A model generated the notes under the pieces. That model had not been told where the DNA came from and searched no databases. It saw nothing but the letters and a program-made list of their open reading frames with translations. A program made the translations under genes and the position numbers. Positions 1-64,000 of a stretch of 64,000 bases of DNA are shown piece by piece. How positions within the stretch are numbered: the stretch's first letter is position 1; every line of letters begins with the position of its first letter. Source of the DNA: an uncultured Pseudomonadota bacterium (GTDB lineage: Bacteria; Pseudomonadota; Gammaproteobacteria; Ga0077536); contig CAIKBL010000025.1 in assembly GCA_903825645.1 (NCBI GenBank), positions 60,078 through 124,077 on the forward strand, in the 5' to 3' direction.

Positions 1-580
1 TGGGCGTTATCTGGACGTCGATGGCGACGGGATCCCCTATCGAACTTACCCTGGCACCCATCCCACCATGGGCGGTTACTTCACGCGAGGCACGACCAAA
101 AACGCCCGCGCCACTTATTCCGAGGCAGGCCCTGATTACCTGTATAACATGCAGCGTCTTCAGCGCAAATTCGACACGGCAAAGACGCTCGTGCCGCAAC
201 CTGTGTTGCGCAAGGCATCAACGCCAGCCCGCACCGGGGTAATTTATTACGGATCGACAAGTCCGGCGATGGCTGAAGCCATCGGCGAGCTCGAGGCCCG
301 AGGCTTGGTACTGGATCTGCTGCGTGTTCGCGCCTTCCCTTTCGGCGAGCCTGTGGTCGATTTTGTTTCCAGCCATGACGAAGTGTTCGTGGTGGAGCAG
401 AACCGCGACGGCCAGCTCCGAACCATGCTTATCAACGAGCTTGGGGTGGATCCTGCACGTGTGATTCCGATTCTGCACTATGACGGCACGCCCATTACTG
501 CCCGCTTCATTACCCAGGCGATCTCGGAAATGATGCGCGCCCTGCATATTGACGCACGCAAGACCGGTAAGGTGGCCTGA
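1..580 (+). CDS. 2-oxoacid:ferredoxin oxidoreductase alpha subunit, C-terminal part (runs off the window start)
   Basis: YYGSTSPAMAEA...RVRAFPF...FVVEQNRDGQLR...HYDGTPITARFI, typical of an OFOR alpha C-terminus; directly upstream of the beta subunit. Confidence 0.9.
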   Translation, partial: GRYLDVDGDGIPYRTYPGTHPTMGGYFTRGTTKNARATYSEAGPDYLYNMQRLQRKFDTAKTLVPQPVLRKASTPARTGVIYYGSTSPAMAEAIGELEARGLVLDLLRVRAFPFGEPVVDFVSSHDEVFVVEQNRDGQLRTMLINELGVDPARVIPILHYDGTPITARFITQAISEMMRALHIDARKTGKVA

Positions 581-581
581 C

Positions 582-1637
582 ATGACCTATCTCGCAAAGC
601 CTCGGCTCCATCATCCTTCGCTCCCGCATAACGCGCTAGGCTATACCCGGCGCGATTATGAAGGTCGAATCTCTACCCTGTGCGCCGGCTGCGGGCATGA
701 CTCAATTTCGGCAGCCATCATCCAGGCCTGCTGGGAACTTGATATCGAACCACATCGAGTAGCTAAGCTCTCGGGGATCGGCTGCTCATCCAAGACGCCA
801 GATTATTTTCTCGGTAATTCGCACGGTTTCAATACGGTGCACGGCCGTATGCCTTCCGTGCTGACAGGCGCGAATCTTGCGAATAGGGCCTTGCTCTATC
901 TCGGGGTCTCCGGGGATGGCGATTCTGCATCAATCGGATTGGGGCAATTCGCGCACGTCATGCGTCGAGGCGTCAACATGGTCTATATCCTCGAAAATAA
1001 CGGGGTGTACGGTTTGACCAAGGGCCAGTTCTCGGCCACAGCAGACAAAGGCTCTGCGTCTAAAAAGGGCGTCGCCAATGCGGATTCGCCGATTGACACC
1101 GCGTCACTGGCGCTGTTGATGGGCGCCACTTTCGTCGCGCGGAGTTTCTCCGGTGACAAAGGACAGTTAGTGCCGATGATTAAAGCCGCCATCGGCCATC
1201 AAGGTGCAGCATTTATCGATGTCGTTAGCCCTTGCTTGGCCTTCAACAATCACCCTGGCAGTACTAAAAGCTACGACTATGTCCGAGATCACAACGAGGC
1301 CGTAAATTTCCTAGACATCATTGAGGGGCGACCAGAAATCACGACCGACTATGCGGCTGGAACGTCAGTCGATGTGGTACAACACGATGGGACCATTATT
1401 CGCCTACGTAAGGCGGCGGCGGACTATGACGCGACAGACAAAGTCTCCGCCATGAACTATATCCAGAAGCATCATGCCTTGGGTGAAGTGGTGACGGGTC
1501 TGCTGTATATCGACAATCAATCTACCGATATTCACGCCAACCTGAATACGGTCGCGACCCCCTTGAACGCGCTGACAGAAAAAGAGCTTTGTCCCGGATC
1601 GGCAGCGCTCGCGAAACTCAACGCGTCCTTGCGCTGA
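582..1637 (+). CDS. 2-oxoacid:ferredoxin oxidoreductase beta subunit
   Basis: STLCAGCGHD, SGIGCSSK, HGRMPS and the TPP motif GDGDSASIG...NNGVYGLTKGQFS; ATG at 582, one base after the alpha stop. Confidence 0.93.
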   Translation: MTYLAKPRLHHPSLPHNALGYTRRDYEGRISTLCAGCGHDSISAAIIQACWELDIEPHRVAKLSGIGCSSKTPDYFLGNSHGFNTVHGRMPSVLTGANLANRALLYLGVSGDGDSASIGLGQFAHVMRRGVNMVYILENNGVYGLTKGQFSATADKGSASKKGVANADSPIDTASLALLMGATFVARSFSGDKGQLVPMIKAAIGHQGAAFIDVVSPCLAFNNHPGSTKSYDYVRDHNEAVNFLDIIEGRPEITTDYAAGTSVDVVQHDGTIIRLRKAAADYDATDKVSAMNYIQKHHALGEVVTGLLYIDNQSTDIHANLNTVATPLNALTEKELCPGSAALAKLNASLR

Positions 1638-1755
1638 TTCATTTGGGCTGTCGGTCCGACCGGCACGGCAGCCCGCTCATCATGAGCAATCGATTGAGCG
1701 TCGTCAGGGGTCCGCCGAGGGCGCTAGATAACCTGTAGCCACCCGAAGGCTCGCG

Positions 1756-2577
1756 TCATTTATCCGAGAAATCTAAGCTCTCCAGTTTATGACCCCAGTC
1801 GCGCTTGGCCGCCAGGTAGCGTTTGTTGTAATCGTTGATCCCCGTGACATGCGGCTCCGCCACCACCTCTTTCAACCCATATCCGGTTAAGTCTTCGATT
1901 TTTTTGGGATTATTGGTCAATAACCGGAACCGACGGTTCCCGACAAAATAATGAAGCAACGCCGCGGCATCGGTGAAATCGCGAGAGTCATCGGGCAGAC
2001 CGAGTGATCGATTGGCTTCATAGGTATTTTCGCCCGCGTCCTGTAAAAGATACGTGGCGGCTTTCGCCCAGAGGCCTATCCCTCGTCCTTCATGACCGGA
2101 CATGTAAATAAGGACCCCACCGCTGGGACAAGCCTGAATGCGGGACATAGCAGAAATGAACTGAGGTCCACACTCACAGCGCTGCGACCCGAAAACATCA
2201 CCGGTCATACAGCTCGAGTGGACCCGTACCAACGGGTCATCCCCAAGTCGGGGGTTTCCCATCACCAGTACGCTATTGACCGCCATACTGGATGCCAACA
2301 TGGCGAAAAGCTGTTGTCCGCCCTGCTCCCGCAGATCTCGCGCTAACGCCTCTACTTTGGCGAGCTCCGTGCTCCGGACGGTTGCATACCACTGAACCAT
2401 GAAGTTCGATCCATCGAGTTGAACCGGCATAGGGATAGGGCCTAGCACGTTGATGGCAATCTCCCCTTCCAAGGGCGATGTTTCCACCGAGATGACGGTA
2501 CCCTCGCGATTAATACGGAATAACTTGCCTGCATCGATCAAGCGGCGACGTATCGTGGGATTAAGATAGGTGAACAT
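1756..2577 (-). CDS. ribA: GTP cyclohydrolase II with N-terminal extension
   Basis: PLVRVHSSCMTGDVFGSQRCECG (three Zn Cys), HEGRGIGL, LLTNNPKKI, YLAAKRDWGH. Confidence 0.88.
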   Translation of the reverse strand: MFTYLNPTIRRRLIDAGKLFRINREGTVISVETSPLEGEIAINVLGPIPMPVQLDGSNFMVQWYATVRSTELAKVEALARDLREQGGQQLFAMLASSMAVNSVLVMGNPRLGDDPLVRVHSSCMTGDVFGSQRCECGPQFISAMSRIQACPSGGVLIYMSGHEGRGIGLWAKAATYLLQDAGENTYEANRSLGLPDDSRDFTDAAALLHYFVGNRRFRLLTNNPKKIEDLTGYGLKEVVAEPHVTGINDYNKRYLAAKRDWGHKLESLDFSDK

Positions 2578-2660
2578 ATCGTTTATAACAGCCGGCTGGA
2601 GTACTCGAAAAGGGGACGGAATATGCCCCGCAGTCGACGCGGGGTCAACGCGAAAAATAG

Positions 2661-3176
2661 TTAGTGGTCGGGTGGCAAAGGAGACTGCAGCTGCTTTAAA
2701 AACTGATACAGCGCGCGCGTTGCGCGTGGCGGGCGTTCCTGTTCCCGCTCTTGCTCCTGACGCGCGTTACGAATCAATTGACGGAGATGTTGGCGATCCA
2801 GATCCGGATGGCGCATCGCCAGTCGCTCAAGCACGACATCACCATCCCGTAGCAGCGCCGCTCGCAACGCTTCAAGCTCGTGCATTCGTCTCACTTCGTG
2901 GACACCCGGCTCCAGCGCCGCCTTGATGGCTATCTGAATCGCCACGTAATCTTCCGCTTCGAGTATCCCGCCCAGATGTCGCAGCTGTCGCTGTAATGCA
3001 CCCTTCTGGAGTTTGCGACCGACCACGACCTCCTCCCGAAGCGCGCTCGACAGAGGCAGCCGTTTGAGCAGGCTGTCGGGTAGTTCCACCAGCTGCCGTC
3101 CTAGCGCTTGCAATGCGAGATGTTCGCGCTTGAGTTGCGATTTACTCTTAAGATCGTCGTTGTCATCTCCGTTCAT
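2661..3176 (-). CDS. yjgA: Ribosome-associated protein YjgA/DarP (DUF615)
   Basis: KSKSQLKRE..ALQALGRQLVEL, RQLRHLG, LEALRAALL, DRQHLRQLIRNARQE. Confidence 0.9.
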   Translation of the reverse strand: MNGDDNDDLKSKSQLKREHLALQALGRQLVELPDSLLKRLPLSSALREEVVVGRKLQKGALQRQLRHLGGILEAEDYVAIQIAIKAALEPGVHEVRRMHELEALRAALLRDGDVVLERLAMRHPDLDRQHLRQLIRNARQEQEREQERPPRATRALYQFLKQLQSPLPPDH

Positions 3177-3186
3177 AGTACGGTCA

Positions 3187-3648
3187 TCACGGCGTATGCT
3201 TGACCGTCACGCCGCGTTCCGCGAAGACCTCTTTGGCCATCGTAATGCCGTTCAACGCCGCCGGGAAACCCGCATAGACCGCCATTTGCATAATCGTTTC
3301 CACGATTTCTTCTGGTTTGCAGCCCACATTAAGCGCGCCGTTGATATGGGCCTTCAACTGAGGCTGCGCATAGCCGTGGACGGTGAGTGCCCCAACGGTA
3401 ATGAGCTCGCGCGTACGAAGGTCGAGCTCAGGGCGCGAGAGAACCTGGCCGTAGCCCCACTCTATCACCCAACGTCCAAGCTCCGGCGCGATATCCTGCA
3501 AGCTTTCGACAGCTTTCGAGCCACTCGCCCCTGTCACGCGCGCAAGCGTCTCCTTGCCCTTGATGTAATCCGCAGATTCCGTCGTAGTTTCCGCCATGGC
3601 ACAGGCTCCTATGAGTAAAGTGAGAATAAATCCGCCAACTATTTTCAT
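3187..3648 (-). CDS. Carboxymuconolactone decarboxylase/AhpD-family protein with possible signal peptide
   Basis: LSRPELDLRTRELITV, PQLKAHINGALNVG, QMAVYAGFPAALN; GAGGGT RBS before ATG 3648. Confidence 0.85.
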   Translation of the reverse strand: MKIVGGFILTLLIGACAMAETTTESADYIKGKETLARVTGASGSKAVESLQDIAPELGRWVIEWGYGQVLSRPELDLRTRELITVGALTVHGYAQPQLKAHINGALNVGCKPEEIVETIMQMAVYAGFPAALNGITMAKEVFAERGVTVKHTP

Positions 3649-3673
3649 CGCACCACCCTCTGGAATGGCCTGC

Positions 3674-4033
3674 TTAAGGCGTAAGTACGCGTGCAAAACT
3701 TAATTCGTGGCCATCCGGATCGGTGACGTGGAAGTAGCGCTCACCCCAGGCAGCATCACGGGGCGGTGCTTCGGTCTCAAATCCACAGTCGTTAGCCTTA
3801 GCATAAAACGCATCGACATCATCCACGTAGAAGATTACCCGGCCCCACCAGGGATATCGGGTGGACGCAGAGACGGCGACAAGATTGAGGTAGCTGGTCC
3901 CGCAATAAAAGGACGTAAATTCCGCCGCTCCCCCGCCATACTTGAGTTCAAATCCGAGCGCCGCATAAAACGCGACGCTGGCGGCCATGTCGCGCGTCCC
4001 GAGCGTTAGTGCACTTACGCCCTCTATTTTCAT
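3674..4033 (-). CDS. VOC/glyoxalase family protein
   Basis: DMAASVAFYAALGF, FYVDDVDAFY, PRDAAWGERYFHVTDPDGHELSF; ATGA overlap with the esterase stop. Confidence 0.88.
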   Translation of the reverse strand: MKIEGVSALTLGTRDMAASVAFYAALGFELKYGGGAAEFTSFYCGTSYLNLVAVSASTRYPWWGRVIFYVDDVDAFYAKANDCGFETEAPPRDAAWGERYFHVTDPDGHELSFARVLTP

Positions 4034-4689
4034 TGCAACCGCGCGCTTAACCACGCGCCGATATCCCGGATCTGGCTGGGACAGACTGAATGCTCCATGG
4101 CGTAGGTCTTATACTCGACAGGATACCCCATGACGGCAAGGGCCTGGGCGGCTGCCTTCCCCTTACGCACCGATACCATCGGATCGGCATCCCCGTGATG
4201 GATGGCAATCTGCAACCCTGCATTGGCCGGATGGGGGACCAAGGTTCGCTGTGTTGCAAAATAGGTCGACAACGCCAAAAGCCCCGCCAGCCTGCGCGGA
4301 TAGGTGAGCGCAAGTTGGTAGCCCACCGCGCCGCCCTGAGAAAAGCCGACGACCACAATTTTTTCGGTAGGGATCCCGCGCGCCGCCTCGAAGGCAATCA
4401 ATTCCCCCACCGCCGTGGCGGAGGCGATCAGTTGTGTTTGGTCCACCTGGCGTTCCAGATCACCCGAGCGAATGTCATACCACGCGGGCATCACCATGCC
4501 GCCGTTTAGGGTGACGGGCATCATGGGCGCGTGCGGAAACACGAACCGTACCCGCAGATCTGCGGCCAAACCCAGCATCGGCACGACGGGCTCGAAATCG
4601 TGGCCGTTAGAACCGAGGCCGTGCAACCAGATAACGGTCGCGGTCGCTGGGCCATCGGGTTCAATTTCAACACGGGGAAGTAATGCCAT
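4030..4689 (-). CDS. Carboxylesterase/phospholipase (alpha/beta hydrolase)
   Basis: WLHGLG, FVFPHAP, MPAWYDI, GFSQGG nucleophile motif, HGDADPMV, MEHSV. Confidence 0.92.
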   Translation of the reverse strand: MALLPRVEIEPDGPATATVIWLHGLGSNGHDFEPVVPMLGLAADLRVRFVFPHAPMMPVTLNGGMVMPAWYDIRSGDLERQVDQTQLIASATAVGELIAFEAARGIPTEKIVVVGFSQGGAVGYQLALTYPRRLAGLLALSTYFATQRTLVPHPANAGLQIAIHHGDADPMVSVRKGKAAAQALAVMGYPVEYKTYAMEHSVCPSQIRDIGAWLSARLQ

Positions 4690-4691
4690 CG

Positions 4692-5462
4692 TCAACTTGC
4701 TCCCGTGATCCCGCCATCCACTGGAATCACCGCGCCAGTGATGAAGCTCGCGGCACGAGAAGCCAAGAAAATGGCGATACCCGCAGCATCTTCCGCCCCT
4801 CCCATCCGCTTTAAGGGCACGGCATTCACGATGGCATCGCCCATACTCGCGATCATGGGTGCCATCATGTCTGTGGCAAACGGACCCGGCGCCACCGCAT
4901 TCACCGTGACATGCCGCCCGGCCAGATGGGTCGCAAGTACGCGTGTCAGATGATGGACAGCAGCCTTCGATGCGCCGTAGGAAAAGTTCTCAAACATCGA
5001 GGTATGCAGACCATCGATGGAGCCGATATTGATAACACGCGAAGGTGCCTCCGCCGTTGCCACCGACGTCAGCAGGGGCAACAATTTCTGGGTCAGGAAA
5101 AACACGGATTTGACATTCAAATCCATGACCTTGTCCCAGCCCGCCTCCGGAAACTTATCAACGGACCCACCCCAAGTCGCACCCGCATTATTGACGAGAA
5201 TATCGAGACGAGTTTCCTGTCCGGCCAGGGTCTCCGCGACCCGATTGACCTCAGCCATCTGCCCGAGATCTGCCGGAAGGGAGATGCAGGTGCCCAGTTC
5301 ACTCAGCGTCGCCGCAGCCGCCGCACACGCGTCGCCTTTGCGGGAAGAAATATAGACACGCGCACCAGCCATGACATAGGCGCGCGCAATCATCAAACCG
5401 ATGCCACGCGAGCCCCCGGTAATCAGTGCCGTCTTGCCCGCAATAGAGAATAAATCGTTCAT
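4692..5462 (-). CDS. SDR family oxidoreductase
   Basis: TGGSRGIG, NNAG, YGASK, VDGG. Confidence 0.92.
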   Translation of the reverse strand: MNDLFSIAGKTALITGGSRGIGLMIARAYVMAGARVYISSRKGDACAAAAATLSELGTCISLPADLGQMAEVNRVAETLAGQETRLDILVNNAGATWGGSVDKFPEAGWDKVMDLNVKSVFFLTQKLLPLLTSVATAEAPSRVINIGSIDGLHTSMFENFSYGASKAAVHHLTRVLATHLAGRHVTVNAVAPGPFATDMMAPMIASMGDAIVNAVPLKRMGGAEDAAGIAIFLASRAASFITGAVIPVDGGITGAS

Positions 5463-5563
5463 GAGATTATCTTCAGTTGTAAATCAGTGGCCTTGAAACC
5501 CAAGGAGAGAAAAGGAAACGCCTATTCCGTCAGAGCTTGAGTGCCAGTCGATCGACGCTCTCC

Positions 5564-6373
5564 TTAGCCGCTGGACGGTTGCTTGCCATAGCTCGCTTCG
5601 ATGCTATCCATCGGCGACTTCTGGATGCCGTGATTGGGGATCGGGTAGCGCAAGCCATTAGCGGACAGCGCCTTAAGCCCCGCGACGACCTGCGGCAGAA
5701 ATCCTGGTGGAACGGCCATCAACATCTCCTCGTCAAGGACGCCGCCGAATTTACGCTCTGCATAGCAAGGGATGGACAACGACGGCTCTCCCGTTTTAAG
5801 CGCGTTCCCCCAAGAATCTGCGCAGGCGCTCTCACCCACACAAGAAAACGTTAACTTTCGATAGTTACGATACTGCAAGGCATTGACGAAGGTAATCATT
5901 TGGCCAGGCGTCCCATAAATCAGGCAGATATCGGGGTTTTCGATCCGCCCCGAGGTCAACGGCGACACCACCAGCGCCGCGTAGTCACCATAGGGCGCGC
6001 AACTCATGGCCTGTTGGTGTGCCGCGCTATCCTCAACAGTGGCATACCAAACGCCGGTCAGCTGACGTCCCGCAAGCCACGTGGTGTCTGGGGGATGTAA
6101 TCCAACCACGGCGCCACATTGGGCCCCCATGAGGTTGTCCATCGTAATGCCGAGCGTCCAGCCAAGCCAGCGGCTCTGTCCGACGATCTGATCGGTCGCG
6201 AATTTTTCGCCTACGGGTGGTCGCCGTAGGCGCGGTATCGCCTCCATTTCCGCGACGGTTCGGAAACGTTTCATGCCAACTGGCGTCGTTTTAAGCCGCA
6301 GATACTGATTCAAATCGGCGACAAGTGACGGGTAATCATATTCGTTGGTGTCGTTCCAGCAATTTGGGGTCAT
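5564..6373 (-). CDS. DUF169 domain-containing protein
   Basis: LRLKTTPVGMK, P-D-IxLIYGTPGQM, VGESACAD, SIPCYAERKFGG..DEEMLMA pattern of DUF169. Confidence 0.8.
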   Translation of the reverse strand: MTPNCWNDTNEYDYPSLVADLNQYLRLKTTPVGMKRFRTVAEMEAIPRLRRPPVGEKFATDQIVGQSRWLGWTLGITMDNLMGAQCGAVVGLHPPDTTWLAGRQLTGVWYATVEDSAAHQQAMSCAPYGDYAALVVSPLTSGRIENPDICLIYGTPGQMITFVNALQYRNYRKLTFSCVGESACADSWGNALKTGEPSLSIPCYAERKFGGVLDEEMLMAVPPGFLPQVVAGLKALSANGLRYPIPNHGIQKSPMDSIEASYGKQPSSG

Positions 6374-6433
6374 TTCTTTACCTTTCAGCGAAAACGTGAT
6401 GGCGAGGGTCTAGGTGCTTGGCACACAGCGCCC

Positions 6434-6910
6434 TCAGCGCGTCCGACAACCGACCAGCCCAACCGAGCGAACCGTCATGCGCGGCAGGCCCTCGGGACCG
6501 AAGACTTCCATCCGGGTATGGATGAGACCGCGGTCTGGTTTGGAGGCGGAGCGGCGCGACTTCTCGATGGTCACCTGCACCTTGAGCTGCTCACCCGGGC
6601 GCACCGGATTTAACCAGCGGATTTCGTCCACGCCCGGCGATCCCATGCTTGCGACGGAGGAAATAAAATGATCAACGACCACCCGCATCATGGCACTGCA
6701 AGTATGCCAGCCGCTCGCCACCAGGCCCCCAAAATGGCTTCTCGCCGCGGCGTCATGGTCGAGATGGAACGGTTGAGGATCGAAGCGCCGTGCAAAATCA
6801 ATAATCTCAGCTTCGCTCAGACTGAAGTATCCCAACTCATAGGTCGCGTTGGGCTCATAATCTTCGAAATAGCGGTCATCGGCGGGGGTCTTGAAAGTCG
6901 TGATGGACAT
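6434..6910 (-). CDS. MaoC-family (hotdog-fold) dehydratase
   Basis: YFEDY, EIIDFARRFDPQPFHLD, GGLVASGWHT, SPGVDEIRWLNPVRPG. Confidence 0.9.
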   Translation of the reverse strand: MSITTFKTPADDRYFEDYEPNATYELGYFSLSEAEIIDFARRFDPQPFHLDHDAAARSHFGGLVASGWHTCSAMMRVVVDHFISSVASMGSPGVDEIRWLNPVRPGEQLKVQVTIEKSRRSASKPDRGLIHTRMEVFGPEGLPRMTVRSVGLVGCRTR

Positions 6911-6967
6911 CGGCTCAGGAATCCTAATTAAACGGGGACACACCACTCATTGTACGCACATGCATAC

Positions 6968-7753
6968 TCAGGGTTCGAGACCAAGCTCCCGTGCAACAAG
7001 CGCGAGCATAGGGATGAGACGCGTAGCCCAAACAGCCTGTCCCGATGGCATGTTGACTTCGTCCTGACGAAGTTCAATAAGCACATGGGGTAGACCTCGT
7101 CGCTCAGCATGTACCGGCACCCCATAATCACCCTCATCCGTAAGCCGGTAAGGCTCGTTGTCCCCTACGCACAAACCAGGCTCATGGCGCAGCTCTCGAA
7201 GCAGCGTGTCTGCGACGCGGCGATCGCGGTTCGAAAGCATCGCCACCTGCCACGGACGGTGCACTCCCCTGTAGATCGGCGTAAAGCTGTGCATGGAGAC
7301 ATAAATCATCGAGTGTCCCCTCGATAAACGCCGATCAATCAACGCCGTAATCGCTTCGTGGTACGGCTGATGGAACTCACGATGCCGACGGGTTTTCTGC
7401 GCCTCACTCAGTGCCCGGTTACCGGGCACGTCGGTGAATTCGCTCCGGACCGGAATGGCATCATCGCGCCATAGTTGGCGATTACAATCTACGACCAAGC
7501 GGGAATAGCCACTGGCGACAAGCGGCGCCTCAAAGGCATCCGCTAGCCGCATCGCCACAGCCAACGCCCCGATGTCCCAGGCGATATGCCGCTGCATTTC
7601 CGCCTGCGACACCCCTAAATCGCCTAATACCAACGGAATCCGGTTGCTGGCATGGTCGCACGTGAACAAAAAAGGGGAGCGACTCTCGGGGCGCGTGACA
7701 GTCACCGCCGGGGGTTCATGGCTTGATAACAATAGTTTGGTCTCCACGCCCAC
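6968..7753 (-). CDS. N-formylglutamate amidohydrolase family protein
   Basis: TCDHASNRIP, HIAWDIGA, SRLVVDCNR, SMHSFTP, GDNEPY, LIELRQD. Confidence 0.9.
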   Translation of the reverse strand: MGVETKLLLSSHEPPAVTVTRPESRSPFLFTCDHASNRIPLVLGDLGVSQAEMQRHIAWDIGALAVAMRLADAFEAPLVASGYSRLVVDCNRQLWRDDAIPVRSEFTDVPGNRALSEAQKTRRHREFHQPYHEAITALIDRRLSRGHSMIYVSMHSFTPIYRGVHRPWQVAMLSNRDRRVADTLLRELRHEPGLCVGDNEPYRLTDEGDYGVPVHAERRGLPHVLIELRQDEVNMPSGQAVWATRLIPMLALVARELGLEP

Positions 7754-7989
7754 CTGCAGGCTACTGTCAATTACTCATTCTCGCTCGTCTCCACCAAGAC
7801 CTATCGCGTCGAAGCAGGCAGACGGCAGTCTGCCGCGACACGCGCCAGAGATCCAGCAAACGTGCCCATGAAGACGTGCCCGCTTGCCCGGTTGAAATCC
7901 TAACGGTAGAGAGAGGTCGGGGTTTTAGAGACGCCACGGGTATCCGTGCGGACGGCCCCCGGACACTTTGCCCCAAAGTAGGATTCGCC

Positions 7990-9168
7990 ATGGCATTTAC
8001 CGCTCAACATGCTCAACGCGCGCGCGCCGATTTTCCCGCACTCCAACGATCCAACGCAGATCAGCCGACGGCTATCAACGATGCAATGTCAACGTTGGCG
8101 GCGCCTTCGTCACCTCGCACGAAGTCGAGGAAGCCGTGCAGGCAGCACGTCTGGCGACCGCGGACTTTCTAGCCGCCGCGGGGGCCGCGACCCTCTCCTT
8201 TGGCGCCAACATGACGACGCTCAATTTTGCTTTGAGCCACGCACTTGCTCGGCGTTTGCGCGGGGGGATGAGGTAGTCATCACGCAACTTGATCACGAAG
8301 CGGATCGTGGTCCCTGGCTAAGTCTCGCCGCCCAGGGCACCACCGTCCCGGAAGTGGCCCTGGGGTCAGACGGGGCCCTTGATGCGGAGGCACTGGAACG
8401 TGCGCTAACGTCCCGTACCCGCATCGTCGCGTTGGAGCGCGCGTCCAACGCGCTCGGCACGGTCACACCGACTACCGGGCAGTTTATGAACGCTGCCGGG
8501 CGCGTGGCGCGTTGCTGGTGTGCGACGCAGTTCATGATGCCGCTCATTTCGCCGTAGACGTACGAGCCTTGGATTGCGATTTTCTGCTCTGCTCCGCCTA
8601 TAAATTCTATGGTCCCCAAATCGGGATCCTATGCAGTCGGCCAGGCCTTCTGGATACTCTGGATACCGACCGTCTGCGCACACAAGAATCCGAGGCGCCC
8701 TATCGGATCGAAACTGGGACTCTGAATCACCCCGCGCTGATGGGTCTCACCGCCACGATTGAATATCTCGCGCAATGGAGCCAGGGGAAACACGCCGGGC
8801 GCGGCTAATCAATGCGATGCGCGACCTTGGTGACTACGAACATGCACTCGCGGCGACTTATCATGCGGGTCTATGCGCGCTACCCGACGCCCAAGTTTGG
8901 GGACCCCACTTCGGGCAAAGGGCCACGCGCACCCACCGTATCCATGACTTTGCAGGGCTATCGTGCCGAACAGGTCGCGACGCAACTCGCCACGCGTGGT
9001 CTTCAAGTCTGGCACGGCCATTTCTACGCTCCGCGAGTCCTCGAAGCTTATGACCTGGTCTCCCGTGGCGGCTTGCTCCGTACGGGTTTCGCGCTCTACA
9101 ACACCGCCGAAGAAGTCGCCCGACTATTGGAAGTCCTCACCGTGCTGGCGAGCCGACCGCATGCTTAA
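7990..9168 (+). pseudogene. Cysteine desulfurase-like (aminotransferase class V) pseudogene
   Basis: Homologous blocks spread over successive frame segments (RADFPAL; NVGGAFVTS..FGANMTTL; GDEVVITQLDHEAD..ASNALGT; CSAYKFYGP..IETGTLNH; RAPTVS..YNTAEEV); about 5 frameshifts and the usual DGPGGTQVP block is absent. Confidence 0.85.
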
Positions 9169-9560
9169 GACGCACCTGAGTGAACGTTTCGGGCTCGAAT
9201 CGAATATCTCTTGCCAAATGCGCCGATGGCACTTGTCGCAGGTGGTCGTCCTGCGCGCGGGTGGTTTGGGCTGGTGGGCGGACAGTATGCCGGCCCATTA
9301 GGCGCGAAGCTTGTTCTCGAAACAGAATGCTGACCCGCCGACGGCGCGCCGATCGGGATCGGGTTCGTTGCCTGGGCGCTCGCCAAAATGCCGGTTAAAC
9401 TCACCCCTCCGCTGGCACTGAAGCCGGCGCGTAGCTTCCTCTCCTTTCCTTTCCAGATCCCCAGCCCGCTCCGTCGAAATCCATGCCATCAGCGTAGCCT
9501 TGATTTGCCAGGCAAAGACTTTCACGCAGGTGCGTTCGAACCATGGCTCGAATCAGGATG
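9161..9560 (+). pseudogene. Nitronate monooxygenase-family remnant (truncated, frameshifted)
   Basis: Fragments MLKTHLSERFGLE, APMALVAGGR, AGGLG, GAPIGIGFVAWALAK, FLSF..DPQP and EIHA..ALICQ in shifting frames; only the N-terminal part remains. Confidence 0.7.
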
Positions 9561-9579
9561 TTTTAACGCGAGGACAGTC

Positions 9580-10263
9580 TCATCGCCAAGCGAATGCAGG
9601 TTGGTCAAAGTGCCCTACGCGTGTCTGCCGTCCGAGGACGCAGACTTCTCGAAACTGATAGAGAATCGCAGCGGTCGGTGCTGCGATCCAGTCGTCGCCA
9701 ATGGGCATGCGCAACACGGGGCGCCCCGTGTCGGGGCCCGGTTCCAACATCGGCGCATCTTCGCGCAACAACTCCGAAACCGGGATGCGGTGAATCGATT
9801 CCACCTCATCAGCATTCGGATTGAATCGGGGCTGCGGTCCCGCCCAGACCACTATCGGCGTGATCACAAACCCTGAACGGGTTGCGAAATCATCTAGTCG
9901 TCCAATGATCGCTGTCGGTGGCAGATCAAGCCCGATCTCCTCATGCATCTCGCGCAAAGCAGTTTGCTCAGCGGTTTCTCCTTCATCAATCCGTCCACCC
10001 GGGAATGCCCATTGCCCAGCGTGATTCCGCAACTTCGACGAGCGTCGGGTCAGTAGCAACGCCGCGCCGGAACGCCAGAAAGCATGACTAGGCAAACCGG
10101 ACAGTTCAGCGCCATGTCCTTCGTCAGCGATCGCGATCGCGACAGCGGCCGCACGCCCGCCACTCGCGCGCTCGCTTGGGAAAGCGCCTAATTGCGTACG
10201 GACATGTGCAAAAAAAAGCGCATCACAGTCAGTTTGTTGTGGGCTATGCATCCGTTCGTTCAA
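9580..10263 (-). CDS. Nudix hydrolase, CoA pyrophosphatase type
   Basis: LLTRRSSKLRNHAGQWAFPGGRID, Nudix box GETAEQTALREMHEEIGL. Confidence 0.9.
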   Translation of the reverse strand: MNERMHSPQQTDCDALFFAHVRTQLGAFPSERASGGRAAAVAIAIADEGHGAELSGLPSHAFWRSGAALLLTRRSSKLRNHAGQWAFPGGRIDEGETAEQTALREMHEEIGLDLPPTAIIGRLDDFATRSGFVITPIVVWAGPQPRFNPNADEVESIHRIPVSELLREDAPMLEPGPDTGRPVLRMPIGDDWIAAPTAAILYQFREVCVLGRQTRVGHFDQPAFAWR

Positions 10264-11024
10264 CCGCGAGACTGGGCTGCCTGCTCACGCGCGGCCCGGA
10301 CTTTTTCATTGGTCTGATTAAACAACAGTTCTCGACGTACTTTTTCCTGCTCAGGCGTCAGCTGTCGCTCGCTGAGCTCGCGATGAACATTGCGACCTTT
10401 CTGAACAGCAGGCCGCGCACCGACCTCATCAACCCATCGCTTCAGATGAGGGTAGTTACCCCAAATTGCCTCGTCGATGAGTTTGTCGAGGAGCATGGCC
10501 CACGGCCAAGCCAACATGTCGGCAATAGAATAAGTTGCGCCTGCGAGATATTGATTCACGGAAAGCTGCGCATCCATGACGCCGCATAGCCGGTCCACCT
10601 CGCCCACGAAACGTTTGGTTCCGTACTGCAGCTGCGCCGCATCGTCGACGAGATTTTTTGCGTAATTCTTGAAATGGTTGGCGTTCCCCATCATCGGGCC
10701 AAGATTCGCCATTTGCCAATATGCCCACTGCAGCACCTCATACCGTGCCGCCGGCTCTGTGGGCAGAAACTTGCCCGTCTTGTCTGCCAGATATTCTAAA
10801 ATGGCGCCAGACTCAAACAAAGCCAAAGGTTTTCCACCGCCCAGAGGCGCGTGATCAATAATGGCCGGCATCCGGTTATTGGGACAAATCCGCAAAAATT
10901 CGGCCTTGAACTGATCGCCAGAGCCGATGTCGACCGCATGGACCGTATAGTCGAGCCCACACTCTTCCAGCATGATCGTGACTTTCCACCCGTTCGGCGT
11001 AGGCCAGTAATAGACATCAATCAT
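10260..11024 (-). CDS. Glutathione S-transferase, YfcG/YghU-like
   Basis: YYWPTPNGWKV, PNNRMPAI, FESGAILEYLA, YSIADM. Confidence 0.9.
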   Translation of the reverse strand: MIDVYYWPTPNGWKVTIMLEECGLDYTVHAVDIGSGDQFKAEFLRICPNNRMPAIIDHAPLGGGKPLALFESGAILEYLADKTGKFLPTEPAARYEVLQWAYWQMANLGPMMGNANHFKNYAKNLVDDAAQLQYGTKRFVGEVDRLCGVMDAQLSVNQYLAGATYSIADMLAWPWAMLLDKLIDEAIWGNYPHLKRWVDEVGARPAVQKGRNVHRELSERQLTPEQEKVRRELLFNQTNEKVRAAREQAAQSRG

Positions 11025-11056
11025 CGGAAATTCCTCCTGGGTGATCTTGAAAAATT

Positions 11057-11983
11057 TTAAACTTCGAGGCGCATGCCGTCGAAACTCACTTCCCAACCGC
11101 TCGACTCTACGGCCTGTCGTTCAGGGGTGCCGGCGATCAGTATAGGATTGGTGGTGTTGATGTGAATAAAAATCTTACGCGAGATCTGCAGATGGCTTAG
11201 AGCTGCCACGGTACCCTCCGCACCGGAGACGCTCATATGTCCCATCCGCTGTCCCGTTTTGTGCCCCACCCCGTCACGCACCATCTCGTCATCGGTGTAC
11301 AAGGTCCCGTCGAAAAAAACGAGTGGCGCACCTTGAATACGGGCCGCAAGCGCCGGCGTCATCCGGGCGCATGCCGGGATATAAAAAAACTTTATGCGTC
11401 CGGATTCCCGGACTTCGAGGGCTATCGTATCCTCGGCGACACTGCCAAAATTATCTCCTTTAGAAGCGTCTTCTAACCACAAGGCGACCTTGCCGGGCAC
11501 CGCAAAGGGGACGACTTCAAAACCCAGCGCTGCACCATCCGCCGTCGAGACCGCTAACGACTGCTCGAGCGACATCGAGATACGCGCCACATATTGGGGG
11601 TTCAACACATTAAAAATAGAATTCTGCGCGAGCACGAGCTGCACCCGTGCCGTTGCGTACACGTTGAATGCCTGCGATTCCCGCAACGACAGTAAACCGG
11701 TCACGTGATCGACATCCGCATTCGTCAACACGACCGCCTTGAGTGGGCTCGCCCGCAGCCCGCCGTGCGGATGAAGGATGGGGTTATCGTTGATCTGTTG
11801 CCGAAGGTCCGGCGAGGCATTGAAAAGCGTCCAGCGCTCGCCATCACAGGACACCGCAAGCGACGACTGTGTTCGCATCGGCGCGGCAACATCCTTCGCC
11901 CGTGCGCGACGGCTGTTGGGATGGTTACAGTTCCATTGCGGGTAGCCGCCGCCTGCCGCTGATCCGAGCACGGTGATGTACAT
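11057..11983 (-). CDS. pqqB: PQQ biosynthesis protein PqqB
   Basis: VLGSAAGGGYPQWNC, RTQSSLAVS, NASPDLRQQI, DVDHVTGLL.LRE, FFDGTL, MGHM, HINTTNP. Confidence 0.92.
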   Translation of the reverse strand: MYITVLGSAAGGGYPQWNCNHPNSRRARAKDVAAPMRTQSSLAVSCDGERWTLFNASPDLRQQINDNPILHPHGGLRASPLKAVVLTNADVDHVTGLLSLRESQAFNVYATARVQLVLAQNSIFNVLNPQYVARISMSLEQSLAVSTADGAALGFEVVPFAVPGKVALWLEDASKGDNFGSVAEDTIALEVRESGRIKFFYIPACARMTPALAARIQGAPLVFFDGTLYTDDEMVRDGVGHKTGQRMGHMSVSGAEGTVAALSHLQISRKIFIHINTTNPILIAGTPERQAVESSGWEVSFDGMRLEV

Positions 11984-12007
11984 ATTTTAGTCGTCCAGCG
12001 GCATTTT

Positions 12008-12460
12008 TCAGGTCAACTCGGTAGTGCCAGCCGTGTTATAGCTCACCCATCGAGCACCCGCTTCCAGACGTTCTTTTTTCCAGAACGGCGCCTTGGATTT
12101 CAGATCTTCCATCATGAAACGACACGCGTCGAACGCTTCGGCCCGATGCGCGGACCAAGCCGCAACGAGCACTATATCCTCGCCTGGCTGGACCTCGCCA
12201 ATCCGGTGGACGATGAGCGCTGCCAACAGCGACCAGCGTTGCGTCGCCTCGCCGCAAATGACTTCCAAATGCCGCTCCGTCATCCCGGGATAATGTTCTA
12301 GCGTTAGGCCTCGGACGACGCTGCCCTCGTTGTAATCCCGCATAGTACCGACAAACATCGCCGTGGCTCCGTAGGCGCCCGGCATCGGAAAGTGCATATC
12401 GGTGAAACGCCGAACCTCTGCATAGGGGTCAAAGTGGCCGTCCTTCAGTAAGATGGACAT
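12008..12460 (-). CDS. moaE: Molybdopterin synthase catalytic subunit
   Basis: LEHYPGMTE, VHRIG, SAHRAEAF, MEDLKSKAPFWKKE. Confidence 0.95.
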   Translation of the reverse strand: MSILLKDGHFDPYAEVRRFTDMHFPMPGAYGATAMFVGTMRDYNEGSVVRGLTLEHYPGMTERHLEVICGEATQRWSLLAALIVHRIGEVQPGEDIVLVAAWSAHRAEAFDACRFMMEDLKSKAPFWKKERLEAGARWVSYNTAGTTELT

Positions 12461-12461
12461 C

Positions 12462-12695
12462 CTAGCCCCCCGTGACTGGCGGGAAAAAAGCAATTTCGTC
12501 ACCGCTCTGTAGTGGCGTCGATAGCTCGCGATAATCGAGGTTCACGGCGCAGAGTACCCGGGCCGGCATATCGTGCCTGCCGGTCGCCACGGCCCACGCT
12601 TCGCGCACCGTCGCGCCGTCGCTGAGGCGACAGGGCTTCTGGCGCCAACCTTCGGTTTCGGCCAGGCTCGCAAAAAGTTTGACAATCACGTCCAT
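12462..12695 (-). CDS. moaD: Molybdopterin synthase sulfur carrier subunit
   Basis: VKLFASLAE, AVN, C-terminal GDEIAFFPPVTGG. Confidence 0.95.
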   Translation of the reverse strand: MDVIVKLFASLAETEGWRQKPCRLSDGATVREAWAVATGRHDMPARVLCAVNLDYRELSTPLQSGDEIAFFPPVTGG

Positions 12696-12782
12696 GTCAG
12701 CCCCGACATACTCCCAACTCTCCGGCTAGCGTAAAGTATAGGGAGTTTAACGTACCCACCCTCTCGACGACGAGCGCTCCTC

Positions 12783-13262
12783 ATGCAAGAACTCACGCAT
12801 TTCGACGAATATGGTCAAGCCCACATGGTAAATGTGGGCGAGAAGGCGGTTACCGCTCGGCAGGCAATCGCCGAAGGCCGTATTTTAATGGCGCCGGAGA
12901 CACTCGCCATGATCGAGGCCGGGACCCATCGGAAAGGGGATGTCATTGGCATCGCCCGTATCGCGGGCATCATGGCTGCGAAAAAAACCGCAGATCTGGT
13001 TCCGCTTTGTCATCCCCTCGCGCTCACGCGAGTCGCCCTAGAGATCACACCCGAACGGGCTTCGTGCGGCGTACGATGCCTCGCCACGGTGGAGACACGG
13101 GGCCAAACCGGGGTTGAAATGGAAGCATTGATGGCGGTCCAGATAGCCTTGCTGACAGTCTACGACATGTGCAAAGCGGTCGATCGCGGCATGACCATGG
13201 AGGGTATCCGGCTCTTGCATAAATCAGGGGGCCAGTCCGGCGACTGGCACCGTAACGCATGA
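12783..13262 (+). CDS. moaC: Cyclic pyranopterin monophosphate synthase
   Basis: [55 protein letters not shown]. Confidence 0.96.
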
Positions 13263-13353
13263 ACCCATTTGATGGTCACCCGTATCGACAAACCTAGGCG
13301 ACAGCGCCGTCAATGCGCTCAGGGTTTACCTTTGCGCCGCCAACGCTCACGCG

Positions 13354-13806
13354 CTACCAGCAGCCGCTGACGGACAGCGTCGTCGATCCCTTTAGATTAG
13401 TCTTATTGCCGAGATTGTCGAGCTGGTATGTCCCGCACGCATCGGTTGCCTGCGGGCTGCCCGTCACAGGCACCGCCTGCAGAACGTAGCCCGGGGTCGC
13501 CCCAGCCGTCACCGATGACACGCTGAGGCTGTAATAGTTCTGAGTGCTGCTCGGGATGGGATTCGCGCTAGCCGAGGCATAACTCATGTTTGTCATCGTG
13601 GCCGTATAGGCATTGTTGAGCGCGTAATAACTCTCCTCGCGTGCCGCCAATTCCAGTACCGCCTGTTTTGCGGAGGCCCGATTTCCTTTTTGGACGAATT
13701 TCAGATAACTGGGGAAAGCGATCACCGTCAAAATGGCGACGACCACAAGTGTGATCATGAGTTCTATGAGCGTGAACCCCGCTGATTTATTTTTCGCGCG
13801 TCTCAT
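13354..13806 (-). CDS. pilE: Type IV minor pilin PilE
   Basis: Prepilin GFTLIELMI motif, IAFPSY, C-terminal D.CG...CW; ATGA overlap with the pilY1 stop. Confidence 0.9.
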   Translation of the reverse strand: MRRAKNKSAGFTLIELMITLVVVAILTVIAFPSYLKFVQKGNRASAKQAVLELAAREESYYALNNAYTATMTNMSYASASANPIPSSTQNYYSLSVSSVTAGATPGYVLQAVPVTGSPQATDACGTYQLDNLGNKTNLKGSTTLSVSGCW

Positions 13807-16800
13807 CGTAATTGCACCCACGTCAGCCGGTAGGGATGACTCGCCGCCGAGGCATTGACCTGCATCGCGTTATTGCCGATCAATTGCCCCTGTGAGGTCT
13901 GGTAGGCAATAAAATTCAGGTTCTTATAGGCCAGCGCCTGGAAGGCACCCACCGCGTTGGCCTGTACCGCGTGAATGGCATAGCCGTTCAGCTTGGCAAA
14001 CGTATTACTGTCATTTGCAAAAAACGACTGCGTAAAACTTCCGCCTGTGGAGGGATCTAACGCGTAGGACCAGCCGTTATCGAGCCCTGTAGAACAGGAA
14101 GCAGGGAGAATGGGTGCGGCAATCGTCGTGTTGAACGTCAGCGCACCGAGCAGCGTCTGCGGACTATAGATAAGCTGTTCGGTCGAATTTGGGAACACAA
14201 ATTGCCAGCCGTACTGCGTGTTTCCAGTGCTACATGTCGTGGTACCTGTCCAGCAAACCGCGTTGCTGGACAGGGAGGCATAGGCCGACGCCGTGGTCGA
14301 CGCGGAGGCCACGGTATACTGCACCGTTTGCGTTTGCAGCGTTGTCGTGCTCGCCGTCAAAGTCGTGGTCGGTGCGCCACTCGCCGGCACCGCATAATCC
14401 ATCGTCGACAATGCGTTCCAGGCCGTCATGTTCCAATCCCATACGCCATAAGCCGCCTGGTTTCCGGTTGCGTAGGTACTGGGTGAAGCACTCGTGAAGG
14501 GTACCTTTTGCCCCGTCCCGAAATACACCATCACGCGGGGATTGGTGGCACTCGCCGAGACGGCGCCGACCAGCAACTTGGTCGTGATGGGTGCCAGATA
14601 TTTAACGCTGGCGACCGTGTTGGTTGGGGTGGAGAAAAGAGGCACCGCACTGCTGCCGTAGCTCGACACCTTCCAGCTTGCCGGATTCGCACTAGTGACA
14701 TCAAAGCGCCAGATATTCCCGAACAGATCGCCGGCATAGACATAGTCGGTAGTGTTGTCCGAGTCGAGATCGACAGCCGTCGTAAAGTAAATGCCGTTGG
14801 GCGTACTTTTTCCTGTCGGATCTTGGCTCTTTCCGTAGCCGGTACTGAGCTCATAGAACGTGATCGCGCCAGTGCCGGGATCGACCAGCATGATATAAAT
14901 GGCCGCCACGCCGGTGCTACTGCTGTAACCGTTGCCAAACACGGCACCCCAGCTGCCGTTATGGAAACGAGTGATCACCGGGGTGCCGAAGGTATAGCCC
15001 AAATCGGCGGCACACGCCGTGTTACCGACGCAACTTAGCTTCGTGGCCAGCGAGGTCGTGGTCCCCGCGGTTCCATTCGACCATTCGCCTTTGACAAGGG
15101 TGCTGGCATTCGACTCGCTGAAGGTCGAGGGATCCGTGACATCCAGCGCAAAAATCGCCTGTCCTCCTGCCCCCAGTCCGCTTACGAGCCAAGTATGCCA
15201 AGCCTTGTTGTAGAACAAATCGCCGGTAGCCGGCTGCGCATTAACAAAGTACTGGTGCGGGTAAGTGCTGCTCGTATATTGGTTGAGATTCCAGATGACA
15301 CTGTTCGGCACGTAACCCAAGAGCTCCTGGCCGTCATTTGGCACCGTGCTCGTCGAGTAGACGCCTGTGCTGGTGTAGGCGCCGCTTCTGAAGCCATGCA
15401 AGATGCCATCGTTCGCGCCGACCCACACGATATTCGCTCGCGTCGCGTAAGTGCTGAGAAAGGTCGGATACGTGGTCGCACCACTGACGTTTTCAGAAGG
15501 CGTCTGAGAGGGGTAAAGCGTGTCGCCCCAAGTCGCCCCATAATTCTGCGCCGGTGGGCCCACCACCGCAGGACTGGAGTCGATAATATCGCCCAACACG
15601 CCCAAACGTTCCCGAAAAAGGCCCACGCCCGCGCTATTTATCTCGTTGGTGCGATCTCCACGCAGATAAGCGAGTCGCTTGGCTGCATTGTTATCGGTGG
15701 AGTTGAGCCAGGCCAGCATATTGGTGGACAACACGCTGGTAGAATATTCGAATGGAATGCCCTTGGTCCCTGAGTCGCTCCAGGTAATCAGTTGCCGACT
15801 CGTCGTCGCCTCAGCGGTCCCGGATGTTGCGCCAGTCTCCGTGCAGGCCCCACCGGTCAGCACGCACGAGGCATCCCAGTCCGCCACCTGTGAAACCGAG
15901 GCAACATTGGTGGTGGTGTTGAATAACACCGGATAAGAGGCGAGCTGCCCCCACCAGTCATACGGATGATAATAGGCAAGGTAGACTTGCGTGCCGGTCT
16001 GAATCTGCGCTGAAGGTTGCGTGTTGGTACCCGCCGAGCTTGCTGAAGTAGTCTGGGGAGCTGCCTGAAAACAGGTGATTTCATGAACATTGCGGCTACC
16101 ACCGGTAGAGCCCGAAAAGCCGAAGGTAAGGTAGGCGGGCAACACGCCGCTCACCGCGGTGTTGCTGATGTCATAATTTTTGATGACCTGCGTATAGGCC
16201 CCGTTGTTATAGCTGTACCAAAGACTGAGCAGACTGTTGGGCGTTATTTGTAATTGGTAGCTGACGGGGATCGCCTGCTGTCGATTCGTCGCCGATTCGT
16301 TTGCGATGGGCTGCGTACTTGGCAAGACGTACACGCCGTTGGCCGCACTGGGAAGCCCTGGAATCGACACAAAGGGGTAATCCAGAACCGTCAAATAAGT
16401 AGGGGTTTTGTTATTTCCAGAACCAGTCGTCCCGGTCTGGACCTTTCCGGCTTTGCAAATCGTTTGAATATCCGAGGCGCTGGGACTGCCGCTTGAATAG
16501 TACTGTTTGTAAGTCGTGCTATTGAGCCACGCGAGATTGAGGTTACCGGCGCCCCGCATGCTGATCGCCTGTGGGTTTAAACCCGGGCCGCTCGCCGTAT
16601 TGTCTCCCGCGTTCGCAAAATTCCCAAATTCGTCCATGCCGACACCGAGGTAGCCATTCGTAATGCCATCAGACGCGGCATTCGTGTTCGAGCAAGAATA
16701 ACCGAGTGAACCACCCGTCGCCCCCAGCGTACTCGGGACAGGCCCGGTGCCCTTCCCGGTCGGATCGGCAATCAGGAAAAAGCCCATGCCGTCGGCGCCA

Positions 16801-17195
16801 TCCTTGCTCTGACCACCGCTATCGCCGAGATACGTATAGGACGTCCAGATCACACTGATGCCGCTCGCCGCCGGAAACCACTGGTTATAGATGATGCCGC
16901 CGTGCTGATTGTTAGAGCTGTTACTTAGGCGCAATGCACCGTTGCCGGTCGGGTCGGGTAGGCTTCCCGCATAGCCGCCGACCTGCCCTGCAGTGGGACA
17001 TCCCGGAATTTGCCCGCCTACGACGGAGGTTGCCGTGCTGGCCGTCAGACACGCCACCGGGCTGCCGGTTGAAATCCACGAGTTGACAACAGACGTGCCC
17101 GTAAAGTTTTCAGAGACCGTCAAGGCGAGCGCATTAGGTAAAAGGAGTACCAGTACGAGTGTCGCCACAACGCACCTGATGTTGCTGAGCCGCAT
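13803..17195 (-). CDS. pilY1: Type IV pilus tip adhesin PilY1/PilC with N-terminal lectin-like region
   Basis: Signal peptide after GAGGAGG RBS; YLRGD, LGDIIDSSP, GANDGILHGF, FALDVTDP, FGNGY, Ca loop DLDSDNTTD, YAGDLFGNIWRFD, RLTWVQLR. Confidence 0.92.
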   Translation of the reverse strand: MRLSNIRCVVATLVLVLLLPNALALTVSENFTGTSVVNSWISTGSPVACLTASTATSVVGGQIPGCPTAGQVGGYAGSLPDPTGNGALRLSNSSNNQHGGIIYNQWFPAASGISVIWTSYTYLGDSGGQSKDGADGMGFFLIADPTGKGTGPVPSTLGATGGSLGYSCSNTNAASDGITNGYLGVGMDEFGNFANAGDNTASGPGLNPQAISMRGAGNLNLAWLNSTTYKQYYSSGSPSASDIQTICKAGKVQTGTTGSGNNKTPTYLTVLDYPFVSIPGLPSAANGVYVLPSTQPIANESATNRQQAIPVSYQLQITPNSLLSLWYSYNNGAYTQVIKNYDISNTAVSGVLPAYLTFGFSGSTGGSRNVHEITCFQAAPQTTSASSAGTNTQPSAQIQTGTQVYLAYYHPYDWWGQLASYPVLFNTTTNVASVSQVADWDASCVLTGGACTETGATSGTAEATTSRQLITWSDSGTKGIPFEYSTSVLSTNMLAWLNSTDNNAAKRLAYLRGDRTNEINSAGVGLFRERLGVLGDIIDSSPAVVGPPAQNYGATWGDTLYPSQTPSENVSGATTYPTFLSTYATRANIVWVGANDGILHGFRSGAYTSTGVYSTSTVPNDGQELLGYVPNSVIWNLNQYTSSTYPHQYFVNAQPATGDLFYNKAWHTWLVSGLGAGGQAIFALDVTDPSTFSESNASTLVKGEWSNGTAGTTTSLATKLSCVGNTACAADLGYTFGTPVITRFHNGSWGAVFGNGYSSSTGVAAIYIMLVDPGTGAITFYELSTGYGKSQDPTGKSTPNGIYFTTAVDLDSDNTTDYVYAGDLFGNIWRFDVTSANPASWKVSSYGSSAVPLFSTPTNTVASVKYLAPITTKLLVGAVSASATNPRVMVYFGTGQKVPFTSASPSTYATGNQAAYGVWDWNMTAWNALSTMDYAVPASGAPTTTLTASTTTLQTQTVQYTVASASTTASAYASLSSNAVCWTGTTTCSTGNTQYGWQFVFPNSTEQLIYSPQTLLGALTFNTTIAAPILPASCSTGLDNGWSYALDPSTGGSFTQSFFANDSNTFAKLNGYAIHAVQANAVGAFQALAYKNLNFIAYQTSQGQLIGNNAMQVNASAASHPYRLTWVQLR

Positions 17196-17230
17196 GTATC
17201 CTCCTCGAATGAATGTCATTCGGACGTCCC

Positions 17231-17779
17231 TCACTTGCCGAGGTTCTTGTAGGTGGACGCTATCACGTAGGTGCTCTGGACGACTGCGACGGCATTGGCA
17301 TTTCCGCCGTAACCAAGGCCAGTCACACGGTAAATGGTCCCCGAGAGCTGCGGGTTCAATCCCACATACTGAATGTAATAGGCCGGGATTTGCGTATACG
17401 TCCCGATACCACTTGTCGCTACGGTCATTCCTGGCGGCGTATAAGTCGTCCCTACCGTCCAGGGGATCGTCGTTGGCGCCGCCAGTGCGTTGTTACAGAC
17501 AACCGGACTTGTCCCCATGCCGGTGCACGTCGCGGCCAGCGGAAGCGCGGCCTGGGACAACCACCATTCCCCATACTGCAGGGCGGTAAATGCCGACTCG
17601 AACGCGCGTCCCTTCTCGCGGAAACTGCCCGCCATACGGGTTTGCAATCCTGAATTCTGAAAAATCGATAACCCAAGAATGGTGACGATAAGCAAGAACA
17701 CCAACCCGGCAATCAGGGCCACGCCGCTGCACCGGTGCCGCCGCGCTGTTTTTAGACAAGGCTTAAGACGCCGATTCAT
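17231..17779 (-). CDS. pilX: Type IV minor pilin PilX
   Basis: GVALIAGLVFLLIVTILG (no Glu5), RAFESA..AL..GE, YRVTGLGYGG...VVQSTY. Confidence 0.88.
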   Translation of the reverse strand: MNRRLKPCLKTARRHRCSGVALIAGLVFLLIVTILGLSIFQNSGLQTRMAGSFREKGRAFESAFTALQYGEWWLSQAALPLAATCTGMGTSPVVCNNALAAPTTIPWTVGTTYTPPGMTVATSGIGTYTQIPAYYIQYVGLNPQLSGTIYRVTGLGYGGNANAVAVVQSTYVIASTYKNLGK

Positions 17780-18555
17780 AGGAAATTTTGAAGCGCAATG
17801 GTTGTCGTAAAGGGCACCGCGGTCGGCAGCGCGCCGATCTGCGTGCAGTAGAGCATCGTGATAGTGGGCTGTATCGAGTTGACATTCGCCCAGTTGGTGA
17901 CCGCCGTGGCATTCCCATATTGCGTCACAGATCCCGTCCCCCCTGCGTCCATGCCATACAGGAATTGGATATTGCTAATGCCGAGATAGCCCACTGCGGT
18001 ACAGGCTGTCGCCGCCGACCCACTCGTCTTCACCCCCCCGACAATGGGCTGGGCGGTGCCGCCGTTCAACGCGCAGGTCAGCTGGAGTGTCCCTTGTGCC
18101 ACCGTAATCGCATTAATATAGGTCACCGGCGTACCCGAGCTCGTATTCGTCCCTCCATTGCAATTGAGCACCCCATCATTCAATCCACTTTGATAGCGGA
18201 CATAAATCGTGTCCGGAAGGCTCGAGGAGGCTCCCTCAATCCCGAATACGCTCTGACCATTTGCCGCAAATACCGAAGCCGCGGGAAATGCCGTCAGCGC
18301 CACATCCGTCTGTACGCTAGCAAAATAGCCGGCCGATTGAATGATCTGGGTCAACATAGTCATCGCGATCCGCTGATCATCCTGCATTTGTGACAGGCCA
18401 TTCTGCGTTTGACGCGTGTACCTAAAAGCCGTTAACACCGACAGCATTGCCGCCAGCAGAAATACGGTAATTGTTAGCGCGATCATCATTTCAATGAGCG
18501 TCACCCCACGCTGGCGTCCTGCCCGTCCCTGTGCGGATAACGGTTGCTGAATCAT
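17776..18555 (-). CDS. pilW: Type IV minor pilin PilW
   Basis: QRGVTLIEMMIAL, Q...R.AM..LTQIIQSAGY, IQFLYG.D, TTIALQN. Confidence 0.88.
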   Translation of the reverse strand: MIQQPLSAQGRAGRQRGVTLIEMMIALTITVFLLAAMLSVLTAFRYTRQTQNGLSQMQDDQRIAMTMLTQIIQSAGYFASVQTDVALTAFPAASVFAANGQSVFGIEGASSSLPDTIYVRYQSGLNDGVLNCNGGTNTSSGTPVTYINAITVAQGTLQLTCALNGGTAQPIVGGVKTSGSAATACTAVGYLGISNIQFLYGMDAGGTGSVTQYGNATAVTNWANVNSIQPTITMLYCTQIGALPTAVPFTTTIALQNFL

Positions 18556-19076
18556 GGCTGCATCACCAGCTGATAACTCGCCGTCGTATAGGCCTGCGCC
18601 GTGGTGAGGCTCGCACCCCCCGCATTGGTCACTTTTTCCAGCCAAGTGACGCTAATCGTGCAGATAACGGGCGTCGTCGAGGTCGGTGGCGCGCAGGAAA
18701 ACGTACCCGCGCCGCCCGGAAGCGCAAGCGAATTGGCCTGTAGCGCTGCCTGCCAGGTCTGCACGTCATAACCCGCCATCTGCGCTGCGGAACAAAGGGC
18801 AGACCCACAATTGCCCGCCGCGGGCACGTTACTCTGCGTGATGGTGGCCGCGATGCTTTGCCAATAGCCCGGATTCGCGTGCATCGTAGCGGCGAGGCTA
18901 GCGGCCTGAATGGCTGCAAGCCCTCTTATCCGGGCGACATTGGTGTTGTTGATTGTGGTGAGCTGCATACCCGCGAGCCCGAGCAGACCAATGGACACAA
19001 TGACGAGCGCAATCATCACCTCCAGCAGCGTAAACCCGTGTGTCCTCGCCTGAGATGAATCCTGTCGTCTCGACAT
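18552..19076 (-). CDS. pilV: Type IV minor pilin PilV
   Basis: GFTLLEVMIALVIVSIGLLGLAGMQ, MHAN, C...C...QMA.YD..W, LPGG.G, ISVTW. Confidence 0.9.
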   Translation of the reverse strand: MSRRQDSSQARTHGFTLLEVMIALVIVSIGLLGLAGMQLTTINNTNVARIRGLAAIQAASLAATMHANPGYWQSIAATITQSNVPAAGNCGSALCSAAQMAGYDVQTWQAALQANSLALPGGAGTFSCAPPTSTTPVICTISVTWLEKVTNAGGASLTTAQAYTTASYQLVMQP

Positions 19077-19645
19077 CAGCAGGTCCCGATGCTATCTGTT
19101 TTACCGTAAGCAATGAGGTGCGGCAAACCGAACCCGGTCACGAACAAGCACTGATCATTGAATTGATTCGGGGCAGTCGAGCCCTTGCTGCTGACGATCC
19201 GAAACGTTCCAATCGAACCGGTTCCCAAACGCGAAAAGCAGATGGCCTGGCTGGTGTTAGGACTGGTCGGGACAAAGGTAACCGCGTCACCTGTGGCTAC
19301 GGCGGCATGTACCCGCAACGGGGTATTGTTGAGCGCACTTGTGCCGCTCGCAACCGTGCAGGTACCGGACGCCGGAATCATCGTAATCCATCCCGTCGTC
19401 CATGGGCTGGCCCCCGTGCACGTCAACCCATTGCTGGAGCTGCACACCAGAACGTTGATGCCCTGCTTGATAGCCTCCATTCGCGCGTTCGTCAGATCCA
19501 TCTGCAACGCATTGATTTCCGAGGCCACATTACTACTGTCAATCGTCGTCCGATAACTGGGTAGCGCGATCACCGTAATGATCGCGCCGACCGCAACCGT
19601 GATCAGCAGTTCAATCAGCGTAAAACCGTCATTCCTTCGTATCAC
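19076..19645 (-). CDS. fimT: Type IV minor pilin FimT/FimU (GspH-like)
   Basis: GFTLIELLITV, ALPSY, ARMEAIKQG..V.VC.S, W..GW; first gene of the operon. Confidence 0.85.
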   Translation of the reverse strand: MIRRNDGFTLIELLITVAVGAIITVIALPSYRTTIDSSNVASEINALQMDLTNARMEAIKQGINVLVCSSSNGLTCTGASPWTTGWITMIPASGTCTVASGTSALNNTPLRVHAAVATGDAVTFVPTSPNTSQAICFSRLGTGSIGTFRIVSSKGSTAPNQFNDQCLFVTGFGLPHLIAYGKTDSIGTC

Positions 19646-20203
19646 GCGTTTTCTCCGTCTCGGTTACGTTTCGCACCGAGTCAATTGCGCGACTTGGTTG
19701 CTTAAAATCAGGCCCGGGTTAAGGTCAAATCCGTCAGAGAAACGTACCCGTCGCACTCAGTATTAATTTTCCCGTAACGTCTACCTTGGGCCGCTTGCTT
19801 ACCCTCGTCCGGCAGAACCATGGCGAACCTGACTCCGTCACCGCGTTAGCGGCGGCACGCGCCAAAACTGTATTCTGTCCCCAAGCAACCCGGTAAGTCC
19901 CGTGGCAGCGCATTGCTGGTGAAAGATACCATGTCTCCCGCCCATTACTCTCGAACGCCGAGCGCTGAACACATTTTCAGCGCCTCATTTTTTTCTGCCC
20001 AACGCCGGATTGGGATCGCGCAGGCACTTTGCCAAAACGGACGGGTCGATTGAGGTTAGCCGCAGTCCCCGACGGCCGGGGCAAGTCACGTACCCACCCC
20101 TGACTGAGTCTTCGGGGCGTGGCGTTGAGATGGCAGGAGCCGGAATGATTATCGTCGTGGGCTCTAACCGAGGCAGAACGGAGCAAGAGACGCGATCAAG
20201 TCC

Positions 20204-21510
20204 GGGACTGTCAGCGGTTGTGTGTGCCGGGCCGTTTGATTAATTCATCCTGTCGAATCGGTCACCGAACAGCCGCGTGAACTGTGCACGGGCGACTTGC
20301 CATTCCCGTGAGGGCATCTTCCAATCTTTGGTCACTTCTCGCAACTGCAGCCAGATCAACTTCAGGGCCGCGTCATCGCTCGGAAAGTGACCACGAGTTC
20401 GGACTGCGCGACGGAGTTTACTGTTCAGCGCCTCGATCTGGTTCGTTGTATAGACCATTTTCCGAACTTCAGGCGGGTAGGCAAAAAACGGGTTAACCTG
20501 CGGCCTCTGGCGCCGCCAGGCACCCACGATCGCCGGAAATTTCCGTTCCCAGGGGCCGTCCTCAAACGCATTCAGAGCCGCTTCCGCGACCTCAGCATTG
20601 GCCGCACGGTAGAGGCTCTTGAGCGCCCCAGCCATGGTTTTAAGGTCCTTCCGGCTCACGTAGGTCAGTGAATTCCGCAACAAATGCACCACACAGGTCT
20701 GCACCTGCGTCAGCGGAAAGACCGCGTTGATGGCCTCCGGGAAGCCCGTCAGCCTGTCAACAATCGCGATCAAATATCATTGACCCCGCGGTGCTTCAGC
20801 TCGCTCATCACCCGCTGCCAGAACTTTGCCCCGTCTGTCTGCTCAATCCACATTCCCAGCACGTCCTTTCGGCCATCCGCAGCCACCCCAACCGCCAGAT
20901 AAACCGCTTTATTGCGTACCGTCCCCTCGTCTCGGGTGTTCACCCGGATGGCGTCAAAAAAACCAGCGCGCAGCCCGCGTCTAATGGGCGACTCTGCCAT
21001 CGACCTACCTCCTCGAGTACCCATCCGTGACCGTCGAAATCAGCTGCGGCGAGGTCTCAATCCCGTACAGCTCACGCAGATGACCCTGAATCTCCCGGAC
21101 ACTCATCCCCCGCGCGCAAATCGAGACAATCTTCTCGTCAAATCCGGGAAATCGACGCACATACTTCGCCATCAGCCGCGGCTCAAAGGTTCCCTGACGG
21201 TCTCGCGGAATTTCCAGTTCAAGCTGGCTGTTCTCCGTCAATACCGTTTTTCGGCTGTAACCGTTCCGGTGGTTGCTGTTGACACGCCCCTCCAGCGCTT
21301 CCGCAGCCTGTGTCGCCAGGTGATGGTCGAGCTCCGCACTCAGCATCCGCTCCGCCAACGCTTTTTCAGTTCCCCCAAAAGTTCTTCTGATGCAAACACT
21401 TGCTTCGGGTCGACATCCTTCAGCAACTCATCCAGTAACGCTCTCTTGATAGCCATATACTGCCTCCTTCGGCAAGCATGGCCCCATCACACAAAATTCT
21501 GGATAGTCCC
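20204..21510 (-). mobile_element. IS256-family insertion sequence with disrupted transposase
   Basis: Imperfect terminal IRs GGGACTGTCAGCGGTTGTGTGTG (20204) and GGGACTATCCAGAATTTTGTGTG (reverse complement, ending 21510); flanked by an exact 8-bp direct repeat TCAAGTCC at 20196-20203 and 21511-21518. Confidence 0.93.
20240..21456 (-). pseudogene. IS256 (Mutator) transposase broken by four frameshifts
   Basis: Motifs NHRNGYSRKTV, IPRDRQGTFEP, GMSVREI, FFDAIRV, NKAVYLA, GAKFW, QTCVVHLLRNS and YTTNQIEALN lie in different frames; ATG at 21456 after GAAGGAGG. Confidence 0.9.
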
Positions 21511-21618
21511 TCAAGTCCCCTTTGACTAGCGCCCCGTAGCATCGCTATCTCTTCAAAAATCGAGGCCTTCATCCTATCAAACGCGGTTCGCGCTACGGGT
21601 ACCGACAACTCGCGATCC

Positions 21619-22005
21619 TTAATCGTAGATAAAATAACGAAAACGGGGATCGTCCGGCGTACCTTCTAATGCGCTGTCCGGGCGTGCCGCGGGCTGCCAC
21701 ATCAGGACCTCCTCGATTTTCCTGGCGAGTTCTAAATCCCTGTCCGTAATACCGTTCGCAATGTGTGTCTGGAGCTTGACCGCTACGGCTGCATACGTAA
21801 CCTGCAGCTCGGGATGATGCCAAGCCACCTCTGCCAGATGTCCCACCGCGTTCACTACCATCAAGGTACCCTTCCACCCGGCCGTCCTGTAATTCCGGCA
21901 AAGAAAACCGTCGAGCAATTCCCATCGAGGCAAATTCTCTGCCAGTTTCAATTCAATCTCGGGCGCCGTGTAGACCTTCCCGACCGCCCGTTCATGCCAA
22001 GCCAT
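21619..22005 (-). CDS. Pterin-4-alpha-carbinolamine dehydratase
   Basis: YRTAGWKGTLMVVNAVGHLAEVAWHHPEL (catalytic HHP), THIANGITDRDLELARKIE. Confidence 0.88.
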   Translation of the reverse strand: MAWHERAVGKVYTAPEIELKLAENLPRWELLDGFLCRNYRTAGWKGTLMVVNAVGHLAEVAWHHPELQVTYAAVAVKLQTHIANGITDRDLELARKIEEVLMWQPAARPDSALEGTPDDPRFRYFIYD

Positions 22006-22215
22006 CCCACAATCCCCCTACCGTTTCGAGCCCCAAACCGCTGGACATCAACCGCCGTTGGCAGTGTCCGTGGATGGTTCAAGGTAACCAGCCGGGTGTT
22101 TTAAAACAACCACCCCTAGTCAACTATCCGGGTGAGTGGCCGCACCGTGTTTGAGTTCCTGGACGCATCCTCTTGAATTAAAGATAATTTACCAAAATTG
22201 GACTTGGGGGTTACA

Positions 22216-22231
22216 TGGCGCGATTATTGCG
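22216..22231 (+). promoter_or_regulatory. Putative sigma-54 (-24/-12) promoter upstream of pqqA
   Basis: TGGCGCGATTATTGCG: exact GG-N10-GC spacing, close to the TGGCAC-N5-TTGC consensus, about 95 nt upstream of the pqqA ATG. Confidence 0.6.
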
Positions 22232-22324
22232 TGCCTGAAGCGAACGCTGCGTGAAAAATTTTGTCGCAGTGTGGGAGACACGTCTCAGACGTGCCCTTAT
22301 CCACCTTTAATCGGGAGAGTCACC

Positions 22325-22399
22325 ATGGCTTGGGAAACCCCTTCGTACAGCGATGTACGTTTTGGCTTCGAAGTCACCATGTACATCAACAACCGTTGA
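22325..22399 (+). CDS. pqqA: PQQ precursor peptide PqqA (24 aa)
   Basis: MAWETPSYSDVRFGFEVTMYINNR with the E-x3-Y motif; GGGAGA RBS. Confidence 0.97.
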   Translation: MAWETPSYSDVRFGFEVTMYINNR

Positions 22400-22418
22400 T
22401 GACATCGTGACCGATGCC

Positions 22419-22450
22419 GCCCGAGGGTCTATAGATCCTCGGGCTTTGAT
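22419..22450 (+). terminator. Hairpin after pqqA (attenuator or partial terminator)
   Basis: GCCCGAGGGTC-TATA-GATCCTCGGGC followed by TTTGATTT. Confidence 0.6.
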
Positions 22451-22480
22451 TTCCTTATTTCGAGACTAGTCAGAGCCAAC

Positions 22481-23242
22481 GTGGTCCAATTTTCAGTTCC
22501 CCGCCCCAAAATATCCGCCGCCGAACCTTGGTCGCGAGACGAGTTTGAGCGCCGTTTGCGCGCTAAAGAAAGTAACTACCACATTCACCACCCCTTTCAT
22601 GTCGCCATGAACGGCGCAGGTGTCTCACCCGCGGCCGTGCGTGGGTGGGTGGCAAACCGCTTCTATTACCAGCAGGCAATCCCGCTGAAAGATGCCGCAG
22701 TACTCGCCAACTGCCGGGACCGGAACGCGCGCCGACTGTGGATTCAACGCATCCTTGACCACGATGGGGTCGGTGCCGATGAGGGCGGTATTGAAGCATG
22801 GTTGCAACTAGCGGCGGCGGTCGGACTGACGCGCGCAGAAGTGGAAAGTGGAGAGCATGTGTTGCCGGGTGTCCGCTTCGCGGTCGATGCCTACGTCAAT
22901 TTTGCGCGTGGCGCGACTTTCGAAGAAGCCGCTTGTTCCTCCCTGACAGAACTTTTCGCACCCACTATCCATCAGAAGCGTCTCGACACCTGGCCCGATA
23001 TCTATCCCTGGATAGAAGCTCAGGGGTACCGCTATTTCCGCAAGCGTCTTAGCGAAGCGCGACGGGATGTTGAGCATGGCTTGATCGCCACGCTCGACCA
23101 TTTTATTTCGCGGACTGCGCAGGAATATGCGCTCAACATCCTGCAGTTCAAACTAAACATTCTGTGGAGCATGCTCGACGCCATGTGGATGGCTTATATC
23201 GAAATGAAACCCCCTTTTTATACTTGTAAGCCCGATGAATAA
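22481..23242 (+). CDS. pqqC: PQQ synthase PqqC
   Basis: [64 protein letters not shown]. Confidence 0.96.
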
Positions 23243-23519
23243 GCCATTCGAAGACGATTCTGTTCCCCGTATTCCGCCGCTCTACCGCATGCAGTGGGAG
23301 GAAGCTCAGAACTGCCACGTGTTACTTTACCCGGAGGGTATGGTCAAACTCAGCGGGAGTGCTGGTGAAATTCTGAAACGCGTCGATGGCAAAACAAATA
23401 TCAGCGCCATTATCGCCAGTCTAGAAAAACAGTTCCCCGGGATCCCACTGGCCAGTGACGTCAACAATTTTTTGGAGGTTGCTTATGGCAACGGTTGGCT
23501 CCGCAACGTCATCGCCTAA
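23235..23519 (+). CDS. pqqD: PqqA-binding chaperone PqqD
   Basis: [35 protein letters not shown]. Confidence 0.95.
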
Positions 23520-24612
23520 CCAACCGCTGTGGCTCTTAGCAGAGCTGACGTACCGGTGCCCACTGCAGTGCCCCTACTGCTCGAACCCTCTCGATTTCGC
23601 ACGCCACAAGGAAGAACTCGGGACCGATGATTGGATCCGTGTACTGCGCGAGGCGCGTAAATTGGGTGCCGCTCAGCTGGGTTTTTCCGGTGGCGAGCCC
23701 CTGCTAAGACGCGATCTGGAGATGTTGATCGCGGAGGCCAGATCGCTCGGCTACTACACGAACCTGATTACCTCCGGCGTCGGCATGGATGAATCCCGCA
23801 TTGCCGCCTTTAAGGAAGCAGGCCTGGACCATATCCAGATCAGTTTTCAGGCGAGCGACGAAGAATTGAATAACGCTCTGGGCGGTACCGCGACCTTTCA
23901 GCACAAGTACGCGATGGCCCGTTTGGTCAAAAAATATGAATACCCGATGGTGCTCAACATCGTCATTCATCGCCAAAACATCGACCAGATTGAAGAAATC
24001 ATCAAGATGACGGTCGATTTGGAAGCCGATTACGTAGAACTGGCCAGTACGCAATACTACGGGTGGTCGAAATTGAATGAGGCCGCGCTACTGCCGACCC
24101 GAGAACAACTCGCGCGGGCTGAGCGTATCGCACATGAATATCAAGACCGCCTGAGAGACCGCATGCGCATCTTATATGTGGTGCCGGATTATTACGAAAG
24201 CCGACCTAAAGCCTGCATGAATGGCTGGGGCTCTGTTTTTCTCACCATTGCGCCCGATGGCGCCGCATTGCCCTGTCACGCCGCACGCGAACTACCTGGA
24301 CTATCATTTCCGAACGTTCGCGATCGCAGCATCGATTGGATATGGCACGATTCTCCCGCGTTCAACGCATTTCGGGGGGATACTTGGATGAAGGAACCCT
24401 GTCGAAGTTGCCCCGAAAAGGGTAAAGACTTTGGCGGTTGTCGCTGCCAAGCGTATCTGTTGACTGGCGATCCTGCCAATGCAGACCCGGTCTGCGACAA
24501 GTCCGCACATCACGCAGCCCTGGTCACACAGGTCGACGCCTTAACGGTGCCACGCGCGCAACCCTTGATTTTCCGCAATATACGAAATTCAAAAAATTAC
24601 ATCGCCATCTGA
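23485..24612 (+). CDS. pqqE: Radical SAM PqqA peptide cyclase PqqE
   Basis: [39 protein letters not shown] motif CRSC...GGCRCQA...DPVC. Confidence 0.97.
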
Positions 24613-25479
24613 TGCCGACGGCTCAGGCGGTCTAGGACCGCGAATGGCCCAGCCTGTTTGCAGCGCTTGGCGATTCGACTGGATATCGTGTACGCGGAAT
24701 ATCTTGGCGCCTGCGGTCGCCCCGAGGGCAGTCGTTGCGCAATTGGCACCGAGCAATGCCGCCTCAGCTGCTTCGTTACAAATCGTCCGTAAGAAACGCT
24801 TGCGACTGGTCCCAAGCAGCACCGGATAGCCGGTCGCCACCAATCGCGGCAAAGCCCGAAGCAGCGCGAGATTATGGCTGAGAGTCTTGCCAAAGCCGAT
24901 GCCGGGATCAATCAACACATTTCCAGCCGGCACACCTGCTGACTCTGCGGCATGGGCCCGGCAAAGCAGGTAGTCCAGCACTTCGCCCACCACATCCTCA
25001 TATCGAGGGGTTACCTGCATCGTCTGCGGGTCACCCTGCATATGCATCAGCACAATCGGACTACCAGACGCTGCCGCCACAGCAAACATGCCTTCCTCAG
25101 CGCCCGCCGAAATATCGTTGATCATCGAAGCGCCGGCCCAAATGGCCTGTTGCGCCACTTGAGGCAACCGAGTATCAACGCTCACCGCGACGGCGGCGGG
25201 TAGCGCCGCGTGCAGCGCCTCGATGACCGGAAGAATACGCCTGAGCTGCTCGTCGGCGCTTACGTAGGCAGCGCCCGGTCGAGTCGATTCCCCGCCGACA
25301 TCAATAATTGATGCGCCTTCCTCGACCATGTGGAGCGCGTGGCGTATGGCAACGTCTGTTGCGCAGAATTTGCCCCCATCTGAAAAGCTATCCGGCGTGA
25401 TGTTTAAAATCCCCATCAACACGGGTGTAGCATTCGGATCGTGAAGCCGCAATGCATCAATGGCGGAGGCGCCGCTCAC
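24589..25479 (-). CDS. folP: Dihydropteroate synthase
   Basis: [55 protein letters not shown]; start (GTG 25479) uncertain; 3' end overlaps pqqE by 24 nt. Confidence 0.92.
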
Positions 25480-25481
25480 GC

Positions 25482-26435
25482 TCAGCCTCGTGGAACGAGC
25501 GTATCGGACAATCGATCGGCCGCGCGGATCAGTGCTTCTTGGATTTTTGACTCCCCAGACAAATGACCCGCTGTCCGGATAATTTCGAGCGTTGACCAGG
25601 GCAACGCTTGATGGACCGCCCATGCCGCTTCTGGCGCGCACGTAATATCCCGTTGGCCGTGGATCAGATGCGTCGGCACGTGGGGAACGCGCGCAATCTC
25701 CTCTAGGAGTTGGTTATCTCGCAAAAAATATCCCGCACGCGCGTAATGAAGCTCCAGCCTCATTTTCGCGAGCAACTCCACATCTGGCAAAGGAGGCTCG
25801 TGCGGCGCGCTATCAAAGCCGTACATCACGACTTCCGTGGACCATGCTGACCAAGCCTGCGCCACACGTAGCGCGAGCGTCATGTCCGCATCGAAAATAG
25901 CTGCGTGTAACGACGGAATATCCTGGCCGATGTCAGCGGTCGCACCCGTAAAAGCGTGCCAAGCTTGCGGCAGCAGACGGCCGGCGCCAGCGCCCAGGAA
26001 CCAATCCATATCTCGCGACCTGGCCAAAAAAGTGCCGCGGAGCACCATACCAAGCACCCGCGCAGGATATTGTTCGGCGTATGCCAAGGCCAGCGCAGCT
26101 CCCCAAGATCCCGCAAACAACACCCAGCGCTCGACGTTCGCCCACTGCCGGACATGTTCGAGATCGGCGATTAAGGTCTGTGTCGTGTTAGCGAAAATCT
26201 CGCCGCAGGGCGTTGAACGTCCAGCACCCCGCTGATCGATTAAAAAACTCCGATACCGTCCCGGGTCGAAGAATTGGCGGTGACTGGGCTTACATCCACC
26301 ACCCGGTCCACCATGCAAGAACACAACCGGAAGTCCGGACGACAGCCCTGCCTCCTCGACATAGATGTGATGACCTTCGCCAACGGACAACCATTCGGCC
26401 CGGATGGGATCTGATGCAGGATATAGAGAAGGCAC
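25482..26435 (-). CDS. pip: Proline iminopeptidase
   Basis: LYP, HHIYVEEAG, HGGPGGG, DQRGAGRSTP, GSWG, LRGTFL, HGQRD, AGH. Confidence 0.88.
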   Translation of the reverse strand: MPSLYPASDPIRAEWLSVGEGHHIYVEEAGLSSGLPVVFLHGGPGGGCKPSHRQFFDPGRYRSFLIDQRGAGRSTPCGEIFANTTQTLIADLEHVRQWANVERWVLFAGSWGAALALAYAEQYPARVLGMVLRGTFLARSRDMDWFLGAGAGRLLPQAWHAFTGATADIGQDIPSLHAAIFDADMTLALRVAQAWSAWSTEVVMYGFDSAPHEPPLPDVELLAKMRLELHYARAGYFLRDNQLLEEIARVPHVPTHLIHGQRDITCAPEAAWAVHQALPWSTLEIIRTAGHLSGESKIQEALIRAADRLSDTLVPRG

Positions 26436-26584
26436 GATGGATCTAAAACCTTTAAGCGCTACGGAAGTTCAATATGGGATGCCGATCGACGCAGCGGTAG
26501 TCGGCCCGGAAAAGAATACCTCGGACTATAGCAAATCGCGCACCTTGGCGACCTGCACGCCGCCGAAGCACGACAGGCATTTGG

Positions 26585-27664
26585 CTACCAGTAGAAAAAC
26601 GAGCCCACGCTGATGGTATTCGACTCCACCGTCTGCCCATTCGCAGCCGCCGCATCATTCGGAGCGTAGTTGTTTTGGGCGTGGTTGAATTCCGCGATGA
26701 ACCGTAACCAGCTGTTGACATCGCGGTACACGCCGACCGTCCACATGCGAAGCGCCGCATCTCGTTGTCCCTCATCGCCCGGACTTCGCGCGCCAAAACC
26801 GTCTGTCAGCGCGGTCCGTCGGCTCGCGTCGTAACGGATCCCGACCTGCGTATTACCGGACAAGACATAAATACCTCGCATCGACAGTCCGCTGTCGTTC
26901 GCGGCCAGGCACTGCCCAAACGGAGAAAATGTCTCCAGCAGCGTCCCTGTGGGAGGTCCTGCCACACTGCAGCTTGGGCCACCCGCAGACACCTGTGATG
27001 CGCGATCCCGTCCGTGACCGCTGTAGAAATACCCCGCGAGCCTGAAATCCGCTGTGTTAGCGGTAACGCCGATGCTCCAGACCGCTGTCGTGTCGGCCGC
27101 CGGGTAATCTGCTGAGCTACCTGTCGGCAAATCATGCCGCGCGCCACCAAGCCAGAACCGCGTATTCCCGCCTGGAAAAATCATCGCGTAACCCAGGGTC
27201 CCCTGAAATCCTGTTACTCGCCCCTCATGCCTAGACTCCCCAACGGCACAATTCCAAGCTGATGTGCAGGGAACTCCACCTCGGAGACCGAAGCCTGTCG
27301 CCCATTCCGGCGTCTGAACGGGCGCGGACAAAAGGTCAACGTCGGCGCGGAACCCCGCGGCGTGATTCAGCCAACGCGCAGGTTCCCCCCCATCGCCAAG
27401 CGCGCTGGGTACCTGTTGCAAACTCAGCACATTTGTCTGCATTGGGGACGAAGAAAGCTGCCCGCCAAGGCCAAAGTTGGGGGACAACGAAACGCGCCGA
27501 CAATCGGAGAGAAGGTCGGACGTGGACGAACTCGCGGCGCCCGCGAACTCGAGCGTCCAGCTGTGCGCCGCGTCGGTACTCGATTGCGCCGCGGCCCCGA
27601 GCGTGAACACACCTCCCATGGTGACCAACAACGCGCCGAGCAACCGGTATCGCCGCGCGGACAT
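26585..27664 (-). CDS. Porin-like outer-membrane protein (diverged)
   Basis: Signal-like N-terminus; C-terminal amphipathic strands LAGYFYSG, WTVGVYRDVNSWLRFIAEFNH and NTISVGSFFYW, ending in an aromatic residue. Confidence 0.6.
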   Translation of the reverse strand: MSARRYRLLGALLVTMGGVFTLGAAAQSSTDAAHSWTLEFAGAASSSTSDLLSDCRRVSLSPNFGLGGQLSSSPMQTNVLSLQQVPSALGDGGEPARWLNHAAGFRADVDLLSAPVQTPEWATGFGLRGGVPCTSAWNCAVGESRHEGRVTGFQGTLGYAMIFPGGNTRFWLGGARHDLPTGSSADYPAADTTAVWSIGVTANTADFRLAGYFYSGHGRDRASQVSAGGPSCSVAGPPTGTLLETFSPFGQCLAANDSGLSMRGIYVLSGNTQVGIRYDASRRTALTDGFGARSPGDEGQRDAALRMWTVGVYRDVNSWLRFIAEFNHAQNNYAPNDAAAANGQTVESNTISVGSFFYW

Positions 27665-28009
27665 CACGGCAGTTTTCGCTCGGTCTACAAAGCATTCCCC
27701 CAGCGACATCCCCATACCATCCGCAGAGCTATTTCAAAAAACTAACGTACCAGATATACCACAGTAGTCCATTTTGTCTATATTTTGCAACTTTATGTTG
27801 AATTTATAGCAAAATTTGCCTAATTTTATTTTTACTTAGTGTGATTTTAGCCACTCAAAATTTCCGAAGGGGTCTACAGAACGGCGCGCTCCATTATAGG
27901 CAACGGACTAACAGCTGAGGATCCGACGTAGTACTAACGACCCAATCTGGAATTTCGTTACGATTAGACACACCACACGACCCACCATTCCTAGCCGGGA
28001 GATAGCCGC

Positions 28010-28831
28010 TTGAGAAAACCGCGTTCATATGCCTCATTCCTGGGTCGTTTATGCCGAGACCTCTCATTTTTCATGGTCGTGGGGTGCACCGCGGCACCGG
28101 CGGCCGAGATCGTTCTTGTCTTCGTCGGCCCGACTGATTCCAGCGCCTACAAGGGCGCCCGCCAGGGGCTCGAAGAAGCGCAGGCTCAAGGTGAATTCCT
28201 GGGCCAACATTACACGCTCACCGTGCAGGCAACCTCTTCCCCTCACCCACTCCAAGCTACCGCAATTATCGCGGCAACAAACGAGGCGGGACTCTATCAA
28301 CTGGTTACAGTGAATCCGGGTATCGCGATCCTCAATGCCGAATTAAAAGACAATAAATTGCGCCGAACCTGCCGAGCGAACCTTCTCCATGTGCTCCCGA
28401 GTGCCGAAATGGAAGCCTCCGCGCTGGCGCAATGGCGCGCTGCGAATCCCCAGGCCAAGGACGTCGTGGCGCGAGCATGGCATCCGGCTTTTGAAAAGTA
28501 TGCCGGCATTGAACTGAACAAGCGTTATCAGCAGGCCTTCAATCAACCTATGGACGACACTGCATGGGCCGCTTGGGCCGCCGTTAAGTTGGTCTCTGAC
28601 ATGGTTGCGCGGGAGCAAAATGCGGATGGTACCGCCTTGTTGACAGCGCTCCGGGATCGCTTAGCCTTCGATGGCCAGAAAGGTGTCGATCTGAGTTTCA
28701 GACGCGACGGACAACTCCGCCAGCCAATACTCTTGGTCTCAGGAAACAAAGTCGTCGGCGAGGCACCGTTACATGGCGCCGGAGAATCAGCCGGGCTGGA
28801 TAGCCTAGGTCGTGTCGGGTGCGAAAAATGA
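28010..28831 (+). CDS. Periplasmic substrate-binding-like protein of the PQQ-dependent-catabolism-associated type
   Basis: GARQGLEE...GEFLGQHY, LLHVLPS, AWH..FEKY...LNKRY, AWAAWAAVKLV, FDGQKG..LSFR.DGQLRQPILL; start codon uncertain. Confidence 0.7.
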   Translation: MRKPRSYASFLGRLCRDLSFFMVVGCTAAPAAEIVLVFVGPTDSSAYKGARQGLEEAQAQGEFLGQHYTLTVQATSSPHPLQATAIIAATNEAGLYQLVTVNPGIAILNAELKDNKLRRTCRANLLHVLPSAEMEASALAQWRAANPQAKDVVARAWHPAFEKYAGIELNKRYQQAFNQPMDDTAWAAWAAVKLVSDMVAREQNADGTALLTALRDRLAFDGQKGVDLSFRRDGQLRQPILLVSGNKVVGEAPLHGAGESAGLDSLGRVGCEK

Positions 28832-28860
28832 CTTTATCTTTACCTCGGACACTAATTGAT

Positions 28861-29805
28861 ATGAAAAAAATTGCTTTCTCCTTGCTGCTGCTTGCCAGCT
28901 ACGGATCTGCAACGGCCGCTCCTCGGATCTTCGTGACGAACGAACTAGGCAATACCGTCAGCGTCATTGACAGCGCGACCAACACGGTCAGCGCCACTAT
29001 CCCAGTAGGGAAAAGACCGCGCGGCATCGGCGTGGCCCCCGACGGGCGCGAAATTTATGTAGCCATCAGTGGTGATAGTGTCATCGCCGTCATCGATGCT
29101 CATTCGCTTAAGGTCGTGCGGACTTTCTCCAGTGGTGAAGATCCGGAAACCTTTGCAGTTCACCCAAACGGCAATCTCTATATATCCAATGAGGAGAACG
29201 CAAAGGCGTCGGTCTACGATCCAAAAACAGGGAAGCTCCTCGCGGAAATAAAGGTCGGCATTGAGCCCGAAGGTGTCGCTATTTCGCCAGACGGATCCCG
29301 AGTAATCGTCACCAGCGAATCAACCAACATGCTTCACGTCATCGCTATACCTGAGCACAAAATCGTTGCCAATATCCTCGTTGGTGCGCGCCCTCGCTCT
29401 GCAAGTTTCAGCGCCGACGGCAAAACTGCCTATGCGACCTCAGAGATCAGCGGCGAAGTCAAAAAAATCAACGTCGCTTCCGGCAAAATAATCGGTCATA
29501 TGCCGCTTGCCGATGACAAGGCGAAACCGAAGGACATTATCCCCAGCCGCGATGGTCAGAGACTCTTCGTGGCCGGAGGACGCGCCAACCGTGTATTTGT
29601 ACTGGACGAAAAAACACTCGACATCATTCATCAGATCCCCGTAGGAAAGCGCGTCTGGGGTCTTGCACTCTCTCGTGACGGCAAGCAGCTTTACACCACC
29701 GATGGCGCCAGTGATCAGGTCTCGGTCATAGACGTCAGCGCCAGCAAGGTCACCGCAGTAATACCTGTCGGTAAAAGTCCTTGGGGAATTGCCATTTGCG
29801 ATTAA
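28861..29805 (+). CDS. YVTN beta-propeller repeat protein (PQQ-catabolism-associated type)
   Basis: Signal peptide, then repeats FVTNE..NTVSVID, IPVGKRPRGI, GEDPETF, VGIEPEGV, VGARPR, PVGKRVWG, VGKSPWGI. Confidence 0.88.
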   Translation: MKKIAFSLLLLASYGSATAAPRIFVTNELGNTVSVIDSATNTVSATIPVGKRPRGIGVAPDGREIYVAISGDSVIAVIDAHSLKVVRTFSSGEDPETFAVHPNGNLYISNEENAKASVYDPKTGKLLAEIKVGIEPEGVAISPDGSRVIVTSESTNMLHVIAIPEHKIVANILVGARPRSASFSADGKTAYATSEISGEVKKINVASGKIIGHMPLADDKAKPKDIIPSRDGQRLFVAGGRANRVFVLDEKTLDIIHQIPVGKRVWGLALSRDGKQLYTTDGASDQVSVIDVSASKVTAVIPVGKSPWGIAICD

Positions 29806-29836
29806 ACGCCCATTAGCGAGATCGTTATCCCAAAGA

Positions 29837-29882
29837 GGGTGGGCGGGCCCTCGCTTGGAGGCCCCGCTCACCCGGTTTTTCT
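29837..29882 (+). terminator. Rho-independent terminator-like hairpin
   Basis: GGGTGGGCGGGCC...GGCCCCGCTCACCC followed by GGTTTTTCT, between convergent genes. Confidence 0.6.
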
Positions 29883-29944
29883 GGCCTGGTCAATGCGGAA
29901 ATTGCCGAGCAGACCCTCGCTACACTACGAGCGGTCCGCTGAGA

Positions 29945-30250
29945 TCAGCGATTTTCTTCGGTCTGTCTCGCGTTAAAAGCCCCTTTTTGAGTATCAGAGG
30001 CTTCACGCTGAAATCTATCCCGCCATTCGGAGTAAGGCATTCCATACACACGCTCACGCGCTGCTTCATAATCCACGGGAGTGCCGCGCTGCTCCGCTTC
30101 TGCTTTGTACCATTTCGCCAAGCAGTTCCGGCAAAATCCTGCCAGGTTCATCAGGTCAATGTTCTGGACCTCGGTATGTTCGCGCAAAAACTGAAGTAGT
30201 TTTCGAAAGGTTGCCGCGTCAAGTTCCAGTTCTTTTTGTGTATCGTCCAT
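29945..30250 (-). CDS. DUF1244 domain-containing protein
   Basis: AATFRKLL..LREHTEVQNIDLMNLAGFCRNCLAKWY, ARERVYGMPYSEW. Confidence 0.9.
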   Translation of the reverse strand: MDDTQKELELDAATFRKLLQFLREHTEVQNIDLMNLAGFCRNCLAKWYKAEAEQRGTPVDYEAARERVYGMPYSEWRDRFQREASDTQKGAFNARQTEENR

Positions 30251-30323
30251 GGGGAGCCCCTCTCTAGGTGTCCGCTGATCATAACCAACTCGGCGGCATT
30301 TGCGCATGCGCCAAGCAGAATGA

Positions 30324-31736
30324 TTACAGTCCGTGCTGCTTCATACGATAGCGCATGGTCATACGGGTAATGCCCAACTGGCGGGCCGCCTCCGAAATGT
30401 TATTTCCGGTGCGTCGCAGGGCCTCTTCAAGCAGCAGCTTCTCGGCCTGTTCCAACGTCATACCGTAGAGACCGTCGAGATCCTTCCCTGCAGAAGTCGC
30501 TGCACCCACCGCCGGCAACAAAAGGGCGTCTGCGCTTAGCACGTCGCCATTGGCGAGAAGGAGCGCCCTTTCGATGACATGTCTAACTTCCCGCACATTG
30601 CCCGGCCACTCATAGTGGATTAATGCCGCCCGAGCAGAAACGTCCAGCGCGAAGTTCGAAAGCCCATACCGCCGTGCAATCTGTTGGCCAAAGTATTCGG
30701 CGAGCAGCAAAACATCCTGTAGACGTTCTCGCAGCGGTGGCAATTTTAGCGTCAACACATTCAGTCGAAAATAAAGATCTGCCCGCAACGTACCCTCCGC
30801 GACCATCCGCTCGACATCTCGGTTGGTCGCGGCGATGAACCAGGCCCGCACCGGGCGCTCTTGGCTACTTCCTACGCGACGCAGGGAGCGTCGCTCCAGA
30901 ACAGCGAGCAACTTTGCTTGCAACTCCAACGGAAGCTCGCCCACTTCATCAAGGAACACCACGCCCGTTTCTGCGGCTTCGATTAAGCCCGTACGCTCGC
31001 CCACCGCGTTGGTGAAGGCGCCTTTGGTGTGCCCAAATAGTTCGGCCTCGATCAGATCTTTCGGGAGACTCGCGCAGTCAACATGGACGAACGGTTGCGC
31101 GGCCCGGAAAGAATGCTGATGAAGGAGGCGTGCGGCGAGATCTTTACCCGTGCCTGTCTCCCCGACAATGAGCACTGTTGGGGGGGTGTTTTCCGCTCCG
31201 ATTTTCGCAATACGCGAAATTTGTGTCCGTACCGTCTGGGCCCCGGGGGACGTTCCAAGCAGGGCCACTTCCTCACCGCCGCTGGCCTCGCGGGTGCGCG
31301 AGTAGACGAGCTGCTGATTGATTTTCTGATTTAGAAGAACTTTATTGACATTAAGAAGGAGCTCGTCCAAATCAATCGGTTTTTTGAGGTAGTCAGCTGC
31401 GCCGAGTTTCATCGCCTGTACGGCGTCCTCTATTTCTCCATAGGCGCTGAGCGCAATAACCGGAAACTCGAATCCGAGATCGCGACGTATTCGTTGCAAA
31501 AAATCGAGCCCAGAGCCGTCAGGCAGTCGCATATCCAACAACATCAAATCTGGCTCTCTACGCTTTATTTCTACCTCCGCAGCGGATAACGTCGCCACAT
31601 TGGGGGCGTCGAAACCTGCCTTTTCAAGACGCCGACTGACGGCTCTGGCGAATAGTGCCTCGTCTTCGACAAGCAGAATTCGCGCCGTCACGACTTCCGG
31701 CCGCTCAGGGTCTGATTCAAAAGGAGGCACAGACAT
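30324..31736 (-). CDS. Sigma-54-dependent response regulator (NtrC/AtoC family)
   Basis: Receiver domain (VEDE, LLDMRLPDGSG, YLKKP), AAA+ GETGTGKD, GAFTNA, FLDEVGEL, DLYFRL, WPGNVRE, Fis HTH NISEAARQLGITR. Confidence 0.95.
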   Translation of the reverse strand: MSVPPFESDPERPEVVTARILLVEDEALFARAVSRRLEKAGFDAPNVATLSAAEVEIKRREPDLMLLDMRLPDGSGLDFLQRIRRDLGFEFPVIALSAYGEIEDAVQAMKLGAADYLKKPIDLDELLLNVNKVLLNQKINQQLVYSRTREASGGEEVALLGTSPGAQTVRTQISRIAKIGAENTPPTVLIVGETGTGKDLAARLLHQHSFRAAQPFVHVDCASLPKDLIEAELFGHTKGAFTNAVGERTGLIEAAETGVVFLDEVGELPLELQAKLLAVLERRSLRRVGSSQERPVRAWFIAATNRDVERMVAEGTLRADLYFRLNVLTLKLPPLRERLQDVLLLAEYFGQQIARRYGLSNFALDVSARAALIHYEWPGNVREVRHVIERALLLANGDVLSADALLLPAVGAATSAGKDLDGLYGMTLEQAEKLLLEEALRRTGNNISEAARQLGITRMTMRYRMKQHGL

Positions 31737-31738
31737 GA

Positions 31739-33193
31739 TCAACTTGCTTCTAAAACCGGGGCGATTAAAGTAATCAAGGTACCGCCTTTATCAGTGATCT
31801 GAAATTCCAAGTCCCAACCATGAGCCTTACATACTTTGAATGCCACCGGAATTCCGAGTCCGGTTCCGAAACGTTTAGTGGTCGGGCCGGGCGTCAGATC
31901 AGAGGGATTCGGAATGAACGGGATGCCGCCGGCGTGATCCTGAATGGTCAGCCGAACGTGATCGACCTCGAGGATAACCGCGAGTTCAAGCAAACCTCCC
32001 GGTGAAGACGCCTCAACCGCATTGAGCAACAATCCGTAAATAGCCTGCTCCATCAAATCGCGATCCACCGCGACCCGGACGGTCTCCATCCAAGGGCTAC
32101 AAAGGGTGCTCACCTCTTTCTCTTGTAATTTCGGCTTCAGGAGATCGAGGACGGTCGCGAATATCTCGGTCAATGTCCACGGAGCCATCCGCGGCCTAAG
32201 GGGATGTAGATATGAGACAAGCGCACTGACCCAGCGTTCCAGACGGTCGACAGCGTCAACAATATCGCCTGCCACGTCAGTCGCTTCCTCGAGGCTCTCT
32301 GCATATCCAACGAGTTGTGCATTAGCTCGAATGCTCGCGAGCGGATTTCGGATGTTGTGTGCCACAACCGGCACTAATGCGCCGAGTGCGGCCTGGCGTT
32401 CGGATTCGACCAGAGCTGCTCGACTGCCGGCCAGTTCCTGAGCCATGTGGTTGATACCATGGGCCAGATCTGCGAGTTCACTAACGCCATCTGCTGGCAA
32501 CCGGATATCTATTTCGCCCGCCGCAATCTGCTGAGTCCCCAGCATGATACTTTTCATCGGCCGGACGAATCCCCGCGCGAGGCGTGCGCGCGAAAATCCG
32601 ATCACGCACAGGGCAATAAACACAGGAAGAGGTACGATGACCGGCGCGTAGTGGGTCCAGCTATCGATCCGAACCCGCTGATGGTTCAACCCTTGATCGA
32701 TCAAGCCTTTGAGATCCTCAAAGGCGGCATCTAGTCCGCTCACAAAAATATTATGGGGATCTGATTCAACAACACCGCTGCCCCCCAATGAGCGAGAAGT
32801 CATCTTGCCGCCATGGGTATCGTTCAATGCCGTCTGCAATTGACCATAGGCCTCCTGCATGCTTTGGATAGCAAAGTCTTCTGCACGCGAGGCCGAGTTC
32901 TGTCGAAGGAGATTAAATTTTTCCTGTATATCAAGATAAAAATTTGTTGGTGAGCCGCCAGGCAACGTCCTCAGCCTTGACAGAGCCGCCTCCTGCATTT
33001 GTCGGAACACCAGCGTTCTAATTTCCTGCGCAGCATCTTCGAGTGTCTTCAGACGGAGGGTCTCGGTTGAGGTCTGTTGCCAAAAATAGGCCCACGTCCC
33101 GCCAATCGCGCCAGTTACGATCACCAGCATGAGCAGGGCAAGTTCGTGCCCCAGCAATAGGCGTCGTAAAGACGACGTGGGGGTGATACTCAG
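31739..33193 (-). CDS. HAMP-domain sensor histidine kinase
   Basis: Two TM segments, HAMP, H-box VAHNIRNPLASI, NAVEAS, TTK.FGTGLG; start uncertain (CTG 33193 or TTG 33157). Confidence 0.88.
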   Translation of the reverse strand: MSITPTSSLRRLLLGHELALLMLVIVTGAIGGTWAYFWQQTSTETLRLKTLEDAAQEIRTLVFRQMQEAALSRLRTLPGGSPTNFYLDIQEKFNLLRQNSASRAEDFAIQSMQEAYGQLQTALNDTHGGKMTSRSLGGSGVVESDPHNIFVSGLDAAFEDLKGLIDQGLNHQRVRIDSWTHYAPVIVPLPVFIALCVIGFSRARLARGFVRPMKSIMLGTQQIAAGEIDIRLPADGVSELADLAHGINHMAQELAGSRAALVESERQAALGALVPVVAHNIRNPLASIRANAQLVGYAESLEEATDVAGDIVDAVDRLERWVSALVSYLHPLRPRMAPWTLTEIFATVLDLLKPKLQEKEVSTLCSPWMETVRVAVDRDLMEQAIYGLLLNAVEASSPGGLLELAVILEVDHVRLTIQDHAGGIPFIPNPSDLTPGPTTKRFGTGLGIPVAFKVCKAHGWDLEFQITDKGGTLITLIAPVLEAS

Positions 33194-33723
33194 TTCCAGG
33201 GCAGCATGCGCCGAAGAAATCGATCCCGAGGATGGAAGGCATGACTGAGCACCCCTGCCAGATGTGTTGCCAGTAGACCCAGTAGCGCTAGCGAACCGAT
33301 GACATGTAACCGCACGAAGAACTCGCTCAGCGGAAGATTCAGGGTTCCCCACAGCGGTAATGGCAGGCCGAAAAAACTGGTGCCGTGGCCATTGAACTCT
33401 GACGAGAGATATCCCGTCAGTGGTTGCGTGAGCAAGAGCAAATAGAAAAGCGCGTGCACCGCGCGAGCCAGCGCGGCCTGCCAAGCTGTCACGCTAAGCG
33501 GCAATAGCGGGGGGGAATGGCCCAATCTCCAGCCTAATCGCCATAAACTCAGTATCAAGACGCTCGCACCAAGCGACTTATGGAGCGCAAAATTTTGACC
33601 CCGCAACGGGCCTTTGGGCAGGTCTACCATGTACCAACCCAACAGAAAGAGGGTTATCAAAAGACTGGCCGTAACCCAATGCAGGAGCATGGCAGTTTTT
33701 GTATAAGCTTGCGGGTTGCCCAT
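33190..33723 (-). CDS. Cytochrome b561
   Basis: LLHWVTA, HKSLG, HALFY, H...LLATHLAGVLSH and LRRMLP, with four TM helices. Confidence 0.92.
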   Translation of the reverse strand: MGNPQAYTKTAMLLHWVTASLLITLFLLGWYMVDLPKGPLRGQNFALHKSLGASVLILSLWRLGWRLGHSPPLLPLSVTAWQAALARAVHALFYLLLLTQPLTGYLSSEFNGHGTSFFGLPLPLWGTLNLPLSEFFVRLHVIGSLALLGLLATHLAGVLSHAFHPRDRFLRRMLPWN

Positions 33724-33924
33724 GCGGGTTCTCTACGGTGAAAGTTTCGATGGCCAGATTAGCACGGCAACACCCGTTACTCCCATGCCCAACGTTGCCG
33801 GAAACGGCCTATAATGCAGGTGAGCAATGTCACTATCGCCTCTATAATGGTGCCGAGCGGGCCTCCGCGGGCGTCAACAAGCCACGCCGGGTTGGATAAA
33901 GATTAGTACCAATAACGGATCCTC

Positions 33925-34515
33925 ATGCGATTAATTGCCGCACTGGTTTTATGCCTTCTGGAAGCAGTTTGTCTCCCGGCCTACGCCGACAGCGCTGTGC
34001 TCCTTCGCACCGCAATTCTTGCGAACGGCTACACCATTGAAATTCTGAAATCCAAGCGCGAGCTGCTGCTACTACACGGCGAACGGATCGCCCGCCGCTT
34101 TACCGCGGCAACTGGCAATGGGGGCATTGGTGACAAGAAATATCGTGGAGATCACAAAACCCCGGTAGGGGTTTACTACATTACGGGCTTCAACGAGCAG
34201 AGTGCTTTCGAAATTTTCATGCGTCTGAACTACCCCAGTCTTAAGGACGGTTTTTTTGGGTTGAAACGGTCGCTGATTACCCGGGAAGAGTTCAATCGTA
34301 TCGCTGAAGCAGAGCGACAGGACGCTATGCCGCCCCAAAACACGCCGCTCGGTGGTGCTATTGGTATCCATGGTATTGGGGCAGAAACGGCTGATCGTCT
34401 AAAAATCCATGCAAAGCTCGACTGGACGACTGGGTGCATCGCGCTGACCAATCGCGAAATTCGTGAATTACGCCATTTCGTCGATGTCGGAACGAAGGTG
34501 GTAATTCGTGACTGA
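33925..34515 (+). CDS. L,D-transpeptidase (YkuD) family protein
   Basis: GDHKTPVGVY, LNYP, GGAIGIHG, WTTGCIALTN; signal peptide. Confidence 0.9.
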   Translation: MRLIAALVLCLLEAVCLPAYADSAVLLRTAILANGYTIEILKSKRELLLLHGERIARRFTAATGNGGIGDKKYRGDHKTPVGVYYITGFNEQSAFEIFMRLNYPSLKDGFFGLKRSLITREEFNRIAEAERQDAMPPQNTPLGGAIGIHGIGAETADRLKIHAKLDWTTGCIALTNREIRELRHFVDVGTKVVIRD

Positions 34516-35615
34516 CTGCCAGCCCAGTCGCGGTTGCGCAGGCGCTGCGCGTCCTTTTCCCGCGCTCAGTAACGCGTGCAGCGCCGCTTCCTATCCGGGA
34601 ACTTTTGGGGCTCGGCGCAGATCGCCTGTCTCAGACTGGACTTCCCACGCTACCGCGCTCTCGAGCGGAGACCCGGTTTCCGATCGATGCTCGCCCGGGT
34701 TAGCACCTTCGCCGGTCGGCTACGACACCAAACTACTTCCTTGAGTAGTTCGAGCATCTAAACCGTCGTGCCTCGACAACCGTCTTACGATCCGAGGGAC
34801 CGAGCGAAGCCCCCCACGCGGCCATCAAGAAAAATCCGGCCGCCGCCCCCGCGTAAAATTCGGCAAGTCAGCGTGTCCGTGCCCCTGCACGTCCCTAAGG
34901 ATAGAACCGGCGCAAGCGCATGTTTTCGCCGGTTGCTCGATGTCTCGTAAGGTAGCTGAAAATAGCGCCCGGCAGCAGACCTGATTAAAGCGCTGTCGTC
35001 GAAATCAACTGGGCCCTTGCCTACCAAATAAAAGACAGACGCCTCGAGACCCAACGACACGACGCTCGCGTCACCCACATCGTCAAACTCGAAGTGCCGA
35101 CGCACTTGATTTGCGCAAGCCGTTTCCTTCCCTAAGATGGACATTACCACCCGCCACCTATCACCCGCCAGGTAACGACGGGCGCTGCGAGCAACACCGA
35201 AGACGGGCCCCTGCAACTTCGGCGCCGTGTATGGGACAGGAGAACTCGAGCCGCCGGCATTGCGTCTCTCTAATTTTGCAGACAACCTCAGTAACCTTGC
35301 CAAGACTTTTCCCGCCGTCGCTTGCCGCAACTTTTGTGCGCCCGACAACCAACACCAGTTGGTGGACGCGCAGATCATCAGCCTGCCGGGCGTTTGATGG
35401 CGAGCTTTTGATGCAATTACCGCGGTTTCTGGCTGAAAGGAGATTCCGCCTCACTGATACCTGCGATCCAACGACTTTTTGTGCCATTTCGATATAGATC
35501 ATTATCAGCGTTTGCCCTAAGGTTGCGGGCTTGCTGGGTTCCGAAGAGTGTGACGGGCCCGTTCAAACCAATCATGTAGCGAGGTCGACCCCAACGACCT
35601 ATAGAGGGGGCATGC

Positions 35616-37550
35616 GTGTTCAGTGTTGATATTGATACGGGCGGTACCATGACGGACACAATGGTCAGCGGAGGTGGCGAACCTTTGCTCATCAAAATGG
35701 AGTCAACACCGCACGATATGACCGTATCATTTATGCAGAGCTTGGAAGCTGCTGCCTCCGCCTTGGACTTCAAGTCGCTCGGCGATTTTCTAGACGAAGT
35801 TCAGTTGATTCGATGGTCTTCGACCATCACCTCGAATGTGCTCGCCCAACGCAGCGGCCCGAAACTCGGGTTGGTCGTCAGCAGCGGGCATGAATCGGAT
35901 CTGTACGCGAAGGAGGCGCATGAAGTGGCGACCGTCGTGCCCTCGCTGGTGCGCCCCGAACACATTGTGGGCCTGCCAGAAAACGCTGAGCGTGGCGAGA
36001 TTATCGCCAAACTTAAGCAACTAATCGACCAAGGGATCCGCCGTATCAACGTGTCGCTTCGAGGCGCTTTCCCGGACGGTCAGCGCGAGCAGGAAATTCT
36101 CGGAATCATCGCCGAACAATTTCCCGATCATTTTCTAGGATCGGTGCCGGCCGTTGCCGGCAGTGAAATGCTGCTGCGCCCAGATGATATGTCCCGCACG
36201 TTCTTCGCACTGATTAATTCCTATGTACACAATAGTCTCGCGAATTCATTGTTCAAGGCGGAAGATGTACTCAAGATTGAACATCGATGGAAAGGAGATA
36301 TTCTTGTCGGACACTTGAGCGGCGGTGTCGCCCGTATCGGGAAAACAAAGGCAGTGGACACGATAGAGTCCGGGCCATTGTTCGGGACACACGCATCGGC
36401 TCATGTGGCGCAACAACGAGAATTACCGCACGTGCTAGCCATTGATATAGGCGGCACCACGGGCAAGGCGAGTGTGGTGCGAGATGGGCGTGTCACCATG
36501 CAATCCGAAGGCGCTTTCTTCGGTATCCCGGTACGCATGCCCATGGCGGTCCTGCGCTCAAATGCGCTGGGCGGGGGTAGCGTCGCGCGGGTAAAGGATG
36601 GCGTCATAACCCTGGGCCCTGACAGCATGGGCGCCGCCCCCGGTCCCGCCTGCTACGGACTAGGCGGGACACAAGCCACGTTAACCGACGCCTTGGTTGT
36701 GCTCGGTCTGGTGTCGCCAACAGCATTTCTTAATGGCCGTCGCGTGCTGAAGACGGAGATTGCCGAACACGCCATTCAACGCCATGTCGCCGCCGTACTC
36801 GGCGGCTCGCCCGCCGAGGCCGCGGCGGATATCTACGGGCGTGCGGTTGCCATGATGGCGGATCTGGCCCGGGAGACCTTAGGTGTCGCCGACAACCTCG
36901 AACAGAGCCCCCCCGTTCTATTCGCCTATGGTGGAAACGGCCCCCTCTTCGCCACCGCCATCGCAGATATTCTCGAAATAGCCGAAGTCAGATTCTTTGC
37001 GCTGGGCACTGTGTTTAGCGCGTATGGCTCGGCTATCGCTGATGTCCTCCACGTTTATGAACGTGCATTGGTAACTCCTCACAAGCAAGCCGAAATAGAG
37101 AGCGGAGGGATAGGGTTACGTGTTCAGGCCCAACGAGATTTACGTGGAGAGGGTTTCCCGCCCGACGAGGCTAACTACTTGTGGGAAACGGAGGACGGCA
37201 CCGGACGTCGACGCACCGTCCAGGGAGCACTTGATACCGCCGAGCTTGCTGCTGACTTCGATGCTCAGTTGCTGCGCCTCACGGCCCGTTATTCCATCTC
37301 GAAACAAAATATTCCAGCGCAGACGGCCGCAACCGGCGCACTATCTCATGCGAATGCCCGTCCTTCTGTCTTGGGTAAAAACGGCCATTTGCCTGTATAC
37401 GATCACGCCGCGCTCATCGGTCGTACGCTTGTGGGTCCACTCGTCGTTGACGGAGGAACCTTTACCTGGTACGTCGGCAGCGGCTGGCAAATCGCAGTCG
37501 ATTTATGGGGCGATGCCGCGCTCCACCGAACATCCGGGAAAGCGAAATAA
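35616..37550 (+). CDS. apcA: Acetophenone carboxylase-like subunit ApcA (hydantoinase A/oxoprolinase family)
   Basis: VDIDTGGTMTD, TPHDMTVSF, IRWSSTIT, SGP, DIGGTT, GPDSMGAAPGPACY; N-terminus resembles Aromatoleum Apc1 as recalled. Confidence 0.8.
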   Translation: MFSVDIDTGGTMTDTMVSGGGEPLLIKMESTPHDMTVSFMQSLEAAASALDFKSLGDFLDEVQLIRWSSTITSNVLAQRSGPKLGLVVSSGHESDLYAKEAHEVATVVPSLVRPEHIVGLPENAERGEIIAKLKQLIDQGIRRINVSLRGAFPDGQREQEILGIIAEQFPDHFLGSVPAVAGSEMLLRPDDMSRTFFALINSYVHNSLANSLFKAEDVLKIEHRWKGDILVGHLSGGVARIGKTKAVDTIESGPLFGTHASAHVAQQRELPHVLAIDIGGTTGKASVVRDGRVTMQSEGAFFGIPVRMPMAVLRSNALGGGSVARVKDGVITLGPDSMGAAPGPACYGLGGTQATLTDALVVLGLVSPTAFLNGRRVLKTEIAEHAIQRHVAAVLGGSPAEAAADIYGRAVAMMADLARETLGVADNLEQSPPVLFAYGGNGPLFATAIADILEIAEVRFFALGTVFSAYGSAIADVLHVYERALVTPHKQAEIESGGIGLRVQAQRDLRGEGFPPDEANYLWETEDGTGRRRTVQGALDTAELAADFDAQLLRLTARYSISKQNIPAQTAATGALSHANARPSVLGKNGHLPVYDHAALIGRTLVGPLVVDGGTFTWYVGSGWQIAVDLWGDAALHRTSGKAK

Positions 37551-37553
37551 GTC

Positions 37554-37949
37554 ATGTCCACACAAAATAAAATTGGGGTGCTCAACATCGCTGAGAACCT
37601 TCAACTCGATTTGGATACCGATACCTGGGTCTGCGGGCGCTGCAGCTGCGTCATCGGTAGCGCACACGAAAATGTCAAACATAGCCTCTTGGTGGGGGAG
37701 CGGGATCCAACTGAAGTTCATCCACCCTTGATCATGGGCCAACCGTACTCTTTCGCGCCGAATCCGGAATGGGTCCGCATTCTGGAATTTTATTGTCCGA
37801 GCTGCGGGGTCCAGATAGAAACTGAATATCTCCCCCCGGGACATCCGATCACCTACACCACGGAGATCGACCTGGCGGCCCTTAAAAACCGCCTAAACCA
37901 AGGCGAGATGGTCATCGAAAACGGACATCTGAAGGTGGTAACCACATGA
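37554..37949 (+). CDS. apcB: Acetophenone carboxylase-like small subunit ApcB (acetone carboxylase gamma family)
   Basis: WVCGRC and YSFAPNPEWVRILEFYCPSCGVQIETEYLPPGHPI (two CxxC motifs). Confidence 0.85.
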   Translation: MSTQNKIGVLNIAENLQLDLDTDTWVCGRCSCVIGSAHENVKHSLLVGERDPTEVHPPLIMGQPYSFAPNPEWVRILEFYCPSCGVQIETEYLPPGHPITYTTEIDLAALKNRLNQGEMVIENGHLKVVTT

Positions 37950-40084
37950 GAAGCGTCGATATCGATGTCGGCGGAACGTTCACCGATCTCGTCCTCACCT
38001 ACGACGATCGGCGGGTCATCGCGAAAGCACCGACGACCCCCTATGATCTTTCCGTATGTTTCATGAACGTTCTGGAAGATGGCGCCGAGCAGCTTGGTTA
38101 CAGCACAGAAGAGCTCCTGCCGGACATTGAGGTAGTTCGTTATTCGACCACCGTAGCAATGAACCGGCTCATTGAGCGCAAGGGTCCAAGACTCGGCCTC
38201 ATGGCGACCGAAGGTCACGAAGATGCCATTCTGATTGGGCGAGGGGCCCAATGGGTCGACGGACTGAGAATTGGCGAGCGGCGCAATCTTGCCGCTCAAC
38301 ACAAGCCGACCCCGTTGATTTCCAGACGTATGATCGTAGGGCTTAAGGAGCGTGTGGATTCGACCGGCTGTATTCTGCGAGAACTCGTAGAGGACGATGT
38401 TCGGGAAAAACTTCGCTATCTTATTGACAACGGCGCACGTGCAATCGCGGTATCACTGTTATGGTCTTTCGCAAATCCTGCACACGAACGTCGGGTTCGG
38501 GAAATAATCCGTGAAGAATACAAGGGTTATCATGTCGGTTATCTCCCCGTCGTCCTCTCCCATGAGGTCGTTGGCAAAGTAGGGGAATACGAGAGAAGCA
38601 TGACCGCAATCCTTGATGCCTATCTCCAACGCTCCATCAAACTCGAGATGGAGGCGACGTGGGACCAGCTGCGGGAACGCGGCTACACCGGCAGCTTTCT
38701 CCTCACGCACAACACCGGTGGTAGTGCGGAAATGTTTAAGACGACGGCGTCCCGAACTTATAACGGAGGACCTATCGCAGGTCTCATGGGCTCCTATCAT
38801 ATCGGCCGCACGCTCGGTTACAAAAATGTCATTGCGAGTGACGTCGGAGGCACCAGCTTTGACGTCGGAATGGTCGTTGATGCGGGCGTCCGGAGCTACG
38901 AATTTCGCCCCATCATTGACCGATGGATGGTCGGAATCACCATGCTGCAAACCACCACCATGGGCGCGGGCGGTGGTTCAATTGCGCGTTACAACACGCT
39001 CCTGAACCGTCTGGAAGTCGGCCCACATAGTGCCGGGGCGATGCCCGGGCCCGCCTGTTACGACCTCGGCGGCACTGAGCCGACCGTCACGGATGCTGAC
39101 GTAGTTCTGGGCTACATCTCGCCGGATACCTATTTCGGCGGACGCATGCCACTCAGCCGGGATAAAGCCTATGCGGCGATTCGCCAGAAAGTAGCTGAGC
39201 CGCTCGGCATTTCGGTCGACGAGGCGGCAGCGATGATTCGGAACATCGTTGAGGAAAACATGGCTTCGGCCATTAAACGCGAAGTTCATTTGCGGGGCTA
39301 CTATCCAGAAGACTTCGTGCTCTTTGCCTTCGGCGGCGGTGGTCCGACGCACGTCGCCGGCTATCGGGCCGAAATTCCGGTCGCCGTCATTTTCCCTCAA
39401 GCGCCGGTCTTTTGTGCCCTAGGCAGTTCGGTCATGGATATCATGCATGTTTACGAAGTATCGCGACGCATGACGTTTATGGAGGCCATCACGGGAAAAT
39501 TCTCTACTGACTACGAGAAATTTAACGGTGCGGTTCAGAACTTGATCGAGCAGGCTAAAATAGACCTCGCGGCGGAAGGCCTTGCTGTCGACACTGCTAT
39601 TTTCCAGGTCGAGCTGGACATGCTCTATGGTGGCCAAGTCCACGTAAAAAGAGTTTCTTCGCCTCACCTGCGCATCGAAAGCGAAGTTCAAATGCGAGAA
39701 ATTTATGAGGCCTTCGAAAAAGAGTTCTCCGAAGCGTTCAGTCCACACGTCGTTAATAAACCGGGTGGCGTGCATCTCGAGAATATTATTCTAAAAGCGA
39801 CGGTGCCAACCGAAAAACTGGAACTACCGATGAGACCACTCGGATCAGCCGACGCCAGTAGTGCATTAACCGGCTTCCGCGAAGCATATTGGCCCGAACT
39901 GAAAGTCCGCCAGGACACCTCCGTCTATCGTTTTGAGGATATGCAACCCGGGCATCACATCGTGGGCCCGGTCATCGTTGACGCGGAGTTCACCACGTTA
40001 ATCGTACCGCCGGGTCAATTTTTTCATATTGATGCACGCGGCCTCGGCATTCTGGAGTATTCGAAGAAAGGATCGCGAAAGTGA
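37946..40084 (+). CDS. apcC: Acetophenone carboxylase-like subunit ApcC (hydantoinase A/oxoprolinase family)
   Basis: DIDVGGTFTD, RYSTTVA.NRL, EGHEDAILIGRGAQW.DG...ERRN, DVGGTSFD, GAGGGS, PGPACY, FGGGG. Confidence 0.85.
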   Translation: MRSVDIDVGGTFTDLVLTYDDRRVIAKAPTTPYDLSVCFMNVLEDGAEQLGYSTEELLPDIEVVRYSTTVAMNRLIERKGPRLGLMATEGHEDAILIGRGAQWVDGLRIGERRNLAAQHKPTPLISRRMIVGLKERVDSTGCILRELVEDDVREKLRYLIDNGARAIAVSLLWSFANPAHERRVREIIREEYKGYHVGYLPVVLSHEVVGKVGEYERSMTAILDAYLQRSIKLEMEATWDQLRERGYTGSFLLTHNTGGSAEMFKTTASRTYNGGPIAGLMGSYHIGRTLGYKNVIASDVGGTSFDVGMVVDAGVRSYEFRPIIDRWMVGITMLQTTTMGAGGGSIARYNTLLNRLEVGPHSAGAMPGPACYDLGGTEPTVTDADVVLGYISPDTYFGGRMPLSRDKAYAAIRQKVAEPLGISVDEAAAMIRNIVEENMASAIKREVHLRGYYPEDFVLFAFGGGGPTHVAGYRAEIPVAVIFPQAPVFCALGSSVMDIMHVYEVSRRMTFMEAITGKFSTDYEKFNGAVQNLIEQAKIDLAAEGLAVDTAIFQVELDMLYGGQVHVKRVSSPHLRIESEVQMREIYEAFEKEFSEAFSPHVVNKPGGVHLENIILKATVPTEKLELPMRPLGSADASSALTGFREAYWPELKVRQDTSVYRFEDMQPGHHIVGPVIVDAEFTTLIVPPGQFFHIDARGLGILEYSKKGSRK

Positions 40085-42132
40085 GTTACCCCACCGTAGA
40101 AGAAAAACTTGCGTCGCTAAAAATCACACCGGCGACGCCGCACGAACTACGATGCATGGAAAAAGTATCGCGCGGTTCTTATGAAATTGCCGTTCAGCGT
40201 ACGGCTGATATCCTAGACGAGGGCTACGAAATATTTATGCGCTCTTCGCGCAGTTCTATGGGCGTGGCTGGTGATTCTATAGTCGCCATGTTCAGTGCAC
40301 ACGGCGATCTCGTGAATGCGTCTGCCGGCACTTACCTTCACGCCATCATCCCGCCTATTGTCATCAAGTATATTTTGAAAAAATACCGGGAAAATCCCGG
40401 TATAAACGATGGCGATATTTTCTACACGAATGATGCCCTTTACGGAGGAATCCATAACCCCGATCAAGTCGCGATCATGCCAGTTTTCCATGCTGGGGAG
40501 CTTGTCGCTTGGACCGCGGCCTTGTCCCACACGACCGAAACGGGCGCTTGCGAGCCCGGCGGGATGCCGTTATCTGCTACTTCACGTTTTGAAGAAGGGA
40601 TGAATCTTCCTCCGATGAAAATCGGTCAAAATTTCCGCATCAATAATGACATTATCGAGTTATTTTCAGCGTTCGGGATTCGGGCGGAGGCGAATGTCAC
40701 GGTTGATCTGAAAGCACGCTGTACAACGGCGGATCGGGTCCGTACTCGTTTGGTTGAGATGTGTGAGCGGGAGGGCGCTGATTTTGTGACGGGCTTGTTT
40801 CGACGGATGCTGATAGAAGCCGAAACAGGCGCACGTAAGCGTCTCATGACATGGCCGGACGGTGTTTATCGTTGTGTGACATTCAGTGATGCGGCGGGGC
40901 TAAAACGTGGCCTTATTCGCAACTGCTTTCTAACCATGACTAAACGAGCCGATCACCTCACGATAGATTTCACGGGGACAAGTCCCGAAAACCTGTCCAG
41001 CTACAACGCACACCCACAAGCCGTGATTGGGCATCTGGCTAATTACATTTATGAGTATGTGTTCCATGACCTGCCAATTTCGAGTGCAACGTTTGCACCG
41101 CTTGACTTTATATTCCCAGAAGCAAGTTGCTTGTCCCCAACGCCTCGCGCAGCTACCAGCAACGCGGTAATGATTTGCACGGGTGCTATGAGCGCCATTG
41201 CGAACTGCATTTCGCGGGCCCGTTTCCCGAGTGAAGATTGGCACCAAACCACCGCTTCCATGGGTAACGGCGGTAATGCGCCGGTCATAGCCGGCACTTC
41301 CCAATGGCAAATGCCGTTCGCCGACATGATCGCCTATACGATCAATACTGAAGGCCAGGGTGCTCGTTGTACGCATGACGGGATGGATGCCTACGGATTC
41401 CCGTGGTGCGCTTTTGGTCGCGCGCCTGATGTTGAGAGTATGGAGAACGAATTCCCGATGCTGGTGCCTTTTAGCCAGCACTGGCCGGACTCCGGCGGAC
41501 ACGGAAAATTTCGTGGCGGGTGCGGCACCACTCAGTTTTGGTCAGTCCATCATGTGCCCATGCTGTTTTTCCTCTCGATCGCTGACAACAGTTCATTGCA
41601 AACGCCGCAGCCGCTGTTCGGCGGCTACGCGCCACCGACAGTTCCCGGTATCACGATAAAAGACACGAAGGTTACCGAGCTGCTTGCCCGACTTGACGAC
41701 GGTACACTTGATTTTCATGCGCTTATCCGCGGTGACTTTGGCGAGGTGCAAACGGAGCCTAATGGGCGCTCTGCCAGACCGGTAGAAGCTGATAAGACAA
41801 TCTCCGTCCTAATGTCTACTGGCGGCGCAGGCTATGGCGATCCACTCGATCGAGATCCCGCTCTCGTCCAAAAAGATTTGCTAGCCGGTTTGTGCTCAGC
41901 ATGGAGCGCAAGAGAGATCTATCAGGTTGTTTGGGATCCCGTTCGCGAACGGGTGGATGTGCCCGCGACTGAATCGGCGCGGGAGGCGACCCGGAAAAGA
42001 AGACTCGCCAGAGGCAAGCCTTATGTGGAGTTTGAGAAAGAATGGTCCAAGCGAAAACCGCCCGAAGAGATCATGAATCTCTATGGCTCTTGGCCCGATG
42101 CAAAACCACTTGCGCCAGTATTCCGACCCTAG
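40081..42132 (+). CDS. apcD: Acetophenone carboxylase-like subunit ApcD (hydantoinase B family)
   Basis: PTVEEKL, GTYLHAIIPP, metal-site motifs GGIHNPDQ and HTTETG, DLKARCTTADRVRTR, GHGKFRGG, GGAGYGDPLDRDP, YGSWPDAK. Confidence 0.88.
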   Translation: MSYPTVEEKLASLKITPATPHELRCMEKVSRGSYEIAVQRTADILDEGYEIFMRSSRSSMGVAGDSIVAMFSAHGDLVNASAGTYLHAIIPPIVIKYILKKYRENPGINDGDIFYTNDALYGGIHNPDQVAIMPVFHAGELVAWTAALSHTTETGACEPGGMPLSATSRFEEGMNLPPMKIGQNFRINNDIIELFSAFGIRAEANVTVDLKARCTTADRVRTRLVEMCEREGADFVTGLFRRMLIEAETGARKRLMTWPDGVYRCVTFSDAAGLKRGLIRNCFLTMTKRADHLTIDFTGTSPENLSSYNAHPQAVIGHLANYIYEYVFHDLPISSATFAPLDFIFPEASCLSPTPRAATSNAVMICTGAMSAIANCISRARFPSEDWHQTTASMGNGGNAPVIAGTSQWQMPFADMIAYTINTEGQGARCTHDGMDAYGFPWCAFGRAPDVESMENEFPMLVPFSQHWPDSGGHGKFRGGCGTTQFWSVHHVPMLFFLSIADNSSLQTPQPLFGGYAPPTVPGITIKDTKVTELLARLDDGTLDFHALIRGDFGEVQTEPNGRSARPVEADKTISVLMSTGGAGYGDPLDRDPALVQKDLLAGLCSAWSAREIYQVVWDPVRERVDVPATESAREATRKRRLARGKPYVEFEKEWSKRKPPEEIMNLYGSWPDAKPLAPVFRP

Positions 42133-42151
42133 TGCTGAATGGATCTGACAG

Positions 42152-42877
42152 ATGATTAATCGCCCACCCCGGCGGCGGCTCCAGGCCCTTGCGCAAGGAC
42201 GAGGTGCACAGGAGCGCCTTGCCGCACTACTGGCCTTTGATGCGGCCGCGCAGATTTCGGCGCGCCCTCTAGAGGAATTTCATCGAGATCCAACCCAGCT
42301 AGCAAATGGGCTCAGCGAATTGCAGCGCGCGCTAGGTAGCGACGTCATCTGCTGCGCTTTGGCTGATAACTTCGAAAAGGATTCGGTCGGGAGTTCAACT
42401 TTTTCCCTAGAGGCGATACTCGTACCAGGGACACGGGGCGCAGCGAGTCTCGAGGCCTGCCGACGCCTGAGAGCGACCGCAGGAGAATCATGCGTGTTAC
42501 TGGCGGGTCTCACCGGACCGGCCACGCTAGCGGCGCAATTCGCCACAGACCTTTCCACCGCCGGCGAGGTGTTCACCTCACTCGCGAAAGCGTTCTGTGC
42601 TGCCGGCGCCGATTTAATTCTCGTGTTCGATGCCGCGCTACCGACGGATCTCGGTCAATGGGCTGACACGCTCAAAACTGCCGGTAATATTGCGCGTTTT
42701 CACCGCGCACTCGCCATGCAGTGGGACTCTGCGGCACCACTGCCACAACCCGCAAAAATTCCTCTGTTTGCACCATCAAAAGGCCTAGCCGGGATCACCG
42801 TCACGACCGAAATCGCTGCTCCAGATGTCAGTCTCGAACATCTAAAAGCCTGGATAACCGCAGTAAGCGCCGAATAG
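42152..42877 (+). CDS. ApcE-like accessory protein (uroporphyrinogen-decarboxylase-like fold, inferred)
   Basis: Sits between apcD and the CoA ligase; AAQISARPLEEF..DPTQLANGL.ELQRALG.D.I, GLTGPATLAAQ, F..AGADLILV. Confidence 0.55.
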   Translation: MINRPPRRRLQALAQGRGAQERLAALLAFDAAAQISARPLEEFHRDPTQLANGLSELQRALGSDVICCALADNFEKDSVGSSTFSLEAILVPGTRGAASLEACRRLRATAGESCVLLAGLTGPATLAAQFATDLSTAGEVFTSLAKAFCAAGADLILVFDAALPTDLGQWADTLKTAGNIARFHRALAMQWDSAAPLPQPAKIPLFAPSKGLAGITVTTEIAAPDVSLEHLKAWITAVSAE

Positions 42878-42914
42878 GTACTGTTTTTCCCGTACATTGG
42901 AGAGTGAGGCTTTC

Positions 42915-44237
42915 ATGACCGGTTCCTATTGGAATGCCGCTGCAGAAACTGCAACGCCTGAAGTTGTTCGCGAACTTCATTTTCGCAAGCTCAAAGCGCA
43001 GATTGCGTATCTCTGGAACTTCTCGCCCTTTTACCGCGAAAAGCTGGAACACGCGGATCTAGTGCCTAATAGGCTTCGCTCACTCGACGATCTTTCGCTT
43101 TTTCCGTTTACCGAAAAACATGAATTGCGCGAGTCACAGCTTGCCGAGCCCCCCTTGGGCAGACACCGCGCATGCCCCGCTGACGCCGTGCGGCGAATTT
43201 ATTCCACCAGCGGTACAACCGGACGACCGACCTACATAGGCCTTACGGCACAGGATATTAACGGGTGGAAGGAAGCCGCCCTACGTGCTTTCTGGACGGC
43301 CGGACTCAGGCCTGGCGCCATTGTGCCGATAGTCGTGTCTCCGTTTGTCGTGGCCGCCTCCTATGCTGACGCATTTGAGACCATCGGCACCTGTATTCCC
43401 GTTGGGGTCAATATGACTGACCGACTAATCGATGCTTTTCGCTTTGCAAAAGCGGATAGTCTTTTGTGTACTTCTTCCTATCCACTCCATTTTGCAGCGG
43501 CCCTCATTCAACGCGGAATCGATCCCCGTACCCTTGGTCTGAAACGAATTTTCGCTGGCGGAGAGCCTGGCGCGTCAATCCCCTCGGTCCGTAAACAGAT
43601 AGAAGATTGCTTTGATTGTCGGATCCTTGAGGTATCGGGCAATGGTGATTACAGCGGAATGGCTTGGGCAGAATGTGAGCATCGACGCGGAATGCACTTT
43701 GTGGCACAGGGATTAATCCATCCGGAACTAATCGATCCGGAAAGTGGCAACTCGATTGATATCGAAGCAGGCGCGCAAGGTGAACTGGTCTGTACCAGCC
43801 TTGACCGGGAATGTATTCCTTTACTGCGTTTTCGGACCCGCGATCATGTCATCGTGACACAGACCGACTGCGCTTGCGGCAGAACAGGATTTGGCATCCG
43901 GATCATCGGCAGAACGGACGACATGCTCATTATACGTGGCGTCAACGTCTATCCGTCCGCCGTACGGGATGTCATCGCGAGCTTTTCTCCAGAAACCAAT
44001 GGCATGATGGAAATCCAGTTATCGGCCGCCCCGCCGCAAGGCTGGGAGCCTCCGCTACAAATCAAGGTGGAAACGACGGGACAAAACGACGTGGAAAATG
44101 TCCGGTTGAAGGCAGCCATTGAGACATCCCTCAGGGATAAATTGATTTTTCGTGCGGAAATAACTCTGGTACCGGTCGGCACGCTCCCACGATATGAGTA
44201 CAAGGCAAAATTGGTGAAAAAGTGCTACGAGGAATAG
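42915..44237 (+). CDS. Phenylacetate-CoA ligase family protein (benzoylacetate-CoA ligase Bal-like)
   Basis: SPFYREK, FPFTEK.ELR, STSGTTGRPT, GGEPG, PLLRFRTRD, GRTDDMLIIRGVNVYPS, LPR..YKAK. Confidence 0.88.
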   Translation: MTGSYWNAAAETATPEVVRELHFRKLKAQIAYLWNFSPFYREKLEHADLVPNRLRSLDDLSLFPFTEKHELRESQLAEPPLGRHRACPADAVRRIYSTSGTTGRPTYIGLTAQDINGWKEAALRAFWTAGLRPGAIVPIVVSPFVVAASYADAFETIGTCIPVGVNMTDRLIDAFRFAKADSLLCTSSYPLHFAAALIQRGIDPRTLGLKRIFAGGEPGASIPSVRKQIEDCFDCRILEVSGNGDYSGMAWAECEHRRGMHFVAQGLIHPELIDPESGNSIDIEAGAQGELVCTSLDRECIPLLRFRTRDHVIVTQTDCACGRTGFGIRIIGRTDDMLIIRGVNVYPSAVRDVIASFSPETNGMMEIQLSAAPPQGWEPPLQIKVETTGQNDVENVRLKAAIETSLRDKLIFRAEITLVPVGTLPRYEYKAKLVKKCYEE

Positions 44238-44529
44238 AAAAGGCAAGCACGACTGCTTGATCGCGGCGTCAAATGGGGACCAATGACTATCCCGGAACGC
44301 CGAAAGTAACGAAAACTTGTCCTGCCGAACAGAACGAGATCACCGGTTCGATAGGGCCACTGGAAAGGTCTTGCACGACCCCGGCAGGTCGACTGTTCGT
44401 CAAAACTGGTCGAGCATCCGGCCCAGACGCGTTAGTATGCGCTGCCACAACCTCGAGATGAGAGGATATGGGTACATCCTTCATCTGGAACTTTCGGTTC
44501 CCAATCCAACACTGGACATTCAGGCCGTC

Positions 44530-45717
44530 ATGAAAATTCACCGCGTCATACTCAAAATTGGGCGCGAGAAAGCCCTGCTCCGCCGTCATCCCTGGATTTT
44601 TTCAGGCGCCATTGCCCGGATAGACGGCTCCCCACAACCTGGGCATACCGTCCGTGTCGAGGCTGGCGATGGGCGATTTCTCGGATGGGGGGCCTACAGC
44701 GCCACCTCCCAAATCTCGGTGCGAATATGGAGCTTCGATGAGGCGAATACCCTAGATGCAACTCTAATCGCGAGCAAAGTTCAGCGTGCTGTCGCACGTC
44801 GGGCGCGGCTATCTCGAACCCATGACGCTGTCCGCCTTATCAATGCAGAGGCAGATGGCTTGCCGGGCATTATCTGCGATCGCTACGGCAGCCATCTGGT
44901 GTTGCAACTCTCGAGTGCCGGGGCGGCGCATTGGAGGGGAGACATCGTTGACAACCTAGTGACGGCAACGGGCCTGACGCATGTGTTTGAGCGCTCTGAT
45001 GCCGAAGTGATGGCGCTTGAGGGACTCACGGAACAAGTCGGACCATTACGGGGTGAAGCACCGGATTTCGCACTCCCCATCAACGAGGGTGATCTCCGCT
45101 ACGTGGTAAGCGTAACCCATGGCCATAAAACCGGTTTCTATCTCGATCAACGGGATAATCGGCGTCTCGTGAGGAGCGTCGCGGATGTAGAGGATGTTCT
45201 CGATTGTTTTTGTTACACCGGTGGTTTCACCTTAAACGCGCTCGCGGGGGGTGCCCGCCACGTTACAGCAGTGGACGGATCAGCTGACGCCTTAGGACTG
45301 GCACAGACCCATATTGGCTTAAACGGCCTTAACGCAGAGCGGGTCGACTTAATAGAAGATGATGTGTTCAAGCGGCTGCGGAAACTGCGCGATCAAGCGC
45401 GTACATTTGACCTGATTGTCCTCGACCCGCCAAAGTTTGCGCCGACCGCAGCGCTCGCCGCCCGAGCCGCTCGCGGATATAAGGACATCAATCTGCTTGC
45501 ATTCAAACTATTGAAGCCCGGCGGGCTTTTGTTCACTTTCTCGTGCTCTGGTGGGGTTAGTCGAGATCTTTTTCAAAAAATCGTGGCAGGCGCCGCATTG
45601 GATGCCGGCGTTGACGCGCAACTTCTCCGTCATCTGGGTGCCGGCGATGACCATCCCGTCGCGTTGAATTTTCCAGAAGGGGACTACTTGAAAGGGTTGA
45701 TGATTCAGGTCGCCTAA
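44530..45717 (+). CDS. rlmI: 23S rRNA m5C1962 methyltransferase RlmI
   Basis: RRHPWIFSG (PUA domain), EADGLPG, GHKTGFYLDQRDNR, FCYTGGF, LDPPKF, FSCS, FPEGDYLKG. Confidence 0.9.
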   Translation: MKIHRVILKIGREKALLRRHPWIFSGAIARIDGSPQPGHTVRVEAGDGRFLGWGAYSATSQISVRIWSFDEANTLDATLIASKVQRAVARRARLSRTHDAVRLINAEADGLPGIICDRYGSHLVLQLSSAGAAHWRGDIVDNLVTATGLTHVFERSDAEVMALEGLTEQVGPLRGEAPDFALPINEGDLRYVVSVTHGHKTGFYLDQRDNRRLVRSVADVEDVLDCFCYTGGFTLNALAGGARHVTAVDGSADALGLAQTHIGLNGLNAERVDLIEDDVFKRLRKLRDQARTFDLIVLDPPKFAPTAALAARAARGYKDINLLAFKLLKPGGLLFTFSCSGGVSRDLFQKIVAGAALDAGVDAQLLRHLGAGDDHPVALNFPEGDYLKGLMIQVA

Positions 45718-45854
45718 TCGTGCGTAGTTCAGCCGCCGCGCCGAGGCAGTTTGCATACGCAACTGAGCGCGCGCTTCTTTCCCGGCCAGCGCGCGAAGCG
45801 TGTCACAAACCAGGTGTCGACGTAACCATACGGAGAAAATGATCGGATGTTTCC

Positions 45855-46475
45855 ATGAGCACCCCTGACCGATCCCCGTTGGAGTTCTATTTCGATTTCC
45901 TGTCACCCTTCGGCTACTTTGCCAGCCTGCGTGTTGATGCGCTGGCAGCACGCCATCGTCGGGAAATCGTCTGGAAGCCTATGCTGCTGGGGATTTCAGT
46001 CCTGAAAGTTATGAAACTACAACCGATTCTCGACACGCCGTTGAAGGGCTCCTACATCAGACAAGAGGCCACGCGTTACATGCGTCGGCATCGCCTTACG
46101 CTGCGCCGAGAATTAAAGACCCCCACGATGAATCCGCTGCCTGTCGCCCGTCTATTCGCTTGGTTGTCCGTACATGCGCATCCTTATGCGAAACCCTTCG
46201 CTAAGGCCGCCTACCATGCCTATTGGCAGGAGGAAATGGACATTTGTACGCCAGAAACATTAGCCCCGCTCGCCCGTACCATCGGTTTGCCCGAGAACGT
46301 TTTCGCTGAAGCAATCGCGGATCCACAGGCCAGCCAACTCCTGCGCCGGGCTATCGACGCAGGGCTTGAGCTCGGTGTATTTGGCTCTCCATTTTTTCGA
46401 ATAGACGGCGAGCCCTTCTTCGGCTGCGACAAACTCGAACTTATCGATGACTGGCTGACTCAGGACGGCTGGTAA
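45855..46475 (+). CDS. 2-hydroxychromene-2-carboxylate isomerase / kappa-GST (DsbA family)
   Basis: EFYFDFLSPFGY, WKPMLLG, GVFGSPFFRIDGEPFFGCDKL. Confidence 0.88.
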   Translation: MSTPDRSPLEFYFDFLSPFGYFASLRVDALAARHRREIVWKPMLLGISVLKVMKLQPILDTPLKGSYIRQEATRYMRRHRLTLRRELKTPTMNPLPVARLFAWLSVHAHPYAKPFAKAAYHAYWQEEMDICTPETLAPLARTIGLPENVFAEAIADPQASQLLRRAIDAGLELGVFGSPFFRIDGEPFFGCDKLELIDDWLTQDGW

Positions 46476-46491
46476 CAGGGAGACGACGAGC

Positions 46492-46707
46492 ATGCGTTGG
46501 TTCAGAAGGTTCTTGACCCTCCTTGCCGCCGCTGTTTTATTCCTGCTGGCTTCCTTTCTGGGCGGCATGACAAACAGCGTCATTGATGGACTCCATCTTA
46601 CCCAGCGTAACCTGTGGTGGGGTGGATCGGCGGGTCTGATTTTGATTATTGTCGGAATCTTGAGGACGTGGCGCCGTCGCCCCTCCTCTCCCCCGCTGAA
46701 CAAATGA
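46492..46707 (+). CDS. Small two-TM membrane protein of unknown function
   Basis: 71 aa, two hydrophobic helices with basic flanks; GGGAGA upstream; 16 nt after the previous stop. Confidence 0.55.
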   Translation: MRWFRRFLTLLAAAVLFLLASFLGGMTNSVIDGLHLTQRNLWWGGSAGLILIIVGILRTWRRRPSSPPLNK

Positions 46708-46812
46708 ATCAATGTCTTGGGCTTGACGCCCAACCCGCGCGCGCCTAACGTGGCCATCCCTGCAGTCCTCGAACTGCTCGTTCAATCACCTGTGCCCTAG
46801 GAGGTCGTTTTC

Positions 46813-47463
46813 ATGAAGTTGATAGATTCTTTTGGTCCGAATCCTCGTGTTGTCCGCATGTTCATCGCAGAAAAGGATATCACCCTCCCCAGCGAGCAGG
46901 TCGACATTCTGGCTGGCGATAACCGCAAAGAAGGCTATCTGAAGCGCAATCCGGGCGGGCAGATGCCCGCACTAGAGCTCGACGATGGCTCCTTCATCGC
47001 CGAAACTGCTGTTATTTGCGAGTATCTAGAAGAAAAATATCCTGACCACACGCGTATTGGTAAAACTGCGGAAGAGCGTGCCCATGCACGGCTCTGGCAG
47101 CGTCGGGTAGAACTCAACATTACCGAGAATATGTATAACGGTTTTCGCTATGCCGAAGGCTATGAAATGTTCAAAGACCGTTTGCATTGCATTCCGGCGG
47201 CAGCGGCAGACCTTAAAGCCGTTGCCCAAGAAAAGCTCAAGTGGCTTGATAGTCTGATGGGCAACCAGCCGTTTATCTGCGGCAACGAGCCACGCTTCGT
47301 CGACATCACCCTGTATTGCTGCCTGGATTTTATGCAGGGCGTAGGTCAGGCACTAAATCCTGATCTAAAAAATATCGGCGCCTGGTTTGCCCGGATGGCG
47401 GCCCGGCCTAGCGCCGCGGCGAGTCTCCATCCGGCGTCCGAGCAGGTCAAAATGCGCGGTTGA
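46813..47463 (+). CDS. Glutathione S-transferase family protein
   Basis: GPNPRVVRMFIAEK, NPGGQMPALELDDG, ETAVICEYLEE, DI.LY, RPSA. Confidence 0.92.
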   Translation: MKLIDSFGPNPRVVRMFIAEKDITLPSEQVDILAGDNRKEGYLKRNPGGQMPALELDDGSFIAETAVICEYLEEKYPDHTRIGKTAEERAHARLWQRRVELNITENMYNGFRYAEGYEMFKDRLHCIPAAAADLKAVAQEKLKWLDSLMGNQPFICGNEPRFVDITLYCCLDFMQGVGQALNPDLKNIGAWFARMAARPSAAASLHPASEQVKMRG

Positions 47464-47484
47464 TTTAATCACGTCGCTTACTTC

Positions 47485-47513
47485 AAGCGGGGCCGACAAG
47501 GGCCTCGCTTTTT
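47485..47513 (+). terminator. Rho-independent terminator
   Basis: AAGCGGGGCC-GACAAG-GGCCTCGCTT followed by TTT. Confidence 0.75.
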
Positions 47514-47549
47514 AGGACACGTCATCCACTCCGCTTTTCCTGTCGACCT

Positions 47550-48563
47550 TCATTTCACTGGCAGGATACGGGTCTCACCGTGTTCCCATACATCAAAGTC
47601 ACTCAAACTAAGACCGCGGCGCTCAAGTGCGCGATACAATCGCAAGGGTGGCTCGTCTAGCGGCTCATCCGTCAACACAAACGTTCCCCAATGCATGGCA
47701 ACCGACCTTCGTGCGCCAAGGTCAAGATGCATTTGTACGGCCTCCTCCGGGTCGACATGGCTCGCAGCCATGAACCAACGGGGCGCGTAGGCACCGATCG
47801 GCAGGGCCGTCAAATCAACCGCACCGAGGCGAGCACGAATTTCCAGAAAATCGCGCGAATAACCCGTATCACCCGCAAAGAAAAAACTGGAACCATTTTC
47901 GCCATCCAGCCGCCAACCGCCCCAAAGCGAGCGGTTACGGTCCCACAGCCCGCGCCCACTCCAATGTTGGGCTGGCGTAAAGGTCGCGGTAAGCGATTTG
48001 AATTTGAGCGCATTCCACCAGTCAAGCTCGTCGACACCAGAAATTCGCCTCGCGTTAAACCAACGCCTCAACCCGAGAGGTACGAGAAATTGCGGCGGGC
48101 CACCCGGTTGTTGTAGTAACTGCCGTACCGTGGCCTCGTCCAGGTGGTCATAATGATTGTGGGAAATCAGAACCAGATCGATATGAGGCAATTGAGAAGC
48201 CTGCAGCGGAGGCGCGACCCAGCGGCGTGGCCCCATGAAGCTGAATGGCGATGCCCTTGGACTTAAATGAGGATCCGTAAGCACATTTATCCCGGAGAGC
48301 TGCAACAAAAAAGTCGCATGTCCTAGCCAGGTGAGTGATTGCTGAATCCGGTTAGCCGCGAGCCAGACTGCGTCGGGCTGTCGACAGGGGAATCGCCAAC
48401 CGCCCGGGGGAGGCGGCATGACTCCTTTGGTCAGTCTCTCCCACTGCCAGCGCCAGACACTTTCTCGCTTCCAGCCGCTCGGATAATTGTTCCGGAATCC
48501 TCCGGCAATATGATGCCCCGCTTGCGCGGGCGGTGCCCCTACACTGCTTGAATGAAGATCCAC
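47550..48563 (-). CDS. MBL-fold metallo-hydrolase (NAPE-PLD/RomA-like)
   Basis: TWLGHAT, LTDP, SHNHYDHLD, QHWSGR, FAGDTGY, PIGAYAPRW, MHWGTF.L.DE. Confidence 0.9.
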   Translation of the reverse strand: MDLHSSSVGAPPAQAGHHIAGGFRNNYPSGWKRESVWRWQWERLTKGVMPPPPGGWRFPCRQPDAVWLAANRIQQSLTWLGHATFLLQLSGINVLTDPHLSPRASPFSFMGPRRWVAPPLQASQLPHIDLVLISHNHYDHLDEATVRQLLQQPGGPPQFLVPLGLRRWFNARRISGVDELDWWNALKFKSLTATFTPAQHWSGRGLWDRNRSLWGGWRLDGENGSSFFFAGDTGYSRDFLEIRARLGAVDLTALPIGAYAPRWFMAASHVDPEEAVQMHLDLGARRSVAMHWGTFVLTDEPLDEPPLRLYRALERRGLSLSDFDVWEHGETRILPVK

Positions 48564-48594
48564 CGGATCCTTTCTTCCCTACATTGCCTACGAT

Positions 48595-49785
48595 TCAGCG
48601 AATAGTTCCTGCCGCGGCGAGTCTGGCTAGCGCCTCTTCCGTGTAGCCCAGATCTGAAAGGATTTCTCCGGTATGTGCTCCGATAGCCGCGACCCAAGGT
48701 TGGACGGCCGCGTGAGTCGCTGAAAAAAGGACGGGCGTATTGGGGACTTTCAAGGGACCTGCCGCATCGACAACTTCCGTCAGCATGCCCCGATACTCAA
48801 GTTGAGGATCATCCAGAGAGGCACTGATATCGCGATAGGGCGTCGCCGGTACGCCCGCTTTTTCGAGCAGTTGTACGATTTCGGACGTCGTCTTATTCGA
48901 TGCCCACCCCGAGACCAGATCAATAAGCTCATGGTAATGGTTAAATCGCTCGGTAGTCGTCGAAAATCGCACGTCTAATTTTAATTCCTGCTGACCCATG
49001 CAGTCGGCAATGCCCTCGAAATGCCGCTGTGAGATGAGCATCATCAACACGAATCCGTCAGCTGTCGTCACGGGTCCATAGATCCGGTCCCTATCCTCAG
49101 GATTAACGGCTTGCTGAAAATCCTTATGCATCGTTGCGAGCAGCGCGTCGTACATTGAGACATCAATATACTGTCCCAGGCCGGTCCTTTCTCGATAGAA
49201 AAGCGCACTTGAAATAGCCCCGTGAGCCTGCAGGGCAGCGGTAGTATCCCCCACGGGGATCCCCATGTTGAGCGGTTTGGTCAAGCCGGGCTGATAACGC
49301 AATGTCACCATTTCATAGCCGCACCAGGCCTGCACGATAGGCCCGAACGCTGGTCTGTTAGCCGAAGGTCCCGACTGACCGTAACCCGAAATGGAACACA
49401 TGATGAGATCTGGCTTCTCTTTTTTCAGGCGTTCGTAATCGAGCCCCAAGCGCGCCATGACTCCGGGACTATAGTTCTCGACCACTACATCAATGTTTGG
49501 CAACAGAGAAAAAATGACATCACGCGCCGCCGCTTGCTTCAAATCAAGGGCGATGCAACGTTTGCCACTATTGAGTTGACTGAACAGTGCGCTGACACGA
49601 CCCCTGAATGGCGGTCCATGTCGGAGTAATTCCCCTTCAAGTGGCTCCACTTTCAACACGTCAGCACCCAGATCAGCCATCAGTCGGGTGCAGTACGGTC
49701 CGGCAATCACCGCCGTAAAATCAAGGACACGAATCCCTTCCAGCACACGCGGCCCGTTTGGCCCTCGGTTTTTTTCGATGTTCAC
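48595..49785 (-). CDS. CaiB/BaiF family III CoA transferase
   Basis: LEGIRVLDF..IAGPYC..LMADLGADVLKVE, NSGKR, ENYSPG, SGYGQSGP, GDTTAA. Confidence 0.92.
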   Translation of the reverse strand: MNIEKNRGPNGPRVLEGIRVLDFTAVIAGPYCTRLMADLGADVLKVEPLEGELLRHGPPFRGRVSALFSQLNSGKRCIALDLKQAAARDVIFSLLPNIDVVVENYSPGVMARLGLDYERLKKEKPDLIMCSISGYGQSGPSANRPAFGPIVQAWCGYEMVTLRYQPGLTKPLNMGIPVGDTTAALQAHGAISSALFYRERTGLGQYIDVSMYDALLATMHKDFQQAVNPEDRDRIYGPVTTADGFVLMMLISQRHFEGIADCMGQQELKLDVRFSTTTERFNHYHELIDLVSGWASNKTTSEIVQLLEKAGVPATPYRDISASLDDPQLEYRGMLTEVVDAAGPLKVPNTPVLFSATHAAVQPWVAAIGAHTGEILSDLGYTEEALARLAAAGTIR

Positions 49786-49797
49786 GGAATACCTCGC

Positions 49798-51549
49798 TCA
49801 AATTTCACTGCTGACTAGTCGCGTACCAGCGGAGTCAGGGACAAGCTCAATACGATGAACATGGTACTGCGCCACTGATTGACGATGTGCAATACTCACC
49901 AATGTAGTGCCCGGCAGACGCTCCCGAAGTAAGCCGTAGAGATGCTGTTCCATAGCCGCATCCAACGCCGCGGTTGCTTCGTCCAGAAAAAGCCAGTCCG
50001 GTTTATTCAGCAAGGCGCGTGCGAACGCTACCCGTTGCTGCTCACCGACCGAAAGACGTTGTCCCCAATGTTCGGCCTCGTCGAGTCGCGCCACCAACTG
50101 GGGGAGCCCGCAATCGAGCAGTACCTCTGCGATCACCTCATCGCGGAAACCTTGAGAGGCCGCCGGGTAAGCAACGGCATCACGCAACGTGCCGATAGGC
50201 AGATAAGGACGTTGCGGCAGAAACATCATCCGTGCGTGAGCCGGCACGTCTATCGTCCCTTCGCCAAAGGGCCAAATGCCGGAAAGCGCCCGGAAAAGGG
50301 TGCTCTTCCCTATTCCCGAAGGTCCTGTCACAAGCGTGTGTTGCCCGCGGCGAATCATGGTCTCGATAGGCCCAAGCAAAACCTGTCCATCCGGTAATCG
50401 AATCGTCATATCCCTGAGCGCAATTGCGGTAGCGTCGGACGTCTGCGTTCGCTGAATGCCTTGATTGCTACTAGCTTCCAGCCGAGCGGCTTGTATCGCC
50501 TCGTGGAAACTGGCCAGACGAGCGAGGGTTGCACGCCATTGTGCGATTTCGCTATAAGCGGTCACGAACCATGACAGTGCGCCCTGGACCTGTCCAAACG
50601 CCGAAGAAGTCTGGAAAATCACCCCAAACTCAATTTTTCCCGCGAAGTAGCGCGGCGCGACTACCATAATCGGAAAAATAATCGCGATTTGTCGGTAGCC
50701 GGTGACAAACCAAGTGAGTCGTTTGCTATACACCATGAGTTGCCGAAAATTCCGCCAAACATCTAAGAACCGTCCGGTCAGATTTCGCTTTTCATCGTTT
50801 TCGCCACCATACGAGGCGATACTCTCTGCATTCTCACGCACCCGGACAAGATTGAATCGGAAGTTGGCCTCATATCGCTGCTGATTGAAGTTCAGCGTGG
50901 TCAATGCGGCGCCGACCTTGTGGGTAAGCCATGAGCCCACCACCGCGTAAATCAGCGCCACCCACATCATGTAGCCTTGAATGACTACCCCCGTGCCAAT
51001 CGGCAACGTGACCGGCCCGGAGAGCATCCACAAAATTCTTGAAAAGGTGATCAGGGTCACCACAGAACTTAGCAACTCGAGTCCCAGCGATAACGTCAGA
51101 CTGGCGAACTCCTTGAGATCCTCCTGAATACGCTGATCAACGTTGTCCGTCCCATATGACTTAAGTTCAAGCCGATAATGGACACGGTCGCGCAGCCAGC
51201 CGTCCAAGTACTTATCCGTGAGCCATCGACGCCAGCGTAATTGCAGCGCCAAATTAAGGTAACGGTTATAACCTGCCACCGCAATATAGATAGCCGCCAA
51301 CATCGAAAACCAACCAATCAGTCCCCAGAAATCTTCCACCTCTTTTTTTTGCAGGGCATTGTAAAAATTGTTGTACCAGGAATTAATCTGCACATCGAGG
51401 AAGACCATGAAAAGCGCGAGTCCAATCACGGCACCGAGAAGGCCACGGGCTACCCACCGCTCCTCGGAAGACCAAAAGGGCTTCGACAACGCCCACGCTT
51501 TACCCAAGGTACTGCGGCCGGTCAATGAAATCAGTGATAGGTCGGACAT
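49798..51549 (-). CDS. ABC transporter permease/ATP-binding fusion (YddA/ABCD-like)
   Basis: WYNNFYNALQ, DNVDQRI, EANFRF.LVRVRENAE, GPSGIGKS, LSVGEQQR, FLDEAT, SIAH. Confidence 0.92.
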   Translation of the reverse strand: MSDLSLISLTGRSTLGKAWALSKPFWSSEERWVARGLLGAVIGLALFMVFLDVQINSWYNNFYNALQKKEVEDFWGLIGWFSMLAAIYIAVAGYNRYLNLALQLRWRRWLTDKYLDGWLRDRVHYRLELKSYGTDNVDQRIQEDLKEFASLTLSLGLELLSSVVTLITFSRILWMLSGPVTLPIGTGVVIQGYMMWVALIYAVVGSWLTHKVGAALTTLNFNQQRYEANFRFNLVRVRENAESIASYGGENDEKRNLTGRFLDVWRNFRQLMVYSKRLTWFVTGYRQIAIIFPIMVVAPRYFAGKIEFGVIFQTSSAFGQVQGALSWFVTAYSEIAQWRATLARLASFHEAIQAARLEASSNQGIQRTQTSDATAIALRDMTIRLPDGQVLLGPIETMIRRGQHTLVTGPSGIGKSTLFRALSGIWPFGEGTIDVPAHARMMFLPQRPYLPIGTLRDAVAYPAASQGFRDEVIAEVLLDCGLPQLVARLDEAEHWGQRLSVGEQQRVAFARALLNKPDWLFLDEATAALDAAMEQHLYGLLRERLPGTTLVSIAHRQSVAQYHVHRIELVPDSAGTRLVSSEI

Positions 51550-51682
51550 GACAATCGTCCCGATGATGAAGAAGAATGACAAACAGCGTTGGCGATCATA
51601 GCCGAATCCCTTCCAGAGAGATGCGGTCGCCGCCCCAAATCACACTACAACGCGCAAGCACGTCCAAAGAGCCCCGCGCTTT

Positions 51683-52078
51683 TCAGACCCTATCCTGTGT
51701 CTCCTGCTCGAGCACATCAAATACTTCACGCGCTTGTCTGAACGCGTCAACGCCAGCCGGCATTCCGCAATAGACCGAGGCATGCAAGAGAATTTCGCGA
51801 ATTTCTAGTTTAGAAAGACCATTATTAAGCGCGCCGCGCAGATGAAGTTTAAGTTCGTGCGGCCTATTCAAGGCGATCAGCATCGCCACCGTAATCATGC
51901 TGCGTTCCCGAAGGCCGAGAATATCGCGCGTCCATACTGTACCCCAGGCGTTTTCGGTGACCATGTCTTGTAGCGGGCCACTAAAATCGTCAGCTTGCGC
52001 AAGCGCCCGTTCCACGTATTCAGCCCCGAGAACCCGCTTACGCACCACGAGTCCTGCCTCAAATTTAGCCGTCGTCAT
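51683..52078 (-). CDS. Carboxymuconolactone decarboxylase family protein (PcaC-like)
   Basis: GLVVRKRVLG.EYV, AWGTVWTR, RSMIT.AMLIALNR.HELKLH.RGA, YCGMPAG. Confidence 0.9.
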   Translation of the reverse strand: MTTAKFEAGLVVRKRVLGAEYVERALAQADDFSGPLQDMVTENAWGTVWTRDILGLRERSMITVAMLIALNRPHELKLHLRGALNNGLSKLEIREILLHASVYCGMPAGVDAFRQAREVFDVLEQETQDRV

Positions 52079-52408
52079 CTGCTTCCTCTCCTTAATGTTA
52101 TGTTGTAACTTTCAACCTTAAAGGCATTGGCTTCGAGACGACCAACGATTTTTAAAAATTGGCCGCGCCACGAAAAAAGGGTCATGGTTCTCCGCACTCG
52201 TACGCAGAGACTCCGGAGCCGTCCACGGCCACCGCGACGGGATCGTTGCTTGTCCTGTCTGGTCGACTTGTCCGCATACAGGACGATGCCCTATGTCTGG
52301 CAAATCTGACGCATCCAAGCCAACCGCAACAGATTCTCTGCACCCGACGCGAGCCACTGTCGACTCCGACTCACTCAAGATCAAGACCATGCAGCCGTTA
52401 CCGGTCCC

Positions 52409-54133
52409 ATGGTTACCCAATCACCCTTTCCATCGCGGCGTCTCGCCCTGAGTCTGGCTCTGTTCTTCTGCGTACTGGATATTACCTTCGCCCAAGCCGC
52501 CATGCCGGATGTCCGCATTCTGATCGATGTTTCCGGCAGTATGCGAAAAAATGACCCCCGTAACTTGCGTATTCCGGCATTGCGATTAGTTACCCAGCTA
52601 CTGCCTGAAGGCGCTAAAGCCGGTGTATGGCTTTTTGACGAGACGGCCAAGGCGATCGTGCCCTTGGGCTCAGTAAATGCGATGTGGAAAAAACAGGCCC
52701 GCGCTGAATCCACGAAAATCAACGCTAGGGGACAGTTTACCGATATTGAGAACGGTCTCAACACAGCCAGTGTGGACTGGAAAACGCCCACCACACCCGA
52801 TTCACCCCGACACATTATCTTGCTGACTGACGGGATGGTAGACGTCAGCGAAAACGCGGCCGAACGCGCGCAGTCTCGCGCCCGCCTGCTCTCGACCACG
52901 CTACCTCGCCTGCGCATGCTGGGCGCTCATATCCATGCGATTGCACTTTCAGCAGAAGCCGATTCCGCCTTGCTAGACGCGATGGCGCACGGAACCGACG
53001 GCTGGTTCCAGTCGATCAATACAGCGAGTAGCCTGCAACGAATTTTTTTGCACCTGTTTGAGCAGGCAGCAACCCCAGATAGTTTGCCGCTGCGCGACAA
53101 CCACTTCACTATCGACCCCAGCGTTCGCGAACTTACTGTGCTGGTTTTCCATCATCCGGACGGGCCCCCGCTTGAGTTAGTCGCGCCCGATGGCGCACAC
53201 CTTACGCGCGCGAGTACGAGCGATAGCCTCGTTTGGGAATCGGAAGAAGGATATGACATGGTCACACTGACTCGGCCCCGAGCGGGCACATGGTCGCTTA
53301 ATGCGCCGGTGGACCCAGACAACCGCGCATTGGTCGTTACCGATCTTTCGCTAAAATTAGACGAACTACCCACGCACTTGATGCCTGATGAGCCGCTGCC
53401 GGTCATTGCACGATTGCTTGAACACGGGAAACCGGAGATACGCCAGGAATTTCTGAAGTTGGTCAAGGCAGATACCGCGACCTTAGGTGCTGCTGGCAAG
53501 GGAGACGTCGCCACCCTCACGCTCGATTCGCGTGAGAGTTATTTCAATGGCACCGGCGCCACCCTGAGGGACCCAGGCGATTACGAACTGATCGTCAGAG
53601 CCGAAGGCCCTACTTTTCAAAGGGAGCATCATCACCACTTTAAAATAGACGGTCCACCGTTCAAATTCCGCGCAACAGAGGCTAAAGACGACACGGGAGC
53701 CAGAGTCATTCACCTCTCGACCGTTGCAAATCCCGATCTAGTCTCGAACGGGTCATTTTCCGGACTATTGGAATTGCGAACACCGGGCGCACCACCCCAA
53801 GTCCTTGAAATACCGCCGCTGGAGGGAAATGAAATCACGCTTGAGCTGGCGGCCCCTAGCGCCGGTAAATACATCTTACAGCCCTGGATCTTTGCCGAAA
53901 CACGTGCGGGTCGTAGCTTCCGGCTGAAGCCAGACCCCATGATGATAACGTTCGCCGACGGCACAAAAACAGCTCAAACAAGCGCCCCGCTAACATCTCA
54001 AGCCTCAGCGTCAGACTGGGAACGGACTGTTCTTGTGATCTTGGCCGGAAATTGCGCACTCGCCCTGCCAATCGCTTGCCTAGGTTGGTTGGCGCGCCGC
54101 AGAAACCGGTCTGAACCACGGTTATCCCTGTGA
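52409..54133 (+). CDS. VWA-domain membrane-anchored protein (TIGR03503-like)
   Basis: Signal peptide, MIDAS DVSGSM, TDI, LLTDG, beta-rich middle region, C-terminal TM followed by RRR. Confidence 0.85.
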   Translation: MVTQSPFPSRRLALSLALFFCVLDITFAQAAMPDVRILIDVSGSMRKNDPRNLRIPALRLVTQLLPEGAKAGVWLFDETAKAIVPLGSVNAMWKKQARAESTKINARGQFTDIENGLNTASVDWKTPTTPDSPRHIILLTDGMVDVSENAAERAQSRARLLSTTLPRLRMLGAHIHAIALSAEADSALLDAMAHGTDGWFQSINTASSLQRIFLHLFEQAATPDSLPLRDNHFTIDPSVRELTVLVFHHPDGPPLELVAPDGAHLTRASTSDSLVWESEEGYDMVTLTRPRAGTWSLNAPVDPDNRALVVTDLSLKLDELPTHLMPDEPLPVIARLLEHGKPEIRQEFLKLVKADTATLGAAGKGDVATLTLDSRESYFNGTGATLRDPGDYELIVRAEGPTFQREHHHHFKIDGPPFKFRATEAKDDTGARVIHLSTVANPDLVSNGSFSGLLELRTPGAPPQVLEIPPLEGNEITLELAAPSAGKYILQPWIFAETRAGRSFRLKPDPMMITFADGTKTAQTSAPLTSQASASDWERTVLVILAGNCALALPIACLGWLARRRNRSEPRLSL

Positions 54134-54927
54134 ATAACTTCAGCCCACTTGACTGGGGTCTTTTCGTTCTGGCGATTGAATTCGGGCTTGTGGCTTGTGG
54201 TATCGCATTCGTCGCTGGACGACGCACTCGCCAGATGAGTATTGTGCAGAACGCTGAAGTCAGCGCGCTCGTGGGAAAGGTAGATAGCGCCACCGGAACC
54301 CGACGAGAAGCACTGAGCGCCATCATATCGGAGACTTATCGATTCGATAGCGCGGATACTGAGCGTGTAGTGACTGATTTCATAGAACGGGAACGCGCTT
54401 TTTATAACGCGATGATCGGGGTACACCTAGGTCGAAATAACAAGACCCTCGCAGATGTACCCTCCGAACTAGCAAAAGTCGTGGCACCCTGGCTGCGTCT
54501 GACCCCTAAAAATTCGGCGAGTCCCGACACCGTGGTCGCGCTAGAAACAGAAAACGCGACACTCAATCGGGAACTAACTGACACTAAGCGTGTTCTCGAA
54601 GAGTTAATGGAGGAATACAACGCGCTGTATCACCAAGAGCAGCAGGCTAGAGCCCGATTGGTGGCACCGTCATCAAGCTTATTAAACCCGATGAATTCAG
54701 ACAGTACGCTGCCACTGAAGTCTGACAATGGAAAGCGCCCAATTGAAATCGACCCCATCGAGACGCAGGCTGACCCAGAACAACCTGGTGAAATTATCGC
54801 ATTAGATCTCGACGGAGAAGAACTCGCGCCGGTACTCGATCCGCACATTAGAATGGAACTCGACGATGAGTTGGCGTTCGCCGATTCCCCTGCCACCGGA
54901 CTACATGCGATGCGCCCAGATCGGTAA
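54130..54927 (+). CDS. Hypothetical protein with N-terminal TM, coiled coil and acidic tail
   Basis: GTGA overlap with the VWA gene; TM helix, LETENATLNRELTDTKRVLEELMEEY heptads, D/E/P-rich end. Confidence 0.7.
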   Translation: MNNFSPLDWGLFVLAIEFGLVACGIAFVAGRRTRQMSIVQNAEVSALVGKVDSATGTRREALSAIISETYRFDSADTERVVTDFIERERAFYNAMIGVHLGRNNKTLADVPSELAKVVAPWLRLTPKNSASPDTVVALETENATLNRELTDTKRVLEELMEEYNALYHQEQQARARLVAPSSSLLNPMNSDSTLPLKSDNGKRPIEIDPIETQADPEQPGEIIALDLDGEELAPVLDPHIRMELDDELAFADSPATGLHAMRPDR

Positions 54928-54940
54928 CTCGGCCCCCAGC

Positions 54941-55744
54941 TCAATCAAACCTGAACATATCCATGCGGAGTATGCGATAGCTCACACTGGTGTGAAGACG
55001 TTGTGCGCGCCAACCCTGGCCAGCGGCGCCCATCGCCACAAACATCGGCAATAGATGTTCAGCCGTCGGATGGTTGTGCTGCGCAAATGGGGCTTTTTCC
55101 CGATATTCCAGCAAAGTGGTTTCGTCGCCCTCCTGTATTTTTTCGCCCATCCAATCCGCAAATGCATCAACCCAGTCCGGCGCGGCTGTATTCCCCGCAG
55201 GAGGAGCCACCTGACCCAGGTTATGCGTAAACGCACCTGATCCAATCACGAGTACACGGCGACCACGAAAGGCGGTCAGCGCGCGCCCTAGTTCAAGATG
55301 ATACCGAGGATCGGCTCGCCCATCGATGCTGAGGGCGATAACCGGCACATCTGCCTGGGGATACATCAACATCAAAGGAACCCAGGTCCCGTGATCGAAT
55401 CCCCACTGATCATCGAGTTGAGCAGGGAGCCCGACATTAGAGAGGGCGCGCACCAACTTGTCCGCCAGATCGGGCGCCCCTGGGGCCGGGTAACTCATCT
55501 GATGGAGACTCGGATCGAAGCCGTTAAAGTCATGAATGGTTCTGGGATTTGGCGCCGAGGTAACACGCGCGACAGGCCCTTCGTCGTAGTGTGCAGAAGC
55601 TACTACGATGGCGTGTGGACGAGATAAGCTCGCACCCAGATCGAGCAAACACTGCCGCGCGGGCAAAGGCGTCAGCACTAAATTCGGGGCGCCATGCGAT
55701 AAGAACAAAGTAGGGAAGTTTCCCGAAAATTCCATAATGTTCAC
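54941..55744 (-). CDS. DODA-type extradiol ring-cleavage dioxygenase (YgiD/LigB family)
   Basis: LFLSHGAP, SAH, TIHDF.GF, DHGTWVPL, IGSG..THNL, HPTAEHLLP. Confidence 0.92.
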   Translation of the reverse strand: MNIMEFSGNFPTLFLSHGAPNLVLTPLPARQCLLDLGASLSRPHAIVVASAHYDEGPVARVTSAPNPRTIHDFNGFDPSLHQMSYPAPGAPDLADKLVRALSNVGLPAQLDDQWGFDHGTWVPLMLMYPQADVPVIALSIDGRADPRYHLELGRALTAFRGRRVLVIGSGAFTHNLGQVAPPAGNTAAPDWVDAFADWMGEKIQEGDETTLLEYREKAPFAQHNHPTAEHLLPMFVAMGAAGQGWRAQRLHTSVSYRILRMDMFRFD

Positions 55745-55922
55745 TCAGCTCTCGTGCGTTTTCTGTTTGAAATTGAGGTTACAGCAACAGCTCGATCGTC
55801 GTGTTTCTCAAAGTATTCGGTGGCGAAAGTAGCCTTTAAAACGGTCCAGAAATCTCTCTGTCTCTTCCGCACCTATTCCATCAGGCTCCTAAAGATTCAT
55901 CACCCGCAGGAGTCGTCGCCCT

Positions 55923-57089
55923 CTAAGCCGGGTACATCTTGATGAGATTTTTAGCGATGACAATACGCTGAATTTCGTTGGTCCCCTCTCCTATACACAT
56001 CAGGGGTGCGTCTCGATAATAACGCTCGATGTCAAATTCGGCTGAATAGCCGTACCCGCCATGGATGCGCATAGCTTCTTGCGAGCAATACAGTGCAGTT
56101 TCAGAAGCAAATAATTTTGCCATGCCGGCCTCCAGATCACAGCGCTCTCCGCGTACGTATTTTTCCGCTGCGCTGTTTGTCAGCAGCCTTGCGGCCTCCA
56201 CGCGCGTCGCCATCTCACCCAATTTCAGCGCGATCGCTTGATGTTCACAGATGGGTTTTCCGAAGGTTTTCCGTTGTTGTGAATATCGAATCGAATCTTT
56301 CAATGCGGCATTGGCAAGCCCCACGCCACGAGCAGCCACGTTGATGCGTCCAAGCTCTAGTCCGCCCACCGCGTGCTGGAAACCCTGACCTTCAACGCCC
56401 CCCAAAATACGTTCCGCGGGAATACGGAAATCGTTAAAACTGAGACCAACGCTCTCCACTGAACGGTAGCCTAGCTTCTTGAGTTTGCGATCTACGGTGA
56501 ATCCATCTCCCCTTTCGGCGAGGAACATGGTCATTCCTTTGTGTGCAGGTTTTGCCGACAGATCGGTCTTCGTAAGCACCGCATAAAGACTCCCGTACAT
56601 TCCATTGGTGATCCACATCTTGGAGCCGTTCAACACGTAGCCATCCCCGTCTCTTCGCGCATGCGTCTTGATGCCTTGCAGATCAGTGCCGGCATCCGGC
56701 TCCGTCAAACACAGTGCACCTCGGAGTTCACCCATGGCTAGCTTGGGTAAAAAATATTCCTTTTGCGCCAACGTGCCAAAGCGAAAAATCAAGGTACCAA
56801 GCATGAGGTGAGAATTCACAATACCGCCAATACTCATGAACACCTCGGCGATGGCCGTCACGATCTTGACGTACGTGGTCGCGGGCAGTCCCATTCCGCC
56901 ATATTCTGCCGGAATAGTCAGTCCAAAGAGCCCCAACTCTTTCATCTGCTCGACAAGGTCAAAAGGATATTCGTCTGCTTGTTCGTATTTCTTCGTCACC
57001 GGCCGGACTTCTTTTTCCAGCCAAGCAGTCACCGAATCCAAGATCTGTTTTTCGTCTTCCTGGCTGAAAGAAGCGTCTGCTATTGTCAT
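55923..57089 (-). CDS. Acyl-CoA dehydrogenase
   Basis: IPAEYGG, LTEPDAGTD, NGSKMWITNG, KLGY, RKTFGKPI, HGGYGY, IGEGTNEIQ. Confidence 0.94.
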   Translation of the reverse strand: MTIADASFSQEDEKQILDSVTAWLEKEVRPVTKKYEQADEYPFDLVEQMKELGLFGLTIPAEYGGMGLPATTYVKIVTAIAEVFMSIGGIVNSHLMLGTLIFRFGTLAQKEYFLPKLAMGELRGALCLTEPDAGTDLQGIKTHARRDGDGYVLNGSKMWITNGMYGSLYAVLTKTDLSAKPAHKGMTMFLAERGDGFTVDRKLKKLGYRSVESVGLSFNDFRIPAERILGGVEGQGFQHAVGGLELGRINVAARGVGLANAALKDSIRYSQQRKTFGKPICEHQAIALKLGEMATRVEAARLLTNSAAEKYVRGERCDLEAGMAKLFASETALYCSQEAMRIHGGYGYSAEFDIERYYRDAPLMCIGEGTNEIQRIVIAKNLIKMYPA

Positions 57090-57112
57090 GTCTATTTCCC
57101 TTTCTTTGAGAA

Positions 57113-57877
57113 TCAAATTGCCGTAAGTCCACCGTCGACGGGAATGACCGTGCCCGTCATATACGAGGCTTCTTCCGAGGCCAGAAACACAGCCACATTG
57201 ACGATTTCTATCGGCTCAGCCAACCTGTTCAGCAGATGCATAGCAGCCATTTGTCGAAGCGCCGCTTCTTTGTCATCGACATCGCGCAAATAACGTCTGG
57301 GCATTTCCGTATTGACGACTCCTGGGCAGATTGCATTGACGCGGATCCCCATCCCCGCGAGATCAGTCGCCATAGAACGGGCCAACTGAGCCAAACCACC
57401 CTTCGAGGCACCATAAGCTGCCATTGTCGGAAACCCAACAATTCCGCCGACTGACGAATTGTGGACAATGGAGCCTCCCCCACGTTTCACCATCTCTCGG
57501 GCTGCCAACTGACTCAGCAGAAAAGGGGCTCTGAGGTTCACTGCGAGCAGGCTATCAAGCTCTTCAACTGTCGTATCAAGGAACGGCTTACCAACCATTA
57601 AGCCGTGATTATTAAAGAGAATATCAAGTCCGCCAAACTGCTTAACCGTTTGTTTTACGAGTTTTTTTAGCAGGTTATCGCTGCACATGTCACCACCGAC
57701 ATATCCTAGCCTGTCGGGATGTGTAACACGCAGCTTTGCCACTGCCCCATGAGGTCGGCTAGCAAGGTCGCTGGCCATGACGCACGCCCCTTCTTCCAGA
57801 AACCGTCTGACCGCAACCTGCCCCTGCCCGCCTAAAGCACCCGTGATGATCGCAATTTTATTTTTTAACCGTCGCAC
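57113..57877 (-). CDS. SDR family oxidoreductase
   Basis: TGALGGQG, NNHG, YGASK, VNAICPG, VDGG. Confidence 0.92.
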   Translation of the reverse strand: MRRLKNKIAIITGALGGQGQVAVRRFLEEGACVMASDLASRPHGAVAKLRVTHPDRLGYVGGDMCSDNLLKKLVKQTVKQFGGLDILFNNHGLMVGKPFLDTTVEELDSLLAVNLRAPFLLSQLAAREMVKRGGGSIVHNSSVGGIVGFPTMAAYGASKGGLAQLARSMATDLAGMGIRVNAICPGVVNTEMPRRYLRDVDDKEAALRQMAAMHLLNRLAEPIEIVNVAVFLASEEASYMTGTVIPVDGGLTAI

Positions 57878-57896
57878 TTCCGCTCTCCTTTAATTT

Positions 57897-59036
57897 TCAG
57901 ATCCGCAAGCCCGCCTGTTTCATTAGCGGAAGGACGCGTTCACCAAAATACTTAAGTTCTTCGTAGTAATCGAGCCAGGACAGAATAAATCCTTCGATAC
58001 CCAAGTCCGCCAATTGAAGCATCATTTCGACAACCTGTTCAGGTGTCCCCACGAGCGGGAAACCACCCCAGCCGGCGATAAAGCGCTCACCAAATTGCTT
58101 GATCTGCTCATTAAACGAATTACTCTCAATCCCGAGTAAGTTCATGATGTTGTGGGTAGCCTCCCAATCACCCTCGTCGATTATGCGACGATAGAGGGCC
58201 CAAGCTTCAGCTTCGGTGTCCCGACAGCACACCAATCCATAACTCATCACTCCCACGCGTCTACCGTATTTGGCCGCTCGCTGATGGATGTCGGAGACCA
58301 ATCCACTCGCTTGCTCTTGGGTTGCAATCGTGACGAAATTGAAATCAACATGCCGGGCCGAAAATTCACGTCCTTCTTCTGAATTTCCTGCATTGATAAC
58401 AACCGGATGCGGACGTTGGAGAGGTTTTGGCAGGAGGAATCCGCCCCGGATCTGGAAATACTCGCCCGCGAAATCAAAATCCTGCTTGGTCCACGCTAGC
58501 TTGATACAGTTCAGCCACTCTGCTGCCATGTCGTAACGACGTTCATGCGGTAACTGTTGTATCCCAAACATTTCAATTTCTGGTCGGAACCATCCGCACA
58601 CTACGTTGAGCCCAAATCGACCGTTTGAAATATGATCAATTGTGGCGCCTTGTTTCGCGGCAAAGAGCGGATGAACTGTCGGCACATGTGAAGTCGCGTA
58701 GACCATTATTTTTTGTGTATTACACGCTAAGGCAGTCGCCCAGGTATATACCTCCATGTTGTTGGCATTAAATTGAGTCGTGCCACCGAAATGCTTCCAT
58801 CGGCCGACCGGGACGAGTAATTCAAAGCCCAGATCATCAGCCAGTTTCGCGATTTTTACATTATGTTGATACGTTGGTTCGAACGTCGTCTCAGCGTGGG
58901 TAATGGTGCAGCCGTTACTGCAATTCATGCCAAATATGCCCAGCTTGAGTCGATTTCGATTAAACACCGGGACGTGTTCAGCACGCCATGCGTGGACATC
59001 ATCAGCGTGTTGGAAGAAGTCGGGTTGAACATCCAT
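57897..59036 (-). CDS. LLM-class flavin-dependent monooxygenase (RutA/SfnG-like)
   Basis: KLGIFGMNC, PVGRWKHFGG, TIDHISNGRFGLNVVCGW, NAGNS..GREF, LVGTPEQV. Confidence 0.9.
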   Translation of the reverse strand: MDVQPDFFQHADDVHAWRAEHVPVFNRNRLKLGIFGMNCSNGCTITHAETTFEPTYQHNVKIAKLADDLGFELLVPVGRWKHFGGTTQFNANNMEVYTWATALACNTQKIMVYATSHVPTVHPLFAAKQGATIDHISNGRFGLNVVCGWFRPEIEMFGIQQLPHERRYDMAAEWLNCIKLAWTKQDFDFAGEYFQIRGGFLLPKPLQRPHPVVINAGNSEEGREFSARHVDFNFVTIATQEQASGLVSDIHQRAAKYGRRVGVMSYGLVCCRDTEAEAWALYRRIIDEGDWEATHNIMNLLGIESNSFNEQIKQFGERFIAGWGGFPLVGTPEQVVEMMLQLADLGIEGFILSWLDYYEELKYFGERVLPLMKQAGLRI

Positions 59037-59636
59037 TTTGAATCTGCCCCTAGACCGATCAAGGCCGAGAATCGAGGTTTTTCTCACTGATTTTTTTGGC
59101 AGTCCATTCCTCGTCTGGAGAGGCTGAGATGCCCGAAAAGGTCACCTCCTTGTTATGACGGTGCAGAACGACTAGCCGGAGAGAAAATAGTCTAAAGGCG
59201 CTCTTCATAGGTTTGACCCCATTACATAGGGGAACATGTGGATATCAAAGAAAAAGCGCGTGAGCAAGGTGATAGGACCTTATTGATAGTACTAGCCGCT
59301 TATGACTATACCCCGCCGCATAAGCGCATTTCATTCCACTCGCGCTGAGATCCACTGACCGGCACCGGCGACTTATTCCCTATGGCGCCAGTTATGGAAG
59401 AGGTCCTCATGACTTGCTGTTGAAAACTCTTCGAGCTGCACCCCCAAGGCTATACGCGCGATCAGGCAGAACGCCCGCGAGGTGAGACGGTGGGGATCCA
59501 CCGAGTCTTCTACGGGATCTTTTTATAAGACGAGCCATCTCTCCCGGTGAGGGCTCGTCAGGCACCACTGACACGAAATATCCATGCCAGTTCTATTTCG
59601 AACACTAGGGGAGCCATGCTACCGACGGCTATGGAC

Positions 59637-59684
59637 CATCCCCACATCTCGTTTCGACACGGCATCCCCACACCCGTGTTCGAC
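59637..59684. repeat. Imperfect 22-bp tandem repeat (2 copies, period 26)
   Basis: CATCCCCACATCTCGTTTCGAC (59637) and CATCCCCACACCCGTGTTCGAC (59663). Confidence 0.55.
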
Positions 59685-59692
59685 GGCTGAGA

Positions 59693-60880
59693 TCAGCAAG
59701 CTTCGAACAATCCGGCAGCGCCCATACCCTTTCCGATACACATCGACACAATTCCGAACTTTTTACGTCTCCGTCTTAACTCGCGGATCACGACGCCGGT
59801 CATGCGAGATCCCGTCATCCCGAAGGGATGGCCAATGGCGATCGAGCCACCGTTAACATTATAAATCTCGTTATCGATCCCGAGCTCGTCACGGCAATAT
59901 AGACATTGCGAAGCAAACGCCTCATTCAACTCAATGAGATCGATATCGGAAAGCGACAACCCTTTATATTTTAGAAGTTTAGGGATCGCAAACACCGGAC
60001 CAATGCCCATTTCGTCCGGCTCACATCCCGCCACCACAAACCCTCGGAAATAGGCGAGCGGCGTCAAGCCGAGTTGTTGCGCGCGACGTTCAGACATCAA
60101 CAAGGTCATTGACGCGCCGTCAGACAACTGGGAAGCATTACCCGCCGTCACACTCCCACCCTCTTCGAACGCAGGGGCTAGCATAGATAAGCCTTCGAAA
60201 GTCGTGTCTATCCGGTTGCACTCGTCTCTATCCACCGTACCCTCAACGATCGCGGTTTCCTTCGTGTCCTTATTCACCACTTTTCGCCAATTGACAGTCA
60301 TTGGCGCGATTTCTTCTCCAATGTAGCCCGCTGCGCAGGCTGCCGCATAGCGCTGCTGACTCTGCAGCGCGTAACGATCTTGTGCCTCGCGTGAGACCTT
60401 GTAACGACGTGCAACTACTTCAGCTGTATTTCCCATAGCCATAAACATAGCTGGCTTATCTTTCAATAAGCGGGCGTTCTCGTCGAATTTCGCGGGCGTA
60501 CCTCTTTCGAGGCCAGTAATGGACTCCACGCCGCCGGCAATCGCGACTTCCGCGCAACCGCTTGCAATCTGTGTCGCCGCAATCGCAATAGCATTCAACC
60601 CGGAAGAGCAGGCACGGCTGATGGTTGCAGCGGCGACACTAATCGGGAGTCTGGAAAGCGCCACGCCGTAACGCGCGACATTTGCCGCCTGCTCCCCTAC
60701 CTGACGGGCCGCGCCGACTATCACATCATCGACCTCGGCAGGGTCCAAGGCCGGGGAACGGTCGAGCAAAGAATTGATGCAGTGCGCAATGAGATCATCT
60801 GCGCGCGTGAGGTTAAAAGTGCCCCGATGGGATTTAGCCAACCCTGTGCGAAGACTGTCGACGATAACAACCTGACTCAT
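59693..60880 (-). CDS. Thiolase (acetyl-CoA C-acyltransferase)
   Basis: RACSSG, AGNASQLSDGA, NEAF, GHPFG.TG, MCIGKGMG. Confidence 0.95.
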   Translation of the reverse strand: MSQVVIVDSLRTGLAKSHRGTFNLTRADDLIAHCINSLLDRSPALDPAEVDDVIVGAARQVGEQAANVARYGVALSRLPISVAAATISRACSSGLNAIAIAATQIASGCAEVAIAGGVESITGLERGTPAKFDENARLLKDKPAMFMAMGNTAEVVARRYKVSREAQDRYALQSQQRYAAACAAGYIGEEIAPMTVNWRKVVNKDTKETAIVEGTVDRDECNRIDTTFEGLSMLAPAFEEGGSVTAGNASQLSDGASMTLLMSERRAQQLGLTPLAYFRGFVVAGCEPDEMGIGPVFAIPKLLKYKGLSLSDIDLIELNEAFASQCLYCRDELGIDNEIYNVNGGSIAIGHPFGMTGSRMTGVVIRELRRRRKKFGIVSMCIGKGMGAAGLFEAC

Positions 60881-61186
60881 AGTACTTCCTTAAGCTATCA
60901 GTGGAGATTTAAGCGCGGGGCATATTCTGGCACGTCTTTGCAGGCGCCGCCCCCACGCGCGGCAACCTAAAACTTCCGCCGTTCAGCTGGAACAGGGATT
61001 CGGAAGCTGACCCGGTCCTTCCACAACGATCAAAGGTTATCCAGCCGGACTGGTAGGCGTTTCCGGCCTCATTTGCTACGATTCACGCCTATCCTGCGTG
61101 GACCCTCCCAATGGGAACGTTCCGCGCCATATATCAATCCTTTGCCGGTATACGCTAGGTCCGGTACAACCTGTTGATGAAAGATT

Positions 61187-62347
61187 ATGACTGATCATTC
61201 CGAGACGATTGCTCAACTCCGTGATACCGTCAAACGTGTCTGCGACGACTTCCCCGGCGAATATTGGCGCGCCAAAGATCGCGAGCGCGAATACCCGACT
61301 GAATTTGTCCAAGCGCTCACGGATCTGGGACTGCTGGCCGCGCTCATTCCGGAAGAATATGGCGGTAGTGGACTACCCCTGTCTTTGGGTGCAGAAATCC
61401 TCAAGGCCATTCACGAATTCGGCGGTAACGCCGGAGCATGTCACGCGCAGATGTACACGATGGGAACGGTACTTCGCCATGGGAGCGCTGAGCAAAAAGC
61501 CCAATACCTACCCGGAATTGCTCGGGGCGAACTCCGTCTACAAGCCTTCGGCGTGACCGAACCGACCGCAGGGACGGATACGACGAGTATCTCTACCTTT
61601 GCTGCCCGCAAAGGCGATCGATATGTGGTCAACGGACAAAAAGTGTGGACATCGCGCGCGCTTCAATCTGATTTGATGGTTTTATTAGCTCGCACCACGC
61701 CTAAAGATCAAGTCAAAAAGCGCTCGGAGGGACTTTCTGTCTTCCTCGTCGATATGCGTGAAACTGTCGGGAAAGGCATGACGATCAAACCAATCCGTAC
61801 CATGATCAATCACTCTACTAATGAAGTGTTTTTTGACAATATGGAAATCCCCGCCAGCAGCCTTATTGGAGAGGAAGGCCAAGGGATGCGCTACATCCTA
61901 TCGGGGATGAACGCCGAGCGGATCCTCGTCGCATCGGAGTGCATCGGGGATGGCCGATGGTTTACCAAAAAAGCACGGGACTATGCATGTGAGCGCAAGG
62001 TATTCGGGCGCCCAATTGGTCAGAATCAAGGCATCCAATTTCCGATCGCGCGCGCGTACGCGGAGGTGGAAGCGGCGAATCTGATGGTTGACCACGCCGC
62101 GGCGTTATATGAAGCGGGCAAACCATGTGGCACCCAAGCCAACATGGCAAAAATGTTGGGCTCAGAGGCTGCATGGAATGCAGCCAATGCATGCATGCAG
62201 ACCCACGGGGGCTTCGGGGTTGCGGAGGAGTACGACATAGAACGAAAGTTCCGCGAAATCAGGCTTTACCAGATAGCACCGATCTCAACAAATCTTATCC
62301 TGTCCTATGTTGCCGAGCATGAACTCGGCATGCCGCGCTCCTACTGA
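61187..62347 (+). CDS. Acyl-CoA dehydrogenase
   Basis: IPEEYGG, GVTEPTAGTDT, NGQKVW, RKVFGRPIG.NQG, HGGFG, LYQIAPISTN. Confidence 0.93.
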   Translation: MTDHSETIAQLRDTVKRVCDDFPGEYWRAKDREREYPTEFVQALTDLGLLAALIPEEYGGSGLPLSLGAEILKAIHEFGGNAGACHAQMYTMGTVLRHGSAEQKAQYLPGIARGELRLQAFGVTEPTAGTDTTSISTFAARKGDRYVVNGQKVWTSRALQSDLMVLLARTTPKDQVKKRSEGLSVFLVDMRETVGKGMTIKPIRTMINHSTNEVFFDNMEIPASSLIGEEGQGMRYILSGMNAERILVASECIGDGRWFTKKARDYACERKVFGRPIGQNQGIQFPIARAYAEVEAANLMVDHAAALYEAGKPCGTQANMAKMLGSEAAWNAANACMQTHGGFGVAEEYDIERKFREIRLYQIAPISTNLILSYVAEHELGMPRSY

Positions 62348-62364
62348 TCAGGCAGGATGTTCCA

Positions 62365-63858
62365 ATGGCATCCGCCCTTCCTCATTTTGATGCGTATATC
62401 AACGGCGAGTCGGTGGGTCCCTCCACCGGAGACTATTTCCCCACGGTCAATCCATACACGGGCAAGGAGTGGGCTCGAGTCGCACGATGTGATGGGCGGG
62501 ATGCGGACCGTGCCGTCGAAGCCGCCTGGGTGGCCTTTACGAAAGGGCCATGGGGGACGATAAATCCCAGCCAGCGTGGTGCCATAATCCACCGGTTCGG
62601 CGATTTAATTCGAGATAACGCGAAGGAATTAGCTGAATTCGAAGTGAGGGACAACGGCAAGCTGATAAATGAGATGCTTGCGCAGTGCAATTACCTGCCG
62701 AATTGGTATTGGTACTACGGTGGGCTCGCCGACAAAATTGAGGGCTCGGTGATACCTATCGACAAACCGGAAGTCTTCAACTACACGCGACACGAACCAC
62801 TTGGAGTCGTCGTCTGTATTACGCCGTGGAACTCTCCACTTCTGCTCCTATCGTTTAAGCTGGCCGCTGCGTTAGCTGCCGGAAATACGATCGTCATCAA
62901 GCCATCGGAATTTACGTCAACCTCAACCCTAAAGCTAATGGAGCTGGTCGCACGTGCGGGCTTCCCGCCGGGCGTGATCAATGTCGTAACCGGCTTTGGG
63001 AACGAAGTTGGTACGGCATTGGTTGAACACCCGAAAGTCGCGAAAATATGTTTTACCGGTGGCACTGAAAGCGGCGCTTTGGTCTATCAGGCCGCTGCCA
63101 AAGGACTCAAAGGGTGTACGCTTGAACTCGGAGGCAAGTCCCCCAATATCGTCTTTGATGATGCCCGAATAGATGATGCTGTCAAAGGCGCCATCTCCGG
63201 TATTTTTGCCGCCACAGGACAAACTTGTATCGCGGGTTCTCGCTTACTGGTTCAAGACACCATCTACGATACTTTTGTTGACCGTCTCGTGACGCTTGCG
63301 AAATCAGCTCGCATGGGCGATCCGATGAGCCCAGAAACCCAGGTGGGGCCGGTTACTACGGTGCCTCAATATGAAAAAATTCTGCGTTATATCGCCGTAG
63401 CAAAACATGAGGGCGCTCAATGCGTCCTCGGTGGTGCGCCGGCTAATGGCCCTGAATGCGGCGAGTCACCCTGGTTTGTACAGCCGACGATTTTCACGGA
63501 GGTTACAAACCAGATGCGCATAGCCCAAGAAGAGGTTTTCGGACCGGTACTGTCGATAATTCGGTTCAAGACCGAAGAAGAAGCCATAGAAATCGCCAAT
63601 GACATTGTGTTTGGTCTCGCTGCCGGCGTGTGGACGGAATCGATCAGACGCGCGATTAAAGCCGCTAACGCCATTCGCGCCGGGACCATTTGGGTGAATA
63701 CTTATCGTGCGGTCAGCTATATGTCTCCTTTCGGCGGCTACAAAAAATCCGGCCTCGGACGAGAAAACGGAATCGAAGGCATACGGGAATTCTTGCAAAC
63801 CAAAAGCGTATGGATTTCGACCGCCTCTGATGTCCCCAACCCCTTTGTGATGCGCTAA
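62365..63858 (+). CDS. Aldehyde dehydrogenase
   Basis: PWNSP, KPSE, FTGG, LELGGKSP, GQTCIAGSR, EEVFGP, PFGGYK.SG.GRE. Confidence 0.95.
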   Translation: MASALPHFDAYINGESVGPSTGDYFPTVNPYTGKEWARVARCDGRDADRAVEAAWVAFTKGPWGTINPSQRGAIIHRFGDLIRDNAKELAEFEVRDNGKLINEMLAQCNYLPNWYWYYGGLADKIEGSVIPIDKPEVFNYTRHEPLGVVVCITPWNSPLLLLSFKLAAALAAGNTIVIKPSEFTSTSTLKLMELVARAGFPPGVINVVTGFGNEVGTALVEHPKVAKICFTGGTESGALVYQAAAKGLKGCTLELGGKSPNIVFDDARIDDAVKGAISGIFAATGQTCIAGSRLLVQDTIYDTFVDRLVTLAKSARMGDPMSPETQVGPVTTVPQYEKILRYIAVAKHEGAQCVLGGAPANGPECGESPWFVQPTIFTEVTNQMRIAQEEVFGPVLSIIRFKTEEEAIEIANDIVFGLAAGVWTESIRRAIKAANAIRAGTIWVNTYRAVSYMSPFGGYKKSGLGRENGIEGIREFLQTKSVWISTASDVPNPFVMR

Positions 63859-63860
63859 AT

Positions 63861-64000
63861 ATGAATGCACTTTCAGACACGCTGGTCGTTTCTCTAGAAC
63901 AGGCAGTTGCCGCCCCTTATGCAACACGACTCTTAGCCGAAGCGGGTGCAAGGGTTATAAAAGTAGAACGCGAAGAAGGCGATTTTGCGCGAGCCTACGA
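63861..64000 (+). CDS. CaiB/BaiF CoA transferase, N-terminal part (runs off the window end)
   Basis: MNALSDTLVVSLEQAVAAPYATRLLAEAGARVIKVEREEGDFARAY; not in the ORF track; starts 2 nt after the ALDH stop. Confidence 0.88.
   Translation, partial: MNALSDTLVVSLEQAVAAPYATRLLAEAGARVIKVEREEGDFARAY

Follow-up and report, generated by a model that had tools for sequence, protein, structure and literature searches.

An Apc-type carboxylase operon, probably acting on acetophenone or a similar aryl ketone, in an uncultured gammaproteobacterium

The analysed window, a stretch of 64,000 nucleotides from an uncultured gammaproteobacterium (GTDB Ga0077536; contig CAIKBL010000025.1), contains six tightly linked, co-directional open reading frames on the forward strand at 35616-44237. 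They encode proteins of 644, 131, 712, 683, 241 and 446 amino acids, have no internal stops, and are joined by one 3-nt gap, two 4-nt overlaps and two 19-nt gaps. The closest solved structures for the first four products are the four chains of the Apc core (PDB 5L9W). Pfam matches along the operon comprise Hydantoinase_A (two of the six genes), Acetone_carb_G, Hydantoinase_B, a weak URO-D match and AMP-binding_C_2. An earlier note had described six linked apc-like genes, including an accessory protein, and had predicted that automatic annotation would call them hydantoinases. The intact frames and the matches to 5L9W and 9FOU bear out this description, the accessory protein is the epsilon subunit, and the Pfam families and many NCBI names do read hydantoinase or oxoprolinase.

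Table 1. Genes and the putative regulatory site of the apc-like operon.
Feature	Position	Strand	Evidence
Operator-like inverted repeat, degenerate copy, upstream of apcA	35479..35494	+	pattern from relatives
apcA, alpha-prime ATPase/kinase (HyuA family)	35616..37550	+	5L9W_b 564 bits; NF042960 668 bits, cut-off 1250
apcB, small four-cysteine zinc subunit (gamma)	37554..37949	+	5L9W_C 130 bits; PF08882
apcC, alpha ATPase/kinase subunit	37946..40084	+	5L9W_B 1073 bits; NF042975 1166, cut-off 1500
apcD, metal-binding beta subunit (HyuB family)	40081..42132	+	5L9W_A 950 bits; NF042976 1040, cut-off 1500
apcE, epsilon, URO-D/MtaA-like barrel	42152..42877	+	AlphaFold model, fold match to 9FOU ApcE
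PaaK-like CoA ligase, bal position	42897..44237	+	TIGR02155 213 bits, cut-off 646; likely start ATG 42915

The gene order recurs in relatives and is thus not a product of chance: A-B-C precedes D in 24 of 25 close loci with sufficient upstream DNA, and epsilon is present in 26 of 27 with sufficient downstream DNA. Gene neighbours were counted by tblastn; clustering of open reading frames was dropped, as antisense frames won in high-GC loci. In all six genes, each compared with two or three relatives, dN is far below dS, a measure taken over deep splits that a recent loss of function could escape.

In the beta-subunit tree, whose outgroup is thin (one or two long branches), ApcD falls in the Apc branch with a support of 100/100, and the Acr types form a 100/100 branch of their own. 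An earlier quick tree had grouped ApcD with Apc at a support of 99; one locus with a frameshifted beta gene (L070) was removed after it. The phylogeny that the earlier note had proposed as a check therefore places the beta subunit with Apc, not with Acr or other family members in the tree. Within the Apc branch, ApcD belongs to a subclade (100/99) apart from the Aromatoleum type and common to uncultured Gammaproteobacteria and aerobic Actinomycetota; the test rejects a clade of gammaproteobacterial and Aromatoleum-type sequences that leaves out those from Actinomycetota (p 5e-49). Beta-subunit identity is about 59-60% to the Aromatoleum type and 29-33% to the Acr type, with R. aetherivorans Acr replaced by the operons of R. 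jostii, Rhodococcus sp. 008, Neorhizobium and a Halorientalis plasmid. Scores against NCBIfam NF042960 and NF042974-NF042977 all lie below the equivalog cut-offs (668/1250, 155/250, 1166/1500, 1040/1500 and 101/450); the cut-off is a tight one, passed by just 2 of 71 proteins taken from the Aromatoleum-side search. Two proteins, P0366 and P0378, exceed the ApcD cut-off yet deviate from 5L9W at pocket positions; P0338, P0372 and P0376 are closer stand-ins.

The metal tetrad of ApcD (D65/H125/D128/H150) aligns with the Apc tetrad, and the HNPD and HTTE motifs, which the earlier note had read as intact, are both present. Mapped by eye on low-identity alignments, 15 of 16 positions taken from the pockets of Acx and caprolactamase agree with 5L9W_A, so that the mapping onto the Apc structure, also suggested in that note, favours Apc; six Acr-type sequences differ at at least 9 of the 16. 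All six positions from the acetone carboxylase product pocket likewise equal Apc, with V363 and A400 replacing two Acx tryptophans. Fixed differences near the site are A444 for V and S56/S58/A80/A82/S149 for C/C/G/C/V. In ApcC, five of seven proposed pocket residues are those of Apc; the remaining two are changed from L81 to M72 and from F281 to Y272, positions that hold L (26/26) and F (28/28) in Aromatoleum-type loci. ATP motifs are found in both alpha subunits, ApcA residues E251, D277 and K284 align with Apc E248, D274 and K281, and cysteines C27, C30, C81 and C84 of ApcB are conserved. ApcE is shortened (241 against about 300 amino acids), and its AlphaFold model (pLDDT 96) has ApcE of 9FOU as its top fold match (TM 0.83, E 5e-18). 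An Aromatoleum-type epsilon profile gives it 99.5 bits, an Acr-type profile 5.8; no longer protein containing epsilon was found among 7996 candidates, which is weak evidence. Since the metal ligands and 15 of 16 pocket residues equal those of Apc, an aryl ketone is the likely substrate, as judged from sequence.

As a whole, the operon is an ordinary member of the described, widespread Apc family. It combines the A-E gene order, the beta placement, an Apc-type epsilon, the ATP motifs, the gamma cysteines and the metal tetrad. Its beta and epsilon subunits both lie outside the Acr branch, it departs from the three-gene alpha-beta-gamma layout and the tryptophan-narrowed pocket of canonical Acx, and its gamma subunit and more than two genes set it apart from hydantoinases, oxoprolinases and lactamases. 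The Xcc, Acv and Hpe hydroxyacetophenone carboxylases are biotin-dependent, built from a biotin carboxylase and a carrier subunit and assisted by a kinase and a phosphatase as separate proteins; the six genes show no match to families of this kind. The order alpha-prime, gamma, alpha, beta, epsilon is a published criterion for Apc (PMC5214803), and the ligase-linked epsilon branch has been assigned to probable acetophenone carboxylases (PMC13677872).

The sixth gene, called bal in the earlier note, encodes a PaaK-like CoA ligase at the place of bal. It is 32% identical to the host's own PaaK and 34-38% to the ligases of Aromatoleum-type operons, and lies outside the Aromatoleum-type Bal clade in two trees, where it is placed among non-apc ligases with moderate support values (93/90 and 84/87). 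A joint clade with Aromatoleum-type Bal was not rejected (AU test, p 0.13), A. aromaticum Bal being represented in the comparison by metagenome loci L109-L133. Non-apc members of this ligase subfamily occur in other pathways, one of them beside a thiolase, a thioesterase, a flavin monooxygenase and a cupin. A CoA ligase follows directly 3' in 21 of 27 close loci and a thiolase is nearby in 8 of 27; in actinobacterial loci with full context, a CoA ligase is present in 20 of 20 and a thiolase in 17 of 20.

Scans for regulatory elements gave little: promoter and terminator predictions were near those of shuffled sequence (8 vs 6.0 and 17 vs 11.3), and upstream repeats were chance-like. The operator-like site listed in Table 1 is putative in function; its pattern, picked after viewing the alignment, occurs in 6 of 14 loci with a GAF/PucR (CdaR-like) regulator, in 0 of 10 without one, and here in degenerate form, against a background of 0.002 per 260 nt. 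A sigma54 response regulator/kinase pair lies on the opposite strand at 30324-33484, 2.1 kb upstream of the operon. Across 74 related loci, however, kinase matches beside apc number zero; the earlier note had seen no dedicated two-component regulator adjacent to the operon.

The host genome (99.5% complete, 90 contigs) places the operon in a probably aerobic setting. Genes for boxB, boxC, a boxR-like regulator and a benzoate-CoA ligase all exceed their cut-offs; no boxA does (best E 6e-19), and the box cluster holds a flavodoxin gene in its place. HGD-D/Bcr matches number 0. An EbdA-type gene was not found in the genome: the four PF00384 matches are FdhF, NasA-like, NuoG and one unclassified protein, and an EbdA-like query returned only partial matches of 25-27%. 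The operon thus stands apart from ebd and ped, as had been noted, and the host, with no match to an EbdA-type molybdoenzyme or a benzoyl-CoA reductase, does not fit the anaerobic ethylbenzene pathway (ebd-ped-apc-bal-bcr). From boxB, boxC, the benzoate-CoA ligase and the many oxygenases, together with the lack of ebdA or bcr matches, we conclude that ketone degradation in this host likely runs aerobically through benzoyl-CoA and the Box pathway. The gene content fits the oxygenase-rich profile of Ga0077536 (PMC8371827), and A. aromaticum uses apc-bal aerobically also (PMC4729919).

The earlier note had suggested that PQQ- or SDR-dependent alcohol oxidation might supply the ketone. The window's pqqB, pqqC and pqqE exceed their cut-offs, in keeping with the PQQ-producing host proposed earlier; of 74 loci, just 3 have a gene for a PQQ dehydrogenase no farther than 10 kb from apc. 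A search for a conserved Ped-like dehydrogenase came up empty, and the SDRs beside related operons match host SDRs mostly at 30-48%. Four soil loci carry a Rieske oxygenase and a zinc dehydrogenase just upstream of apcA. The assembly contains no 16S gene. The host family comprises uncultured, widespread Gammaproteobacteria of freshwater, sea and soil and is rich in ketone-carboxylase/hydantoinase paralogs, with as many as 14 gamma-subunit matches in one genome, of Apc type, Acr type and a conserved beta-gamma fusion type. Twelve genomes of the family have a beta subunit of the Apc branch; all 12 carry boxB, one a Bcr-type gene and two an EbdA-type gene. Our literature search, which did not cover subscription papers, found no report of an assay of this Apc subclade or of apc in the host family.

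We favour, at a probability of about 0.68, an operon whose five-subunit carboxylase and CoA ligase turn acetophenone or another simple aryl alkyl ketone into 3-oxo-3-arylpropionyl-CoA, which would be cleaved to benzoyl-CoA. The beta placement, the Apc-type epsilon and the pocket all support the ATP-dependent, Apc-type carboxylase that the earlier note had proposed, with acetophenone or a related aryl methyl ketone as its substrate; its wording of a CO2-fixing route applies to a catabolic carboxylation, not to autotrophy. By the model of the Aromatoleum enzyme, ApcC would phosphorylate the ketone enol and ApcA bicarbonate, with 2 ATP converted to 2 ADP overall and epsilon needed for turnover; by analogy with acetone carboxylase, the C-C bond would be made at the ApcD metal site. 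Gene context suggests that the ligase would activate the unstable beta-keto acid and that a thiolase on contig C17 (96233-97417, the best host match to apc-linked thiolases of relatives, 44-66%) would release acetyl-CoA and aroyl-CoA, the latter likely burned via the host's oxygen-dependent Box pathway. With 22 flavin monooxygenase matches in the genome, the host could instead degrade acetophenone by a Baeyer-Villiger route, as R. aetherivorans does.

The same chemistry might serve a methyl ketone that the Aromatoleum enzyme refuses, be it ring-substituted, heteroaryl or bicyclic, with the swapped ligase fitted to the product. The separate beta subclade, the clade-wide substitutions near both the ApcC and ApcD sites, the different PaaK-like subfamily of the ligase with its members in other pathways, a PRK12582-like third ligase in 19 of 20 actinobacterial loci and the oxygenase-dehydrogenase pair of the soil loci all point this way. 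We nevertheless consider it unlikely, given the near-identity of the metal-site pocket to Apc, the unrejected monophyly with Bal and the constant presence of boxB, which takes benzoyl-CoA, among carriers, although boxB occurs in 30 of 36 genomes family-wide. An operon that is intact but little expressed, its activator gene gone, is improbable. Of 23 close loci, 13 have the CdaR-like regulator upstream in divergent orientation, neither it nor a remnant was found upstream of the operon or in the host genome, the 1.1 kb upstream of apcA holds no convincing gene and the operator-like site is degenerate; yet no frame is broken, the regulator is also absent from 10 of 23 close loci, and ApcD shows no lengthened terminal branch (0.067, its sister having 0.084).

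Two further readings concern the enzyme class. Acr of Rhodococcus has an identical five-gene layout and acts on acetone to 2-hexanone, not on acetophenone (PMC13677872), which also contradicts the earlier statement that acetone carboxylases have only three subunits. We give little credence to an aliphatic ketone carboxylase of this kind here, because of the low beta identity, the separate tree branches, the Apc-type epsilon and pocket, the absence of a CoA-transferase pair beside the operon and the two Acr-type operons that the host already holds on contigs C9 and C3. An ATP-dependent lactamase or hydantoinase would agree with the Pfam families, many NCBI names and a metal tetrad shared with caprolactamase, but is very improbable: a hydantoinase consists of two subunits, with no gamma, alpha-prime or epsilon among them (PMC5214803), and the beta subunit scores 950 bits on Apc and 122 on caprolactamase.

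The preferred reading, an aryl ketone carboxylase, means that the operon likely lets its uncultured host degrade aromatic ketones by adding bicarbonate first. Only one Apc has been characterised so far, and a 2026 paper describes a look-alike operon that acts on acetone (PMC13677872); substrate calls therefore need tests of placement, pocket and epsilon. With these observations the Apc branch reaches into a family of uncultured, oxygenase-rich Gammaproteobacteria where Apc accompanies Box rather than ebd/bcr, which argues against apc as a marker of anaerobic ethylbenzene degradation. More speculatively, and with low confidence, the sister subclade may have its own aryl-ketone substrate, a short epsilon, a replaced ligase and a tie to aerobic benzoyl-CoA epoxidation, in a family where ATP-dependent ketone carboxylases have become numerous by multiplication; if so, ketone carboxylation would be an overlooked heterotrophic route of CO2 uptake in oxic waters. 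The subclade also occurs in cultured Pseudonocardia and Blastococcus strains, which makes the substrate question directly testable.

Compared to ApcABCDE and Bal of Aromatoleum aromaticum EbN1 (5L9W, 9FOU), the operon has the same gene order, A-D subunit sizes, ATP motifs, zinc cysteines, metal tetrad, epsilon fold and nearly all mapped pocket residues, and a PaaK-like ligase in sixth place. It differs in its separate subclade, an epsilon about 60 amino acids shorter, a ligase of a neighbouring subfamily, the lack of a linked ebd-ped or two-component pair, and a host with Box genes and no Bcr match. The Apc-like operons of Actinomycetota (Pseudonocardia, Blastococcus, Modestobacter, Sphaerisporangium; PMC13677872, supplementary tables 5 and 7) share the subclade, with 68-72% beta identity, a short epsilon and a CoA ligase and thiolase nearby, but their ligase lies upstream or is of the PRK12582 type and their regulators are of GntR or AraC type. 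Acr of R. aetherivorans (PMC13677872) is alike in its five-gene layout and differs in branch, pocket and epsilon, with about 30% beta identity as measured on Acr-type stand-ins. AcxABC (5M45, 5SVB) and CapAB (6YRA) belong to the same superfamily, with the same metal site and ATP fold; they have three and two subunits, respectively, and the Acx pocket is narrowed by three tryptophans, two of them replaced by small residues here.

The six-gene acetophenone-carboxylase-like operon proposed in the earlier note is borne out as six intact, co-directional ORFs (35616-44237) with overlapping or near-touching junctions, a GC content of 53-57% similar to that of the flanking DNA, and dN far below dS in all six genes. 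The window (G000:C25:60078-124077) belongs to an assembly of 4.13 Mb in 90 contigs, rated 99.5% complete. ORFs 1-4 find by far their best match among solved proteins in the chains of the Aromatoleum aromaticum acetophenone carboxylase (Apc) core (5L9W), the beta subunit scoring 950 bits on 5L9W versus 168 on acetone carboxylase and 122 on caprolactamase. The predicted fold of ORF 5, the epsilon subunit (pLDDT 96), matches the ApcE structure 9FOU best (TM 0.83), followed by MtaA and URO-D barrels. ORF 6 encodes a PaaK-like CoA ligase; the true paaK of the assembly lies within a paa operon on contig C27, apart from the apc-linked ligase. Conservation extends to the metal tetrad D65/H125/D128/H150, the cysteines of gamma and E251/D277/K284 of ApcA. 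The parts of the mechanism are present and conserved. By analogy with Apc, ketone and bicarbonate would each be activated at a kinase site of its own, at a cost of two ATP, epsilon would be needed and the product would be a beta-keto acid; by analogy with canonical acetone carboxylase (Acx), the C-C bond would be made at the beta metal site.

The number of subunits had been taken as an argument against acetone. This is no longer safe, as PMC13677872 shows a five-gene operon of Rhodococcus aetherivorans that carboxylates acetone and longer aliphatic ketones, not acetophenone; beta-subunit trees (24 and 47 rows) were therefore built. With a thin, long-branched outgroup, they place the window beta subunit inside the Apc branch (100/100) and the plasmid operons of the five-subunit acetone carboxylase (Acr) type in another (100/100). 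Within the Apc branch, it falls into a subclade (100/99) with uncultured Gammaproteobacteria and aerobic Actinomycetota, apart from the Aromatoleum type, and a topology forcing the gammaproteobacterial beta rows together with that type was rejected. Against a profile built from 10 Aromatoleum-type sequences (one a wrong-frame ORF), the window epsilon reaches 99.5 bits; a profile of four Acr-type sequences gives it 5.8. All five subunits miss the NCBIfam Apc cut-offs, which are tight. Ten actinobacterial species among the compared loci are also listed by PMC13677872 (supplementary tables 5 and 7), several of them with a 'phenylacetate-CoA ligase'.

Mapping the pockets onto the Apc structure, as suggested in the earlier note, points the same way. 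Metal-site cavity positions, listed for acetone carboxylase and caprolactamase in PMC8453981, were transferred to the window beta subunit by eye on an alignment; so mapped, 15 of 16 are identical to 5L9W_A (exception A444 for V442), and two of the three Acx tryptophans are V363 and A400, as in Apc. Acr-type beta subunits differ at no fewer than nine mapped positions. In the ApcC kinase pocket, as given in PMC5214803, five of seven residues are identical to Apc, while M72 and Y272 replace an L and an F that are constant in Aromatoleum-type loci (26/26 and 28/28). An aryl ketone is therefore the likely substrate, and the specificity may be shifted.

The sixth gene, named bal in the earlier note, encodes a PaaK-like ligase that two trees put, with moderate support, outside the clade of benzoylacetate-CoA ligase (Bal) type, although an AU test did not reject its monophyly with Bal-type ligases. 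It shares 34-38% identity with ligases of Aromatoleum-type operons but up to 44% with plasmid ligases outside apc operons. Of the 74 loci fetched, 36 are close ones (beta identity at least 73%). The ligase follows epsilon in 21 of the 27 of these with enough DNA; 8 of the 27 have a thiolase in the vicinity, and 13 of 23 have a GAF/PucR regulator upstream. In the actinobacterial loci whose context is complete, a CoA ligase is found in 20/20 and a thiolase in 17/20. The window's assembly has a homologue of this thiolase on contig C17 and no match to the regulator; a putative, degenerate operator-like site, its pattern picked after the fact, is kept at 35479-35494.

In L022, L023, L026 and L028 (about 100-5500), genes for a TonB receptor, a Rieske oxygenase alpha subunit and a zinc alcohol dehydrogenase lie directly 5' of apcA, a candidate oxygenase-dehydrogenase-carboxylase feeder route, and epsilon has no ligase behind it. 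A Haloterrigena plasmid operon (L099:1437-9028) places epsilon, annotated as URO-D family, between alpha-prime and gamma, which hints at a pairing of epsilon with alpha-prime. Records titled Klebsiella pneumoniae or Enterobacteriaceae (L006, L037, L041, L060) also bear these operons; the L006 title looks wrong, since its coordinates are those of G031, a genome of host family f1.

Features in the window and elsewhere in its assembly (G000; C, contig; L, fetched locus)
Feature	Coordinates	Remark
PQQ biosynthesis genes at two sites (pqqB; pqqC, pqqD, pqqE), plus accessory genes of PQQ catabolism	window 11060-11983, 22481-24609, 28010-29805	
Type IV pilus minor-pilin-like cluster with 1143-aa PilY1-like gene, then IS256-like transposase fragments	window 13357-21358	putative names, assigned by reading, not from family scan
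Acr-type operon	G000:C9:7087-14611 (L075)	beta and epsilon group with Acr type
Acr-type operon	G000:C3, L076:6803-14528	beta and epsilon group with Acr type
HyuA gene, then beta-gamma fusion	G000:C44:1-4452 (L077); also family loci L195-L200	
box cluster with flavodoxin	G000:C40, L097:5369-11667	
Second boxB	G000:C32	2.5 kb contig
Four-gene soluble di-iron monooxygenase (alpha, beta, coupling, reductase)	G000:C13:48900-52868	closest solved relative methane monooxygenase
Phenol-hydroxylase-like cluster with extradiol dioxygenase-like genes	G000:C43:3512-9213	

The assembly holds two more five-gene operons, on C9 and C3 (alpha-prime/gamma/alpha/beta/epsilon), whose beta and epsilon subunits fall with acetone/aliphatic ketone carboxylases of the Acr type. 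The beta-gamma fusion, a single ORF of 760 aa, consists of Hydantoinase_B and, at its C-terminus, an Acetone_carb_G domain with four cysteines; its HQQD metal motif is near-invariant. The fusion occurs in 6/6 family loci fetched and, to judge by eye from open frames that match, in roughly 25 of the 36 family genomes (G001-G036). All but one of these 36 genomes have beta-type matches, often 10-19 each with at most 19 candidates scored, and gamma matches occur in 34 (up to 14 per genome, in G022); in other families of the class, 5 of 24 genomes have one beta-type match each. Judged from these matches, the family has undergone a large expansion of hydantoinase/ketone-carboxylase beta paralogs and gamma subunits.

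The benzoyl-CoA pathway genes, which the earlier note wished to see located, are of the aerobic (Box) type: two boxB genes exceed the cut-off, one clustered with boxC, a boxR-like regulator, benzoate-CoA ligase and flavodoxin. No boxA was found in the assembly, the box cluster included. The reported lack of ebd beside the operon extends to the whole assembly, which has no match to EbdA-type (ethylbenzene dehydrogenase) or Bcr-type (benzoyl-CoA reductase) genes. It encodes nine ring-hydroxylating alpha subunits, 22 flavin monooxygenase matches, two soluble di-iron monooxygenase clusters and five PQQ alcohol dehydrogenases over cut-off; speculatively, the C13 monooxygenase could be a source of secondary alcohols and ketones for the Acr-type operons. 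Of the 36 family genomes searched, 12 encode a beta subunit of the Apc branch (at 77% identity or more in 10, about 60% in 2), with boxB in 12/12, an EbdA-type gene in 2/12 and Bcr-type genes in 1/12; boxB is present in 30/36 family genomes regardless of Apc, and kin are not independent. EbdA-like molybdoenzymes were observed in two family genomes that also have Apc-branch operons (L190, G021:C60; L191, G022:C56); the top solved match of L190 is ethylbenzene dehydrogenase 2IVF, and no ped-like gene was seen adjoining it. Aerobic use of apc-bal is not new, since A. aromaticum, according to PMC4729919, uses these genes with oxygen too.
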